Numbered from the stretch's first letter, positions 1 to 52,928 are shown. The stretch: DNA of 52,928 bases from an uncultured Thermoanaerobaculia bacterium (GCA_964644635.1 CAZXXL010000001.1:1-52928); one strand, 5' to 3'. Program-made: numbers and translations. The notes: generated by a model from the letters alone, not told the origin.

Positions 1-428
1 CCCCGTTCAGGCCCCCGCGCCGCGGCCGCGTCGACGCCGCCGCGGACGTCGGGCAGCGGCGCCGCGATCAGCTCGCGGGCGGCGAAGGCCGCCGCCTCCC
101 GGATGCGGGGATCGGGATCCGCCAGCGCCTGCCGGTAGATGGGCAGAAACACCGGGTCGTGGAAGTAGGCGACCCCGAGGAGAAGGCCCACGCGCTGGCG
201 CTCGTTGGCCGGCCCGGCGCGCCACCGGCGGACCAGCTCCGCCGGCCCCGGCCAGCGCACGAGGGCGATCCTGGCGACGGCGGCACGTCCCTGTCCCGTG
301 TAGTAGTCGCCGGGAAAGTACTGCACCGCCGCGGGAACCGGCAGCCTCGCCGTTCTTGCCGCCGCCGGCGCGGCGCCCAGGCCGGCGATCACGAGAACGA
401 CGGCTGAAACGTACCGGATCACTCGCAT
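1..428 (-). CDS. partial CDS (C-terminus lies beyond the left window edge): signal-peptide protein with HEAT-like repeat
   Basis: Absent from the ORF track because the frame never closes inside the window. ATG at 428-426 opens MRVIRYVSAVVLVIAGLGAAPAAARTARLP (hydrophobic signal-like N-terminus). Further on is FHDPVFLPIYRQALADPDPRIREAAAFAARELI (HEAT/PBS-lyase-like). Composition is balanced, unlike the Arg/Pro/Gly-rich track ORFs 7..906(-) and 159..407(+) that overlap it. Confidence 0.5.
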   Translation of the reverse strand, partial: MRVIRYVSAVVLVIAGLGAAPAAARTARLPVPAAVQYFPGDYYTGQGRAAVARIALVRWPGPAELVRRWRAGPANERQRVGLLLGVAYFHDPVFLPIYRQALADPDPRIREAAAFAARELIAAPLPDVRGGVDAAAARGPER

Positions 429-447
429 CCGTGCGAGGATACAGCCT

Positions 448-1218
448 GTGGAACGGAGAATAAAGCTCACCGTCGCCTATCTCGGAACGGCCTTCCACGG
501 CTGGCAGCGCCAGGCCCGCGAGCGCACGGTCCAGGGCGAGATCGAGGCGGCGCTGGCCCGCGTCACCCGGGGCCCGAGGGTGACGGTGGTGGGCGCCGGG
601 CGAACCGACGCCGGCGTGCACGCGCGGGGCCAGGTGGCGCACGTCGATCTCCCCGCCGCCATCCCCCCCGACGCCCTGCGCCGGGCGCTCAACGCCGCCC
701 TGCCGCCGAGCATCCGGATCATGGCCGCGGTCCCGGCGCCGCCGGGTTTCCACGCCCGTTTCAGCGCCACCGGAAAGCGCTACGTCTACCGCTGTCACTG
801 GGGACCCACCCGCCTCCCGTGGCGGGCACAGCGTTCGGCCCCCCTCGGCCGGCCGCCGGCCCGGGACGCGGTCCAGGCCGGGCTCCGCCTGCTCGTGGGA
901 ACCCACGACATGGCCTCCTTCTCGGTACCCGCGGCCGAGCAGCTGCGGACCGAGAGGACCCTGGTCGAGGCCAGGGCCCGGTGGGGACCGCGGGACCTGC
1001 GCTTCGACTTCGTGGGGGACGGCTTTTTGCGCTACCAGGTGCGGCGCATGGTGGGCGTCCTCCTCGAGCTCGGCCTCGGCGAGCGGACCCCGGACGAGCT
1101 CGCCGGGCTGTTGGCAGACCCCCGGCCGGGGGCCGCCGTCCGGACCGCGCCGGCCCGCGGCCTGACCCTCGAAAAGGTGTACTACCGCCCTGTGGTAGAC
1201 TCCAGGCCCCTGGGGTAA
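448..1218 (+). CDS. truA: tRNA pseudouridine(38-40) synthase TruA
   Basis: 256-aa ORF with a GTG start and GAGGA about 8 nt upstream. N-terminus KLTVAYLGTAFHGWQRQ and the catalytic-Asp motif GAGRTDAGVHA are typical of the TruA family. Confidence 0.9.
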   Translation: MERRIKLTVAYLGTAFHGWQRQARERTVQGEIEAALARVTRGPRVTVVGAGRTDAGVHARGQVAHVDLPAAIPPDALRRALNAALPPSIRIMAAVPAPPGFHARFSATGKRYVYRCHWGPTRLPWRAQRSAPLGRPPARDAVQAGLRLLVGTHDMASFSVPAAEQLRTERTLVEARARWGPRDLRFDFVGDGFLRYQVRRMVGVLLELGLGERTPDELAGLLADPRPGAAVRTAPARGLTLEKVYYRPVVDSRPLG

Positions 1219-1222
1219 CTGG

Positions 1223-2044
1223 ATGCGTCAGCTGGACGAAATCGCAAAACCCGGTACTCCCGAGCGAGCGCTCGCCGAGCGTCTCGACCCGGAGCGCCTG
1301 CCGCGGCACGTCGCCATCATCATGGACGGCAACGGCCGCTGGGCCAGGGCGCGCAACCTGCCCCGGGTGGAGGGGCACCGGGCCGGCATCCGCGCCGTCC
1401 GGGAGACCGTGGAGACCATCGCCCGGCTCGAGATCGGCGTCGTCACGCTGTACGCCTTCTCCACCGAGAACTGGAAACGCCCGCGACACGAGGTGCTCAC
1501 CCTGATGAGGCTCCTCAAGGAGTACCTGCGCTCCGAGCTCGACACCATGCTCGAGAACAACCTCCGCTTCGTCCCCATCGGCCGCATCGAGCAGCTCGAC
1601 GCCAGCGTGCGCCGGGAGCTGGAACGGACCGTCGACGCCACCGCCCGTTGCACCGGGTCGCTGATCCAGATCGCCCTCAACTACTCCGGGCGCCAGGAGC
1701 TCACCGACATGGTCCGGGCCGCAGTGGCGGCGGCGAGCAGGGGAGAGCTCGATCCCGGGGAGGTGGACGAGGCCTGGATCGGCGCCCACCTGGCCACCGC
1801 CGGCATCCCCGATCCCGACCTCCTGATCCGGACCTCGGGCGAGCAACGGATCTCGAACTTCCTCCTCTGGCAGCTGGCCTACGCGGAGATCTACTTCACG
1901 CCCGTGCTGTGGCCCGACTTTTCCAAGGCCGAGCTGCTCCGCGCCCTCGTCGATTACCAGCAGCGGGAACGCCGCTTCGGCGGGCTGCCGCCCACCGAGC
2001 GCAGTCTCTTCACCGCCCCCGGAGACGCCAGTGCCGGCTCGTGA
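1223..2044 (+). CDS. uppS: undecaprenyl-diphosphate synthase (cis-prenyltransferase)
   Basis: 273 aa. HVAIIMDGNGRWA and RTSGEQRISNFLLWQLAYAE are signature motifs of UPP synthase. It sits in the conserved uppS-cdsA-dxr-rseP order. Confidence 0.95.
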   Translation: MRQLDEIAKPGTPERALAERLDPERLPRHVAIIMDGNGRWARARNLPRVEGHRAGIRAVRETVETIARLEIGVVTLYAFSTENWKRPRHEVLTLMRLLKEYLRSELDTMLENNLRFVPIGRIEQLDASVRRELERTVDATARCTGSLIQIALNYSGRQELTDMVRAAVAAASRGELDPGEVDEAWIGAHLATAGIPDPDLLIRTSGEQRISNFLLWQLAYAEIYFTPVLWPDFSKAELLRALVDYQQRERRFGGLPPTERSLFTAPGDASAGS

Positions 2045-2843
2045 AGCCCTCGCCTTCGTGGCCATCCCCATCCTCTTCGCCGTCATCGTCTGGGCGCCGG
2101 CATGGGCCTTCCTCGCCGTGGTGGGCGGCGCCGCGCTCGTGGCCGGCGACGAGCTCCTGAGCACGGCGCGGCGCGCCGGCTCCGCCTGCGGGCGCGCCCT
2201 CCCCCTCGCCCTCCTCGCGGTCGTTCTCGCCGCGGCGTGGGTCGGCGGGCCGCGGGCCCTGACGGCGGCCGTGGCCGCCGCGGTGCTCCTCATTCCCACC
2301 GCCCAGCTGGTGCACCCCGAGCGGCCGGCGGGGGCGCTGGACGGCATCGCGGTGTCCGTCTTCACCGTCGTCTACCTTGGCCTGACCGCGGCCTGCCTGG
2401 GCTGGCTGCGCCAGTTCCCGGAGGGCGCCCGCGGGGTCCACATCGTGCTCCTCTTCCTGGTCACGATCTGGGTGGGCGACTCGGGCGCCTATTACGTGGG
2501 CAGCGCCATCGGCCGGCACAAGATGACGCCGCGGATCAGCCCCAACAAGAGCTGGGAGGGGCTGGCCGGCGGCGTCGCCGCCACCTTCGCCGCCGCCGCG
2601 GCGACGCGGATCATCGCAGCCCCCGACCTCGGCTGGCGCGACACCCTGGCGGTGGCGGCCATCCTGGCCGTCGCCGCGCCGGTGGGCGATCTCGTCGAGT
2701 CCCTGATCAAGCGCGATCTCGGCGTCAAGGACTCCTCCGCCCTCCTGCCCGGCCACGGCGGGTTCCTGGACCGCACCGACTCGCTCTTCTACTCGGCGCC
2801 CCTCGTCCTCGCCTACCTGCTCCTGGCGGGGGTCATCCGGTGA
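2031..2843 (+). CDS. cdsA: phosphatidate cytidylyltransferase (CDP-diglyceride synthase)
   Basis: 270-aa polytopic membrane protein. SPNKSWEG and GHGGFLDRTDS motifs of the CdsA family. The GTG start overlaps the end of uppS. Confidence 0.9.
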   Translation: MPAREALAFVAIPILFAVIVWAPAWAFLAVVGGAALVAGDELLSTARRAGSACGRALPLALLAVVLAAAWVGGPRALTAAVAAAVLLIPTAQLVHPERPAGALDGIAVSVFTVVYLGLTAACLGWLRQFPEGARGVHIVLLFLVTIWVGDSGAYYVGSAIGRHKMTPRISPNKSWEGLAGGVAATFAAAAATRIIAAPDLGWRDTLAVAAILAVAAPVGDLVESLIKRDLGVKDSSALLPGHGGFLDRTDSLFYSAPLVLAYLLLAGVIR

Positions 2844-4012
2844 AGCGCCTCGCCATCCTCGGCTCCACCGGCTCCATCGGCACCTCGACCCTGTCGGTGG
2901 TGGAGGCGTTCCCGGACCGGTTCCAGGTGGTCGCCCTGGCCGCGGGCAAGAACCTCGACACCCTCCGGGAGCAGCTCGCCCGCCACCGTCCCGCCCTCGC
3001 ATCGGTGGCCGAGGCGGAGGCGGCGGCATCCCTGGCCCGCGAGTTCCCCGGCATCCACGTCGTGAGCGGGGCCGAGGGCCTGGACGAGGTGGCCTGCCAT
3101 CCGGACGCCGACGTCACGGTGGGAGCGATCGTCGGCTCGGCCGGCCTGGCGCCCACCCTGGCGGCGATCCGGGCCGGCAAGGACATCGCCCTCGCCAACA
3201 AGGAGACCCTGGTGGTCGCCGGCGACCTGGTCATGGCCGAGGCCCGCCGGCGGCGGGTACGCATCCTCCCGGTGGACAGCGAACACAACGCCATCCATCA
3301 GGCCCTCCGCGTCGGCCCGCCCGAGGCCGTCAGGCGGCTGATCCTGACCGCGTCCGGCGGCCCCTTCCGTACCTGGAGCCGGGATCGCATCCGCGCGGCC
3401 AGGGTCGAGGACGCCCTCGCCCACCCCACCTGGCGCATGGGCCCCAAGATCACCATCGACTCGGCGACCATGATGAACAAGGGCCTGGAGATCATCGAGG
3501 CGCACCACCTCTTCGCCGTACCGGAAGACCGGATCGCGGTCCTCGTCCATCCCCAGAGCCTGGTGCACTCCCTGGTGGAGTACATCGACGGGACGTTGAT
3601 CGCCCAGCTCGCCATCAACGACATGCGGTTCCCGATCCTCTACGCGCTGTCGTTTCCGGACCGGTTGCCGTCGCCCTACCCGGCCCTCGATCTGGCGGCC
3701 GCCGGCAGCCTCGAGTTCGAGGACCCCGACCCGGAGAAGTTCCCGGCCCTCGGGCTCGCCCGCGCCGCGCTGCGCGCCGGCGGCGAGATGCCGGCGGTCC
3801 TCAACGGCGCCAACGAGGAGGCCGTGGCCGCCTTCCTCGACCGGCGGATCCCGTTCCCGGCCGTCGCCGAGACCGTGGCGGAGGTCCTCGAACGCTGGGC
3901 GCCCCGGAACCGGCCTCTGGAGAGCATCGAGCAAGCGCTGGACGCGGATCACGGGGCGCGGATCGAGGCCCGGCGCGTCATCGAGAAATACGCCGCCGGC
4001 ACGAGAGGTTGA
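2840..4012 (+). CDS. dxr: 1-deoxy-D-xylulose-5-phosphate reductoisomerase
   Basis: GTG at 2840 overlaps the cdsA stop (GTGA). VKRLAILGSTGSIGTSTL dinucleotide-binding N-terminus, plus LANKE and DSEHNA motifs. Track ORF 2102..4012 is the same frame with a spurious Arg-rich upstream extension. Confidence 0.95.
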   Translation: MKRLAILGSTGSIGTSTLSVVEAFPDRFQVVALAAGKNLDTLREQLARHRPALASVAEAEAAASLAREFPGIHVVSGAEGLDEVACHPDADVTVGAIVGSAGLAPTLAAIRAGKDIALANKETLVVAGDLVMAEARRRRVRILPVDSEHNAIHQALRVGPPEAVRRLILTASGGPFRTWSRDRIRAARVEDALAHPTWRMGPKITIDSATMMNKGLEIIEAHHLFAVPEDRIAVLVHPQSLVHSLVEYIDGTLIAQLAINDMRFPILYALSFPDRLPSPYPALDLAAAGSLEFEDPDPEKFPALGLARAALRAGGEMPAVLNGANEEAVAAFLDRRIPFPAVAETVAEVLERWAPRNRPLESIEQALDADHGARIEARRVIEKYAAGTRG

Positions 4013-4021
4013 CTGTCAACG

Positions 4022-5362
4022 ATGCTGATAAGCCTGCTCGCGTTCATCTTCGTCCTCGGGGTCCTGGTCATCATCCACGAGGGCGGTCACTTCCTCGCCG
4101 CCCGCCTGGTCCACGCGCCCGTCGACGTCTTCTCGGTCGGCGTGGGCAAGCGGATCTGGGGTTTCGAGCGCGGCGGCACCGACTACCGTATCAGCCTGCT
4201 GCCGCTGGGCGGCTACGTGCGGGTGATCGGCCTCGGCCCGGACGAGTCGTCGGTGACCGGCGCCGAGGAGGCCGAGGAGGCGCTGCTGCCGCGCTGGAAG
4301 CGGACGGTGATCCTCCTCGCCGGGCCGCTCACCAACCTGGTGGCGGCGGTGGTGCTGCTGGCCGGGGCCTTCGTGCTCGGCGTCCAGGTCCCCGCCTACC
4401 AGGGCCAGCCGCCCGTGGTCGGCTGGGTGGAGCCCGGGTCGCCCGGGGCCACCGCCGGCATCCGGGCGGGTGACCGTATCGAGGCCATGGACGGGCGCCC
4501 GGTCGGCACCTGGCGCGACCTGGAGAACACGCTCCTCACCTCCGGCGGCCACCCGGTGCGCCTCACCGTCCTCCGCGAGGGGCGGGAGCTCACGGTGCGC
4601 CTGACGCCGAAGCGGATCACCCGCTACGGTTTCGGCTACTCGGGCATCCTGCCGCCGCTGGACGCCACCGTTCACCAGCTCCAGCCCGGATCGCCCGCGG
4701 AGCACGCCGGCCTGCGCCCGGGCGACAGGATCACCGCCGTGAACGGGCAGCCCGTGAGGCAGTTCTACGATCTCATCCGCCTGATCTCGCCCCACCCCGG
4801 CGAGCCCCTGACCCTCGACGTCCTCCGCGACGGGCGCACCGTGCGCCTCACCGTCACCCCCAGGAACGTGGGCGGCGAGGGCAAGATCGGCATTCCCGTC
4901 ATCTTCCCGACCCGCCTGGAAAAGCTCGGTCCCATCGCCGCCGTCGCCGCCAGCGTCCGCGAGAACGTCCGCATGACCGTCGAGACCTTCCGGGTCATCG
5001 GACGCCTCCTCAGCCGCAAGGCCTCCCTGAGCCAGGTTTCCGGTCCGCTCGACATCGCCCGCATCTCCGGGCAGGCCGCGCGCCACGGCGTCCGCTCGCT
5101 GATCTGGCTGATGGGGCTGATCTCCCTGCAGCTGGGGATCTTCAACCTGCTCCCCATCCCCATCCTCGACGGCGGACACCTGACCATCATCGCCTTCGAG
5201 ACCGCGATCCGCCGGGATCTGCCCATGAAGGTCAAGGAACGCATCCTGGAGATCGGCTTCGTGCTCCTCATCCTGCTCATGGTGGTCGTGCTGTACAACG
5301 ACATCTTGAAGATCCTTCCCGAAAGCGTGTACCGCTTCCTTCACGGCGGCGGCACGCCGTAG
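4022..5362 (+). CDS. rseP: RIP (site-2) zinc metalloprotease RseP
   Basis: 446 aa. HEGGHF (HExxH) in the first TM segment, two PDZ-like segments (GIRAGDRIEAMDG, GLRPGDRITAVNG), and NLLPIPILDGGH near the C-terminus. Confidence 0.9.
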   Translation: MLISLLAFIFVLGVLVIIHEGGHFLAARLVHAPVDVFSVGVGKRIWGFERGGTDYRISLLPLGGYVRVIGLGPDESSVTGAEEAEEALLPRWKRTVILLAGPLTNLVAAVVLLAGAFVLGVQVPAYQGQPPVVGWVEPGSPGATAGIRAGDRIEAMDGRPVGTWRDLENTLLTSGGHPVRLTVLREGRELTVRLTPKRITRYGFGYSGILPPLDATVHQLQPGSPAEHAGLRPGDRITAVNGQPVRQFYDLIRLISPHPGEPLTLDVLRDGRTVRLTVTPRNVGGEGKIGIPVIFPTRLEKLGPIAAVAASVRENVRMTVETFRVIGRLLSRKASLSQVSGPLDIARISGQAARHGVRSLIWLMGLISLQLGIFNLLPIPILDGGHLTIIAFETAIRRDLPMKVKERILEIGFVLLILLMVVVLYNDILKILPESVYRFLHGGGTP

Positions 5363-5414
5363 GGTGGGCCGCCCGCGGCGGACGCGGGCGGGTGTGTGGT
5401 ACCTTCGTGCCGTC

Positions 5415-6206
5415 ATGGCGAAGGCGCTTTTCAAGCACGGCCGGCGGGCCGCCCGGGACCCCGCTCGAGGCACGGGATCGGCGAGGCGGAGACCGCGCTC
5501 GAGGTGGCTCGAACGGCTCCTCCCGCTGACCCTCTTCTGCCTGTCGGCGGCCGTCGTCTTCTGGTTCGCCCTCGTCCACACCATCCACCGCGGCACCCAG
5601 ACGGTGCCCGACCTGCGGGGCAAGTCGGTCGAGCAGGCGCGCACGATCCTCCACGACCGCAGCCTCGCTCTCAAGCTCGAGCAGCCCGGCGTTTTCAGCG
5701 CCAAGATCCCCGTCGGCGTCATCGCCCAGCAGGAGCCCGCGCCGGGTTTCCACGTCAAGAGCGGCGCCACGGTGACCGTCCGGCTCAGCCTCGGCGGCGA
5801 GCGCGTGGAGGTACCGGACGTGCGCGGAGAGTCGATCCAGGGCGCCGCCGGTGTGATCGAGCAGGTCGGTCTGCTCCCGGGCCGGCGGGTCGAGGTCGAC
5901 GGCGGCGCCGAGGGCAACACGGTGATCGCCACCGATCCCCCCATCGGCGCGGCGGTGCCGCCGTCCACGCGGGTGGACATCCTCCTCAACCAGGCGCCGA
6001 ACCGCGCCCTGTGGGTAATGCCCTCCCTCCTCTCCCACTCCCTGGGCGAGGTCCGCCGCTTCTGCCGCCGCCACCGCTTCCGCCTCGGCCAGGTGCATGC
6101 CGTGTCCTACCCCGGCGTCCCGGCGGGCCGGGTGCTGCGGCAGTACCCGCCGGCGGGCAGCCCCCTGGCTTCCTCGGATATCATTACCGTGTGGGTCAGC
6201 CAGTGA
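5415..6206 (+). CDS. single-pass membrane protein with three PASTA domains (no kinase or PBP module)
   Basis: One TM segment (LLPLTLFCLSAAVVFWFALV) followed by three PASTA-like repeats, starting VPDLRGKSVEQARTIL, VPDVRGESIQGAAGVI and MPSLLSHSLGEVRRF. I chose the ATG at 5415; a GTG at 5364 (the track start) is an alternative. Confidence 0.7.
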   Translation: MAKALFKHGRRAARDPARGTGSARRRPRSRWLERLLPLTLFCLSAAVVFWFALVHTIHRGTQTVPDLRGKSVEQARTILHDRSLALKLEQPGVFSAKIPVGVIAQQEPAPGFHVKSGATVTVRLSLGGERVEVPDVRGESIQGAAGVIEQVGLLPGRRVEVDGGAEGNTVIATDPPIGAAVPPSTRVDILLNQAPNRALWVMPSLLSHSLGEVRRFCRRHRFRLGQVHAVSYPGVPAGRVLRQYPPAGSPLASSDIITVWVSQ

Positions 6207-6868
6207 CGGTCCGGATCGCTCCCTCCATCCTGTCGGCGGATTTCTCGCGCCTCGACCGGGAGATCGCCGAGGTCGAGGCCGGCGGGGCCGACCTCATCCA
6301 CCTGGACATCATGGACGGCCACTTCGTCCCCAACCTGACCTTCGGCCCCCCGGTCGTCACCTGGCTCGCCCCGCGCTGCACGAAGCCCCTCGACGCGCAC
6401 CTCATGGTCAGCGACCCCGACCCGCTCCTCGCGCCGCTGGCCACGGCCGGCGTGGCCCGGGTCGCCGTCCACGTGGAGGCCTGCGTGCACCTGCAGCGGA
6501 CCCTGGCCGCCATCCGCGACGCCGGCATGGCCCCCGGCGTCGCCCTCAACCCGGCGACGCCGCTGGCCTTCGCGCTCGAGGCCGTGCCCTGGATCGACTT
6601 CGTCCTGGTGATGTCGGTCAACCCCGGCTTCGGCGGCCAGAGCTTCATCCCCGAAAGCCTGGACAGGATCCGCCGCCTGCGCGCGGTGGTCCCCGCCGAC
6701 GAGCTCGACATCACGGTGGACGGCGGCGTGACGCCGGCCACGGCCCCGGCGATCGTGGCCGCGGGAGCCACCACTCTGGTGGCGGGCAACGCCATCCTGG
6801 GGACGCCGGACCGCGCCGCCGCCATCGCCGCCCTGCGCCGATCGGTTCGCAAAGGAGAACGCGTATGA
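6203..6868 (+). CDS. rpe: ribulose-phosphate 3-epimerase
   Basis: GTG at 6203 overlaps the PASTA-gene stop (GTGA). IAPSILSADFSRL and IHLDIMDGHFVPN motifs. Track ORF 5396..6868 is the same frame with a spurious extension. Confidence 0.93.
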   Translation: MTVRIAPSILSADFSRLDREIAEVEAGGADLIHLDIMDGHFVPNLTFGPPVVTWLAPRCTKPLDAHLMVSDPDPLLAPLATAGVARVAVHVEACVHLQRTLAAIRDAGMAPGVALNPATPLAFALEAVPWIDFVLVMSVNPGFGGQSFIPESLDRIRRLRAVVPADELDITVDGGVTPATAPAIVAAGATTLVAGNAILGTPDRAAAIAALRRSVRKGERV

Positions 6869-7635
6869 GGAAGATCCCGGTGGCCGGCCTGCTCGTGATC
6901 CTCACCCTGGGCCTCGCGGCCTGCTCGAGCACGTCGCCCGAGGAACGCCTGGTCCAGCAGCTGGCTAACACGGACAAGAAGACTGTCTACGAGAAGGCCG
7001 AGGCGCTGTTCGCCAAGAAGAAGTACACCCAGGCGAGGAAGCTCTTCTCGTTCCTGTACGACACTTTCCCGAACGATCCCATCGGGCACAAGGCGGCCCT
7101 GCGCGTGGCCGACACCTACTACCAGTACAACGATCGGACCAACCTCACGGAGGCCCGGCTCCGGTACCGGGACTTCGCGAACCGCTTCCCCAACGACCCG
7201 GACCGCGATTACGCCTTGCTTATGCTCGGCAACACCTACACCAAGCGGAAGCTCCATCCCGACCGCGACCTCAACGAGACCCGGGAGGCAGTGAAGGCCT
7301 ACCGCCAGCTCCTCAACCTCTACCCCAACTCCAAGTACGCTCCACAGGCGCGGAAGAAGCTGGCCGAGGTCCGGACCGTGCTCGCCGAGCACGAGTGGCA
7401 GGTGGCCCATTTTTACGCCCGCAACAAGATGTGGCTCGCCACCGAATGGCGGCTGGAGTACCTCAAGGAGCACTTCCCGGAATATCCGCGGATGGCCGAG
7501 GTGAACGCCGCCCTGGCCGAGGCCAAGAAGAACTACAAGGCCCACGAGGAGAGGATCCGCAAGGAGTTCGAAAAGTTCATGGCCAAACACAAGAAAAAGG
7601 AAAAGAAAAAGAAGGCCAGAGAAAAGAAAGATTGA
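6865..7635 (+). CDS. bamD: outer-membrane protein assembly factor BamD-like TPR lipoprotein
   Basis: ATG at 6865 overlaps the rpe stop (ATGA), with AAGGAG upstream. Lipobox LGLAAC|SS, TPR-like helical repeats, and a Lys-rich tail. GC is visibly lower than in the neighbouring genes. Confidence 0.8.
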   Translation: MRKIPVAGLLVILTLGLAACSSTSPEERLVQQLANTDKKTVYEKAEALFAKKKYTQARKLFSFLYDTFPNDPIGHKAALRVADTYYQYNDRTNLTEARLRYRDFANRFPNDPDRDYALLMLGNTYTKRKLHPDRDLNETREAVKAYRQLLNLYPNSKYAPQARKKLAEVRTVLAEHEWQVAHFYARNKMWLATEWRLEYLKEHFPEYPRMAEVNAALAEAKKNYKAHEERIRKEFEKFMAKHKKKEKKKKAREKKD

Positions 7636-7692
7636 CGATGTGCACCGTGATGGGCTAATGTTGTAGGTGTTCAAACAGCCGGGAGAGGTCCT

Positions 7693-8775
7693 ATGAAACG
7701 TACGATGTGGTTTATCATCCTGGTGAGCCTGCTACCGGCCCTGGCCGTGGCGGCGGGCGTCGCACCGCCACCAAAACCCCTCCACAAGGTGGGCGACCAC
7801 TGGACGCCGTACAACCCGCCGACAGAATTCCCGGAGGGGGCCAAGGTCCATGTCATCAAGAAAGGGGATACCCTTTGGGACCTCGCCAAGGCCTACCTGG
7901 GCAACCCCTACCTGTGGCCCCAGATCTGGGAGAGGAATCCGTACATCAAGGACTCCCACTGGATCTACCCCGGTGACCCGGTGGTGATCGACATCGCCGT
8001 CCAGAAAGCCCCGCCACCTCCGCCTCCGGCCCAGACGCCGGCTCCGGCGCCCACGCCGGTGCCGGAGGAAAAGGCCTTCACCGGCGAGGCGGTTCCCCTG
8101 GGCAACACCTCGGACGTGTACTGCTTCGCCATCCTCGCCGAGCACAACGAGACCTACCCCTTCTCAATCGTCTCCGGCGAGGCCGAACCCTACCAGGACA
8201 GTTACTCCGAGGGCGACATCGTGTACATCAACGGCGGTACGGCCGAGGGGGTCAAGGCCGGTGATCGCTTCTTCGTCCTCAGCGACAAGGGCAAGCTCGA
8301 GCACCCCATATCCCACGCGGTGATGGGCACCCTGTACAAGCAGGTCGGCCAGCTCAAGGTGCTCTGTGCGCAGGAGCACTCCAGCATCAGCGAGATCGTC
8401 TCGGCCTGCGACCCCATCCTGCTCGGGGACGTGCTCAAGCCCTACAGCCCGATCCCGGTGCCGATGGCCGTCAGGACGCCGCCCCGGGACCGTTGCGATC
8501 CGGCCAGCGGGAAGCCGACCGGTTACGTCATCTACGAGAAGGACAACACGTTCACGGCCGGCGACAGCTCGCTGGTCATGCTCGACCTCGGCTCGGCGGA
8601 CGGCGTCTACCCCGGGACCTTCGGGACGCTCTACAAGGACAACCCGGCGCCCGGCATGCCCCCGATCATCACCGGGGAGGTGGGCATCCTCACCACCGGC
8701 GAGCACTACTCCACGGCCAAGATCCTCAGCGCCAAGGCTCCCATCGGCCTCGGCGAACACGTGGAGATCAAGTAG
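7693..8775 (+). CDS. secreted LysM-domain (peptidoglycan-binding) protein
   Basis: Signal peptide MKRTMWFIILVSLLPALAVAAG. LysM segment HVIKKGDTLWDLAKAYLGNPYLWPQIWERNPYI...PGDPVVI. Pro-rich linker. GGGAGAGG Shine-Dalgarno (SD) upstream. Confidence 0.8.
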   Translation: MKRTMWFIILVSLLPALAVAAGVAPPPKPLHKVGDHWTPYNPPTEFPEGAKVHVIKKGDTLWDLAKAYLGNPYLWPQIWERNPYIKDSHWIYPGDPVVIDIAVQKAPPPPPPAQTPAPAPTPVPEEKAFTGEAVPLGNTSDVYCFAILAEHNETYPFSIVSGEAEPYQDSYSEGDIVYINGGTAEGVKAGDRFFVLSDKGKLEHPISHAVMGTLYKQVGQLKVLCAQEHSSISEIVSACDPILLGDVLKPYSPIPVPMAVRTPPRDRCDPASGKPTGYVIYEKDNTFTAGDSSLVMLDLGSADGVYPGTFGTLYKDNPAPGMPPIITGEVGILTTGEHYSTAKILSAKAPIGLGEHVEIK

Positions 8776-8868
8776 GCGGGCGACGCCCGGCCGCGCGACC
8801 CCGGCGCGCCGGCCGCGTGCGGGTGGTCTGCCAAGGCTGGGTCGGGGGTTCGGACGGGGGCAGACGAA

Positions 8869-9063
8869 TCAGGCCTTGTCGCCCTGGTCGTCCCGGTCCT
8901 TCGTCTCCTTCGGCGTGGAGGACTTCCCCTCGTCGAGGGAGTCCTTGAAGTTGCGGATACCCTGGCCAAGCCCGCGGCCCAGCTGCGGGAGCTTCGAGGC
9001 GCCGAAGATGATGATGACGATGAGGAGAATGATCAAGAGCTCGGGGAGCCCGATACTACCCAT
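8869..9063 (-). CDS. tatA: twin-arginine translocase subunit TatA/E
   Basis: The 64-aa product MGSIGLPELLIILLIVIIIFGASKLPQLGRGLGQGIRNFK is a classic TatA N-terminus. GGGAGG SD upstream. It lies inside the spurious longer track ORF 8869..9990. Confidence 0.9.
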   Translation of the reverse strand: MGSIGLPELLIILLIVIIIFGASKLPQLGRGLGQGIRNFKDSLDEGKSSTPKETKDRDDQGDKA

Positions 9064-9074
9064 GAGAACCTCCC

Positions 9075-10013
9075 TCAGGGCTCGGAGTATAGCAGAGATT
9101 CCATGACGGGCCCCGGCGCGCCGAGCCTCTCGGCCGGGCCTGCGAGGCGCCGGGCGAGGGGAAGGATCCAGCCACGATAACCGTTCCGGCCCTCCAGCGT
9201 GAGCCTGGCGAAGGTTCCCAGAACCTTCAGACCCCGCTGCAGCAGGGCTTCCTCGAAACGCGAGCGCCAGCCGGCCGCAGGCGATGTCTCTTCCGCCCAC
9301 CGTTCGAGCGCCACGCGGCGGCCGGCCTCGCCGAGGAGCTCGGGGAAGGCCCGCTCGCCCACCAACGAGGCCACGTCGTAGGTGTCCGGTCCGACCAGGA
9401 CGTCCTGGACGTCGATCACGCCCGGCGAGCGGCCGGGCAGCAGGAACAGGTTGTTCAGGTGAAAGTCCCGGTGGCAGACCCGCCGCGGATGCCGCCCGAC
9501 CCTCGCCGCCAGTCGATCCAGCCACGCCGCCGTCGCCGGCCCCGTCCGGCGGCCGAGCCACGCCCGCAGGTACCAATGTTCGAAACCCGCCAGCTCCTCG
9601 CGGAGGCGCGCGGCGTCCAGGGGACGGTTCCACCGCGGCAGGTCGTCCGGCGGGACGGCGGCCAGCACGGCCAGCGGCCGGATCAGCTCGGGCACCGCCG
9701 CCAGCCGCTCGGCGGGCGGCGTTCGCCGCAGGACGGCCTCCGCGTCGTCCGGCCCGAAGTCCTCCAGGACCGCCGATGGAGGATCCCCGGAGACGTCCAG
9801 GATGCGCGGCACGCGGATCCCGCGGCGCGCGAACCAGCGCAGGACCTCCAAGTCCGTTCTCAGGCGGTCCGCCTCCCCGGCGGGATACTCCACGCGCACG
9901 GCGGTTCGCCCGCCCGCCCCCTCGAGGCGAAAGTACCGGCGGCGCGAGGCGTCGCCAGCGAGCTCCCGCCGCACCGCCGCGGCGAGCCACCCCGGGGCGT
10001 CCGGCGCCGTCAT
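9075..10013 (-). CDS. phosphotransferase-family (APH / choline-kinase fold, AmgK-like) protein
   Basis: CHRDFHLNNLF catalytic-loop motif and a downstream DVQD motif. The start at ATG 10013 overlaps the stop of the upstream RDD gene; the longer track ORF (to 10253) is an extension. Confidence 0.7.
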   Translation of the reverse strand: MTAPDAPGWLAAAVRRELAGDASRRRYFRLEGAGGRTAVRVEYPAGEADRLRTDLEVLRWFARRGIRVPRILDVSGDPPSAVLEDFGPDDAEAVLRRTPPAERLAAVPELIRPLAVLAAVPPDDLPRWNRPLDAARLREELAGFEHWYLRAWLGRRTGPATAAWLDRLAARVGRHPRRVCHRDFHLNNLFLLPGRSPGVIDVQDVLVGPDTYDVASLVGERAFPELLGEAGRRVALERWAEETSPAAGWRSRFEEALLQRGLKVLGTFARLTLEGRNGYRGWILPLARRLAGPAERLGAPGPVMESLLYSEP

Positions 10014-10531
10014 GACCGGTCGGAGAGCCGGTCCTCGACCCACGCCGACGCCCCGCCGGCCGCCAGCGCCGGGGGCCAGTAAGCGGACCCGAGCAGCGCC
10101 GGGAGCCCGAGGAGGGCGGTGGTGACCGCCGTGGCCGCCAGGGTCAACGCCAGGCGCCAGCCGTGGACCGGCCGTTCGAGCCTCACGCCGGCCAGCAGCA
10201 TGCCCGGCGTGCCCCGGCGGAGGAAAACCAGGGCGGCCGCCGACGCCGTCCACCAGGCGGCCGCGAGGCCGGCCGCCCAGGGCACGACGCCCAGGCTGGC
10301 GGGGAAATCGGCCAGCCTGAGGGCGGCCAGCGAGGCGGCGCAGGGGGCGAGCATCACCGCCAGCTCCGCCCAGGCAGCCGTCAGCAGGACCATGCGCGGC
10401 GGCGGGCCGGCGCCGGAACCCTCGTCCTGCAATCCTGCGGGCGCCTCGTCCCCGTCGCCGCCGGGCGCCTCGAAGAGCCGGTCCCAGTCGGCCGGGAGAT
10501 GCTCCGGGGAGGGGGGTTCGCCGCCGCTCAT
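10010..10531 (-). CDS. RDD-family-like integral membrane protein
   Basis: 173 aa with an acidic N-terminal tail, then 3 hydrophobic segments. RRGTPGMLLAGVRL resembles the RDD-family motif. Overlaps both neighbours by 4 nt. Confidence 0.5.
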   Translation of the reverse strand: MSGGEPPSPEHLPADWDRLFEAPGGDGDEAPAGLQDEGSGAGPPPRMVLLTAAWAELAVMLAPCAASLAALRLADFPASLGVVPWAAGLAAAWWTASAAALVFLRRGTPGMLLAGVRLERPVHGWRLALTLAATAVTTALLGLPALLGSAYWPPALAAGGASAWVEDRLSDRS

Positions 10532-12672
10532 CGCAGCGAGAGGCTCCCGATGAAGACCTTGAGCCGCATGTCCACCGGCCGCGCCCTGTAGGCGGCGATG
10601 AACTCCAGCACGCGCCGGGCCTCGCGGTCGCCGGGCTCGATCTTCAACAGCTGGTGGAGCTGGCTCTCCGCCCCGGTCAGGTCGTAGGAACGGAGCCGGG
10701 TGACCGCGAGATTGAAGAGATCGCGCGCCAGCTCCTTCCTGAGCTCGCCGTGATCGGGGTACCTGGCGACCAGCTCCTGGGCGATGCCGGCCGCACTCTC
10801 GTAATCCCCGTCCGCCTCGGCCTGGACCAGCGAGCCGATGAGGTTCTCGTCGCGGAGAATGCGGTTCTCGAGCGCCTTCAGACCCTCGTCCCCGGGATGC
10901 TTCTTCAGACCGGCCTCGGCCGTGCGGTAGGACGCGAGCCAGTTCCCGGCGGCGTACTGTTGTTCCGCGGTCCGTGCTTCCTCCGGCACCGGCGTCGGTG
11001 TGGGCGGCGCCATCGCGCGCCTGTACTTGGCGAGGCGCCGGGCCACCCGGGCCTGATCCGTGCCCCGGGCGCCGAAGGCCTCCAGGAGCCGCACGGCCTC
11101 CTCGGGCCGCCCCTTACGGTACAGCGCCTCGGCCCGGGCGAGCACACGATCGAGGCTCTGGGCCTGCTGCTGCCGTCCCCTGCCGGCCGTCAGTCGTGAG
11201 CCGAACCAGATCGCCAAGCCGACGACGATCAGCCCGGCCACCGCCAGCAGGACCAGCCGGAGCGAGACGACCCGTTTCGCCGCCGTCTTCACGGGCGGCG
11301 GCGGGGGCGCCGCCTCGCCGCCCAACGCCTCCCCAGCCTCCTCCAGATCCACGTCGAGCGCCTCGGCGACGGCTTCCGGGGCCATCTCCCCCGCGTCCCG
11401 CGGCCCGGCCGTCCCGGTCTCGGCGGCAGCGGCTTGCGTGTCGGCCACCGTCAGCTCCTCCAGGAGCTGGCGCGCGGCGAGATGGTCGGGCTGCTCGGCC
11501 AGGATCCCCTCCAGCACCCGGAGCGCCTTGGCCGCATCGCCCGCATCGGCGCTCTCCTGGGCCTCGAAGAACCTCTGCTCGAGGCGGCGGTCCAGCTCGT
11601 CCTGGAGCCGTCTCGCCCGGTCCACAGCCTCGTTGGCGGCCTGGTTGTCCGGGTCGATCAGATAGATCCGGGACCAGATGTCGATCGCTTCCCGGTAGTC
11701 GCCGCGCTCGAAGGCCTCCCACCCCTGTGCCAGGAGCTCCTGGATGCGGCCGCCGCCCGACGCGTCCGGGGCCGCCTCTTCGGTGACCTGGAGGACCCCG
11801 GTGCCGGCCGGGGGCTCGTCTTCGAAAAGGTCCGCGACGTCGTCGAGGTCGGTCGGGGTTCCGCCGGCCGCGGCATCGAGCTGGGCGGCGGGGGGCTCCT
11901 CCCCGATCTCGAGCTCGGAGGGGCCCTGCAGGGTGAAGGCGGCGCCGCTCTCCTCCGCCGGCGCGAAGGTGTGTTCGGATGCCGTGGGGGGCCCCTCAGG
12001 GGTCGATCCCGCCGCTCCCGCCGGCGGACCGGCCTGGACGTCGGCGAAGGAAAGCTCCGGCGCAGCGGCGGCCGTATCACCCGCCGTGACCGTCCCGGCC
12101 TCCTCCGCGGCCGGCGGCGGTCCCACACGCTGGATCTCCGCGAGCATGGGGGCGATTCCCGGGTGATGGGGGTCGATGGCCTGTGCCCGCATCAGCTGGT
12201 CGGCCGCCTCGCCCGGCCGGCCGGCGTCGAGGAGCTCGCGCGCCCGGGCCAGGAACCGGCCGATGGTCGCCTCGTCCGCCAGGGCCTTGGTCGCCTGCTC
12301 GAGGAGCCGGCGCGCCTCCTGGTTGCCCGGCAGCTCCCGGAGCACGGCCTCCGCCTTGGCCTTGGCGTCGAGGAAGCGGCGGGCGTTGAAGTCGTCCACG
12401 GCGTCGACCAGCTTGAGCCGGATGTCCTCCTCGCTGGGCGTCTGGATCTGGGAGAGCACCGCCGCCAGGTCGATGGTGGTGGCTCCCGCCTCGAGCTGCG
12501 CGAGAATGCTCCTCGCCGGCTGGAAACTGGGATCGAGGCGGAGGGCGAAATCGAGCGCGATCCTGGCTTCCTCCCGGTTTCCCTCCTGGAACATCGCGAC
12601 CGCGCGCCGGAACGCGCTCAGAACGCGCTCCTGAGCATCGGCGGTCAGCTCTGGGTCGCCCGGATACACCAT
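10528..12672 (-). CDS. large TPR-repeat protein with a central TM segment
   Basis: Multiple TPR-like units (for example EARIALDFALRLDPSFQPA, EAIDIWSRIYLIDPDNQAA, AEGILAEQPDHLAA), acidic low-complexity linkers, and a TM segment LRLVLLAVAGLIVVGLAIWFG. I chose the ATG at 12672; the TTG at 12711 (the track start) is possible. Confidence 0.7.
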   Translation of the reverse strand: MVYPGDPELTADAQERVLSAFRRAVAMFQEGNREEARIALDFALRLDPSFQPARSILAQLEAGATTIDLAAVLSQIQTPSEEDIRLKLVDAVDDFNARRFLDAKAKAEAVLRELPGNQEARRLLEQATKALADEATIGRFLARARELLDAGRPGEAADQLMRAQAIDPHHPGIAPMLAEIQRVGPPPAAEEAGTVTAGDTAAAAPELSFADVQAGPPAGAAGSTPEGPPTASEHTFAPAEESGAAFTLQGPSELEIGEEPPAAQLDAAAGGTPTDLDDVADLFEDEPPAGTGVLQVTEEAAPDASGGGRIQELLAQGWEAFERGDYREAIDIWSRIYLIDPDNQAANEAVDRARRLQDELDRRLEQRFFEAQESADAGDAAKALRVLEGILAEQPDHLAARQLLEELTVADTQAAAAETGTAGPRDAGEMAPEAVAEALDVDLEEAGEALGGEAAPPPPPVKTAAKRVVSLRLVLLAVAGLIVVGLAIWFGSRLTAGRGRQQQAQSLDRVLARAEALYRKGRPEEAVRLLEAFGARGTDQARVARRLAKYRRAMAPPTPTPVPEEARTAEQQYAAGNWLASYRTAEAGLKKHPGDEGLKALENRILRDENLIGSLVQAEADGDYESAAGIAQELVARYPDHGELRKELARDLFNLAVTRLRSYDLTGAESQLHQLLKIEPGDREARRVLEFIAAYRARPVDMRLKVFIGSLSLR

Positions 12673-12763
12673 ACGACCCGGATGGTAACCCGAAAGCCCC
12701 GGCCCACACAATACCGCCGCCGCGCGGTGCCGGCCGCCACACCCGCGGCGTGAACGACCCGGC

Positions 12764-14108
<1,345 letters not shown>

Positions 14109-14119
<11 letters not shown>

Positions 14120-16220
14120 CGGATCCCTCCCGCCGGGCCGGCGTCGATCCGCGCAGCGTGATCCTCACCCGGGCGCCGTGGGGATCGCGATTCTCGAGGT
14201 TCAGCGTGCCCCCGTGATCCGTGACCACGCGGTAGACCAGCGCCAGCCCCATGCCGGAGCCCCTCCCCTTCGTGGAGTAGAACGGCTGCAGCAACATCTC
14301 CATGTCCTCGGTCGGAAATCCCGGCCCGGAGTCCTCCACCTCGATGACCACGTCGTCGCCGCGCCTGGCGGCGCGGATGCCGATTTCGCCGCTTTCGCCG
14401 ACCGCCTCCATGGCGTTGTCGAGGAGGTTGACCATCACCTGACGCAGCAACACCGGATCGGCCACCGCCCGGATCTCGTCGCCGGGCAGGTCGAGCTCGA
14501 TCCTCACCCCGTCGCGCAGGTCCCGGTAGAGGGCGGCCGTTTCTTCGAGCAGGCCGCTGATGGAGATCGGCCGCGGATTGACGGCCGGCATCCGCGCGTA
14601 GCGGTGGAAGGCGTCGACCAGCTCTTTCAAGCCGGCCACGTGGGCGATGATGGCGCGGCAGCCGGTGACCACCACCTCGCGCACGGGCTCCGCCATGCCG
14701 GTGGAGTGGCGCTGGATCCGCTCGGCGGCGAGACGGATCGGGGTCAAGGGGTTCTTGATCTCGTGGGCGATCCGGCGCGCGACCTCGCTCCAGGCGGCCT
14801 GGCGCTGGGCGCGGATCAGCCGGGTGAGGTCGTCCATGGCGACGACCCAGCCGCCGGTGGGCAGGGGCTCCGTCGTCACCTCCAGGTGGCGGACCACGCC
14901 GTCCACCTCGAGATCGATCTGTCTCACGCCGCGGCCGGCGGGGCCGGAGAGGCACTCCAGGAGCTGTTCCATCCCCGGCCCGGCGAGCTCGCCGGTGGGG
15001 TGCCAGGTCCCCGCCCAGTCCGGGCGGCCCAGCAGCCGGGCGGCCGCGGGGTTGGGGCGGAACCGCTGCCGGGCGTGATCGAGGGTCAGGACGCCGGTGG
15101 GGATGGTGGCCAGGAGGACCGCCAGCTCCTGGTTCGAGGCCCGGATCTCGTCCTCGGTGGAGCGCACCCGGCGTACCATGCGGTTGAAGGAGTGCACGAG
15201 GACGGCGACCTCGTCGCTGGCCGGGACCGAAACCTCCTCCAGCTGGTTGCCCTCGGCCACGCGTTGGGTGGCGGCGGCGACCGCGAGCAGCGGCTCCGTG
15301 AACCGCCGGGAGAGGTAGAGCCCCACCCACACCGTGGCGAAGAGCAGGAGGAGGGTGATCGCGAGGAAGACCAGCACCGTCGTCGAGGTGATGGTCCCCC
15401 GCTCGAGCTTCATCTCCTGGAAGGTGGCGTACGCCGCCGTGGCGCGCTCCAGGTGGAGGAGAACCTCCCGCGGCAGCATGTCGCCGACCACCACCACCAG
15501 GCGGGTCCCGGGGATCGGGGTCCACGCCCGGATCAGGAGCCCCCCCCGCCAGCGGTCGGCGCGCCGGCCGGTGCGGTGCAGCTCGCGCGCCTTGAGCGGC
15601 GGCAGGGAGCGGGGGATGCGGCGCGGGTTCGTGACTGCCTGGACGAGCTGCGGCCCCCGGTACACCGCGATCAGGTCGACCCCGAGCAGCCGGTTGAGCT
15701 CCTCGATCCGGCGCGGGCTCCGGTTGCGCCGGAGGCTCGACGCCGCCGCCTCGGCCTGGCGCTGGAGCCGGTCCTCGATCAGCGCCCGCAGCTCGTCGGT
15801 GACGGCCGCACCCCCCTGCAGGACCTCCTCCACGGGGGCCGAGAACCAGCGGTCGATGGACCGCTGGAGGAAGTTGGTCGCGATCAGGAAGATGAGGATC
15901 ACCGGCAGGAAGCTCAGGCCGACGTAGGTGAGCACGAGCTTGGTCCTGAAGCGGGTGCCGAGGACGCCGCTCCTGCGCTCCAGTGTGAGGCGGACCACGT
16001 TGCGGAGGAGGATGAAGAGCAGGATCAGGATGAGGGAGATGTCCAGGTACCAGAGGACGAAGAGCAGGAGCCGGTTGGTAAGCTCCCGCGGCGAGGCGAC
16101 CTGGGCCCGCTGGGCCAGGTAGGCGGCCCCGAGGGAGAGCAGCAGCAGCGACGCGAAGGTCAGGATCAGGAAGCGATTCTGCCTCCGGTACCGGTGCCAG
16201 GCGTGGATCCACTGGCTCAC
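14109..16220 (-). CDS. NtrY-like sensor histidine kinase
   Basis: 703 aa. N-terminal TM bundle, HAMP and PAS-like regions, H-box IAHEIKNPLTPI, ATPase boxes NLLDNAMEA and GSGMGLALV. Overlaps the downstream regulator start by 11 nt. Confidence 0.88.
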
Positions 16221-16789
16221 TGCTCACCCTCGATCGCCACCGTGACCCAGTCCGTCCCCCGGGAGGTCGGGAAGACGAGCCACGTCGTCCCGGTGGAGAA
16301 CACCGCCCGGCACTTCAGCCGCAACGCGTGGCGGGTTCCCGGCAGGAGGAGCCGGATCGGGGGCGGCGACCGGAGCCAGGCCAGGGCCACGCCGGGATCC
16401 GCGGTTTCCCGGGCCTTCATGATGACGTCGTTGAGCAGGAGCTCGCAGCGATACCGCCCGGTGACCGGGTCGAACCGCACGGTGGAGACCACCCGTCCCT
16501 CCCAGATCTTCGGGTCCCAGATCACCGCCCGGCGGCGGCGAACCTGGACGGGGTAGACCACGTTCACCTGGGCTCCCGAAGGCAGCGCGTCGCTGATGGT
16601 CCGAGGAAGCGCGCCGTGCAGCACGAGGCGGACCTCCAGCGCGCCGCCCACCCGGCGAGCCCGGACCTCCAGCGCGCCGGAGACGCTCCTGGCGGCCGCC
16701 ATCGGCTCCTGACCGGAAGGGCCGGCGGCCGGCGGCGATGGGGGGACCACGAGGCCGAGGCCGAGCAGAAGCGCCACGATGCCGTGCAT
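16217..16789 (-). CDS. DUF4390-like periplasmic protein (usual partner of NtrY/NtrX-type pairs)
   Basis: Signal-like MHGIVALLLGLGLVV. Overlaps the kinase start (ATGA-type, 4 nt). The family call rests on its position upstream of an NtrY-like kinase and its size/beta-rich sequence; it is not verified. Alternative GTG start at 16822. Confidence 0.5.
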   Translation of the reverse strand: MHGIVALLLGLGLVVPPSPPAAGPSGQEPMAAARSVSGALEVRARRVGGALEVRLVLHGALPRTISDALPSGAQVNVVYPVQVRRRRAVIWDPKIWEGRVVSTVRFDPVTGRYRCELLLNDVIMKARETADPGVALAWLRSPPPIRLLLPGTRHALRLKCRAVFSTGTTWLVFPTSRGTDWVTVAIEGEQ

Positions 16790-16797
16790 CTGTTGCA

Positions 16798-16806
16798 ATT
16801 TTACCA
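16798..16806 (-). promoter_or_regulatory. candidate extended -10 promoter (TGGTAAAAT), possibly giving a leaderless DUF4390 mRNA
   Basis: The minus strand reads TGGTAAAAT-tgcaacag-ATG. It sits in an AT-richer island just after the lpxC terminator. There is no SD before the ATG at 16789. Confidence 0.35.
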
Positions 16807-16831
16807 CAGGGGGGACGCGCACGAATGAATC

Positions 16832-16855
16832 GGGGGTACGGCTCGCCGTACCCCC
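16832..16855 (-). terminator. intrinsic terminator-like hairpin after lpxC
   Basis: Perfect 10-bp stem GGGGGTACGG / CCGTACCCCC with a 4-nt loop, 33 nt after the lpxC stop. On the minus strand it is followed by gATTCATTC. Confidence 0.6.
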
Positions 16856-16888
16856 TCGTGGACCGCCGAAGCGGATGCGTGGTCGAGA

Positions 16889-17800
16889 TTACAGGGCGAA
16901 CGCCGCCGGTGCCTCCGCCTCCAGGGCGTAGGGCATCACGAAGGTGTCGCTGAAATCCCCGCCGACGATCTCCCAGCACTCGGGCCGGGAGAGGATCTCC
17001 CGCACCAGCCGCGCGTGGAGGGCGTGACCGGCCTTGTGGGCGGTGACGTTGGCCAGCAGCGGGTACTCGAGCAGGGCGAGATCGCCGATGAGGTCGAGGA
17101 CCTTGTGACGGACGAACTCGTCCGGGAACCTGAGCTCCCCCGACACCACCTCCCGGTCGTCCACCACGACGCAGTTGCTGAAGGAGCCGCCGAGGGCGAG
17201 GCCGCGGCTCTTGAGGTACTTCACGTCCTTGAGGAAGCCGAAGGTCCGCGCCGGCGCCACCGCGCTGGTGTAGACCTCCGGGGTGATCACCGCCACGTAG
17301 CGCTGATACCCGACGATGGGATTGTCGAACGAAATCCGGTAATCGACGGAGAGCTCGTCCGCGGGCTCCACCCGGATCCACTTCTCCCGGTCCCGGACCT
17401 CGATGGGCCGGGTGATGCGGACGGCGGTCGCCGGGCGGTTCAAGGTCCGGATCCCGGCCCGCTGGAAGAGCTCCACGAACCCCAGCGCCGAGCCGTCCAG
17501 GATGGGGATTTCCTCGCCGTCGAACTCGACCAGGGCGTTGTCGATCTCCATCCCGCGGAAGGCGGACAGGAGGTGCTCGACGGTGGAGACGGCCACCTCG
17601 CCGAGGCCGAGGCGCGTGGCGAAGGCGAGATCCTGGGCGTGGTCCACCCGCGCCGGGATGGCGACTCCGGTGTGCCGGCTTTGAAACACGATGCCGTGGT
17701 CCGCCGGGGCGGGACGGATCCAGAGCTGGGTCTCGAGGCCGGAGTGCAACCCGACTCCCCGCTGGGTGACCTCGGTCTCGATGGTGGTCTGCAGACGCAT
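16889..17800 (-). CDS. lpxC: UDP-3-O-acyl-N-acetylglucosamine deacetylase
   Basis: MRLQTTIETEVTQRGVGLHSG, TVEHLLSA and HKVLDLIGDLALL motifs. The ATG at 17800 has GGGAGGAAGG upstream; the track ORF extends spuriously to 17854. Confidence 0.93.
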   Translation of the reverse strand: MRLQTTIETEVTQRGVGLHSGLETQLWIRPAPADHGIVFQSRHTGVAIPARVDHAQDLAFATRLGLGEVAVSTVEHLLSAFRGMEIDNALVEFDGEEIPILDGSALGFVELFQRAGIRTLNRPATAVRITRPIEVRDREKWIRVEPADELSVDYRISFDNPIVGYQRYVAVITPEVYTSAVAPARTFGFLKDVKYLKSRGLALGGSFSNCVVVDDREVVSGELRFPDEFVRHKVLDLIGDLALLEYPLLANVTAHKAGHALHARLVREILSRPECWEIVGGDFSDTFVMPYALEAEAPAAFAL

Positions 17801-18064
17801 CCTTCCTCCCTCGGTCCCCGTATAGCAGGTTCCGTGCCATCTCCGCCATCTCACGTATCATTCGTGGATGCAATACTTTCCACGATGTGGACAGACTCTC
17901 GAGCCGGGGTGGACTGTGGGATCGCGCCCACACATGTTGCATCGGCGCAACAGTACGGGGTGACGCATCGCCGGCGTCGGGAGATCGCGGGCACACGGCC
18001 TGGGTTACGGCGTACAATGTCCTTTGAAGCTACCGCTCGTACCGGGCGAGAAAGGAGGGTCCGC

Positions 18065-19573
18065 GTGGCGGAGATTCCCGGCTGGTCCCCCGAGCTGGAG
18101 CGTTCCTTCAAGAAGGTGCTCTTTCAGTTCCTGGAGGACATCCACTCCACCAAGGCGGCTCTCTACCTCCTGTCCGGGGACGGGTCGTACCTGCTCGTCA
18201 CCCAGTACGGGTTCGGCCGGCGCGACAGGCTGGCGGCCGAGTACGCTCCCCAACACCCCGTCGTCCTCAAGGCCCGAGAGCTCAGGAACGAGCCGCGGGC
18301 CTTCCGCCTGCCGGACGAATTCCCCGAGGTGGCGGCCTACCTCGAGGCGGCCGGCACCGGTCACCTCCTCCTGGTCCCGCTCTTCGCCGCCTCGCGGGTC
18401 TTCGGCTTCGTGGACGCCCGCGACAAGGGCGGACGGAGGCCGTTTCTCCCCGCGGACCTCCGGCGCGCCAGGGCGATCGGCCGGGCGCTCATCGACCTGT
18501 TGGCCCGGTGCGGGATCTACCCGGAGCTCGAGGCCGAGACCGGCGGGCCGGCCGCCGAGGAAGAGGCGGCCGCGGGCCGGATCGAGCCGGCCGGGAACGG
18601 TCTCGACCCGGTGGGGATGGCGGACGTGTGTGCGGTCCTGCAGCGGGTGGTCCCCGGGCGCGCCGGCCTGGCGTGCGTCACCGTCATCGACGATGCCGGA
18701 GCGGGCTCGATCGTCTTCGCGGCCGGGCAGCCGGAGGCCGCGGAGCTCACCGCCCTGCGCCGCCACCAGTCGGAGGTGCTCAAGCGGCGGCACCTCGGCC
18801 CGCCCCCCGACACGGCGTGGAACCAGCGGGTCCTCCTCAGGCCGGGCCGCCGGCCGCCGGGCGCCGCGCGCACCGTCGCCACCGATGTGCTGCTCGAGGC
18901 TCCCGGGTGGTGCCTGGTGGGGTCGGTGGTCACCGACCGGACGCCGGGTGAGGCGGAGGACCTGCTCGGCGGGATCCGGGAGGCCGCCGGGCGGGCCCGC
19001 CGGGATACCGGGCTCCGCTACATCGGCCGGCTGTACGCCCGTTCCCTGGTCGAGCCGCACCGGGCGCGGGCGCCGGAGCTCGTGCAGCATCTCGAGGCCG
19101 TCTCCCGGCTGGCCTGGCGGCTCTCCCTCTCCCTGGGCCTGGACGAGGCCCGCGCGGAGGAGGCCGCCGTGGCGGGTCTCGTCCACGATCTCGGTCTCGC
19201 CGACCTGGCGGGACGGCGGGTGCTCCGGCACCCTTCGCCGGGATCGGAAGAGCACCGGCTCTACCGCAGCCACGTGGAGACGGGCGCCGAGAAGCTCCGC
19301 ACCGCCGGTTTCATCGATCTGGCTGCCGTCGTGCGCCACCATCACGAGCGCTGGGACGGCGGCGGATACCCGGACAGGCTCGCCGGCGAGGCCATCCCCC
19401 TCCTGTCCCGAATCACTCACGTGGCCGAGGTCTACGACGTTCTCGTGGCGAAATACAGCTACCGGAACCCGGTGGAGCCCGGCAAGGCCCTGTCGATCAT
19501 GCGCGCGGCCGCGGGGCACCAGTTCGACCCGACCATCGTGGAAGCCCTGGCCCAGATCGTGGCGACCCCATGA
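18065..19573 (+). CDS. GAF-domain / HD-GYP-domain signalling protein (putative c-di-GMP phosphodiesterase)
   Basis: C-terminal HDLGL ... HHERWDGGGYP (HD-GYP). N-terminal GAF-like regions. I prefer the GTG at 18065 (AAGGAGG 6 nt upstream). The in-frame ATG at 18017 overlaps a TACAAT -10-like hexamer and has no SD. Confidence 0.8.
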   Translation: MAEIPGWSPELERSFKKVLFQFLEDIHSTKAALYLLSGDGSYLLVTQYGFGRRDRLAAEYAPQHPVVLKARELRNEPRAFRLPDEFPEVAAYLEAAGTGHLLLVPLFAASRVFGFVDARDKGGRRPFLPADLRRARAIGRALIDLLARCGIYPELEAETGGPAAEEEAAAGRIEPAGNGLDPVGMADVCAVLQRVVPGRAGLACVTVIDDAGAGSIVFAAGQPEAAELTALRRHQSEVLKRRHLGPPPDTAWNQRVLLRPGRRPPGAARTVATDVLLEAPGWCLVGSVVTDRTPGEAEDLLGGIREAAGRARRDTGLRYIGRLYARSLVEPHRARAPELVQHLEAVSRLAWRLSLSLGLDEARAEEAAVAGLVHDLGLADLAGRRVLRHPSPGSEEHRLYRSHVETGAEKLRTAGFIDLAAVVRHHHERWDGGGYPDRLAGEAIPLLSRITHVAEVYDVLVAKYSYRNPVEPGKALSIMRAAAGHQFDPTIVEALAQIVATP

Positions 19574-20028
19574 AACGGGAACGAACCGTCCTCGCCGTCA
19601 ACCGGAAGGCCCGGCACCTCTACCACATCCTGGAGACGGAGGAGGCCGGGATCGAGCTCCTGGGCACCGAGGTCAAGGCCGTTCGCGCGGGCCACATCAA
19701 CCTCAAGGAGGCCCACGTCCGCTTCGAGGCCGGGGAGGCCTATCTGGTGGGCTGCCACATCAGCCAGTACGAAAGCTCGGGTTACGAGTCCCACGACCCG
19801 GTGCGGAAGAGGCGCCTCCTCCTGCACAAGCGCCAGATCCTCCGCCTGGCCGGCAAGGTCCGGGAGAAGGGTCTGACCGTGATCCCGCTCCGGGTCTTCC
19901 TGGACGGCAACTGGATCAAGGTGGAGATCGGCCTGGTCCGCGGCAAGCACCTGCACGACAAGCGGGAGACCCTGCGCCGGCGGACCCTCGACCGCGAGGC
20001 CGAGCAGGCCATCAAGGAACGGCGGTGA
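19570..20028 (+). CDS. smpB: SsrA-binding protein SmpB
   Basis: 152 aa. [31 protein letters not shown] and the basic C-terminal tail are typical of SmpB. ATGA overlap with the upstream gene. Confidence 0.93.
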
Positions 20029-20066
20029 CGGAATCCGGCGGCCGGGGCCGGTGTTGACCGGGAACG

Positions 20067-22943
<2,877 letters not shown>

Positions 22944-23024
22944 TCCGCCCCCAGGCCCTTCACCGGCCGCCGACCCGGGAAGCGAAGCCCGCGCCTCGCG
23001 TCTCCGGCGTGATTCTCCGGTCTC

Positions 23025-23033
23025 TGGTATGAT
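23025..23033 (+). promoter_or_regulatory. candidate extended -10 promoter (TGGTATGAT)
   Basis: TGGTATGAT lies about 48 nt upstream of the GTG at 23081, in an AT-richer intergenic stretch. No good -35. Confidence 0.35.
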
Positions 23034-23080
23034 CCAGCCAACTTGGTCATATGATCAGTTCAAGAGGCGAGGAGATTCCC

Positions 23081-24949
23081 GTGCTGTGGAGGGTCGCCAT
23101 CAGCATCGCCCTGCTTGCGCCGGCCATACCGGGCGCGGCGCAGGGCGGCGAGCCGCTCTGGTCCGCCGGCGCCTTCCACTTCCGCTGGCGAACGACCGAT
23201 GGCAGGCACGGACACATCGCGGACTGCCGGACCGAGGCATGTGACCGGGCGGACCTCGCTCGCGGCAACCTCGACAACGCATTCGGCCTGCGTCTCGGCC
23301 TGGAGGCCCCCGTGACCGGGTACGGCGCGTTCCGGCTGCTCGCCGGCGTCGAGGGGCAGGTGCTCTTCACCGAGTACAACCTCTCCCAACGCGACGTCAC
23401 CATCGGCGAGCTCGACGGCGTCCTCGGCGGCGCCCTGGATCTCGGGCCCATCGAGCTGCTCGTCCGCACCGGCGCCGGGGGCGTGCTCAACTCCGGCGGC
23501 CGCGGCGGGCTCGGGCGGTTCGTCGAGGGCGCAATCGGGCTCCCGGTCCACCGGCGGATCTCCGCCCGTGTCGGATTCCGCCGCGCCTGGCACGCCGGTC
23601 CGTCCACGGACGAGGTCTCCCTCTCCGTCCTCCTTCGACCCCGCGAGGCCGCCGGCCACGGGCGCTGGAACATCGGCTGGTCGGTCGGCGCCAGCCGACC
23701 CGGCGCCCTCGTCGGTGACGACCTCTCCCTCTCCGCCGCCCCGGCATGGGAGCTGAGCGTCTTCCGGATGATCGGTGAGTCGCCGTACCGTCTGGGCCTC
23801 GGGATCGGCTCCACGGGCCAGGAATCGGCGGTGAGAACCGTTCGCGGCGACGTCCCGGGCAACCAGCGGGGCAAGGAGATCTTCGACCTCACGCTCCTCG
23901 CCGACCGTTCCGTGGGACGCACCGGCGGGATTCGCTGGCGGGCCGGACTCGGTGTGCGCGTCGCTCGCTGGCGGGACCGGGACTCTCTTCTCCTCGATGC
24001 GGGGGGTTCGCCCGTCGACGCGGGCACCGAGGCCGCCGGCCTGGCGTCGCTCGCGGCGCGGCTCGAGATCGGCGAGAGTCTCGGCCTGGTGGGAAGGGCC
24101 GAGCAGGTCTACTGGCCGTCCCTCGGGCTCGGCGAGGTGCGGGTCATGCTCGGCCTCGAGGCCGGAGCCAGCGAACCCCCACCACGGCCGGTCGCTCCCG
24201 GCCGAGCCTTCTCGGCCGACGAAGGTCCCCCGTTCCTGAAGCGGCTCGCGGTCGACTTCGGGGATTTCTGGGCGACCGGGTGGCACATGAACGCGAGGCG
24301 CTGGCGCTCCCTCGGCTGGGGCTCGGCGGCGGTCGCCGGCGCCTTCCTGGTCGACAACGAGGTGCGTAGCGCCGTCCAGCGAGCACGGTCAAGGTCCAGC
24401 GACCGCCTGGTGGACGATCTCCGTCCCCTCGGGAACCAGGTCGGCGCCCTGGGCGTCATCGGCCTCATCTGGCTGGGCGGACGGGTCGCCGGTGACGCGG
24501 ACGCCGAAGCCATCGGGGAGGACGCCCTCGAGGCGACGATTTTCTCCGGCTTCTTCGTCGTTCCGGCCCTCAAGGCGGCGGTCGGCCGCGCCCGCCCCGA
24601 CGCCCGCCTCGGACACGCCCATTTCGAGCCCTTTTCGGGCGCCGACGCCTTCCCCTCCGGCGAGGCCGCGCAGGCCTTCACCATCGCCTCCGTGGTCGCC
24701 GGGCACGCGCGGGCTCCCTGGGTGAAGATCGCCGGTTGGGGCCTCGCGGGGGTACTCGCCTACGGACGCGTCCACCTCGATCGCCACTGGACCTCGGACG
24801 TGGTCGCCGGCGGCCTCATCGGCGCCGCGATCGGCAGCTGGGTGGCCGCGCGGCGGGGCCGCGGGCGGCCCGCCGACCGCGGGTCCCCACGGGTGACCGT
24901 GCTTCCCGCCCCGGGCGGGATCGAAGTCAGGGGGTTCCTGTCATGGTAA
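23081..24949 (+). CDS. fusion protein: N-terminal beta-rich (OMP-like) domain plus C-terminal PAP2-superfamily phosphatase domain
   Basis: GTG at 23081 with AGGAG 7 nt upstream (the track start at ATG 23051 is the alternative). Signal VLWRVAISIALLAPAIPGAAQG. C-terminal PAP2 motifs KAAVGRARPD, PSGE (canonical PSGH) and GRVHLDRHWTSDVVAG. Confidence 0.7.
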   Translation: MLWRVAISIALLAPAIPGAAQGGEPLWSAGAFHFRWRTTDGRHGHIADCRTEACDRADLARGNLDNAFGLRLGLEAPVTGYGAFRLLAGVEGQVLFTEYNLSQRDVTIGELDGVLGGALDLGPIELLVRTGAGGVLNSGGRGGLGRFVEGAIGLPVHRRISARVGFRRAWHAGPSTDEVSLSVLLRPREAAGHGRWNIGWSVGASRPGALVGDDLSLSAAPAWELSVFRMIGESPYRLGLGIGSTGQESAVRTVRGDVPGNQRGKEIFDLTLLADRSVGRTGGIRWRAGLGVRVARWRDRDSLLLDAGGSPVDAGTEAAGLASLAARLEIGESLGLVGRAEQVYWPSLGLGEVRVMLGLEAGASEPPPRPVAPGRAFSADEGPPFLKRLAVDFGDFWATGWHMNARRWRSLGWGSAAVAGAFLVDNEVRSAVQRARSRSSDRLVDDLRPLGNQVGALGVIGLIWLGGRVAGDADAEAIGEDALEATIFSGFFVVPALKAAVGRARPDARLGHAHFEPFSGADAFPSGEAAQAFTIASVVAGHARAPWVKIAGWGLAGVLAYGRVHLDRHWTSDVVAGGLIGAAIGSWVAARRGRGRPADRGSPRVTVLPAPGGIEVRGFLSW

Positions 24950-26058
24950 TGCGATCCTTCGCCCGGCGTCTCACCGGCGTCCTTCTCCTGCTCCTGGGCG
25001 CCGCGACCGCTTTCTCACAGACCGCGCGGCGAGAGCCCCGCTGGTGGGGGCCGGTCGCGGTCGATCCCCTGCGCTTCGCCTCCCTCCCGTTGAGCTTCGA
25101 GGAGGCCGTGAGACCGGCGCCCGGCCGGTGGAAAGCGTCCTTTCCAGCGGCGTACTTCAACCTCTGGTCCGGCAGCTGGCACACCGGCATCATCCATCGC
25201 GAGTTCGGGCTCCGCGGCAAGCCGCTCAGCCCCTGGGAGCTCAGGACGCTGGAGCGGCGCCACCCGAACGACGCCATCTATCGGCTCGACGTGGAAGGAT
25301 GGGTGGGACGCCTCGCCCTCGCCCGCGGCCTGGGGCACGGCCTCGGTCTGGTGGTCGACGTGCCGTGGATCCAGATCGGCGCGCCGCGCTGGGACGCCAT
25401 CTCGGAGCGTTTCCACCAAGTGCTCGGCCTGAGCATGGGAGACCGCGGGTTCATCGCCAACGGCCAGACGCTCGTTTACATCCGCGGCCTGGATCGCGAT
25501 CGGGTCATCGAGGGTTGGCGGGAGCTTAACGGCTCCGGGCTCGGCGACGCCCGCCTGACCGTCAACGGGTCCCTCGGCCGATGGCTCGGGGGGCGCCACA
25601 CGTGGGCGCTGTCGCTGGAGGCACCCACCGGCGGCGAGGGCACGCTGCGGGGAAGCGGCGGCTGGGACCTCGGGGCACGGTGGTTCGGCAGCTGGCGGCT
25701 GAGGACGGCGACCCTTCGCCTCGCGGCCGGCTACACCCGGCTCTCCACCTCGGGAACGTTCCTGGGCGCCGAGCGGTCCGACACCTGGCACGTGCTCGGC
25801 GCCTACCTGCGTCCCGTCGGCGCCGTGAGCACGCTGATGGCGGGGCTCAGCTTTCACACCTCTCCGCTCAGCCGGTTCACCGACGCGAAGCCCGGTGATC
25901 CGTCGCTGGTCTTCGACCTCGGGTGGGGCTTCGATCTCGGCGAAGGCTATCGCCTGGAAGCCGCCGTCATCGAGGACGTCACGGCCATCGGTACGGCTCC
26001 CGATATCGTCTTCCAGGTACGGCTGGTGGTCGTACCCGGCCGCGGCGCGCGGAGATGA
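24943..26058 (+). CDS. DUF3187-like outer-membrane protein (family call tentative)
   Basis: The ATG at 24943 overlaps the PAP2-gene stop by 7 nt. Signal MVMRSFARRLTGVLLLLLGAATAFSQ. Gly/Trp/Arg-rich alternating beta-strand-like pattern. Track ORF 24736..26058 is the same frame. Confidence 0.5.
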   Translation: MVMRSFARRLTGVLLLLLGAATAFSQTARREPRWWGPVAVDPLRFASLPLSFEEAVRPAPGRWKASFPAAYFNLWSGSWHTGIIHREFGLRGKPLSPWELRTLERRHPNDAIYRLDVEGWVGRLALARGLGHGLGLVVDVPWIQIGAPRWDAISERFHQVLGLSMGDRGFIANGQTLVYIRGLDRDRVIEGWRELNGSGLGDARLTVNGSLGRWLGGRHTWALSLEAPTGGEGTLRGSGGWDLGARWFGSWRLRTATLRLAAGYTRLSTSGTFLGAERSDTWHVLGAYLRPVGAVSTLMAGLSFHTSPLSRFTDAKPGDPSLVFDLGWGFDLGEGYRLEAAVIEDVTAIGTAPDIVFQVRLVVVPGRGARR

Positions 26059-26088
26059 GGCTCCCGGGGAAAAGAACCTTCCCCCCGG

Positions 26089-26097
26089 TGATATACT
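26089..26097 (+). promoter_or_regulatory. candidate extended -10 promoter (TGATATACT)
   Basis: Lies in the AT-rich 172-nt spacer, about 135 nt upstream of the ATG at 26231. It follows a GGGGAA/TTCCCC hairpin (26066-26084) after the previous gene. Confidence 0.3.
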
Positions 26098-26230
26098 GAT
26101 CGGTAACGAAGAAAAACGAGAGGGGGGTCACGATCCGGCCTCGGGGGACAGGGTCGGCGGAGCGTCTTTTCCGGCGGTCTATCTGTCACGAGATTATTCG
26201 TCATTCATTGAGAAAGAAAGGACATGCACC

Positions 26231-27949
26231 ATGGTCAGAACCTCGAGATTCTCCCTCCTTCTCGTGTTCCTCGTCGGCCTGCCGCTGACCGCGGCGGCCG
26301 GCACAAGGAGCGGGACCACCGTCGTCCACAGGGCCGGTGTCGCCGGCTTCCAGGTGCCGGGGCGCACCTTCACCGAGGACGAGCTCCAGCCCCGCGCCGG
26401 GCTGCCGATGGATCGTTCCTTTCAGAAGTTCGGCACCGGCGACATCAGCCCGGCCAGGGTTCCGGCGGCCCACGTGCCCAGGCCGGCCACGGCCGCCGTG
26501 ATGAAGGCGCCCCCCGGAGTGCTCGGCTTCGACGGGCTGACGGTGCTCGAGCAGGGGCTCGCCAGCGGCTTCGCGGTGGAGCCGCCCGACCAGGCGCTGG
26601 CCGTAGGCCAGGGTTTCGTCCTCGAGGGCGTTAACCTGGCGATCCGGGTCTACGAGGCCGCCACCGGCGCGCCGCTGACACCGGCGGTCGACCTCAATAC
26701 CTTCTTCGGCCTTTCCGCCGACGACTTCACGTCGGACCCGAAGGCGTACTACGACGACCAGACCCAGCGCTGGTTCGTGACCATCCTCCAGATCGACCCC
26801 AACTTCACCGCGGCGCACACCATGGTCGCGGTCAGCGACACCAACGATCCGGCCGGGAGCTACACGATCTACTCGGTGGACGCCACCGATGCCGCCACCC
26901 CCGGCTGCCCCTGCTTCGGCGACCAGCCGCTGATCGGCGCCGACGCCAACGGCTTCTACATCAACACCAACCAGTTCTCGCTGATCACCGGTCGCTTCGT
27001 GGGCACCGAGATCTTCGCCCTCGACAAGGCCGCCCTCGTCGCCGGCGCGCCGACGGTCAACGAGCAGGACTTCCTGCTGACCTCCAGCGTGTTTCCGGTC
27101 TTCTACTCCCTGCAGCCGGCGACGGTCCCGCCCGGCGGAGTGTTCGAGACGGCCCAGGGTGGCACCGAGTACCTGATGGGCTCCCTCGACGACTTCAACA
27201 CCCTGACCGACCAGATCGTGGTCATGGCGCTCACCAACACCGGCTCCCTCTCCACGACGCCCGACCTGACGTTGCACCGGGTGATTCTCCCGAGCCAGGT
27301 CTACGGGCCGACGCCGGCCGCGGAGCAGCCGCTGGTGCCGGTCGCGCAGTACGACCCCGTCCTGCCCCTGGCCGCCCTGCTCAGGAGCCTCGGTTTCAAC
27401 GCCCACGAGGAGCTCGTCGACACCAACGACGACCGCATGGCGCAGGTGGTGTTCGCCGACGGCCATCTCTTCGGCGCCCTGGGTACCGTGGTGCAGACGG
27501 CCAACGGCCCGCCGCACGCCGGCATCGCCTGGTTCGCCGTGAGCCCGGGCTTCGACGGCGGCGGCCGGCTGACCGCCGCGATGGCCAACCAGGGCTACCT
27601 GGCCGTGAACGGGCAGAGCCTGACCTACCCCTCCATCGGCATGAACGCCGCCGGTCAGGGGATCATGGCCTTCACCCTCGTCGGTCCGGGCTTCGACCCG
27701 AGCGCCGCCTACGCCCCCATCGACGTCAACGGCACCGGCGCCGTGCACGTTCTCGCGCCGGGGGTCGCACCGGACGACGGATTCTCCGGGTACGAACCCT
27801 GGGGCTTCCGGGTCGGCCGCTGGGGGGACTACTCGGCAGCCGTGGCGGACGAGACGGGCGCCATCTGGGTGGCCACCGAGTACATCCCGGCCAAGCCGAG
27901 GGCGACCTTCGCCAACTGGGGAACGCGGATCAGCGTCATCACGCCGTGA
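26231..27949 (+). CDS. secreted protein of unknown function (572 aa)
   Basis: Signal MVRTSRFSLLLVFLVGLPLTAAAG. Balanced composition and protein-like low-complexity-free sequence throughout. No motif I can assign. Track ORF 25895..27949 is the same frame. Confidence 0.6.
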   Translation: MVRTSRFSLLLVFLVGLPLTAAAGTRSGTTVVHRAGVAGFQVPGRTFTEDELQPRAGLPMDRSFQKFGTGDISPARVPAAHVPRPATAAVMKAPPGVLGFDGLTVLEQGLASGFAVEPPDQALAVGQGFVLEGVNLAIRVYEAATGAPLTPAVDLNTFFGLSADDFTSDPKAYYDDQTQRWFVTILQIDPNFTAAHTMVAVSDTNDPAGSYTIYSVDATDAATPGCPCFGDQPLIGADANGFYINTNQFSLITGRFVGTEIFALDKAALVAGAPTVNEQDFLLTSSVFPVFYSLQPATVPPGGVFETAQGGTEYLMGSLDDFNTLTDQIVVMALTNTGSLSTTPDLTLHRVILPSQVYGPTPAAEQPLVPVAQYDPVLPLAALLRSLGFNAHEELVDTNDDRMAQVVFADGHLFGALGTVVQTANGPPHAGIAWFAVSPGFDGGGRLTAAMANQGYLAVNGQSLTYPSIGMNAAGQGIMAFTLVGPGFDPSAAYAPIDVNGTGAVHVLAPGVAPDDGFSGYEPWGFRVGRWGDYSAAVADETGAIWVATEYIPAKPRATFANWGTRISVITP

Positions 27950-27960
27950 TCCCGGGCCGC

Positions 27961-27989
27961 GGGCCGGGGTGCAGCCGGCGCCCCGGCCC
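27961..27989. terminator. GC-rich hairpin between convergent genes (possible bidirectional terminator)
   Basis: GGGCCGGGG / CCCCGGCCC, a 9-bp perfect stem with an 11-nt loop, lying between the stops at 27949 (+) and 28001 (-). No U-tract. Confidence 0.4.
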
Positions 27990-28000
27990 GGACGGCCGGC

Positions 28001-28759
28001 TCACGCCAGGATGGAGTAGCCGCCGTCCACGACCAGCGTCTGGCCGTGGATCATGGAGGCGAAGTCGGTGCAGAGGAAGACGACGGCGTTGGCCACGTCC
28101 TGGGGATCGAGGACACGGCCGGCAGGGGTGCGTTCGCGGGCCGCCTGCAGCATCTGCTCGCGGTTCGGGAAGTGACGCAGGGCGTCGGTGTCGACGGTCC
28201 CGGCCGAGACCGCGTTGACCCGCACGCCCCGCGGACCGAGCTCCGCCGCCAGGTGCCGGACCATAGACTCGAGGGCGGCCTTGGAGGCGCCCACGGCCGT
28301 GTAGTTCGGGATCGCCCGGATCGCCCCCAGGGACGACACCGCGACCACCACCTTGCCGCTTCCCGGCGGCAGTTTGATGAACTCCTGGACCAGCGGCAGC
28401 AACGCCCCGGCGTTGATGTCCATGGTCCAGTGGAAGTGATGGAGGCTGAGCTCGACCGCGGGCCGGATGACCCCGGAGGCCGCGTTCGAGATCAGGAAGT
28501 CCAGGCCGCCCCACGCCGCACCGATCTGCTCGAACATCCGGTGGACGTGCTCCGGCTTGGCGACGTTCCCCTTCACCACCAGCGCCCGGGCGCCCCGGGC
28601 CTCGATCTCGGCCGCCGTCTCCTCGGCCCGGGTGCGCTGGCGCAGGTAGTTGATCGCCACGTCGACCTTGAAGTCGGCCAGCGAGAGGGCGATGGCCCGC
28701 CCGATGCCCCGGGACGACCCGGTGACCAGGGCCCGCCTGCCGCGGATCTTGAGATCCAT
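28001..28759 (-). CDS. short-chain dehydrogenase/reductase, FabL-like enoyl-ACP reductase candidate
   Basis: 252 aa. TGSSRGIG cofactor motif and YTAVGASKAAL (YxxxK). Strong GGGAGGAGGAG SD. Confidence 0.85.
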   Translation of the reverse strand: MDLKIRGRRALVTGSSRGIGRAIALSLADFKVDVAINYLRQRTRAEETAAEIEARGARALVVKGNVAKPEHVHRMFEQIGAAWGGLDFLISNAASGVIRPAVELSLHHFHWTMDINAGALLPLVQEFIKLPPGSGKVVVAVSSLGAIRAIPNYTAVGASKAALESMVRHLAAELGPRGVRVNAVSAGTVDTDALRHFPNREQMLQAARERTPAGRVLDPQDVANAVVFLCTDFASMIHGQTLVVDGGYSILA

Positions 28760-28838
28760 GTGCTCCTCCTCCCACGAGCCTAGACCGTGCGGCCGCGGAA
28801 GGCAACCGCCCCCGACGACGCGCCGCGAGGAGCGCGGC

Positions 28839-29978
28839 TCAGCCCGCCGCCGTGGTCACGATGGCGCCCCCCTGCCGCGGCCGCCGGAAGAACACCAGCC
28901 CGCCGTCGTCCAGGTCGACCTCCACCACGTCGCCGGCTGCGACCCTGCCGGCGGCGATGAGGCGGGACAGGGGGGCGACCAGCTCCCGCTCCATGGCCCG
29001 CCGCAGACCCCGCGCCCCGAACCGCCCCCCAGCACCCAGGTCCAGGATCCAGCTCCGCGCCTCGTGGCTGACGGCCACCAGCAGGGGGACCCCGGCGTGG
29101 AGCATGGAGCGCTCGAGGATCCGGTCGAGGAGGCGGTCGAAGACCTGCTCGAGCTCTTCGGTCCCGAGGGGCGAGTAGACCAGGGTCTCGTCGAAGCGAT
29201 TGAGGAATTCCGGGGGAAAGACCCGCCGCGCCGCCTCGAGGGCGGCGGCCCCGGCGTCCTCCGGCGCCGCCTCGGCGCTGCCGGAGAAGCCCAGGGTCCG
29301 ACCGGTAACGAGGTCGCCGATCTCCCGTGCCCCGACGTTGGAGGTCAGCACCACGATGGAGCGCCGGAAATCGGCGGTCGCGTTGTTGCCGAGGGTGACC
29401 TGGCCCTCCTCCAGGAGGCCGAGCAGGGCGTTCCAGAGCGCCGGATCCCCCTTCTCGATCTCGTCGAAGAGGATGATGGAGGCGAGGTCGTCCCCGCCCA
29501 CCCCGGCCAGCCGGTCGACGGGAAGCTCGGCCCCTTCGGCTGCGGCCCGCTGGCGCGCTAGCCGGTGGGGGGCGTCGATGCGCCCCTGGCTCAACAGGGG
29601 CTCGATCTGGTGGCCCACGTACCCCGGCGGCGACCCCAGCAGCTTGGAGATCTCGTGCCCGTGCGCGTACTCCTGGCAGTCGATGCGGATCAGTGCCTCC
29701 TCGGTCCCGAAGAGGGCCTGGGCCAGCGCCTTGGCCGTCTCCGTCTTGCCGACCCCGCTGGGACCGAGCAGGAGGAGGGTCAGGAGGGGACGTTTGGGGT
29801 CCCTGAGGCCGGAGAGCGTGCGCGCGAAGGCGCACACGATCCTCTCGATGGCGTCGTCCTGTCCGATGACGCGGTTCTTCAACACCGCGTTGACCGACTG
29901 GGTGGCCTCGAAGACGCAGCCGACGTCGAGCGGGGTCTTGCGGGCCTTCCGTTTTCCTGATGCCTGCTTCCGAGCCAT
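28839..29978 (-). CDS. stand-alone Clp/Hsp100 D2-type AAA+ ATPase
   Basis: VIGQDDAIERI, Walker A GPSGVGKTE, GSPPGYVG, Walker B IILFDEIEK, sensor-1 VVLTSN, and a C-terminal small domain. There is no N-domain, D1 or middle domain. About 45 aa are inserted between GYVG and Walker B. Confidence 0.8.
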   Translation of the reverse strand: MARKQASGKRKARKTPLDVGCVFEATQSVNAVLKNRVIGQDDAIERIVCAFARTLSGLRDPKRPLLTLLLLGPSGVGKTETAKALAQALFGTEEALIRIDCQEYAHGHEISKLLGSPPGYVGHQIEPLLSQGRIDAPHRLARQRAAAEGAELPVDRLAGVGGDDLASIILFDEIEKGDPALWNALLGLLEEGQVTLGNNATADFRRSIVVLTSNVGAREIGDLVTGRTLGFSGSAEAAPEDAGAAALEAARRVFPPEFLNRFDETLVYSPLGTEELEQVFDRLLDRILERSMLHAGVPLLVAVSHEARSWILDLGAGGRFGARGLRRAMERELVAPLSRLIAAGRVAAGDVVEVDLDDGGLVFFRRPRQGGAIVTTAAG

Positions 29979-30088
29979 GGTCGGCCTCCCCTCGGGCCCG
30001 CCCGCCTCCTCGTGGAGGGGTCCTCACCCGTTCTAGTGGCCCGGCGCCGGCTTTCGTTACAGAAGGCCCCGGCTCCGGCGGGGAGATA

Positions 30089-30736
30089 TCACCTGCGAAA
30101 GACCGCCGGCCCGACCCGCAGTCCCCAGGTCAGGGAGACCGGCAGGGCATGGGTGAGGACGAAGCCCACCACGGCGTGGGCCGCCCCCATCACCGGCAGG
30201 TTGGGCCGCCGGCTGTAGATCCACGCGCCCAGGATGCCGAGGGTGACCGCCAGCGGCGAGAGAAAAGGGTTCGGGAAGTGGAACAGGCCGAAAAGCAGGC
30301 CGGTGGCCAGGATGGCGACCTCGTCGCGGGTGAAGATCTCCTCGAGCCGCCGGAAGAGGACGCACAGCAGCCCGTACTGCTGGAGGAGGCCCCAGGCCAG
30401 GTGCCACGCGACGGAGCCGAGGAGGTCGCCGGGCGGCCGCCACGTGCCGAGGACGAGGCCGGCGAGCGCTGCCGCGAGCACCAGGGGCCCGACCCACGCG
30501 AGGACCAGGATCCCGGCGCCGCCGAGGGTGTCCCGGCGCAAGCCGAGGTCGCGCGGTGACTCGCGCCGCCGGAGATGGGTCTCGAGGCCGATGGCGAAGT
30601 AGAGCCCGACCACGACGACGGCGTGGCCGTGAAAGCTTCCCTTCCACCACCAGATGTAGGACACCACCAGGCCGACGAAGGCGACGGCCTCGAGGGCGGC
30701 GCCCAGGCGGCCCGGGGATTCGGCTTCGCCCCGCAT
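30089..30736 (-). CDS. CPBP-family (CAAX / Abi) intramembrane metalloprotease
   Basis: Polytopic. LEEIFTRDE (EExxxR-type motif 1), FGLFHFPN (FxxxH), AAHAVVG. I prefer the ATG at 30736 (GGGGGAGG 6 nt upstream). The ATG at 30766 and the TTG at 30868 are alternatives. Confidence 0.75.
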   Translation of the reverse strand: MRGEAESPGRLGAALEAVAFVGLVVSYIWWWKGSFHGHAVVVVGLYFAIGLETHLRRRESPRDLGLRRDTLGGAGILVLAWVGPLVLAAALAGLVLGTWRPPGDLLGSVAWHLAWGLLQQYGLLCVLFRRLEEIFTRDEVAILATGLLFGLFHFPNPFLSPLAVTLGILGAWIYSRRPNLPVMGAAHAVVGFVLTHALPVSLTWGLRVGPAVFRR

Positions 30737-30809
30737 CCCGGCCTCCCCCGTGCGATCCAGCTCCATTATCCACGACCCGCCGCCCGGACGCGGGGGATCC
30801 GCTCCCGGC

Positions 30810-32441
30810 TCACTCCCGCCGGAGGATGACCACCGTCCGATCGTCCAGATAGGGGGTGCCCCGGGCAAAGGCGTCGAGGTGCGCTTCTATCCCCGCCGCC
30901 AGGGTATCCGGGTCGTCCCCGGCGTGGCGCCGGCAGAGCTCTCGCAGCCGCTCGACTCCGTACTCCTCGCCCTCGGGGTTCTCCGCCTCGGTGATCCCGT
31001 CGGTGTACAACACCAGGGTGTCGCCGGGCTCGATGCCGGTCACTGCGGCGCTGTAGGCGGCACCCGGAACCAGGCCGACGGGCACCCCGGTGCTGTCCAG
31101 CGATTGCAGCGTCCCGTCGCGGCGGATGAGGATCCCCGGCGTGTGCCCCGCGCTGGCGTAGCGGAAGAGCCCCGACGCCGGCTCCAGCACGCCCAGGAAC
31201 ACGGTGGCGAACTTTTCCGTCGGCGTTCGTTCCAGGAGCAGGCGGGAGACGGTGGTGCAGACCTCGTCGGGCGGCGACCCGTTCTCGATCGGGGCCGCCG
31301 ACAGGGCTTCCAGGGCGCCGGTGAGCAGGGAGGCGCCGATGCCCTTGCCGGACACGTCGGCGATCATCACCACGACCTCCCGTCCCCCGTCCCGGGACAC
31401 GATCTTGTAGAAATCGCCGGAGACACCCCGGGAGGGGACGTTACCCGCGTGCACCGCGAACCCGGGAATCGTGGGCACCTCGTCCGGGAGCAACGCCACC
31501 TGGATCTTGCGGGCGAGGGCCACCTCACGCTGGAGCCGCCGGCGATCCAGCTCGGCCTCCGTGAGCCGAAGGTTGCGGACCCGCATGGCGGCGATGGAGG
31601 CGAGCGACGTGAGCAGCTCCATGTCCTCCTCGGTGAACGTGCGGATGGTCGCCCGCGAGCAGACGAGAATCATCCCGACCGCCCCTTCGGGACCGAGGAG
31701 GGGCGCCGCCGCCAGGCTCCTGACGCCCGCGTCGAGGAGGCTTTCGGCCTGCCGGAAGCGATCGTCGGCGAGGGTGTCGTCGACCAGCGCCGCGTGGGCC
31801 TTCTCCACCACCTCGTGGACGAGATGCCGGGAGCAGAGGTGGGTCGCCTCCTCGCGTGACACGCCCCGGGCGGCGGCACACCCGTACTCGCCGGACTCGT
31901 CGGCGAGGAAGATGGCGGCCTTTTCCGGCCGCAGGATGTCCGAGACCCGTTCCAGCATGAGGTCGAGCAACGCGTCCAGCGACATCGGCCCGGCCAGGGC
32001 CTGGTGGACGTCGTTGAGGATCTGCAGCCGCTCCGCCAGCCGCCGGAGGTGGTCGATGTCGTCGAGGCCGCCGAGGGTCGACTGCTCCGCCAGAAGCTCC
32101 ACGGCTGATCGGAGCGTCGCGTGCGAGCGGGAGAAGACCTCCGCGGCGTCCTCGTCGGGGACGAGACGGAGCGTGACGCTCCCCATCGCGATGCGGTCGT
32201 CGCCGGTCACCTCCCGCGACCGATCCACGAGCTCGCCGTTGACCCGGGTTCCGTTTCGCGAGCCGAGATCCTCCAGGAGCCACCGGTCCCCGTCGCGGTA
32301 CAGCCTGGCGTGCCGCCGGGACAGGGCCCGGTCCGGGATGCTCACGTCGGCCGACGACGACCTCCCGATGACGGCGGCGTCCCCGGCGAGCTCCCGCTCG
32401 AAGGTCCGCCCGGCGGCGGTGAGCACCTTCAGGCGAACCAC
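30810..32441 (-). CDS. FHA - GAF - PP2C/SpoIIE phosphatase signalling protein
   Basis: FHA domain (VIGRSSSADVSIPDRALSRRHARLY...LEDLGSRNGTRVNG), a central GAF-like region, and a C-terminal SpoIIE/PP2C domain (SGDFYKIV, DVSGKG, LYTDGITEA). I chose the GTG at 32441; the track start is 32537. Confidence 0.8.
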   Translation of the reverse strand: MVRLKVLTAAGRTFERELAGDAAVIGRSSSADVSIPDRALSRRHARLYRDGDRWLLEDLGSRNGTRVNGELVDRSREVTGDDRIAMGSVTLRLVPDEDAAEVFSRSHATLRSAVELLAEQSTLGGLDDIDHLRRLAERLQILNDVHQALAGPMSLDALLDLMLERVSDILRPEKAAIFLADESGEYGCAAARGVSREEATHLCSRHLVHEVVEKAHAALVDDTLADDRFRQAESLLDAGVRSLAAAPLLGPEGAVGMILVCSRATIRTFTEEDMELLTSLASIAAMRVRNLRLTEAELDRRRLQREVALARKIQVALLPDEVPTIPGFAVHAGNVPSRGVSGDFYKIVSRDGGREVVVMIADVSGKGIGASLLTGALEALSAAPIENGSPPDEVCTTVSRLLLERTPTEKFATVFLGVLEPASGLFRYASAGHTPGILIRRDGTLQSLDSTGVPVGLVPGAAYSAAVTGIEPGDTLVLYTDGITEAENPEGEEYGVERLRELCRRHAGDDPDTLAAGIEAHLDAFARGTPYLDDRTVVILRRE

Positions 32442-32594
32442 GGCAGGAACCTTTCCGGGCACGTGACCCGTTCCATCGTTGAACCCTTTCCCGCCCGCCG
32501 ACCCGCACGTTACCGCCCGGCCGCCGGCCGACCACACCGAGCGTGACGCCGCCGCGGTCTCCAGGACCGCCGCCGGTCTCGCCCCGCTTGACGA

Positions 32595-33991
<1,397 letters not shown>

Positions 33992-33995
<4 letters not shown>

Positions 33996-36727
33996 GACGG
34001 TGCCGTTCGTGGCAAGCGGATCACCGCCCGAGTCCCCCCGTGCGGCGCTGGCTCGAGACGTACTTCACCTCCCTGGCGGGCGATCATATCACGCGTGATG
34101 GCAAGGCCCAGGCCGGTTCCGCCCCCCTCGGAGCGGGTGGTGAAGAAGGGTTCGAAGACCCGGTCCCGGAGCTCCTGCGGAATCCCCGGGCCGCGGTCGA
34201 TCACCTCGACCGTCGCCCACCCGTCGCCGCCCGAAACCGTCACCGTGACCGCCTCCCCGCGCGGCGAGGCGTCGAGGGCGTTGCGGACCACGTTGCTCAC
34301 CGCCAGCTCCACGGCGCCGGGCGAAAGCTCGATCATCACCGGCTCGGGCGGGGTCACCATCCGCAGCTGCTCCTCGCGGCCCAGGGGCCGGGCGGCGTCC
34401 CTCGCCGCCCGCGCGACCGCCTCGCCGAGGTCGAAGAGCCGGGCCTCGCCGCCGGTCTCCCGCATCGCCTCGTGGAGGTTGGCGACGATACGCGAAACCC
34501 GGAAGCTCTGGTCGACGAGCTTGCCAACCAGCTCCGCGCGCGGGTCGTCCTCCCCGGTCATTTCCCCGAGCATCTGGGCGAAGGACGCGATGCCGGTGAG
34601 CGGGGTGTTGATCTCGTGGGCCAACCCCGAGGCCAGGCGGCCCAGGGAGGCCAGCCGCTCCTGCTCCTGTACCCGGTCCTCGAGCTCCCTGAGCTCGGTG
34701 ACGTCCTGGAGAACCACGACCCGGCCGTTGAAACGGCCGCTCTCGAGCTCCAGCACGGAGACCGCCATGACCACCCGCCGCGGCGGAGACGTCAGCGTGG
34801 TCCCCTCGGCGTTGATGGCGTGGACGGGAAGTTGGGGCATCCAGTGGGCGGGAAGCTCGACGTAGTGGCGCAGCTCCCGGCCCACCAGCGCCGCCGCAGC
34901 AGCACTGAAGATACCCGCCGCCCGGGCGTTGGCCGAGAGGATCCGCCCGGTGGCGTCGCAGACCAGGATCCCGGCCGCCGACGACTCGATGATGCGCTGG
35001 GTATTGGCGTGGAGGATCCGGTACTCCTCCGCCTGCCGCCGGAGGTCTTCCAAGAGCTCCGCGCTCTCCAGGGCGAGCGCGGCCTGCGCCGCCAGGGCCG
35101 CCACCACCTCGCGCCCCTCCCGGCCGAGCGGAAAAATACCCCGGCGCAGCCCCAGGTAGAGGAGACCGTGGACCACGCCTCCCCGGTCCAGGGGGATCCG
35201 CAGGGCGAATCCCGCATCGCGCAGGGCCGTTTCCCCGCCGCTCGGAAACGCCTCCGCCGGCACCGACGCCGAAAGCCGGGGCGGGAGGCCGCCCCCGGCC
35301 GGCGTGACGAGCACGAAATCACCCCCCGAGGCGCGCTTGTACGTGGCCACCAGCTCGAGTTCGAGGTCCTCCTCCAGGGCCCCGGCGAGCCGTTCCAGCA
35401 GCAGCCGCGGCTCGGTGGTCCGCGCCAGCTCGCGGGCGGCGCGGGCGATCAGCCGCCGCGGCGCCGGCCGCCCGTGGTACAGCCAGCGATCGATGAAGGT
35501 CCCCACCCGGCGCCGGATCGGCTGCAGGATGACCACCAGCAGAACCCCGGTGGCGAACGCCAGCAGGCTGCGGAGCGGTCCGGCCTCCCCGACGGGGACG
35601 AAGAGCACCTGGTTCAGGGTGGCGAAGGTCAGACCGCCGATGACCACGACCAGGGTTCCGGAGAGGCTGTCCCGGGTGATCGGCTCCAGATCCCATAGCC
35701 GGTACTCCTTGAGCGCCGCCAGGAAGCCCACCGGGACCGCCACCACCGGGAGGACCGCCAGCCAGGCGAAGGGGGGGAAGCTGATGCCGAGCACCCGCGG
35801 CAGCAGGACCAGGGCCCCGTACGGGAAGAGCCCCACGAACATGCCCAGGGCGGCCCACTCGATTTGGCGACGCACCCGGGCGACGCGTACCGCCGCCCGC
35901 CAGCGGCGCACCTGGATCACGGCGCTGGTCACCAGCGCGGCCACGAAGGCCGTCCTCAGGGCCACCGCCACCGACGGCCACACCGAGGCCCCGCCGGGGA
36001 TCACGGTGGTCGCCGCGGCGCCGGTCATCGCCACCCCGGTGGCCACGTCCCAGGCCGGCGGAATCCGCCCCCGTTCGGGAAAGATGGCGAAGAACCTGAC
36101 CAGGAGAAACGAGATCGCGGCCCCCGAGGCCCGGTGCAGGAGCGAGAACAACAGCCCGGAGGCCGCCGTCCTGTGGGGCACCGTGGCCAGCACCAGCGCC
36201 GACAGGCCGAGCAGGAGCATGGTCGTGGCCTCCACGCGGTCCGTGCCCAGGACGGCCAAGAGCGCACACACGATGCCGGCGATCGCCACCAGGGAACGGG
36301 CGAGATAGACGGGATCGACCTGGGGCGGGGGCGAGTGAAACACCACCTCGAGCGTCCCGCCTCCCGGCCGCGACACCGCCAGCCGGTGCAACCCGTCCCA
36401 GGCCAGGATCCGGGCCGGCTCCCGGTACTCCGGCACCGCCTCACCGTCCACGGCCGTCACCACGTCCCCCGGCCGCAGGCCCGCCTGGTCGGCCGAGGAG
36501 CCCGGCGGGACGGCATCCACCCGCAGGCCTCCGGCGACCCAAGTTACCGAGAAGTCCAGCACGTGGAAGGAGCGGACCGTGCGGACGATGGAGACCGCCG
36601 TGACCGTGAGCGCGAAGGCCGTGACCATGACCAGGGCCACCCGGCGGATCACGATCCGCAGCGATCCGGCCCCGGAGCCCGGCGCCGGCGCCCCGCCCTG
36701 CGAAGGCGTCGGATCAGCCGTGCTCAC
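33992..36727 (-). CDS. sensor histidine kinase with N-terminal PDZ domain and multi-TM region
   Basis: TM1, then PDZ (ADQAGLRPGDVVTAVDGEAVPE), then about 8 hydrophobic segments, then GAF/PAS-like regions. H-box LAHEINTPLTGI and ATPase box GGTGLGLAI. I prefer the GTG at 36727 (GAGGAGG 9 nt upstream); the track start 36784 would overlap deoC by 71 nt. Confidence 0.8.
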
Positions 36728-37394
36728 CGGCGGCTGCCTCCTCGACGATCCGAACTCCCGAGGAGGTCCCCAGCCGGGATGCACCGGCCGCCAGCATGGC
36801 CCGCGCCTGGCCCAGCGTGCGAATTCCCCCGGCGGCCTTCACCCCGACCGCAGTGCCCACCACCCGCCGCAGCAGGGCGACGTCCTCCACCGTCGCGCCG
36901 CCGGCGAGAAAGCCCGTGGAGGTCTTGACGAAGTCGGCGCCGGCGCGCACGGCGTTGCGGGCGGCCTGCTCCTTCTCCGTGTCGGTCAGAAGGCCGCACT
37001 CGAGGATCACCTTGAGGACGCCGTCGGCCTCGTGCACCCGCTGGGCCACGGCGGCGACATCCTCCATGACCCGTCCCCACCGCCCCGCCTTGGCATCGCC
37101 GATGGACATCACCATGTCGATCTCGGCCGCCCCCTCGCGCAGGGCCTCGCCGGCCTCGAAGACCTTGACCGCGGTCGGGTTCGCCCCCAGCGGGAAGCCG
37201 CACACCGACGCCACCCGGACGCCGGAGCCCGCCAGCAGGTCCGCGGCCAGGGGCACCCACACCGGGTTGACGCAGACGGCGGCGAAGGCCCAGCGCCGCG
37301 CCTCCTCGCACAACCGGCGAATCTGCTCGGGTCCCGCCTCGGGCTTGAGCAGCGTGTGGTCGATGAAGCTGGCGATGTAGGCTGCGGAGCTCAT
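36714..37394 (-). CDS. deoC: deoxyribose-phosphate aldolase
   Basis: 226 aa. FIDHTLLKPEA, VCVNP, and the Schiff-base lysine context DFVKTSTGF. Confidence 0.9.
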   Translation of the reverse strand: MSSAAYIASFIDHTLLKPEAGPEQIRRLCEEARRWAFAAVCVNPVWVPLAADLLAGSGVRVASVCGFPLGANPTAVKVFEAGEALREGAAEIDMVMSIGDAKAGRWGRVMEDVAAVAQRVHEADGVLKVILECGLLTDTEKEQAARNAVRAGADFVKTSTGFLAGGATVEDVALLRRVVGTAVGVKAAGGIRTLGQARAMLAAGASRLGTSSGVRIVEEAAAGEHG

Positions 37395-37510
37395 CCCTTC
37401 TCCTCCCCGGTACCCCAGGATTATCCCACCCCGGCGCCGGGGCCGCCAACCGCCGGCCGGCTCGGGTACAATACAGCCCCGGCCGGTGGGCCGGAAGTCA
37501 ACGTCGCGAG

Positions 37511-38086
37511 GTGCCCACGATGCAGATCATCGCCACACAGCTTCGCCCCGGACAGATCATCGTCAAGGACGGCGAGCTCTTCCGCGTGCTCGGCACGACC
37601 CACGTCACGCCGGGAAAGGGGAACGCCCTGGTGCAGAGCAAGCTCCGGAGCCTGCGCAGCGGCCTGCAGACCGAGCACCGTTTCCGGCCGTCCGACAAGA
37701 TCGAGGTCGCCCGCATCGACACCCACGAGATGCAGTACATCTACTCGGACGGCTCCGGTCACTACTTCATGAACATGGAGACCTTCGAACAGATTGCGCT
37801 CGGCGAGGCGGCTCTGGCGGACGCCATGGACTACCTGTTGCCCGAGACCATCGTCGAGGTGGATTTCTACAACGGCGAACCCATCGCCGTCGAGCTGCCC
37901 AACACCGTGACGCTGACTGTGGTGGAGACCGAGCCGCGCCTCAAGGGCGCCACCGCGGCCGGCAACTCCAAGCCGGCCAAGCTCGAAACCGGCATCACCG
38001 TCACCGTGCCCGCCTACATCGAGACCGGGACCAGAATCGTCGTCGACACCCGTACCGGCGAGTACGTCTCCCGCGCCGAGGGGTGA
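37511..38086 (+). CDS. efp: translation elongation factor P
   Basis: 191 aa. LRPGQIIVKDGELFRV...VTPGKGNALVQSKLR (modified-Lys loop PGKG). Three OB-like domains by length. Confidence 0.95.
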   Translation: MPTMQIIATQLRPGQIIVKDGELFRVLGTTHVTPGKGNALVQSKLRSLRSGLQTEHRFRPSDKIEVARIDTHEMQYIYSDGSGHYFMNMETFEQIALGEAALADAMDYLLPETIVEVDFYNGEPIAVELPNTVTLTVVETEPRLKGATAAGNSKPAKLETGITVTVPAYIETGTRIVVDTRTGEYVSRAEG

Positions 38087-38105
38087 TCGCGCCGGACGCC
38101 GGAGC

Positions 38106-38134
38106 TTGACCGGGGGCGCCGGCCCGCCTATGCT
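38106..38134 (+). promoter_or_regulatory. candidate sigma-70 promoter for the riboswitch-btuB transcript
   Basis: TTGACC (38106-38111), a 17-nt spacer, then TATGCT (38129-38134), immediately upstream of the riboswitch. Confidence 0.45.
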
Positions 38135-38135
38135 C

Positions 38136-38330
38136 GGTGCACTGGGACGGTGAAGGGAAGCCGGTGAGAATCCGGCACGGCCCCCGCCACTGTGACCGGG
38201 GACGGACCGTTCACGGGGAAACCCAGCCACTGGTCGGCGCGATCCGCGAGGGTTGACCGGCCGGGAAGGCGAACGGCTCCGGCTGATCCGGGAGTCAGGA
38301 GACCTGCCGTTCCGAAAGAAACGGGAGGTT
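38136..38330 (+). promoter_or_regulatory. cobalamin (B12) riboswitch
   Basis: Conserved core GGGAAGCCGGTGAGAATCCGGCACGGCCCCCGCCACTGTGA and B12-box AGTCAGGAGACCTGCC (38293-38308). The downstream GAAAC/GTTTC helix can sequester the GGGAGG SD of btuB. Confidence 0.85.
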
Positions 38331-38334
38331 TCGC

Positions 38335-40185
38335 ATGCCACGTCACACCCTCGTCATCGGTCTCATCCTTGCCATCGCTCTTCCGGCGGCCCCCGCTCTC
38401 GCCGGCGGGAAACCCACGAAGAAGAAAAAGAAGAAGGTCTTCGCGGGCGAGGTCACGGTGACCGCCACCGGAGAGGCGACCCCGGCCGCCGACGTGCCGG
38501 CGGCGGTGACCGTGATCGATCGCCGGCAGATGGACGACGCCCAGACGGGCTCGGTCGCCGATCTCCTGCGCCGGGCGCCCGGCCTCACCGTCATGCGCTC
38601 CGGCGACTACGGCGGCGTGACCTCGGTCTTCTCCCGGGGCACCAACTCCAACCAGACCCTGGTGCTCTTCGACGGCGTCCGCCTCAACTCCCCATACTTC
38701 GGCGGCTACGACTTCAGCCAGCTGCCCACCGCCGGCCTGTCCCGGATCGAGGTCGTCCGCGGCCCCTACTCGGCGCTGTGGGGCGCCGACGCCGTGGGCG
38801 GCGTCATCAACCTCATCCCCGGACGGGGCCGGCCCGGCCTGCACGGCTCGGTCCTCGCCGAGGGGGGCGAGGACAGCTGGGCGCGCTTCGAGGGCCGGCT
38901 GGCCTACGCCGCCGGCGGCTTCGATCTCTTCGTCTCCGGGTTCTCCCGCGGCGGCCGCGGAGCGCTGCCGAACAGCGGCTTCGACCTCGCCCAGGGACTC
39001 GCCGACCTCGGCTGGAGCTGGGCCCCCGGCAGCCGCCTGGCCCTCGTCATCCAGGACCTCGCCGCCGACACCGAGATCCCGTTCTCCGGCGCGACCCCGA
39101 CCCCGCGCCGACGCCAGTCCTCGGACCAGCTCCTGGCCGCCGTCCCGCTGACCTGGCGCGTCTCGCCGAGCTGGATCGTGCGCGCCACCGTCGCCCACGT
39201 GAGCCGCGACTTCTCCTTCCGCGACCCCGACGACCCGTTCGGCTTCACCCGCTCCGACACCAGCCCGGACTCCGACGAGGCCCGCCTGGCCAGCGCCCAC
39301 CGCCTGGGCGGCCACACGCTGACCTGGGGCGGCGCCTGGCGCCGGGACACGGTGGACGACGCCTCGAGCTTCGGGGTCAACCTCGACGGCCGCGCCGTCA
39401 CCGTGACCAGCGCGTTCGTTCAGGACATGTGGGCCGCGAGCGACTCCGTGCAGGTGCTGGCCGGAGCCCGTTGGGACGACGCCGACCGCTGGGGCTCGGA
39501 GCTCTCCCCGCGCATCGGCGTCGGCTGGTGGGCGGCCCCGGGCTGGAAGCTGCGGGCCTCCTACGGCGAGGCCTTCCGGCAGCCCTCGGTGGGCGAGCTC
39601 TACTTCCCGTTTTCGGGCAACCCCGGCCTCGACGCCGAGACCTCGCGCTCCTGGGAGCTCGGCGTCACCCGCTGGTTCGGATCACGCCTGCGCATCGACC
39701 TCGACGGCTTCTGGACCAGCCTCGACAACCTCATCGAATACGACTTCGCGACCAACACCTTCGCCAACGTCGCCACGGCGAAGATCAAGGGCGCCGAGGC
39801 GGGCGTGCTCTGGTCGGTCGCGAAGGGGCTCGACGTGCGGGCCCAGGCGACCTGGCTCGACACCCGCGGCGACGACGGCCGTTCCCTCCTCCGCCGGCCC
39901 CGCTGGAGCGGCGCCCTGACCCTGGCCGGCAGGCTGGGTCGCCGCCTGCGCCTGGACCTCACGGTCGCCGTCATCGGCCGCCGCGCCGACGTCGACCCCG
40001 TCACCTTCACCCGCTCCGCGGCGGCGGGTGCCGCCACGGCCGACCTCGCCCTCGCCTGGCGGGTGACGCCCCACGCCGACCTCACCCTGCGCGCGATCAA
40101 CCTCCTCGACCGCCGCTACCAGGAGGTCCTCGGCTACCCGGCCCCGCGGCAGCGGATCATCGGCGGCCTGCGGGCTCGGTTCTAA
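38335..40185 (+). CDS. btuB: TonB-dependent receptor, BtuB-like vitamin B12 transporter
   Basis: Signal peptide, TonB-box-like VTVTATG, plug motifs (RAPGLTVMRSG, FSRGTNSNQTLVLFDGVRLN, IEVVRGPYSALWGADAVGGVINL), and a C-terminal ...LRARF. Preceded by the B12 riboswitch. Confidence 0.88.
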   Translation: MPRHTLVIGLILAIALPAAPALAGGKPTKKKKKKVFAGEVTVTATGEATPAADVPAAVTVIDRRQMDDAQTGSVADLLRRAPGLTVMRSGDYGGVTSVFSRGTNSNQTLVLFDGVRLNSPYFGGYDFSQLPTAGLSRIEVVRGPYSALWGADAVGGVINLIPGRGRPGLHGSVLAEGGEDSWARFEGRLAYAAGGFDLFVSGFSRGGRGALPNSGFDLAQGLADLGWSWAPGSRLALVIQDLAADTEIPFSGATPTPRRRQSSDQLLAAVPLTWRVSPSWIVRATVAHVSRDFSFRDPDDPFGFTRSDTSPDSDEARLASAHRLGGHTLTWGGAWRRDTVDDASSFGVNLDGRAVTVTSAFVQDMWAASDSVQVLAGARWDDADRWGSELSPRIGVGWWAAPGWKLRASYGEAFRQPSVGELYFPFSGNPGLDAETSRSWELGVTRWFGSRLRIDLDGFWTSLDNLIEYDFATNTFANVATAKIKGAEAGVLWSVAKGLDVRAQATWLDTRGDDGRSLLRRPRWSGALTLAGRLGRRLRLDLTVAVIGRRADVDPVTFTRSAAAGAATADLALAWRVTPHADLTLRAINLLDRRYQEVLGYPAPRQRIIGGLRARF

Positions 40186-40190
40186 CCCGG

Positions 40191-41309
40191 CTAGGCCGCC
40201 TCGCGGCCCTCGGCCCGGCTGGCGAGCACCCGGGCGACCATGTACGCCACCGCGGCCAGGCCGGCCACGAGCAGGACAAAGAAGAGCACCAGCGGCCCCA
40301 GCTGGGTCTGGGCCGCGATGTGGAAGCGGGCGCGGGACGCCGCCAGGTAGAGGGCGCGGACCTGGTGCCGGGTGACCGCCATCACCGCGATGGTCCCGGT
40401 GAGCACGGCCAGCGCCAGGGTGACCTTGGCGGGGTCGGCAACCGGATCGGTTACCCGGGACAGGAGCATGAGCAGGCCGAGGCCCAGCAGGACGGCGAGG
40501 GTGAGGGGGCCGAGGGTGGTGACGCCGCCGGTCATGATCCCCTTGAGGACGTGGGACGGCAGCACCATGAGCAGGACGAAGCCGTCCGCCACCTGGAGCA
40601 CGGTCGCCCACAGGGCCCACTTCCAGGTGAAGCCGGCGATGGCGCGGTTGTGATCGACGTCCTCGCCGCGCCGGGCCTGGCGCACCGACCACCAGCAGAG
40701 CACCACGGCGGAGAAGGCGATGGAGGCGAAGACGAAGTGGAGCAGGCGCGGGAAGTACGCCGGATCACCGAGGATGATCCACGGGTTGTCGGCGACCCGC
40801 GTCCAGATCGCCGGCTGGGCGTGGATCAGGTTGACGGCGACGTGGATCATGGCGATCAGCAGAAAACTCAGCGCCGAGAACAGCAGCCAGGCCGTGCCGC
40901 CGGAGCCCTTCTTGGGAACGCCGTGGAACTTGTAGACGTAGGCGGCGTAGTAGCCGGCCATGAGCAGCCCGAGGAACGCGAACCAGATCCACCCGAGAAG
41001 AATGGTGGCGGTGTAGAAGTACTGCTGGTAGAGGACCTGGACGAAGAGCAGCGGGGCGACGCCGGTGGTGATGGTGAGCGAGATGCCGAAGGTGTTCACG
41101 CCCATCAGCCGGCAGGCGAGCACGGTGCGCGGGTCGCCGGTGCGGCCGCCGGAGAGCAGCTGGGAGACCGCCGCCAGCAGGGTCCCGCCCAGGGTCAGGT
41201 TCATGAACACCAGGTGCAGGAAGAAGGTGAAGACGAGCAGCACGTGGAAGAGCCAGAACGGGCCCGGCACCGGCATGGCGTCGGGGGCGGGGATCGGGCC
41301 GGGGTTCAT
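40191..41309 (-). CDS. polytopic membrane protein, CydA-paralogue-like partner subunit of the bd-like protein
   Basis: 372 aa with about 9-10 hydrophobic segments. The N-terminus FWLFHVLLVFTFFLHLVFMNLTLGG resembles the first helix of CydA-family proteins. ATGA overlap with the upstream gene. Confidence 0.55.
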   Translation of the reverse strand: MNPGPIPAPDAMPVPGPFWLFHVLLVFTFFLHLVFMNLTLGGTLLAAVSQLLSGGRTGDPRTVLACRLMGVNTFGISLTITTGVAPLLFVQVLYQQYFYTATILLGWIWFAFLGLLMAGYYAAYVYKFHGVPKKGSGGTAWLLFSALSFLLIAMIHVAVNLIHAQPAIWTRVADNPWIILGDPAYFPRLLHFVFASIAFSAVVLCWWSVRQARRGEDVDHNRAIAGFTWKWALWATVLQVADGFVLLMVLPSHVLKGIMTGGVTTLGPLTLAVLLGLGLLMLLSRVTDPVADPAKVTLALAVLTGTIAVMAVTRHQVRALYLAASRARFHIAAQTQLGPLVLFFVLLVAGLAAVAYMVARVLASRAEGREAA

Positions 41310-42781
41310 CGGTCACCTCCTTCGCCGGGGGTGTCGACGAGGCTGCCCAGGTACTGCGCGAGGGCGTCGGCCTCCGCGTCGGTGCCCACCAGGGGCGGCA
41401 TGAAGCTGTACTTGAGCGCGCTCATGTCCACCCGCTGGCCGGGCTTCAGCGAGCCGTAGGCGTCCCCGTTCTCCTTCAGCTCGTCGAGGACCCCGGAGAT
41501 CATCCCCGCGAGCAGATCGCGGATCGTCTCCGGGTCCTCCGCGATCTCGTCCGCGGAGGGCAGCGCCTCCCTCGCCTCCCGGAAGCTCATGTCGGGGTGG
41601 CAGGAGGCGCACTCGGCCCGGTACACGCGTGCTCCCGACCCCGGGGGCTCGTCCCTGACCACCGCGAGGATTTCCGCGAAGGTGGGCAGCTTGCGGCGGA
41701 TGCCCAGGTAGCCGTTCAGGGTGTGGCAGCTCGCGCACTCGGCCACGAAGACCTGCCGCCCCATGCCGACCGGGTCCCGAGCCGGGACCCGGGCCGCGAA
41801 GCGGGCGACCGCCAGCACCCCCCGGCGGTCGATCTCGGGGATCCGGCTCACCAGGAGGCCGTTCGAGAACATGTAGTCGTGGATCAGGAAGGGCTTGCGG
41901 CAGCCCTCGCGGAGCCGCTCGTAGCCGGCAAAAGCGGTGAAGGCCGCCAGCATGAGGACGACGGCGGGGACGACTTTGGCCGCCCGCGGCACGGCGAGCA
42001 GGAAGATCACCGCCAGAAGCAGGGTCACGGCCAGCGCCCAGAGGACGACGTGCCGGGTGACGGCCAGCATGTGCAGCCCGGCGCCGGGCCCCAGGAAGAG
42101 GCCGCGCACCTCGGGCGGCAACGCCGCCTCCCACCACCGGTACCCGCCGTAGGCGAGCAGGACCCCGGCCGCCATCCACCAGCCGAGGAAGCGCACGAGC
42201 CGGGGACGCGCCCCCGCCTCCGCCCGCAGGGCCGGGAAGACCATGAAGGCCACGGCCATCATGAGGGCGATGCCCGTGCGCAGGACGATGGCGGGCCAGT
42301 AGGTGGGGTTGAAAAAGCCGCTCCAAAACTCGTGGTCGGCCAGCCAGCCGCCCGGGGTGAGCATGAAGGTGATGATCCCGTTGATGATCACCAGCGACAT
42401 GTACGACCCGAGGACGTAGAGCCAGGCGACCATCAGGTGCGCGCCCTTGGAGATCCTGTCCCAGGTCGTGTAGTACACCAGCGCGGCCACGATCTCGAGC
42501 ACGAAGAAGACCCACTCCATCGCCCACGCCCAGACGTAGGTGTGGATCAGGGACGAGATGGCCGCGGGCGCGATCAGGCCCGCGGTCACCCAGATCCCGA
42601 CCCCGGAAATCGCGCCAAAGACCGTCGAGACCAGGATCAGCACCAGCGACGACCTCTTGGCCAGATCCCGCATGGCGGCATCGTCGCGGCGGACCGCGAG
42701 GGTCTCGGCCACCGCGATGAGGATGCCGCCGCCCACCGCGAAGTGCGAGACGATGACGTGGGTGACCGCCACCAGCGCCAT
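41306..42781 (-). CDS. cytochrome-bd (CydA)-like membrane protein fused to a C-terminal di-heme c-type cytochrome domain
   Basis: N-terminal region of about 330 aa with about 8 TM segments. THVIVSHFAVGGGILIAVAETL and EGCRKPFLIHDYMF resemble the CydA helix-1 and GRQPW regions. The C-terminus carries two CASCH heme-c motifs. Confidence 0.65.
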   Translation of the reverse strand: MALVAVTHVIVSHFAVGGGILIAVAETLAVRRDDAAMRDLAKRSSLVLILVSTVFGAISGVGIWVTAGLIAPAAISSLIHTYVWAWAMEWVFFVLEIVAALVYYTTWDRISKGAHLMVAWLYVLGSYMSLVIINGIITFMLTPGGWLADHEFWSGFFNPTYWPAIVLRTGIALMMAVAFMVFPALRAEAGARPRLVRFLGWWMAAGVLLAYGGYRWWEAALPPEVRGLFLGPGAGLHMLAVTRHVVLWALAVTLLLAVIFLLAVPRAAKVVPAVVLMLAAFTAFAGYERLREGCRKPFLIHDYMFSNGLLVSRIPEIDRRGVLAVARFAARVPARDPVGMGRQVFVAECASCHTLNGYLGIRRKLPTFAEILAVVRDEPPGSGARVYRAECASCHPDMSFREAREALPSADEIAEDPETIRDLLAGMISGVLDELKENGDAYGSLKPGQRVDMSALKYSFMPPLVGTDAEADALAQYLGSLVDTPGEGGDR

Positions 42782-42872
42782 GAGCAGCGGCCCGCCGAGA
42801 GCGTTCCACCAGACGGGGTAGTCCGTTGTGCCTCCCGTTCGTCGAGCGGATTATACGGGGGCCGGCAGGTTG

Positions 42873-42900
42873 AAAAAAGGGGAGGCCTCGTGGCCTCCCC
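42873..42900 (-). terminator. canonical rho-independent terminator after the octaheme gene
   Basis: The minus strand reads GGGGAGGCC-acga-GGCCTCCCC followed by TTTTTT, 22 nt after the stop at 42923. It is the only textbook terminator I saw in the window. Confidence 0.8.
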
Positions 42901-42922
42901 CGGTTCGCCCGATATCCTCGGG

Positions 42923-44725
42923 TCAGTTCTGGTTGAGCTGCTGCACGATGATCGCGTGGGCCTCGGTCTGGCTCTGCGCGTCGGACTGGTTCGTGTCCCA
43001 CCAGGCGCCGCCGGGGCCGTAGTACTCCATCAGCTCGTTGGCGTTTTCGACCTCGAACGTGCTGTTCCAGACGCCGATGTCGGGGGTGATGCCGAAGCCC
43101 CACACGTTGACCTTCAACGAGTGACAGCTCACCGCGCAGGAGCTCGGCATGCCGCCCTGGTCCTGGTAGGCCAGTGTCTTCTCGGGCGGAATCACCTCGA
43201 AGGTGTGGGAGTGGATGTCCCACTTGACGGCCGACTTGGCCACCTTCGGCATGTGGCACTTGATGCAGCGGGACAGCCCCACCTTGCGCTCGGGCGCGTA
43301 GGGGTGGTGCGTGTGCTGGCTCACGACCTTGGCGATGGCATCGACGTTGTTCGCGTAATCGGCCACCATCTCCTTGGTGATGTCGGCGAAGTCGCCGTGC
43401 TCCGAGTGGCACGTCAGGCAGAGGGTGTTGTTGTCCACCTCGGTCGGAATCGTCAGCCCGTCCTCGTCCAGCGTCTCCACGACCTGGTGATCGTTGGCCG
43501 TGTTCTCGTGCGGCTCGTGGCAGGTCCAGCAGTGTACCTTCTCGAAAGGATTGTTCGCATGCTTGGACGTCGTCCAGTCAAGCCACTGCTGGTGGTGCTT
43601 CTTGGAGGTCTTTCCGTCGGGCCAGCGGCCGGCCGAGTCGGTCCAGAAGCTCATGAAGTCGTCGCTCGAGCCGGGGAACCACTGCTTCTGGTTGGTCTCG
43701 TCGTACGGGAAGCCGTGCAGCTTGTCCGGAACCGACTTTGGCCGCAGGTGGCACTGGCCGCAGACCTCGTCGGCCGTGTCCTCGGGCAGGTCCGCTGGGT
43801 TGACGATCTTGGTCGGATCGCCGCCGCCGAGGATGTGGGCGGAGCCCGGCCCGTGGCAGTTCTCGCAGCCGATGTTGGTCAGGTCCTTGTTGCCGTCGTG
43901 GTCGAAGTCCCAGTAGCTGGGATCACCCGGCTGAACGAGGACCGCCGGGTAGAGGTCGGCCCGCCATTCGCCGTTGGCATCCTGGGTGATCTTCTTCACG
44001 CCCGTGGCGTGGCAGCCGATGCAGTTCTTGGAGTAGTCGCCGCCGCTGTTGGCCGCGAGGTCGGCAGCGCTCGTGCCCTGGTGGAACTTGGGCTCGTTGT
44101 TCTCGTCGTACCAGTGGTCGCCGTCGTAGACCACGTAGCCGTGGGTGGCGAGGTTGTACTGGATCGGACTGATGTAGTTGCCCATGGAAAGGCCGTTGGG
44201 GGTCCCGGTGACCGGGACACGGACCACGTAGCGCTGCTTCCAGCCGGCGCCGCCCTGGGCCGCCACCACCGGCATCTTGAGGTCGCCGATCGTGATGTAG
44301 TAGGTGTTCCCCTCGTGGGAGAGGATGGGGGCGTTGGGCTTGAACTTGTCGAAGGCCGACGAGATCTGGTTGAAGTCGAGCCCCTCGTCGAAGTCATTGA
44401 TCCCGTTCTGGTTGTAGTCGTTGACCATCGTGTCCGGCGTCGGAATTCGAATCTTCTTGCGGTGCAGGGTGTCCCGGAACCCGGCCTTGTCCTGGTGGCA
44501 GGCGATGCAGAACTCCGAGCCCACGTAGACGCCCTGCTCGAGCTGTTGGGCGGTGTACATGGACTGGAGCCGCTGCACCCCCTCGGTGACGATGCTCGCG
44601 GCCCCGGGCCGCGACAGTCTCACCGCGCGGACCCGGTGGCTGCTGAGCAGCTGGGGCCCGCCGGCCGAGACGGCCGTGGCGATGCCGAGGGCCACGACGG
44701 TTGAAAGAATTGCGACACGCCTCAT
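42923..44725 (-). CDS. secreted multiheme c-type cytochrome: 7 CxxCH plus one CxxxCH (putative octaheme, NrfA/octaheme-reductase-like)
   Basis: ATG at 44725 with AAGGAGG SD. Signal MRRVAILSTVVALGIATAVSAGG, with no lipobox. Heme motifs CIACH, CIGCH, CENCHGPGSAH, CGQCH, CWTCH, CLTCH, CIKCHMPK, plus CAVSCH (43121-43138). Confidence 0.85.
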   Translation of the reverse strand: MRRVAILSTVVALGIATAVSAGGPQLLSSHRVRAVRLSRPGAASIVTEGVQRLQSMYTAQQLEQGVYVGSEFCIACHQDKAGFRDTLHRKKIRIPTPDTMVNDYNQNGINDFDEGLDFNQISSAFDKFKPNAPILSHEGNTYYITIGDLKMPVVAAQGGAGWKQRYVVRVPVTGTPNGLSMGNYISPIQYNLATHGYVVYDGDHWYDENNEPKFHQGTSAADLAANSGGDYSKNCIGCHATGVKKITQDANGEWRADLYPAVLVQPGDPSYWDFDHDGNKDLTNIGCENCHGPGSAHILGGGDPTKIVNPADLPEDTADEVCGQCHLRPKSVPDKLHGFPYDETNQKQWFPGSSDDFMSFWTDSAGRWPDGKTSKKHHQQWLDWTTSKHANNPFEKVHCWTCHEPHENTANDHQVVETLDEDGLTIPTEVDNNTLCLTCHSEHGDFADITKEMVADYANNVDAIAKVVSQHTHHPYAPERKVGLSRCIKCHMPKVAKSAVKWDIHSHTFEVIPPEKTLAYQDQGGMPSSCAVSCHSLKVNVWGFGITPDIGVWNSTFEVENANELMEYYGPGGAWWDTNQSDAQSQTEAHAIIVQQLNQN

Positions 44726-44753
44726 CTTGACCTCCTTTTCCCCCCGCGGGGTG

Positions 44754-45605
44754 TTACTCGAAAAGCCTGGGGTCACGGTTCGAGCCGTGGATCCCCTGGT
44801 GACATCTCTGGCACGCCCGGTAGCGCGCCTGGCTCAGGTCGTGGAATGCCGGCACGTCGGCATGGCACTCGAGGCACAGGTCGCTCATGCTGCGGCGCGT
44901 GAGTTGACGCGGGTTCATCGATCCGTGGGGCTCGTGGCAGGTGACGCACCCGTCCACCTCGCGCGGCGGGTGGGGATAGACGAAGGGACCGGCCTTCTCC
45001 GTGTGGCACCTGATGCAGACGCCGCCGTTGGACAGCATCTTCAGGCGGCCGCGCTCGGTCTGCCCGTGGGGATCGTGGCACTGGGTACAGGCGAAGGGGC
45101 GGTGCGCCCCCTCGCGATGAGCGTAGGGGAGGTTGAACGCCGCCGCCTCGGACCTGTGGCAGCTGCCGCAGAGCTTGGCCGGCTCGGCCCGCAGCATGTG
45201 GGCGACGGTCGATTTGGCGTGCCCCGGCTGGTGGCAGTCCAGGCATCCCACGCCGTTACGGACGTGGGCCGGCGTGGTCAGCTCGAGACCCGCCCGGCGA
45301 TCGGCGTGGCACTGCACACAGACCTTGCTCGTCGGCTTGCGGACGATGTTGTCGGTCGAGGGGTCCTCGACGTGGGCCGCCGCCGGGCCGTGGCAGGCGA
45401 CGCAGGCGCGGTCCACGATCTTCTTGGACACCTTGGCCATGGCCCGCCCGTGGGGCCCGGCGAGGAAGTTCGCCGCCACCTCGTCGTGGCAGGTGGCGCA
45501 GGTCTCGGTGGTGACCGGCTCATCGGCCCGGGCGGGGGGAGCCGCGACCAGGACCGCCAGGCCGACCAGGGATCCAACCAGCATCGTCGTCATCCGCCGC
45601 ATCAT
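44754..45605 (-). CDS. periplasmic decaheme c-type cytochrome, MtrA/DmsE-like
   Basis: 283 aa. Signal MMRRMTTMLVGSLVGLAVLVAAPPARA. Exactly ten CxxCH motifs (CATCH CVACH CVQCH CLDCH CGSCH CTQCH CIRCH CVTCH CLECH CQRCH). GPFVYPHPP...CVTCHEPHGS pattern. The start overlaps the porin stop (TGATG). Track ORF 44754..46283 is the same frame, over-extended. Confidence 0.85.
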   Translation of the reverse strand: MMRRMTTMLVGSLVGLAVLVAAPPARADEPVTTETCATCHDEVAANFLAGPHGRAMAKVSKKIVDRACVACHGPAAAHVEDPSTDNIVRKPTSKVCVQCHADRRAGLELTTPAHVRNGVGCLDCHQPGHAKSTVAHMLRAEPAKLCGSCHRSEAAAFNLPYAHREGAHRPFACTQCHDPHGQTERGRLKMLSNGGVCIRCHTEKAGPFVYPHPPREVDGCVTCHEPHGSMNPRQLTRRSMSDLCLECHADVPAFHDLSQARYRACQRCHQGIHGSNRDPRLFE

Positions 45606-47458
45606 CAGAAGCTCCAGTGCAGGGCGAGGCCGTACCGGGCGACGCTGAAGTCGTCCAGCCGGGCCCGTTGCTCGTCGTACGACCAGTACTGTCCGAAAAG
45701 GCCCGCCATCAGCCGGCCGACGATCCTGAAATCGAAGCGGACGGCGGCGTTCCAGGCGTCCACCGGCCAGGTCTCGCCCTGGTCCGTCAGCCACGCCAGG
45801 CGCCACGTGAGCCGCCGCGAGTCGTTGCCCAGGCGGGCGAAGGCCGAGAACCGGCGCACGGAGGTGTCGTAGCGCGAGGTGCCGCTTCCGCCGGTGGGCA
45901 GGATCAGTCCGGTGTCGGTGGAAAGGTCGAGGATCGACGCGTCCACCCCGACGGTCCGCCCGCCCTTCGGCGACGACCACAGGAGCGCGGCGCCGACGGC
46001 CGTCGAGTTGGTCGAGAGATCGGCGATGCTGCGCGGGTTGTCCGTGCCCTCGTACCGCCCGTGCACGTTGAGGACCCAGGCCCTGCCGAGGTGGGAGCTG
46101 AGCCTGACGGTCACCCGGTTGACGGTGTCCGGGTCGGTCCGGAACACGTAATCCTGGAACGAGCCGTGCTCGTACTCGACGCTTCCCGCAAGTCGCCGGC
46201 CGAGATTGATCGAGGCGCCCGCCACCGCCCCGCCGGAGTCGCGGCTGACGTCGACGCGGTCCCCGTCCGCGGTCAGGCGCCACTCGACGTCGCGGCTCGC
46301 CGCGAAGCCGCCGCCCCAGACCGCCCAGCGGTCCGTCCGGTACTCGATCTCCAGCCGGCCCGTGGTGTCGGTGGTGTCGAAGCGGCCCGTATCGTCGATC
46401 GGGGCGCTCAGCTCGAGGCCGGCACCGGTGGGATTGAAGGCCTTGAGGAGACGTTCCCCGAGCAGGCTGGAATCGGAGCTGGCGTCACGGTAGTCGGCCG
46501 AGAAGCGAAGCCTCCAGCCCCGGCCGAGGCGCAGGGCCAGCCGGTAGGCGCCGGCCAGGGTGTCCGTGGTCGCGGAGCCCACCAGGTCGTCCATGAACTG
46601 GATGGTCCCGATCCTGCCCTCGTCGATGGCGAAGCTCTGCCACCCGGCGCCGGTCGCGTCCAGGTCGGCCGAGCTCCAGAGGATGGACAGAACCGTCTCC
46701 ACCCGTCCCCTGGCATAGCTCGCGGTGACCCGGCCCGAGGGGACGTCCTGGCTCTCGTGGACCGTGGTCCCGACATCGGTGAGCAGATCCGGGTCGGTGG
46801 GATCCAGGGACGCCCCGCCGGCCGGCGACCAGCGGTTCCGCCGGTCGTAGCTCGCGTAGGTCGCCTCGACGTCGAGCACCACCGGGAGGGTCCTGGTCAC
46901 CAGCCGCAGGCTTCCCTCGTCCATCGTCTCGTCGAGGGCGACCCGCAGCGGGTAGAGATTGTTGAGGCCCAAGAAAGGCCGAAACACGGTGCCGTCGCGC
47001 TCGACGTGGCGCACGTTCAGGATCAGCTTCGCCGCGCTCCAGCCGGTCCAGCGCACCTCGCCGCCCCAGCGGGTGATGTTCCAGCGGTCCGTCCGGCCGC
47101 CGAGGTCGGACTCCGAAAGCCCGAAGAAGGTGTTCCGCCGGTCGTAGGTCACGGCCACCGACCAGTCGTCCCCCGGCGCGAAGCTCAGGCGACCGTGCTC
47201 GGTCGGCTCGGCCTGACCGAAGCCCCACGCCTGGAGATGAAAGCGCGGCCGCTCTCCGGTTTTCAGCGCCAGGTCCAGGCTCTCGAGCACGAAGCCCTGA
47301 TCCAGCGCCTGCTGGCTGCGGAAGCTGTTTTCGCTCCCGGCCGCGTTCTGCCACACGTAGCCGACACCGATCTCCCCGTGCCAGGTCTGTGCGGCAACGG
47401 GCGACACCGCGAGCCCCGCCACCAGGGCGGCGGCACCCAGGTTCCTCAGACGACCCAT
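45605..47458 (-). CDS. outer-membrane beta-barrel protein, MtrB/PioB-like (family tentative)
   Basis: ATG at 47458. Signal MGRLRNLGAAALVAGLAVSPVAAQ. 617 aa of alternating amphipathic beta-strand pattern rich in Y/W/R/D/G, with a terminal ...GLALHWSF. Translationally coupled to a decaheme gene. Confidence 0.65.
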   Translation of the reverse strand: MGRLRNLGAAALVAGLAVSPVAAQTWHGEIGVGYVWQNAAGSENSFRSQQALDQGFVLESLDLALKTGERPRFHLQAWGFGQAEPTEHGRLSFAPGDDWSVAVTYDRRNTFFGLSESDLGGRTDRWNITRWGGEVRWTGWSAAKLILNVRHVERDGTVFRPFLGLNNLYPLRVALDETMDEGSLRLVTRTLPVVLDVEATYASYDRRNRWSPAGGASLDPTDPDLLTDVGTTVHESQDVPSGRVTASYARGRVETVLSILWSSADLDATGAGWQSFAIDEGRIGTIQFMDDLVGSATTDTLAGAYRLALRLGRGWRLRFSADYRDASSDSSLLGERLLKAFNPTGAGLELSAPIDDTGRFDTTDTTGRLEIEYRTDRWAVWGGGFAASRDVEWRLTADGDRVDVSRDSGGAVAGASINLGRRLAGSVEYEHGSFQDYVFRTDPDTVNRVTVRLSSHLGRAWVLNVHGRYEGTDNPRSIADLSTNSTAVGAALLWSSPKGGRTVGVDASILDLSTDTGLILPTGGSGTSRYDTSVRRFSAFARLGNDSRRLTWRLAWLTDQGETWPVDAWNAAVRFDFRIVGRLMAGLFGQYWSYDEQRARLDDFSVARYGLALHWSF

Positions 47459-47617
47459 GAGCCCGATCCCTCCCCCCGACGGGCGCACCGCCCCGCGTGG
47501 CGCGCCTCGAGATTCTGAGACGATGTCGTAACCATCATCCTTGCGCATATGTTCACAAGCGCGGGGATGCGAAAGAATTTTCCGCACGTGAGCGTTTGCC
47601 GGGTCGTTCATGCGTTC

Positions 47618-47646
47618 AAGATAGAAGACCGTCTCCAGCGTGTCAA
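47618..47646 (-). promoter_or_regulatory. candidate sigma-70 promoter of the porin-cytochrome operon
   Basis: The minus strand reads TTGACA (47646-47641), a 17-nt spacer, then TATCTT (47623-47618). This implies a 5' UTR of about 150 nt. Confidence 0.4.
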
Positions 47647-47664
47647 GACCTCGAACGTTACTGC

Positions 47665-47679
47665 CGAAAATAGTTATAT
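47665..47679. promoter_or_regulatory. Fur-box-like site 1
   Basis: CGAAAATAGTTATAT matches 9 of the 14 defined positions of the 7-1-7 Fur consensus TGATAATnATTATCA. It lies between the two divergent promoters, next to fur. Confidence 0.3.
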
Positions 47680-47718
47680 TCTCATGTCCGTGATCTTCTT
47701 CATCCTCACCGGGGGGAC

Positions 47719-47747
47719 TTGACACGATCCCGTTCCTTCCCTAATAT
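47719..47747 (+). promoter_or_regulatory. candidate sigma-70 promoter of fur
   Basis: TTGACA (47719-47724), a 17-nt spacer, then TAATAT (47742-47747). The fur ATG is at 47784. Confidence 0.45.
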
Positions 47748-47753
47748 TGTGTT

Positions 47754-47772
47754 GAGACGATGAAAATGAGAC
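47754..47772. promoter_or_regulatory. Fur-box-like site 2 (possible fur autoregulation)
   Basis: GAGACGATGAAAATGAGAC matches 11 of 19 positions of GATAATGATAATCATTATC. It overlaps the predicted fur transcription start and contains a GAGAC direct repeat. Confidence 0.25.
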
Positions 47773-47783
47773 TGGATTAGCCT

Positions 47784-48248
47784 ATGACGTCATTATCGCA
47801 ACGCGCCCAGAAGCTCTTCATCCAGTACCTCAGGGAGAACAACCTGAAGGTCACGCAGGAGCGGCTCGCCCTGCTGGAGGAGATCTTCTCCACCAACGAG
47901 CATCTCGACGCCGACGATCTCCTGGCGCGGATGAAGGTGAAGAGAAAGAAGGTCTCCCGCGCCACCGTCTACCGCACGCTCGACCTCCTCGTGCAGTGCG
48001 GGCTGGTGCGCAAGAGCCGGCTCGGCCAGGAGCATTACTTCTACGAGAAGGTCCAGCCGGGCAAGCACCACGACCACATGGTGTGCACCCATTGCGGGAA
48101 GGTCATGGAGTTCTGGGACCCCGAGGTCGACCAGCGGATACGTCAGCTCTGCCAGGAGCGAAGCTTCCGCCCGTCCTTCTACTCGATCCAGATCCAGGGC
48201 CTGTGCGCCGACTGTCAGAAGCTGGAGCAGGAATCCACGTTCCTGTGA
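47784..48248 (+). CDS. fur: Fur-family metalloregulator
   Basis: 154 aa. wHTH RATVYRTLDLLVQCGLV. Metal sites HHDHMVCTHCGKVMEF and CADC. GC is lower than in the flanking genes. Confidence 0.9.
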   Translation: MTSLSQRAQKLFIQYLRENNLKVTQERLALLEEIFSTNEHLDADDLLARMKVKRKKVSRATVYRTLDLLVQCGLVRKSRLGQEHYFYEKVQPGKHHDHMVCTHCGKVMEFWDPEVDQRIRQLCQERSFRPSFYSIQIQGLCADCQKLEQESTFL

Positions 48249-48377
48249 TCCGCGGTCGGGTGGATCTCCCCTGTCCCGTCTCCGCCCCGGGTCCCGCGGT
48301 GTATCACGGCGGACCGCGCCACGGCCTCGCGTGAGTCGTGTAGGATACGGCCGAAGGACGCGAGCGGAGGTACGACG

Positions 48378-48557
48378 ATGGAGCTCGAGGACGCCGTCAT
48401 CCAGGCAATGAAGCAGGCCGGCAGGCCCGTCCGCCCCGGCGACGTGGCCAAGTCCCTTGGCGTCGACGCCAAGCAGGTCTCCAAGGCCATCAAGAAGCTC
48501 AAGGAGCAGGGGAAGATCGTCTCGCCCAAGCGGTGCTTCTACGCGCCGGCGGACTGA
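48378..48557 (+). CDS. small (59 aa) winged-helix DNA-binding-like protein, below the ORF-track size cut-off
   Basis: ATG at 48378 with GGAGG 8 nt upstream. MELEDAVIQAMKQAGRPVRPGDVAKSLGVDAKQVSKAIKKLKEQGKIVSPKRCFYAPAD has a helix-turn-helix plus wing pattern. Lys-rich normal composition in a GC-rich background. Confidence 0.55.
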   Translation: MELEDAVIQAMKQAGRPVRPGDVAKSLGVDAKQVSKAIKKLKEQGKIVSPKRCFYAPAD

Positions 48558-48615
48558 GGGGCCGCGCCGCGGCTCCTCCCGGGCTCAGGCCCCAGCCCGG
48601 GGCCGGAGGTGGAGC

Positions 48616-49824
48616 ATGAGCACGACAATCCGCGCCGCCGAGGCCGGCCCGTCCGGCGACAAGATCCGCTCGGACCTGGTGGTCCGCTACCGGCCCGCCG
48701 GAAGCCCCCTCGGGCTCCGCATCACGAGCCGGGTGGGGTACCTCTACGGCGACGCCATCACGGCCGCCGTGCACCGCGTCGCCGCCGCCCTCGGGGCGAC
48801 CACCGGCACCCTCACCGTCGAGGACTTCGGCGCGCTGGAGTGGGTGATCCTCGCCCGGGTGGAGACCTGCCTGCGCCGCGCCGGGTTCAATGGCGAGGCC
48901 GTGCTGCCCCAGGCCGCGCCCGGCGCCGACGCACCCCGGGTCCGCAACCGCCTGCGCCGCAGCCGCCTGTACGTCCCCGGGAACCAGCCCAAGCTCATGC
49001 TCTCGGCGGGCCTCTACGGCGCCGACGGGGTCATCCTCGACCTCGAGGACTCCGTCCCGCCCGCGGAGAAGGACGCGGCGCGCATCCTGGCGCGCAACGC
49101 CCTCGTCGCCATGGACTGGGGCCGCTCGGAACGCATGGTGCGCATCAACCAGGGGGAGACCGGCGACGCCGACCTCGACGCCGTGGCGCCGCACAACGTA
49201 CACACCATCCTGCTGCCCAAGGTGGAGCGGCCCGACCAGGTCGCCCGCGCCGCCGCCCGCCTGCGCGAGCGCACCTCCGGCGAGGCGCCGTTCCTGATGC
49301 CGATCCTGGAATCGCCCCTGGGCATCAGGAACGCCTACGAGATCGCGGCCGCCGACCCGTCGGTGGTCGCCCTGACCCTGGGCCTGGAGGATCTCTCCGC
49401 CGAGCTGGGCGCGCCGCGAACCGCCGAGGGCTGGGAGAGCTTCCTCGCCCGCCAGACCACGGTCTACGCCGCTCGTGCGGCCGGCGTGCAGCCCATCGCG
49501 TCCGTGTTCTCCGACGTCCGGGACGAGGCCGGCCTCGAGGCCTACGTCCGCCGGGAGCGGGCGCTCGGCTTCGACGGTATAGGCTGCATCCACCCCGGGC
49601 AGATCCCGGTGGTGCACCGGGCCATGGCGCCCACGGAGGCCGAGCTCGAGCGGGCGCTCGCCATCGTGCGCGCGGCAGAAGCCGCCGAGGCCGCCGGGCT
49701 GGGCGCCGTCGCCGTCGGCTCAAAGATGGTCGACCCTCCCGTGGTGCAACAGGCCCGGCGTACTGTGGACTTGGCTGCCGCCGCGGGCATGCTCGATCCC
49801 GGCCGGGAGGCGAACGATGGCTAA
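48616..49824 (+). CDS. citE: fused citrate lyase acyl-carrier (CitD-like) and citryl-CoA lyase beta subunit (CitE)
   Basis: The ATG at 48616 has a GGAGGTGGAG SD. The first 95 aa or so align by eye to CitD (AG..SD.VV, YGDAI, EDFGALEWVILARVE). The rest is CitE/HpcH-like (RSRLYVPGNQPKLM, ILDLEDSV, LESP, GCIHPGQ). Track ORF 48457..49824 is the same frame. Confidence 0.85.
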   Translation: MSTTIRAAEAGPSGDKIRSDLVVRYRPAGSPLGLRITSRVGYLYGDAITAAVHRVAAALGATTGTLTVEDFGALEWVILARVETCLRRAGFNGEAVLPQAAPGADAPRVRNRLRRSRLYVPGNQPKLMLSAGLYGADGVILDLEDSVPPAEKDAARILARNALVAMDWGRSERMVRINQGETGDADLDAVAPHNVHTILLPKVERPDQVARAAARLRERTSGEAPFLMPILESPLGIRNAYEIAAADPSVVALTLGLEDLSAELGAPRTAEGWESFLARQTTVYAARAAGVQPIASVFSDVRDEAGLEAYVRRERALGFDGIGCIHPGQIPVVHRAMAPTEAELERALAIVRAAEAAEAAGLGAVAVGSKMVDPPVVQQARRTVDLAAAAGMLDPGREANDG

Positions 49825-51376
49825 GAAGATCGACCTGGCCGCCAACGCCGCGGGGCGGCTCGTCCCGGTGGAGGTCAACGGTGCCGAGCAGGTTCCGTTT
49901 CGGGGTATCGGCGGCCATCGGCCGTCGGGACGCAAGGCGGCGCCGCGGATCGCCACCTGCCTGGACTATCCCGCCGACGGCGACAAGCGCGCGCCGAGTC
50001 TTCGCGACGCCCTCGAGCAGGTGGGGCTCGAAGACGGCATGGTGGTCTCCACCCACCACCACCTGCGCAACGGCGACGCCGTCGCCAACATGGTCTTCGA
50101 CACGGCGGCGGCGATGGGGCTTCGCGACCTCATGTGGTTCCCCTCGGCGTCGTTTCCGGTGCACGCCAACCAGATCCGGCATCTGGACGCCGGCGTGATC
50201 CACCACATCGAGGGCTCCATGAACGGTCCCCTGGGCGACTACTGCACGGCGGGCAGGATGCGCGGCCTGGGCGTGCTGCGCTCCCACGGCGGCCGCTGGC
50301 AGGCCATCCAGGACGGCGAGGTCCACATCGACGTGGCGGTCATCGCCGCCCCCACCGCCGACCCGTTCGGCAACGCCAACGCCCTCGGCGGTCCGGCGGC
50401 CTGCGGCCTGCTCGGATTCGCGCTGGCCGACTCCATCTACGCCGAGAAGGTCGTGGTGGTCACCGACAACCTCGTCCCCTTCCCCTGCCTGCCCTGGCAG
50501 ATCCAGGGCAACAACGTGGACGTGGTGGTCGAGGTCCCGTCGATCGGGGACCCGTCCAAGATCGTCTCCGGGACGACCCGGATCACCCGCAGCCCGGACC
50601 GCCTGCGCATCGCCGAGCTGGCCGCGCGTTTCTGCGCCGAGACAGGCATCATGCACGACGGCTTCTCCTTCCAGGCGGGGGCCGGCGGCACGACCCTGGC
50701 CTTCGCCATCTACCTGCGCGACCTCATGAAACGCGCCGGCGTCACGGCCAGCTTCGCCCGCGGGGGTTCGACCAAGTACATGGTGGAGATGCTCCGGGAG
50801 GGGTTGATCGGCGCCATCCTCGACGGCCAGACCTTCGATCTCGACGGCGTGGCCTCCATGCGCGAGCACCCGCGCCACGTGGACACCTCGCCCTTCACCT
50901 CGTACAACTTCCACGGCAAGGGAAACTTCGCCTCCATGGTCGACGTCGCCGTGCTCGGCGCCACCCAGGTGGACGTCGGCTTCAACGGCAACGTGGTCAC
51001 CCACTCCGACGGCCGCCTGCTGCACGGCATCGGCGGCTGGCAGAACTGCCTGGCGGCCCGCACCACCATGCTGCTGGTGCCCTCCTTCCGGGACCGCATC
51101 CCGGTCATCGTCGACGAGGTGACGACGCTGTGCGGCCCCGGCGAGCTCATCGACGTCGTCGTCACCGAACGCGGCATCGCCGTCAACCCGCGGCGGAAGG
51201 ACCTCATCGACGCCGTCGAGGGGTCGGACCTGCCCATCCGCGACATCCACGACCTCAAGGCCGAGCTCGACCGCCTCTGCGGCGTCCCGCAGAAGCCGCC
51301 CCGCACCGACGACCCGGTCGCCGTCGTCAAGTGGGTGGACGGCACCGTCCTCGACACCGTATGGCGGATCGAGTGA
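49817..51376 (+). CDS. citF: citrate lyase alpha subunit (citrate CoA-transferase)
   Basis: 519 aa. The STHHHLRNGD motif and overall length are typical of CitF. 8-nt overlap with the upstream gene. Confidence 0.9.
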   Translation: MAKKIDLAANAAGRLVPVEVNGAEQVPFRGIGGHRPSGRKAAPRIATCLDYPADGDKRAPSLRDALEQVGLEDGMVVSTHHHLRNGDAVANMVFDTAAAMGLRDLMWFPSASFPVHANQIRHLDAGVIHHIEGSMNGPLGDYCTAGRMRGLGVLRSHGGRWQAIQDGEVHIDVAVIAAPTADPFGNANALGGPAACGLLGFALADSIYAEKVVVVTDNLVPFPCLPWQIQGNNVDVVVEVPSIGDPSKIVSGTTRITRSPDRLRIAELAARFCAETGIMHDGFSFQAGAGGTTLAFAIYLRDLMKRAGVTASFARGGSTKYMVEMLREGLIGAILDGQTFDLDGVASMREHPRHVDTSPFTSYNFHGKGNFASMVDVAVLGATQVDVGFNGNVVTHSDGRLLHGIGGWQNCLAARTTMLLVPSFRDRIPVIVDEVTTLCGPGELIDVVVTERGIAVNPRRKDLIDAVEGSDLPIRDIHDLKAELDRLCGVPQKPPRTDDPVAVVKWVDGTVLDTVWRIE

Positions 51377-51402
51377 GGGATCAGGGCGAGAGTGAACACC
51401 TC

Positions 51403-51437
51403 TTGATTCCTTGCTAATTGGAATGTAGACTTCCAAT
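51403..51437 (+). promoter_or_regulatory. candidate promoter plus 7-bp inverted repeat (operator-like) abutting a possibly leaderless ATG
   Basis: TTGATT (51403-51408), a 17-nt spacer, then TAGACT (51426-51431). The ATG at 51438 is 7 nt after the -10 and has no SD. The inverted repeat ATTGGAA-tgtagac-TTCCAAT (51417-51437) spans the -10. Confidence 0.3.
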
Positions 51438-52637
51438 ATGGCAGGTAAGTTGAAGCGACTCGCGAAGGGGGTGGTCCGGCGGAAGCTCGGGGAGAGCCCG
51501 GTGGTGGCCATTCTCGGCCCCCGCCAGTGCGGCAAGACGACGTTGGCCCGGATGACCATGGACGCCCTGCCCCGCTCTACCCGGCTCGACCTGGAACGGC
51601 CGTCGGAGCTCGCCAGGCTCGGTGATCCGGAGGCGTATTTTGCGCTACACCGGGATGAGCTCGTCTGTCTGGACGAGATCCAGCGCCGCCCGGACCTGTT
51701 TCCCGTCCTCCGATCGGTGGTGGACGAGCGCGGCCGAAACGGCCAGTTTCTCGTGCTCGGCTCCGCCTCCCCGGAGCTGCTCCGGCAGTCGTCGGAGTCG
51801 CTCGCCGGGAGGATCGCCTTCGTCGAGCTGCGTCCCTTCCTGCTGCCCGAGGTGGAGCGGACCGGGGAGGGAGCGTTGCAGCGTCTCTGGCTGCGCGGCG
51901 GCTTCCCGAGGAGCTTCCTGGCGGCGAACGAGACCGCGAGCTTCAATTGGCGCATGGATTTCATCACCACCTTCGTGGAGCGGGACCTGTCGCTCTACGC
52001 CCCGCGCCTGGCGCCCGAGCGGCTCGCCACCTTCTGGACGATGTGCGCCCACGAGCACGGCCAGCTCCTCAACGCCTCCAGGCTGGGGGACGCGCTGGGT
52101 GTCAGCGGGCACACGGTCCGCGCGTATCTCGAGCTGCTGGAACGGACCTTCATGGTGCGCCTGCTCCGGCCGCTTCGCGCCAATCTCGGCAAGCGCCTGA
52201 TCCGCTCCCCCCGCCTCTACCTGAGGGATCCCGGGATCCTCCATGCGCTCCTCGGCATCGCGTCCCACGACGACCTGCTTGGTCATCCATCGCGCGGCAC
52301 CTCGTGGGAGGGCCTCGTCATCGAGCACGCCGTCTTCGCCTTCGAGGGGTGGGAACCATCGTTCTACCGTACCCGCGCCGGCGCCGAGCTCGACCTGGTC
52401 CTGGAAAGGGGGCAGCGCCGGATCGCCGTCGAGGCCAAGGTCTCCAGCGCCCCACGGCCCACGCGCGGTTTCTGGACCGCCCTCGAGGACCTCGGCATCA
52501 CCGAGGCGTACGTCGTCGCGCCGGTGGCCGAGCCCTACCCCCTGGCGCCCGGCGCGGCCGTGCTGCCCCTGGGCGAGCTGATGGCGTGGGCACCGAGGAT
52601 CACCGCGGGAACGGCCCATCCGGCAGCGGCCGGCTGA
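51438..52637 (+). CDS. AAA-family ATPase with DUF4143-type C-terminal domain
   Basis: 399 aa. Walker A GPRQCGKTT, Walker B LVCLDEIQ, and a C-terminal restriction-endonuclease-like region (ELDLVLERGQRRIAVEAK), typical of the widespread AAA_14/DUF4143 architecture. Confidence 0.85.
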   Translation: MAGKLKRLAKGVVRRKLGESPVVAILGPRQCGKTTLARMTMDALPRSTRLDLERPSELARLGDPEAYFALHRDELVCLDEIQRRPDLFPVLRSVVDERGRNGQFLVLGSASPELLRQSSESLAGRIAFVELRPFLLPEVERTGEGALQRLWLRGGFPRSFLAANETASFNWRMDFITTFVERDLSLYAPRLAPERLATFWTMCAHEHGQLLNASRLGDALGVSGHTVRAYLELLERTFMVRLLRPLRANLGKRLIRSPRLYLRDPGILHALLGIASHDDLLGHPSRGTSWEGLVIEHAVFAFEGWEPSFYRTRAGAELDLVLERGQRRIAVEAKVSSAPRPTRGFWTALEDLGITEAYVVAPVAEPYPLAPGAAVLPLGELMAWAPRITAGTAHPAAAG

Positions 52638-52928
52638 AAAGTCGGGTTGACCCGGCCCGTGCGGGACATCCTGACCACAGCCGCCTCTCCAGTGGTTCCG
52701 AGGCGATAGCTCCCTACCGCCCGACGACCTCCCCGCCGTGCCGTGCGACGTCCAGCGCCAGCGCGAGCACCGGGTCCTTGGCCGTGCGGTACTTGGCGAG
52801 CACGGCGTCGGTGGCGACGATGTCCGGAATCACGCCGTGGGTGTCGTCGCCGGGTTGGGGGTTGGGACTGCTAAACTGAAGTTTCCACGCCAAGGATAGT
52901 GTAACCGATTGAGGCGTATTGAGTTGGC

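Follow-up and report, generated by a model that had tools for sequence, protein, structure and literature searches.

Five consecutive open reading frames were confirmed on the minus strand between positions 40191 and 47458 of the window, by which we mean the whole stretch of DNA that was analysed, covering 52.9 kb of the genome of an uncultured Thermoanaerobaculia bacterium. They encode an outer-membrane porin, a decaheme cytochrome, an octaheme cytochrome and a pair of cytochrome bd-like proteins (bdA and bdB), and all five were present as they had been listed in an earlier note on this DNA.

The porin gene (45605-47458, minus strand) encodes a protein of 617 aa with a signal peptide and the C-terminus HWSF. 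Its AF2 model (pLDDT 84.3, pTM 0.76) is made up of 28 strand elements, among them two of just 4-6 residues, which corresponds to a large barrel of approximately 26 strands, above the figure of fewer than 20 that the earlier note had named as too small. The best PDB fold match of the model was MtrB (6r2q_B; E 4.6e-14, TM 0.67/0.64), with 22-strand transporters reaching a TM of only about 0.45, and the model and the MtrB match together point to a barrel wide enough for a decaheme cytochrome. The porin family is small: at E<=1e-30, 1.84 billion representatives yielded 48 clusters. The match of the porin to Pfam MtrB_PioB (PF11854) was partial and below cut-off (18 bits versus 23, E 0.0011); two more distant relatives reached with the porin profile, P0320 and P0336, scored 24-26 bits on the same model.

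Beside the porin gene lies that of an MtrA/DmsE-like periplasmic decaheme c-type cytochrome (44754-45605, minus strand), whose ATG has one base in common with the porin TGA (TGATG). In 50 of 51 metagenome loci the decaheme gene comes after that of the porin. The protein begins MMRRMTTMLVGSLVGLAVLVAAPPARA and combines a signal peptide and exactly ten CxxCH motifs with a length of 283 aa, within the range of approximately 260-330 aa expected of this type. It is clearly homologous to MtrA, matching the MtrA chain 6r2q_A over residues 30-277 with an E of 2.5e-25. Against TIGR03508 the match was full-length (2-257 of 258) and fell under the curated cut-off (181.0 versus 192.2 bits), and Cytochrom_NNT gave 17 bits, also below its cut-off. 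The earlier note had assigned the two proteins to the MtrB/PioB and MtrA/DmsE types, and both assignments stood: the porin by its best fold match, though its Pfam score is below cut-off, and the decaheme by its match to MtrA and a TIGR03508 score just short of the threshold.

The third gene (42923-44725, minus strand) encodes an octaheme c-type cytochrome of 600 aa with seven CxxCH motifs and one CAVSCH (CX3CH), the Cys, Cys and His of which were invariant across 28 octaheme homologues. At least eight additional His are invariant or nearly so in the family, sufficient for bis-His ligation. No N-terminal Cys was conserved among the 28 homologues, so the octaheme is not a lipoprotein. Its AF2 model (pLDDT 74) gave no significant fold match; weak local matches were obtained to NrfA (2.5e-4) and to OcwA (6qvm; 8.8e-4), and a faint match to PF22113 (MtrC/MtrF II-IV) was seen in some homologues. 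An NrfA or octaheme reductase was rejected, as all motifs are CxxCH or CX3CH with no CxxCK and the NrfA match is partial, and so was a surface decaheme lipoprotein of the MtrC/OmcA kind, as there is no lipobox Cys and there are eight heme sites only. Porin, decaheme and octaheme form a conserved three-gene cassette, in which the octaheme is the conserved partner of the conduit, probably at one end of the wire and located in the periplasm or at the cell surface.

The cassette would be an Mtr-type porin-cytochrome conduit, with the MtrA-like decaheme held inside the MtrB-like barrel of approximately 26 strands and carrying electrons across the outer membrane. As in MtrCAB of Shewanella (6R2Q) and in the two-component MtoAB/PioAB conduits, a barrel of MtrB fold goes with an MtrA-homologous decaheme of approximately 280 aa, the genes for porin and decaheme lie side by side with translational coupling, and the gene for a third multiheme cytochrome, here the octaheme, belongs to the unit. 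The cassette differs from MtrCAB in its order (porin-decaheme-cytochrome), in a porin that is approximately 11% identical to MtrB in sequence and scores below the Pfam cut-off, and in its third protein, an octaheme with CX3CH and no lipoprotein signal, whereas MtrC/OmcA is a decaheme lipoprotein; the likeness to MtrCAB is one of genes and of single-chain models.

Clusters of multiheme cytochrome and beta-barrel genes are described for Ca. Sulfomarinibacter and Thermoanaerobaculum aquaticum by Flieder et al. (2021, PMC8528874), who put forward the syntenic ones of Thermoanaerobaculia as metal-oxide reductase of T. aquaticum, and Mtr-like clusters have been reported from peat Acidobacteriota (bioRxiv 10.64898/2026.05.27.727921). 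The Thermoanaerobaculia clusters come from the same bacterial class as the window, and a bd-like neighbour goes unmentioned in these reports. The three genes are also present, in unchanged order, in a Thermoanaerobaculum MAG (34/47/53% identity), and through this MAG the cassette would be the same as the cluster of Flieder et al. By analogy with Thermoanaerobaculum, a genus with the same cassette, the conduit would most likely pass electrons out of the cell to Fe(III)/Mn(IV) oxides.

The remaining two genes are bdA (41306-42781, minus strand; 491 aa), an OR-C1a-type bd-like subunit of approximately 8 TM segments with a C-terminal periplasmic di-heme c domain, and bdB (40191-41309, minus strand; 372 aa), an OR-C1b-type paralogue of bdA that is joined to it through an ATGA overlap and lacks heme c and the two channel glutamates. 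Pfam Cyt_bd_oxida_I matched bdA with 45.6 bits, confined to residues 1-181 and stopping at profile position 192 of 418. The bdA profile matched Geobacillus CydA (5doq_A) over helices 1-4, in which the His and two Glu align. Across 15 bdA sequences the motifs THVIVSHF and EWVFFVLE, the latter with a Glu-x6-Glu spacing, and a YY pair were invariant, and the stretch from TM4 to the heme c domain contained no invariant His. By crude hydropathy (approximately 8 TM) the segments TM5 to TM8 are joined by short loops only, and the c-heme domain, a tail of 206 aa with two CASCH motifs that matches Cytochrome_CBB3 and Cytochrom_C (Pfam), is predicted to face the periplasm. The CydA-like character, the number of TM segments and the two CASCH motifs given for bdA in the earlier note were borne out. 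The note had also called bdB CydA-like, which found no support by BLASTP against bdA (E 0.11) and was upheld at the profile level, by hhalign of bdB against the bdA profile (96.3% probability, E 1.9e-9, 275 columns) and by the bdB profile against 5doq_A (E 6.9e-7). The TM1 His of bdB (H32) is invariant, and bdB lies beside bdA in 78 of 80 loci, the remaining two being truncated.

By their residues and gene arrangement bdA and bdB are members of the published OR-C1a/OR-C1b family: bdA keeps the H19/E99/E107 core with six residues between the glutamates, has an adjacent OR-C1b paralogue without the glutamates, and has no Q-loop and no b558 ligands (H186, M393). OR-C1a has been described as having 8 TM segments, a C-terminal heme c and cytochrome c as likely donor, without H186, M393 and E445, and the OR-C1 family as lacking a quinol site, with cytochrome c as proposed donor and Acidobacteria among its host phyla (Murali, Gennis and Hemp 2021, bioRxiv 10.1101/2021.01.16.426971). 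A search of the literature library turned up no biochemical work on an OR-C enzyme; both the acceptor, O2, and the donor, cytochrome c, are predicted. The window pair differs from family members in Desulfovibrionia in having two c hemes in bdA against up to eight (bioRxiv 10.1101/2021.01.16.426971), and from OR-C1 generally in an ACG in place of the ATG start of bdA and in its position beside a porin-cytochrome cassette, which is seen in the window's sub-lineage only. With CydAB (E. coli; Geobacillus 5DOQ) it shares the first four helices, with the His that ligates heme and both Glu of the proton channel, but it has no Q-loop, b558 ligands or CydB, its second subunit is paralogous to CydA, and its electrons would enter via covalently bound heme c. 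A canonical CydAB quinol oxidase was rejected on these features, and the NCBIfam CydA models gave 18-20 bits against cut-offs near 1000. The O2-reducing four-helix core would thus have been kept, with its His and two Glu, and the quinol loop and b558 ligands lost; the periplasmic di-heme c domain of bdA would take electrons from soluble c-type cytochromes, and bdAB would most likely reduce O2, for protection or for micro-oxic respiration.

The earlier note had given bdAB another role, that of a quinol/quinone module in place of CymA, CbcL or ImcH, its c hemes passing electrons to the decaheme and porin, or in reverse for Fe(II) oxidation. This is favoured by the content of the window, where no NapC/NirT, CbcL or ImcH-type protein was found, in agreement with the note, where c-type cytochrome genes number only three, all of them in the cluster, and where the remaining open reading frames are housekeeping or regulatory. 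The predicted periplasmic face of the c-heme domain, the common strand and a distance of 141 nt from the octaheme stop to the annotated bdA ATG also speak for it. Membership of a family without the Q-loop and the b558 ligands, together with the early end of the Pfam match, argues against quinol chemistry in bdAB, and relatives encode more conventional candidates. In L041 and L028 the genes after bdAB encode a CbcL-like heme-c/cytochrome b561 fusion, a Rieske protein, a cytochrome b and an 18-heme protein of NapC-like type, which as quinol:cytochrome c modules would supply electrons to an oxidase dependent on cytochrome c, and in L134 an 11-heme cytochrome and a cytochrome b561 lie at 5 kb from the cassette.

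The junction between the octaheme gene and bdA also bears on a shared pathway. An intrinsic terminator lies 3' of the octaheme gene (42878-42901, minus strand), with a 10-bp stem containing 8 GC pairs followed by TTTTTT; its hairpin has an MFE of -25.3 kcal/mol (z -3.8), and a hairpin and T-run occur at the equivalent place in four relatives (L001, L082, L138 and L139). The start region of bdAB (42824-42855, minus strand) comprises a -10-like TATAAT (42850-42855), a Shine-Dalgarno sequence GGGAGG (42831-42836) and an ACG (42824-42826). Homologues of bdA begin 15 codons upstream of the annotated start with MDYP, where the window sequence reads ACG; the same region of L139, an 84%-identical relative, reads CATATAAT...GGGAGGGAGA-ATG-GAT-TAC-CCC. 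No site was called at the bdAB TATAAT in a promoter scan, because its -35 is poor. Given the terminator and the TATAAT hexamer 3' of the octaheme gene, it is not evident that all five genes form one operon, and the conduit cassette and bdAB are probably separate transcription units. Terminators are sometimes leaky.

In a synteny survey, the porin cassette was beside bdAB in one of the 80 GTDB loci carrying bdAB and lacking from 79, and of 17 cassette loci that were independent and informative, 16 had no bdAB. The bd-like genes are thus regularly found without the cytochrome and porin genes, an arrangement that the earlier note had itself set against a joint pathway. Cassettes without bdAB have unrelated neighbours (aldo-keto reductase, EEP-family nuclease/phosphatase, amylase-like protein), and the closest relatives of the porin (L134, 85%; L135, 82%) sit in other genomic contexts. 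In L138 fur, the cassette and btuB are kept and bdA is a 59-codon stump, a case of bdAB deleted and the cassette retained. Adjacency of the two modules on the same strand was found in at least five species-level genomes (the window, L139, L001, L133 and L082; 49-85% protein identity), and a selective or regulatory link may lie behind its being kept. In an NJ tree of bdA, which is unsupported, L082 fell outside the clade of the window, L001 and L133, which could mean two independent juxtapositions.

The five genes are two separately inherited units rather than one new membrane-to-surface pathway, and we read the region, with a probability of roughly 65%, as two respiratory modules, independent of each other, that came to lie side by side in a single Thermoanaerobaculia sub-lineage. 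Both kinds of module, the Mtr-type conduit and the OR-C1 pair, have already been described from sequence, and the two would at most have a periplasmic cytochrome pool in common. From the earlier interpretation the MtrB-like porin and MtrA-like decaheme survive and the quinol/quinone module does not; the adjacency kept in several relatives lends that module some support, but with the two units apart in almost all surveyed genomes, a cassette that outlived bdAB in L138 and a terminator and promoter-like element between the units, we consider it very improbable.

Electrons might instead run from the outside in, from extracellular Fe(II), Mn(II), minerals or partner cells through the conduit and periplasmic hemes to OR-C1 and O2, which, if so, would make a compact lithotrophic or detoxifying pathway. 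Mtr/Mto-type conduits (e.g. MtoAB) are able to run in either direction, which agrees with such a chain, as do the predicted cytochrome c dependence of OR-C1 with its O2-site residues kept and the conservation of the adjacency within one sub-lineage. A proposal for Ca. Manganitrophus, in which bd-like oxidases work together with porin-cytochrome complexes to oxidise Mn(II) (PMC9040806), goes in the same direction. The independent distribution of the modules, the loss of bdAB in L138 and the apparently separate transcription units tell against it, however, and in PMC8528874 Fe(III)/Mn(IV) reduction is the sole phenotype reported for the cassette-bearing genus, and Ca. Sulfomarinibacter, of a related family, is given strict-anaerobe features, with O2 reduction suggested as defence. 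We regard this inward chain as unlikely and retain two independent modules as the preferred reading.

A gene for a Fur-family regulator (47784-48248, plus strand; Pfam FUR 107 bits) is divergent from the porin gene. The NCBIfam models for Fur and PerR gave 74.8 versus 76.8 bits, both below cut-off and not separated, and the regulator has a Glu in GKVMEF, at what we take to be the position distinguishing Fur (Glu) from PerR (Asp). A promoter-like site, TTGACA-17-TAATAT (47719-47747), is overlapped by a Fur-box-like putative operator, GTCTCA-N8-GTCTCA (47753-47772, minus strand), placed between that site and the fur start; the window contains no other match, this one has 0 mismatches, and it is kept beside fur in approximately 25 relatives. 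The operator 10-mer CATCGTCTCA occurs again as a possible half-site approximately 58 nt upstream of the porin start (47516-47525, minus strand), making two copies in 52.9 kb, both in the fur-porin intergenic region, against 0.1 expected. The porin-proximal GTCTCA is present in L081, L136 and L082 and absent from L001, L133 and L138.

These elements could mean that the link between the modules is regulatory, in an island of Fur-regulated genes where genes responsive to iron status gather at fur and the conduit might also serve iron acquisition by dissolving Fe(III) minerals. Consistent with this, at least seven sampled loci, not counting the window, have fur beside the cassette (L001, L081, L082, L123, L133, L136 and L138, the sequence of L123 being identical to that of L082), a ferritin gene is found upstream in L136, and the repeated 10-mer and the Glu of GKVMEF count in its favour. 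The idea is nevertheless quite unlikely in our estimation, as the porin-proximal half-site is missing from three relatives, 34 of the 36 informative cassette loci from metagenomes have no fur upstream, a cobalamin riboswitch and not iron controls the neighbouring TonB-dependent receptor, and the NCBIfam models do not tell Fur from PerR. Returning to two independent modules, the fur link that the earlier note had read as suggesting iron control is real, but most of the relatives surveyed have fur immediately beside the bd-like pair; a fur homologue (72-88% identity) adjoins bdA in 25 of the 80 related loci. The cassette may have been inserted between fur and bdAB, or the relatives with fur and bdAB adjacent may have lost it from there.

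All five minus-strand reading frames described in the earlier note were found to be present. Three make up a cytochrome cassette: a porin gene (45605-47458; 617 aa with a signal peptide and the C-terminus HWSF), a decaheme gene (44754-45605; 283 aa with exactly ten CxxCH motifs), whose ATG overlaps the porin stop by one base, and an octaheme gene (42923-44725; 600 aa with seven CxxCH motifs and one CAVSCH). The remaining two form a bd-like pair (bdAB), in which bdA (41306-42781; a CydA-like N-terminus and two CASCH motifs) and bdB (40191-41309) are joined by an ATGA overlap. No further c-type cytochrome genes were detected in the 52.9-kb window, which has a G+C content of 66-74% and whose nearest database relatives are metagenome-assembled genomes (MAGs) of Thermoanaerobaculia (Acidobacteriota). 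Its other scanned ORFs were housekeeping or regulatory (e.g. truA, uppS, lpxC, uvrA and sigma-54 two-component systems). A 703 aa ORF at 25838-27949 (plus strand) has coding-like codon bias (GC3 0.88) without a Pfam match at E<=1e-5.

The porin scored 18 bits against Pfam MtrB_PioB (PF11854), below the cut-off of 23, a model that more distant porin relatives did reach, and its profile matched no solved structure in the PDB by sequence. Its family is small, with 48 clusters at E<=1e-30 among the 1.84 billion representatives searched. An AlphaFold2 model built with 16 homologues (pLDDT 84, pTM 0.76) was an all-beta barrel of 28 strand elements as counted from the DSSP string, including two very short ones, and its top PDB fold match was MtrB of the Shewanella Mtr complex (6r2q_B, E 4.6e-14, TM 0.67), compared with TM ~0.45 for 22-strand TonB-dependent transporters. 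The decaheme gave a full-length alignment to TIGR03508 (DmsE family), scoring 181 bits, slightly below the 192.2 cut-off, and matched MtrA (6r2q_A) with an E of 2.5e-25. Neither protein is formally a member of these curated families; the earlier proposal of a porin with an MtrA-type decaheme is nevertheless supported by the fold match to MtrB together with the homology to MtrA.

In the octaheme, the two Cys and the His of CAVSCH (CX3CH) were invariant across 28 homologues, and a lipoprotein cysteine was absent. NrfA (E 2.5e-4) and OcwA, a surface cytochrome of Thermincola (E 8.8e-4), gave local matches too weak for membership of either group to be accepted, and comparison of its model with PDB folds returned nothing significant (best E 1.8). 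In a Thermoanaerobaculum MAG (locus L132, 1-4921) and in a close relative (L135, 17278-19980), the cassette has type II secretion genes (secretin, pseudopilins) on its flanks, which would agree with octaheme export to the cell surface.

A porin-based metagenome scan yielded 51 loci, and the order porin, decaheme, octaheme was seen in all of those where the contig was long enough. The bd-like pair was absent from 16 of the 17 independent cassette loci with at least 1.5 kb of downstream sequence (L082 and L123, being the same sequence, were counted once), and fur, the divergent Fur-family gene beside the porin gene in the window, was absent from 34 of the 36 with upstream sequence. Conserved neighbours in the main clade were an unassigned polytopic membrane protein, an aldo-keto reductase, an EEP-family protein and an amylase-like protein, all rejected as redox partners. 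L134 (85%) and L135 (82%), which have the most similar porins, differ from the window in genomic context, and the Thermoanaerobaculum MAG carries the same cassette (34/47/53% identity) beside its secretion genes, without the bd-like pair. Identity within the cassette was mosaic, the window and L134 sharing 85/84% in porin/decaheme and 64% in the octaheme, and the window and L001 sharing 51/70% and 72%, a pattern that suggests recombination inside the cassette or exchange between paralogous copies.

The cassette would form an Mtr-type conduit, with the MtrA-like decaheme held within the MtrB-like barrel and the octaheme as a conserved partner. Its direction would most likely be outward, to Fe(III)/Mn(IV) oxides, as the same cassette occurs in the Thermoanaerobaculum MAG and multiheme-cytochrome/beta-barrel clusters have been proposed by Flieder et al. 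(PMC8528874) as the metal-oxide reductase of T. aquaticum. This small, sub-threshold porin family connects uncultured marine and hydrothermal Thermoanaerobaculia with the cassette of the metal-reducing genus Thermoanaerobaculum.

The octaheme stop is directly followed (42878-42901) by a GC-rich hairpin with a 10-bp stem and a run of six T (about -25 kcal/mol, z -3.8); a TATAAT at 42850-42855 and, at 42831-42836, the Shine-Dalgarno GGGAGG come next. L001, L082, L138 and L139 have an equivalent hairpin with its T-run at the same position. From these signals between octaheme and bdA, and from the retention of the hairpin in relatives, the cassette and the bd-like pair are most likely separate transcripts. 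At the bdA start the window has an ACG (42824-42826, minus strand), 4 nt past the GGGAGG, in place of the ATG of homologues (MDYPIW, e.g. in L139, 84% identical). In frame, ATG next occurs 15 codons further on (42781), without a good Shine-Dalgarno, and the remaining ORF is intact; the ACG could reflect non-canonical initiation, mutation of the start codon or an error in sequencing.

Only residues 1-181 of bdA matched Cyt_bd_oxida_I (profile positions 6-192 of 418). A profile of 15 bdA homologues aligned with helices 1-4 of Geobacillus CydA, with the heme-ligand His and two channel glutamates in register; THVIVSHF, EWVFFVLE and a YY pair were invariant in 15/15, and no invariant His was found in these sequences between helix 4 and the heme c domain. 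Against Pfam, bdB gave no match. A direct BLASTP comparison of bdA and bdB failed to reach significance (E 0.11), their homology being visible with profiles only: the bdB profile matched that of bdA (hhalign 96%, E 1.9e-9, 275 columns) and Geobacillus CydA (E 6.9e-7), and bdB retains the helix-1 His and has lost the glutamates. These features, with a transmembrane topology for bdA derived from a crude hydropathy scan, agree with OR-C1a/OR-C1b, a family that Murali, Gennis and Hemp defined (bioRxiv 10.1101/2021.01.16.426971). Its members have eight helices and a C-terminal heme c and occur as an 'a'/'b' pair of CydA paralogues; they keep H19, E99 and E107, lack H186, M393, E445 and the quinol site, have cytochrome c as their likely donor and include Acidobacteria among their host phyla. 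In the literature searched, no study of OR-C biochemistry was found beyond this family paper; a Deferribacter paper regards the bd genes of that organism as ordinary quinol oxidases. The bd-like pair would be a cytochrome-c-fed bd-like oxidoreductase, which probably reduces O2, in protection or micro-oxic respiration.

The earlier note had taken the pair to be the quinol/quinone module of a single membrane-to-surface pathway with the porin and cytochromes. With the quinol site missing from the OR-C1 family, we consider this assignment very improbable. Conventional candidates for the quinol step do exist in Thermoanaerobaculia. In L041 (12572-19348) and L028 (2256-8905) four redox genes lie 3' of bdAB. 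Their products are a fusion of CbcL-type architecture, joining an 11-heme cytochrome and a cytochrome b561 domain, then a Rieske protein, a cytochrome b and an 18-heme protein resembling NapC/NirT, and they make up a candidate chain from quinol via cytochrome c to OR-C1. In L134, a membrane-anchored cytochrome with 11 hemes and a cytochrome b561 (PF01292, 37 bits) are encoded at 3384-5395, which is 5 kb upstream of the cassette. Together they are a candidate partner at the inner membrane, and the window lacks them. The redox neighbours of OR-C1, where present, are quinol:cytochrome c modules, as needed by a cytochrome-c-dependent terminal enzyme.

Scanning one genome per GTDB species gave 80 loci with bdA. 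The gene was adjoined by bdB in 78, the other two being truncated; most had no multiheme cytochrome within 10 kb, and Desulfuromonadales-type loci carry eight hemes in OR-C1a itself. Porin, decaheme and octaheme genes accompanied the pair in L001 only (1/80). The window's arrangement of fur, cassette, bdAB and btuB (a TonB-dependent receptor gene beyond bdB) is common to L001 and L133. L139, the closest bdA relative, shows the octaheme C-terminus, terminator, bdAB and btuB on a contig that begins within the octaheme gene and so does not reach the positions of fur and the rest of the cassette; L082 has fur, cassette and bdAB with no btuB match. In L138 (GCA_013152925.1, 7128-7650) fur, cassette and terminator are kept and followed by a 59-codon N-terminal bdA stump and btuB, with bdB gone: the bd-like pair has been deleted and the cassette retained. 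The earlier note had held that regular occurrence of the bd-like genes without the porin and cytochromes in relatives, with no co-expression, would speak against its pathway, and an obligatory link fails on the first of these, the modules being apart in 79/80 and 16/17 loci and separated by deletion in L138. Their juxtaposition is lineage-specific and dispensable in at least one relative. A neighbour-joining tree of bdA without support values, which asked whether there had been one or two cassette insertions, serves as a caveat only.

We therefore favour, at a probability of roughly 0.65, two modules, an Mtr-type conduit and a cytochrome-c-fed bd-like oxidoreductase, which may both tap one periplasmic cytochrome pool and would not be one machine. 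Within the sub-lineage, the two could instead form one chain, in which Fe(II), Mn(II) or minerals outside the cell supply the electrons, the decaheme or octaheme relays them to the di-heme c domain of OR-C1a, and O2 receives them, with the neighbouring Fur-type regulator over both units. The shared arrangement in L001 and L133 and the likely cytochrome c donor would suit such an inward flow; set against the L138 deletion and the intervening terminator, we regard it as unlikely. If true, an uncharacterised branch of the cytochrome bd superfamily would underlie a minimal route from the cell exterior to oxygen, and two units working as one machine would add extracellular electron transfer to the roles of that superfamily. 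The evidence points instead to two known kinds of module side by side, both already known from sequence: OR-C1 (Murali et al. 2021) and the Thermoanaerobaculia clusters (Flieder et al. 2021). Mtr-like clusters in Acidobacteriota are also reported in a 2026 preprint. What interest remains attaches to the OR-C1 family, found widely among anaerobes rich in cytochromes, and to the repeated occurrence of fur, cassette and OR-C1 as neighbours. The role and donor of OR-C1 could be approached through L138, where bdAB has been lost naturally, through the conserved pairing with fur, and through the CbcL-like and Rieske genes beside bdAB in L041 and L028.

The fur pairing was seen in 24 bdA loci, where a fur homologue (72-88% identity) lies divergent and ~250-530 bp upstream of bdA; L001 is the 25th, with the cassette sitting between fur and bdA. 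By the fur start, downstream of a promoter-like site, a conserved element, GTCTCA-N8-GTCTCA (47753-47772), is common to ~25 relatives and resembles a Fur box; it is a putative operator. Its 10-mer CATCGTCTCA is repeated at 47516-47525, 58 nt short of the porin start; the window has two copies, where 0.1 would be expected. Fur control of the cassette is possible. The porin-proximal GTCTCA was present in L081, L136 and L082 and absent in L001, L133 and L138. That the neighbourhood is purely a regulatory island under Fur would agree with the second operator copy and with the place of fur beside the cassette in at least seven sampled loci besides the window; given the patchy porin-proximal site and the scarcity of fur beside cassettes in the metagenome scan, we think this improbable. 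NCBIfam models did not separate Fur from PerR for the window protein.

The TonB-dependent receptor gene (38335-40185, plus strand) converges on bdB and is directly preceded by a cobalamin riboswitch (RF00174, 92.9 bits, 38131-38325, plus strand), which marks it as BtuB-type and B12-regulated; a link to iron or electron transfer was rejected on the same ground. In relatives without the cassette, the fur-bdA intergenic regions (L002-L022, e.g. L016 at ~9950) hold, as judged by eye, a TTGA-N6-TCAA-like palindrome that may be a Crp/Fnr-type site; it lies ~40 nt upstream of the bdA -10-like element and was not seen in the window.
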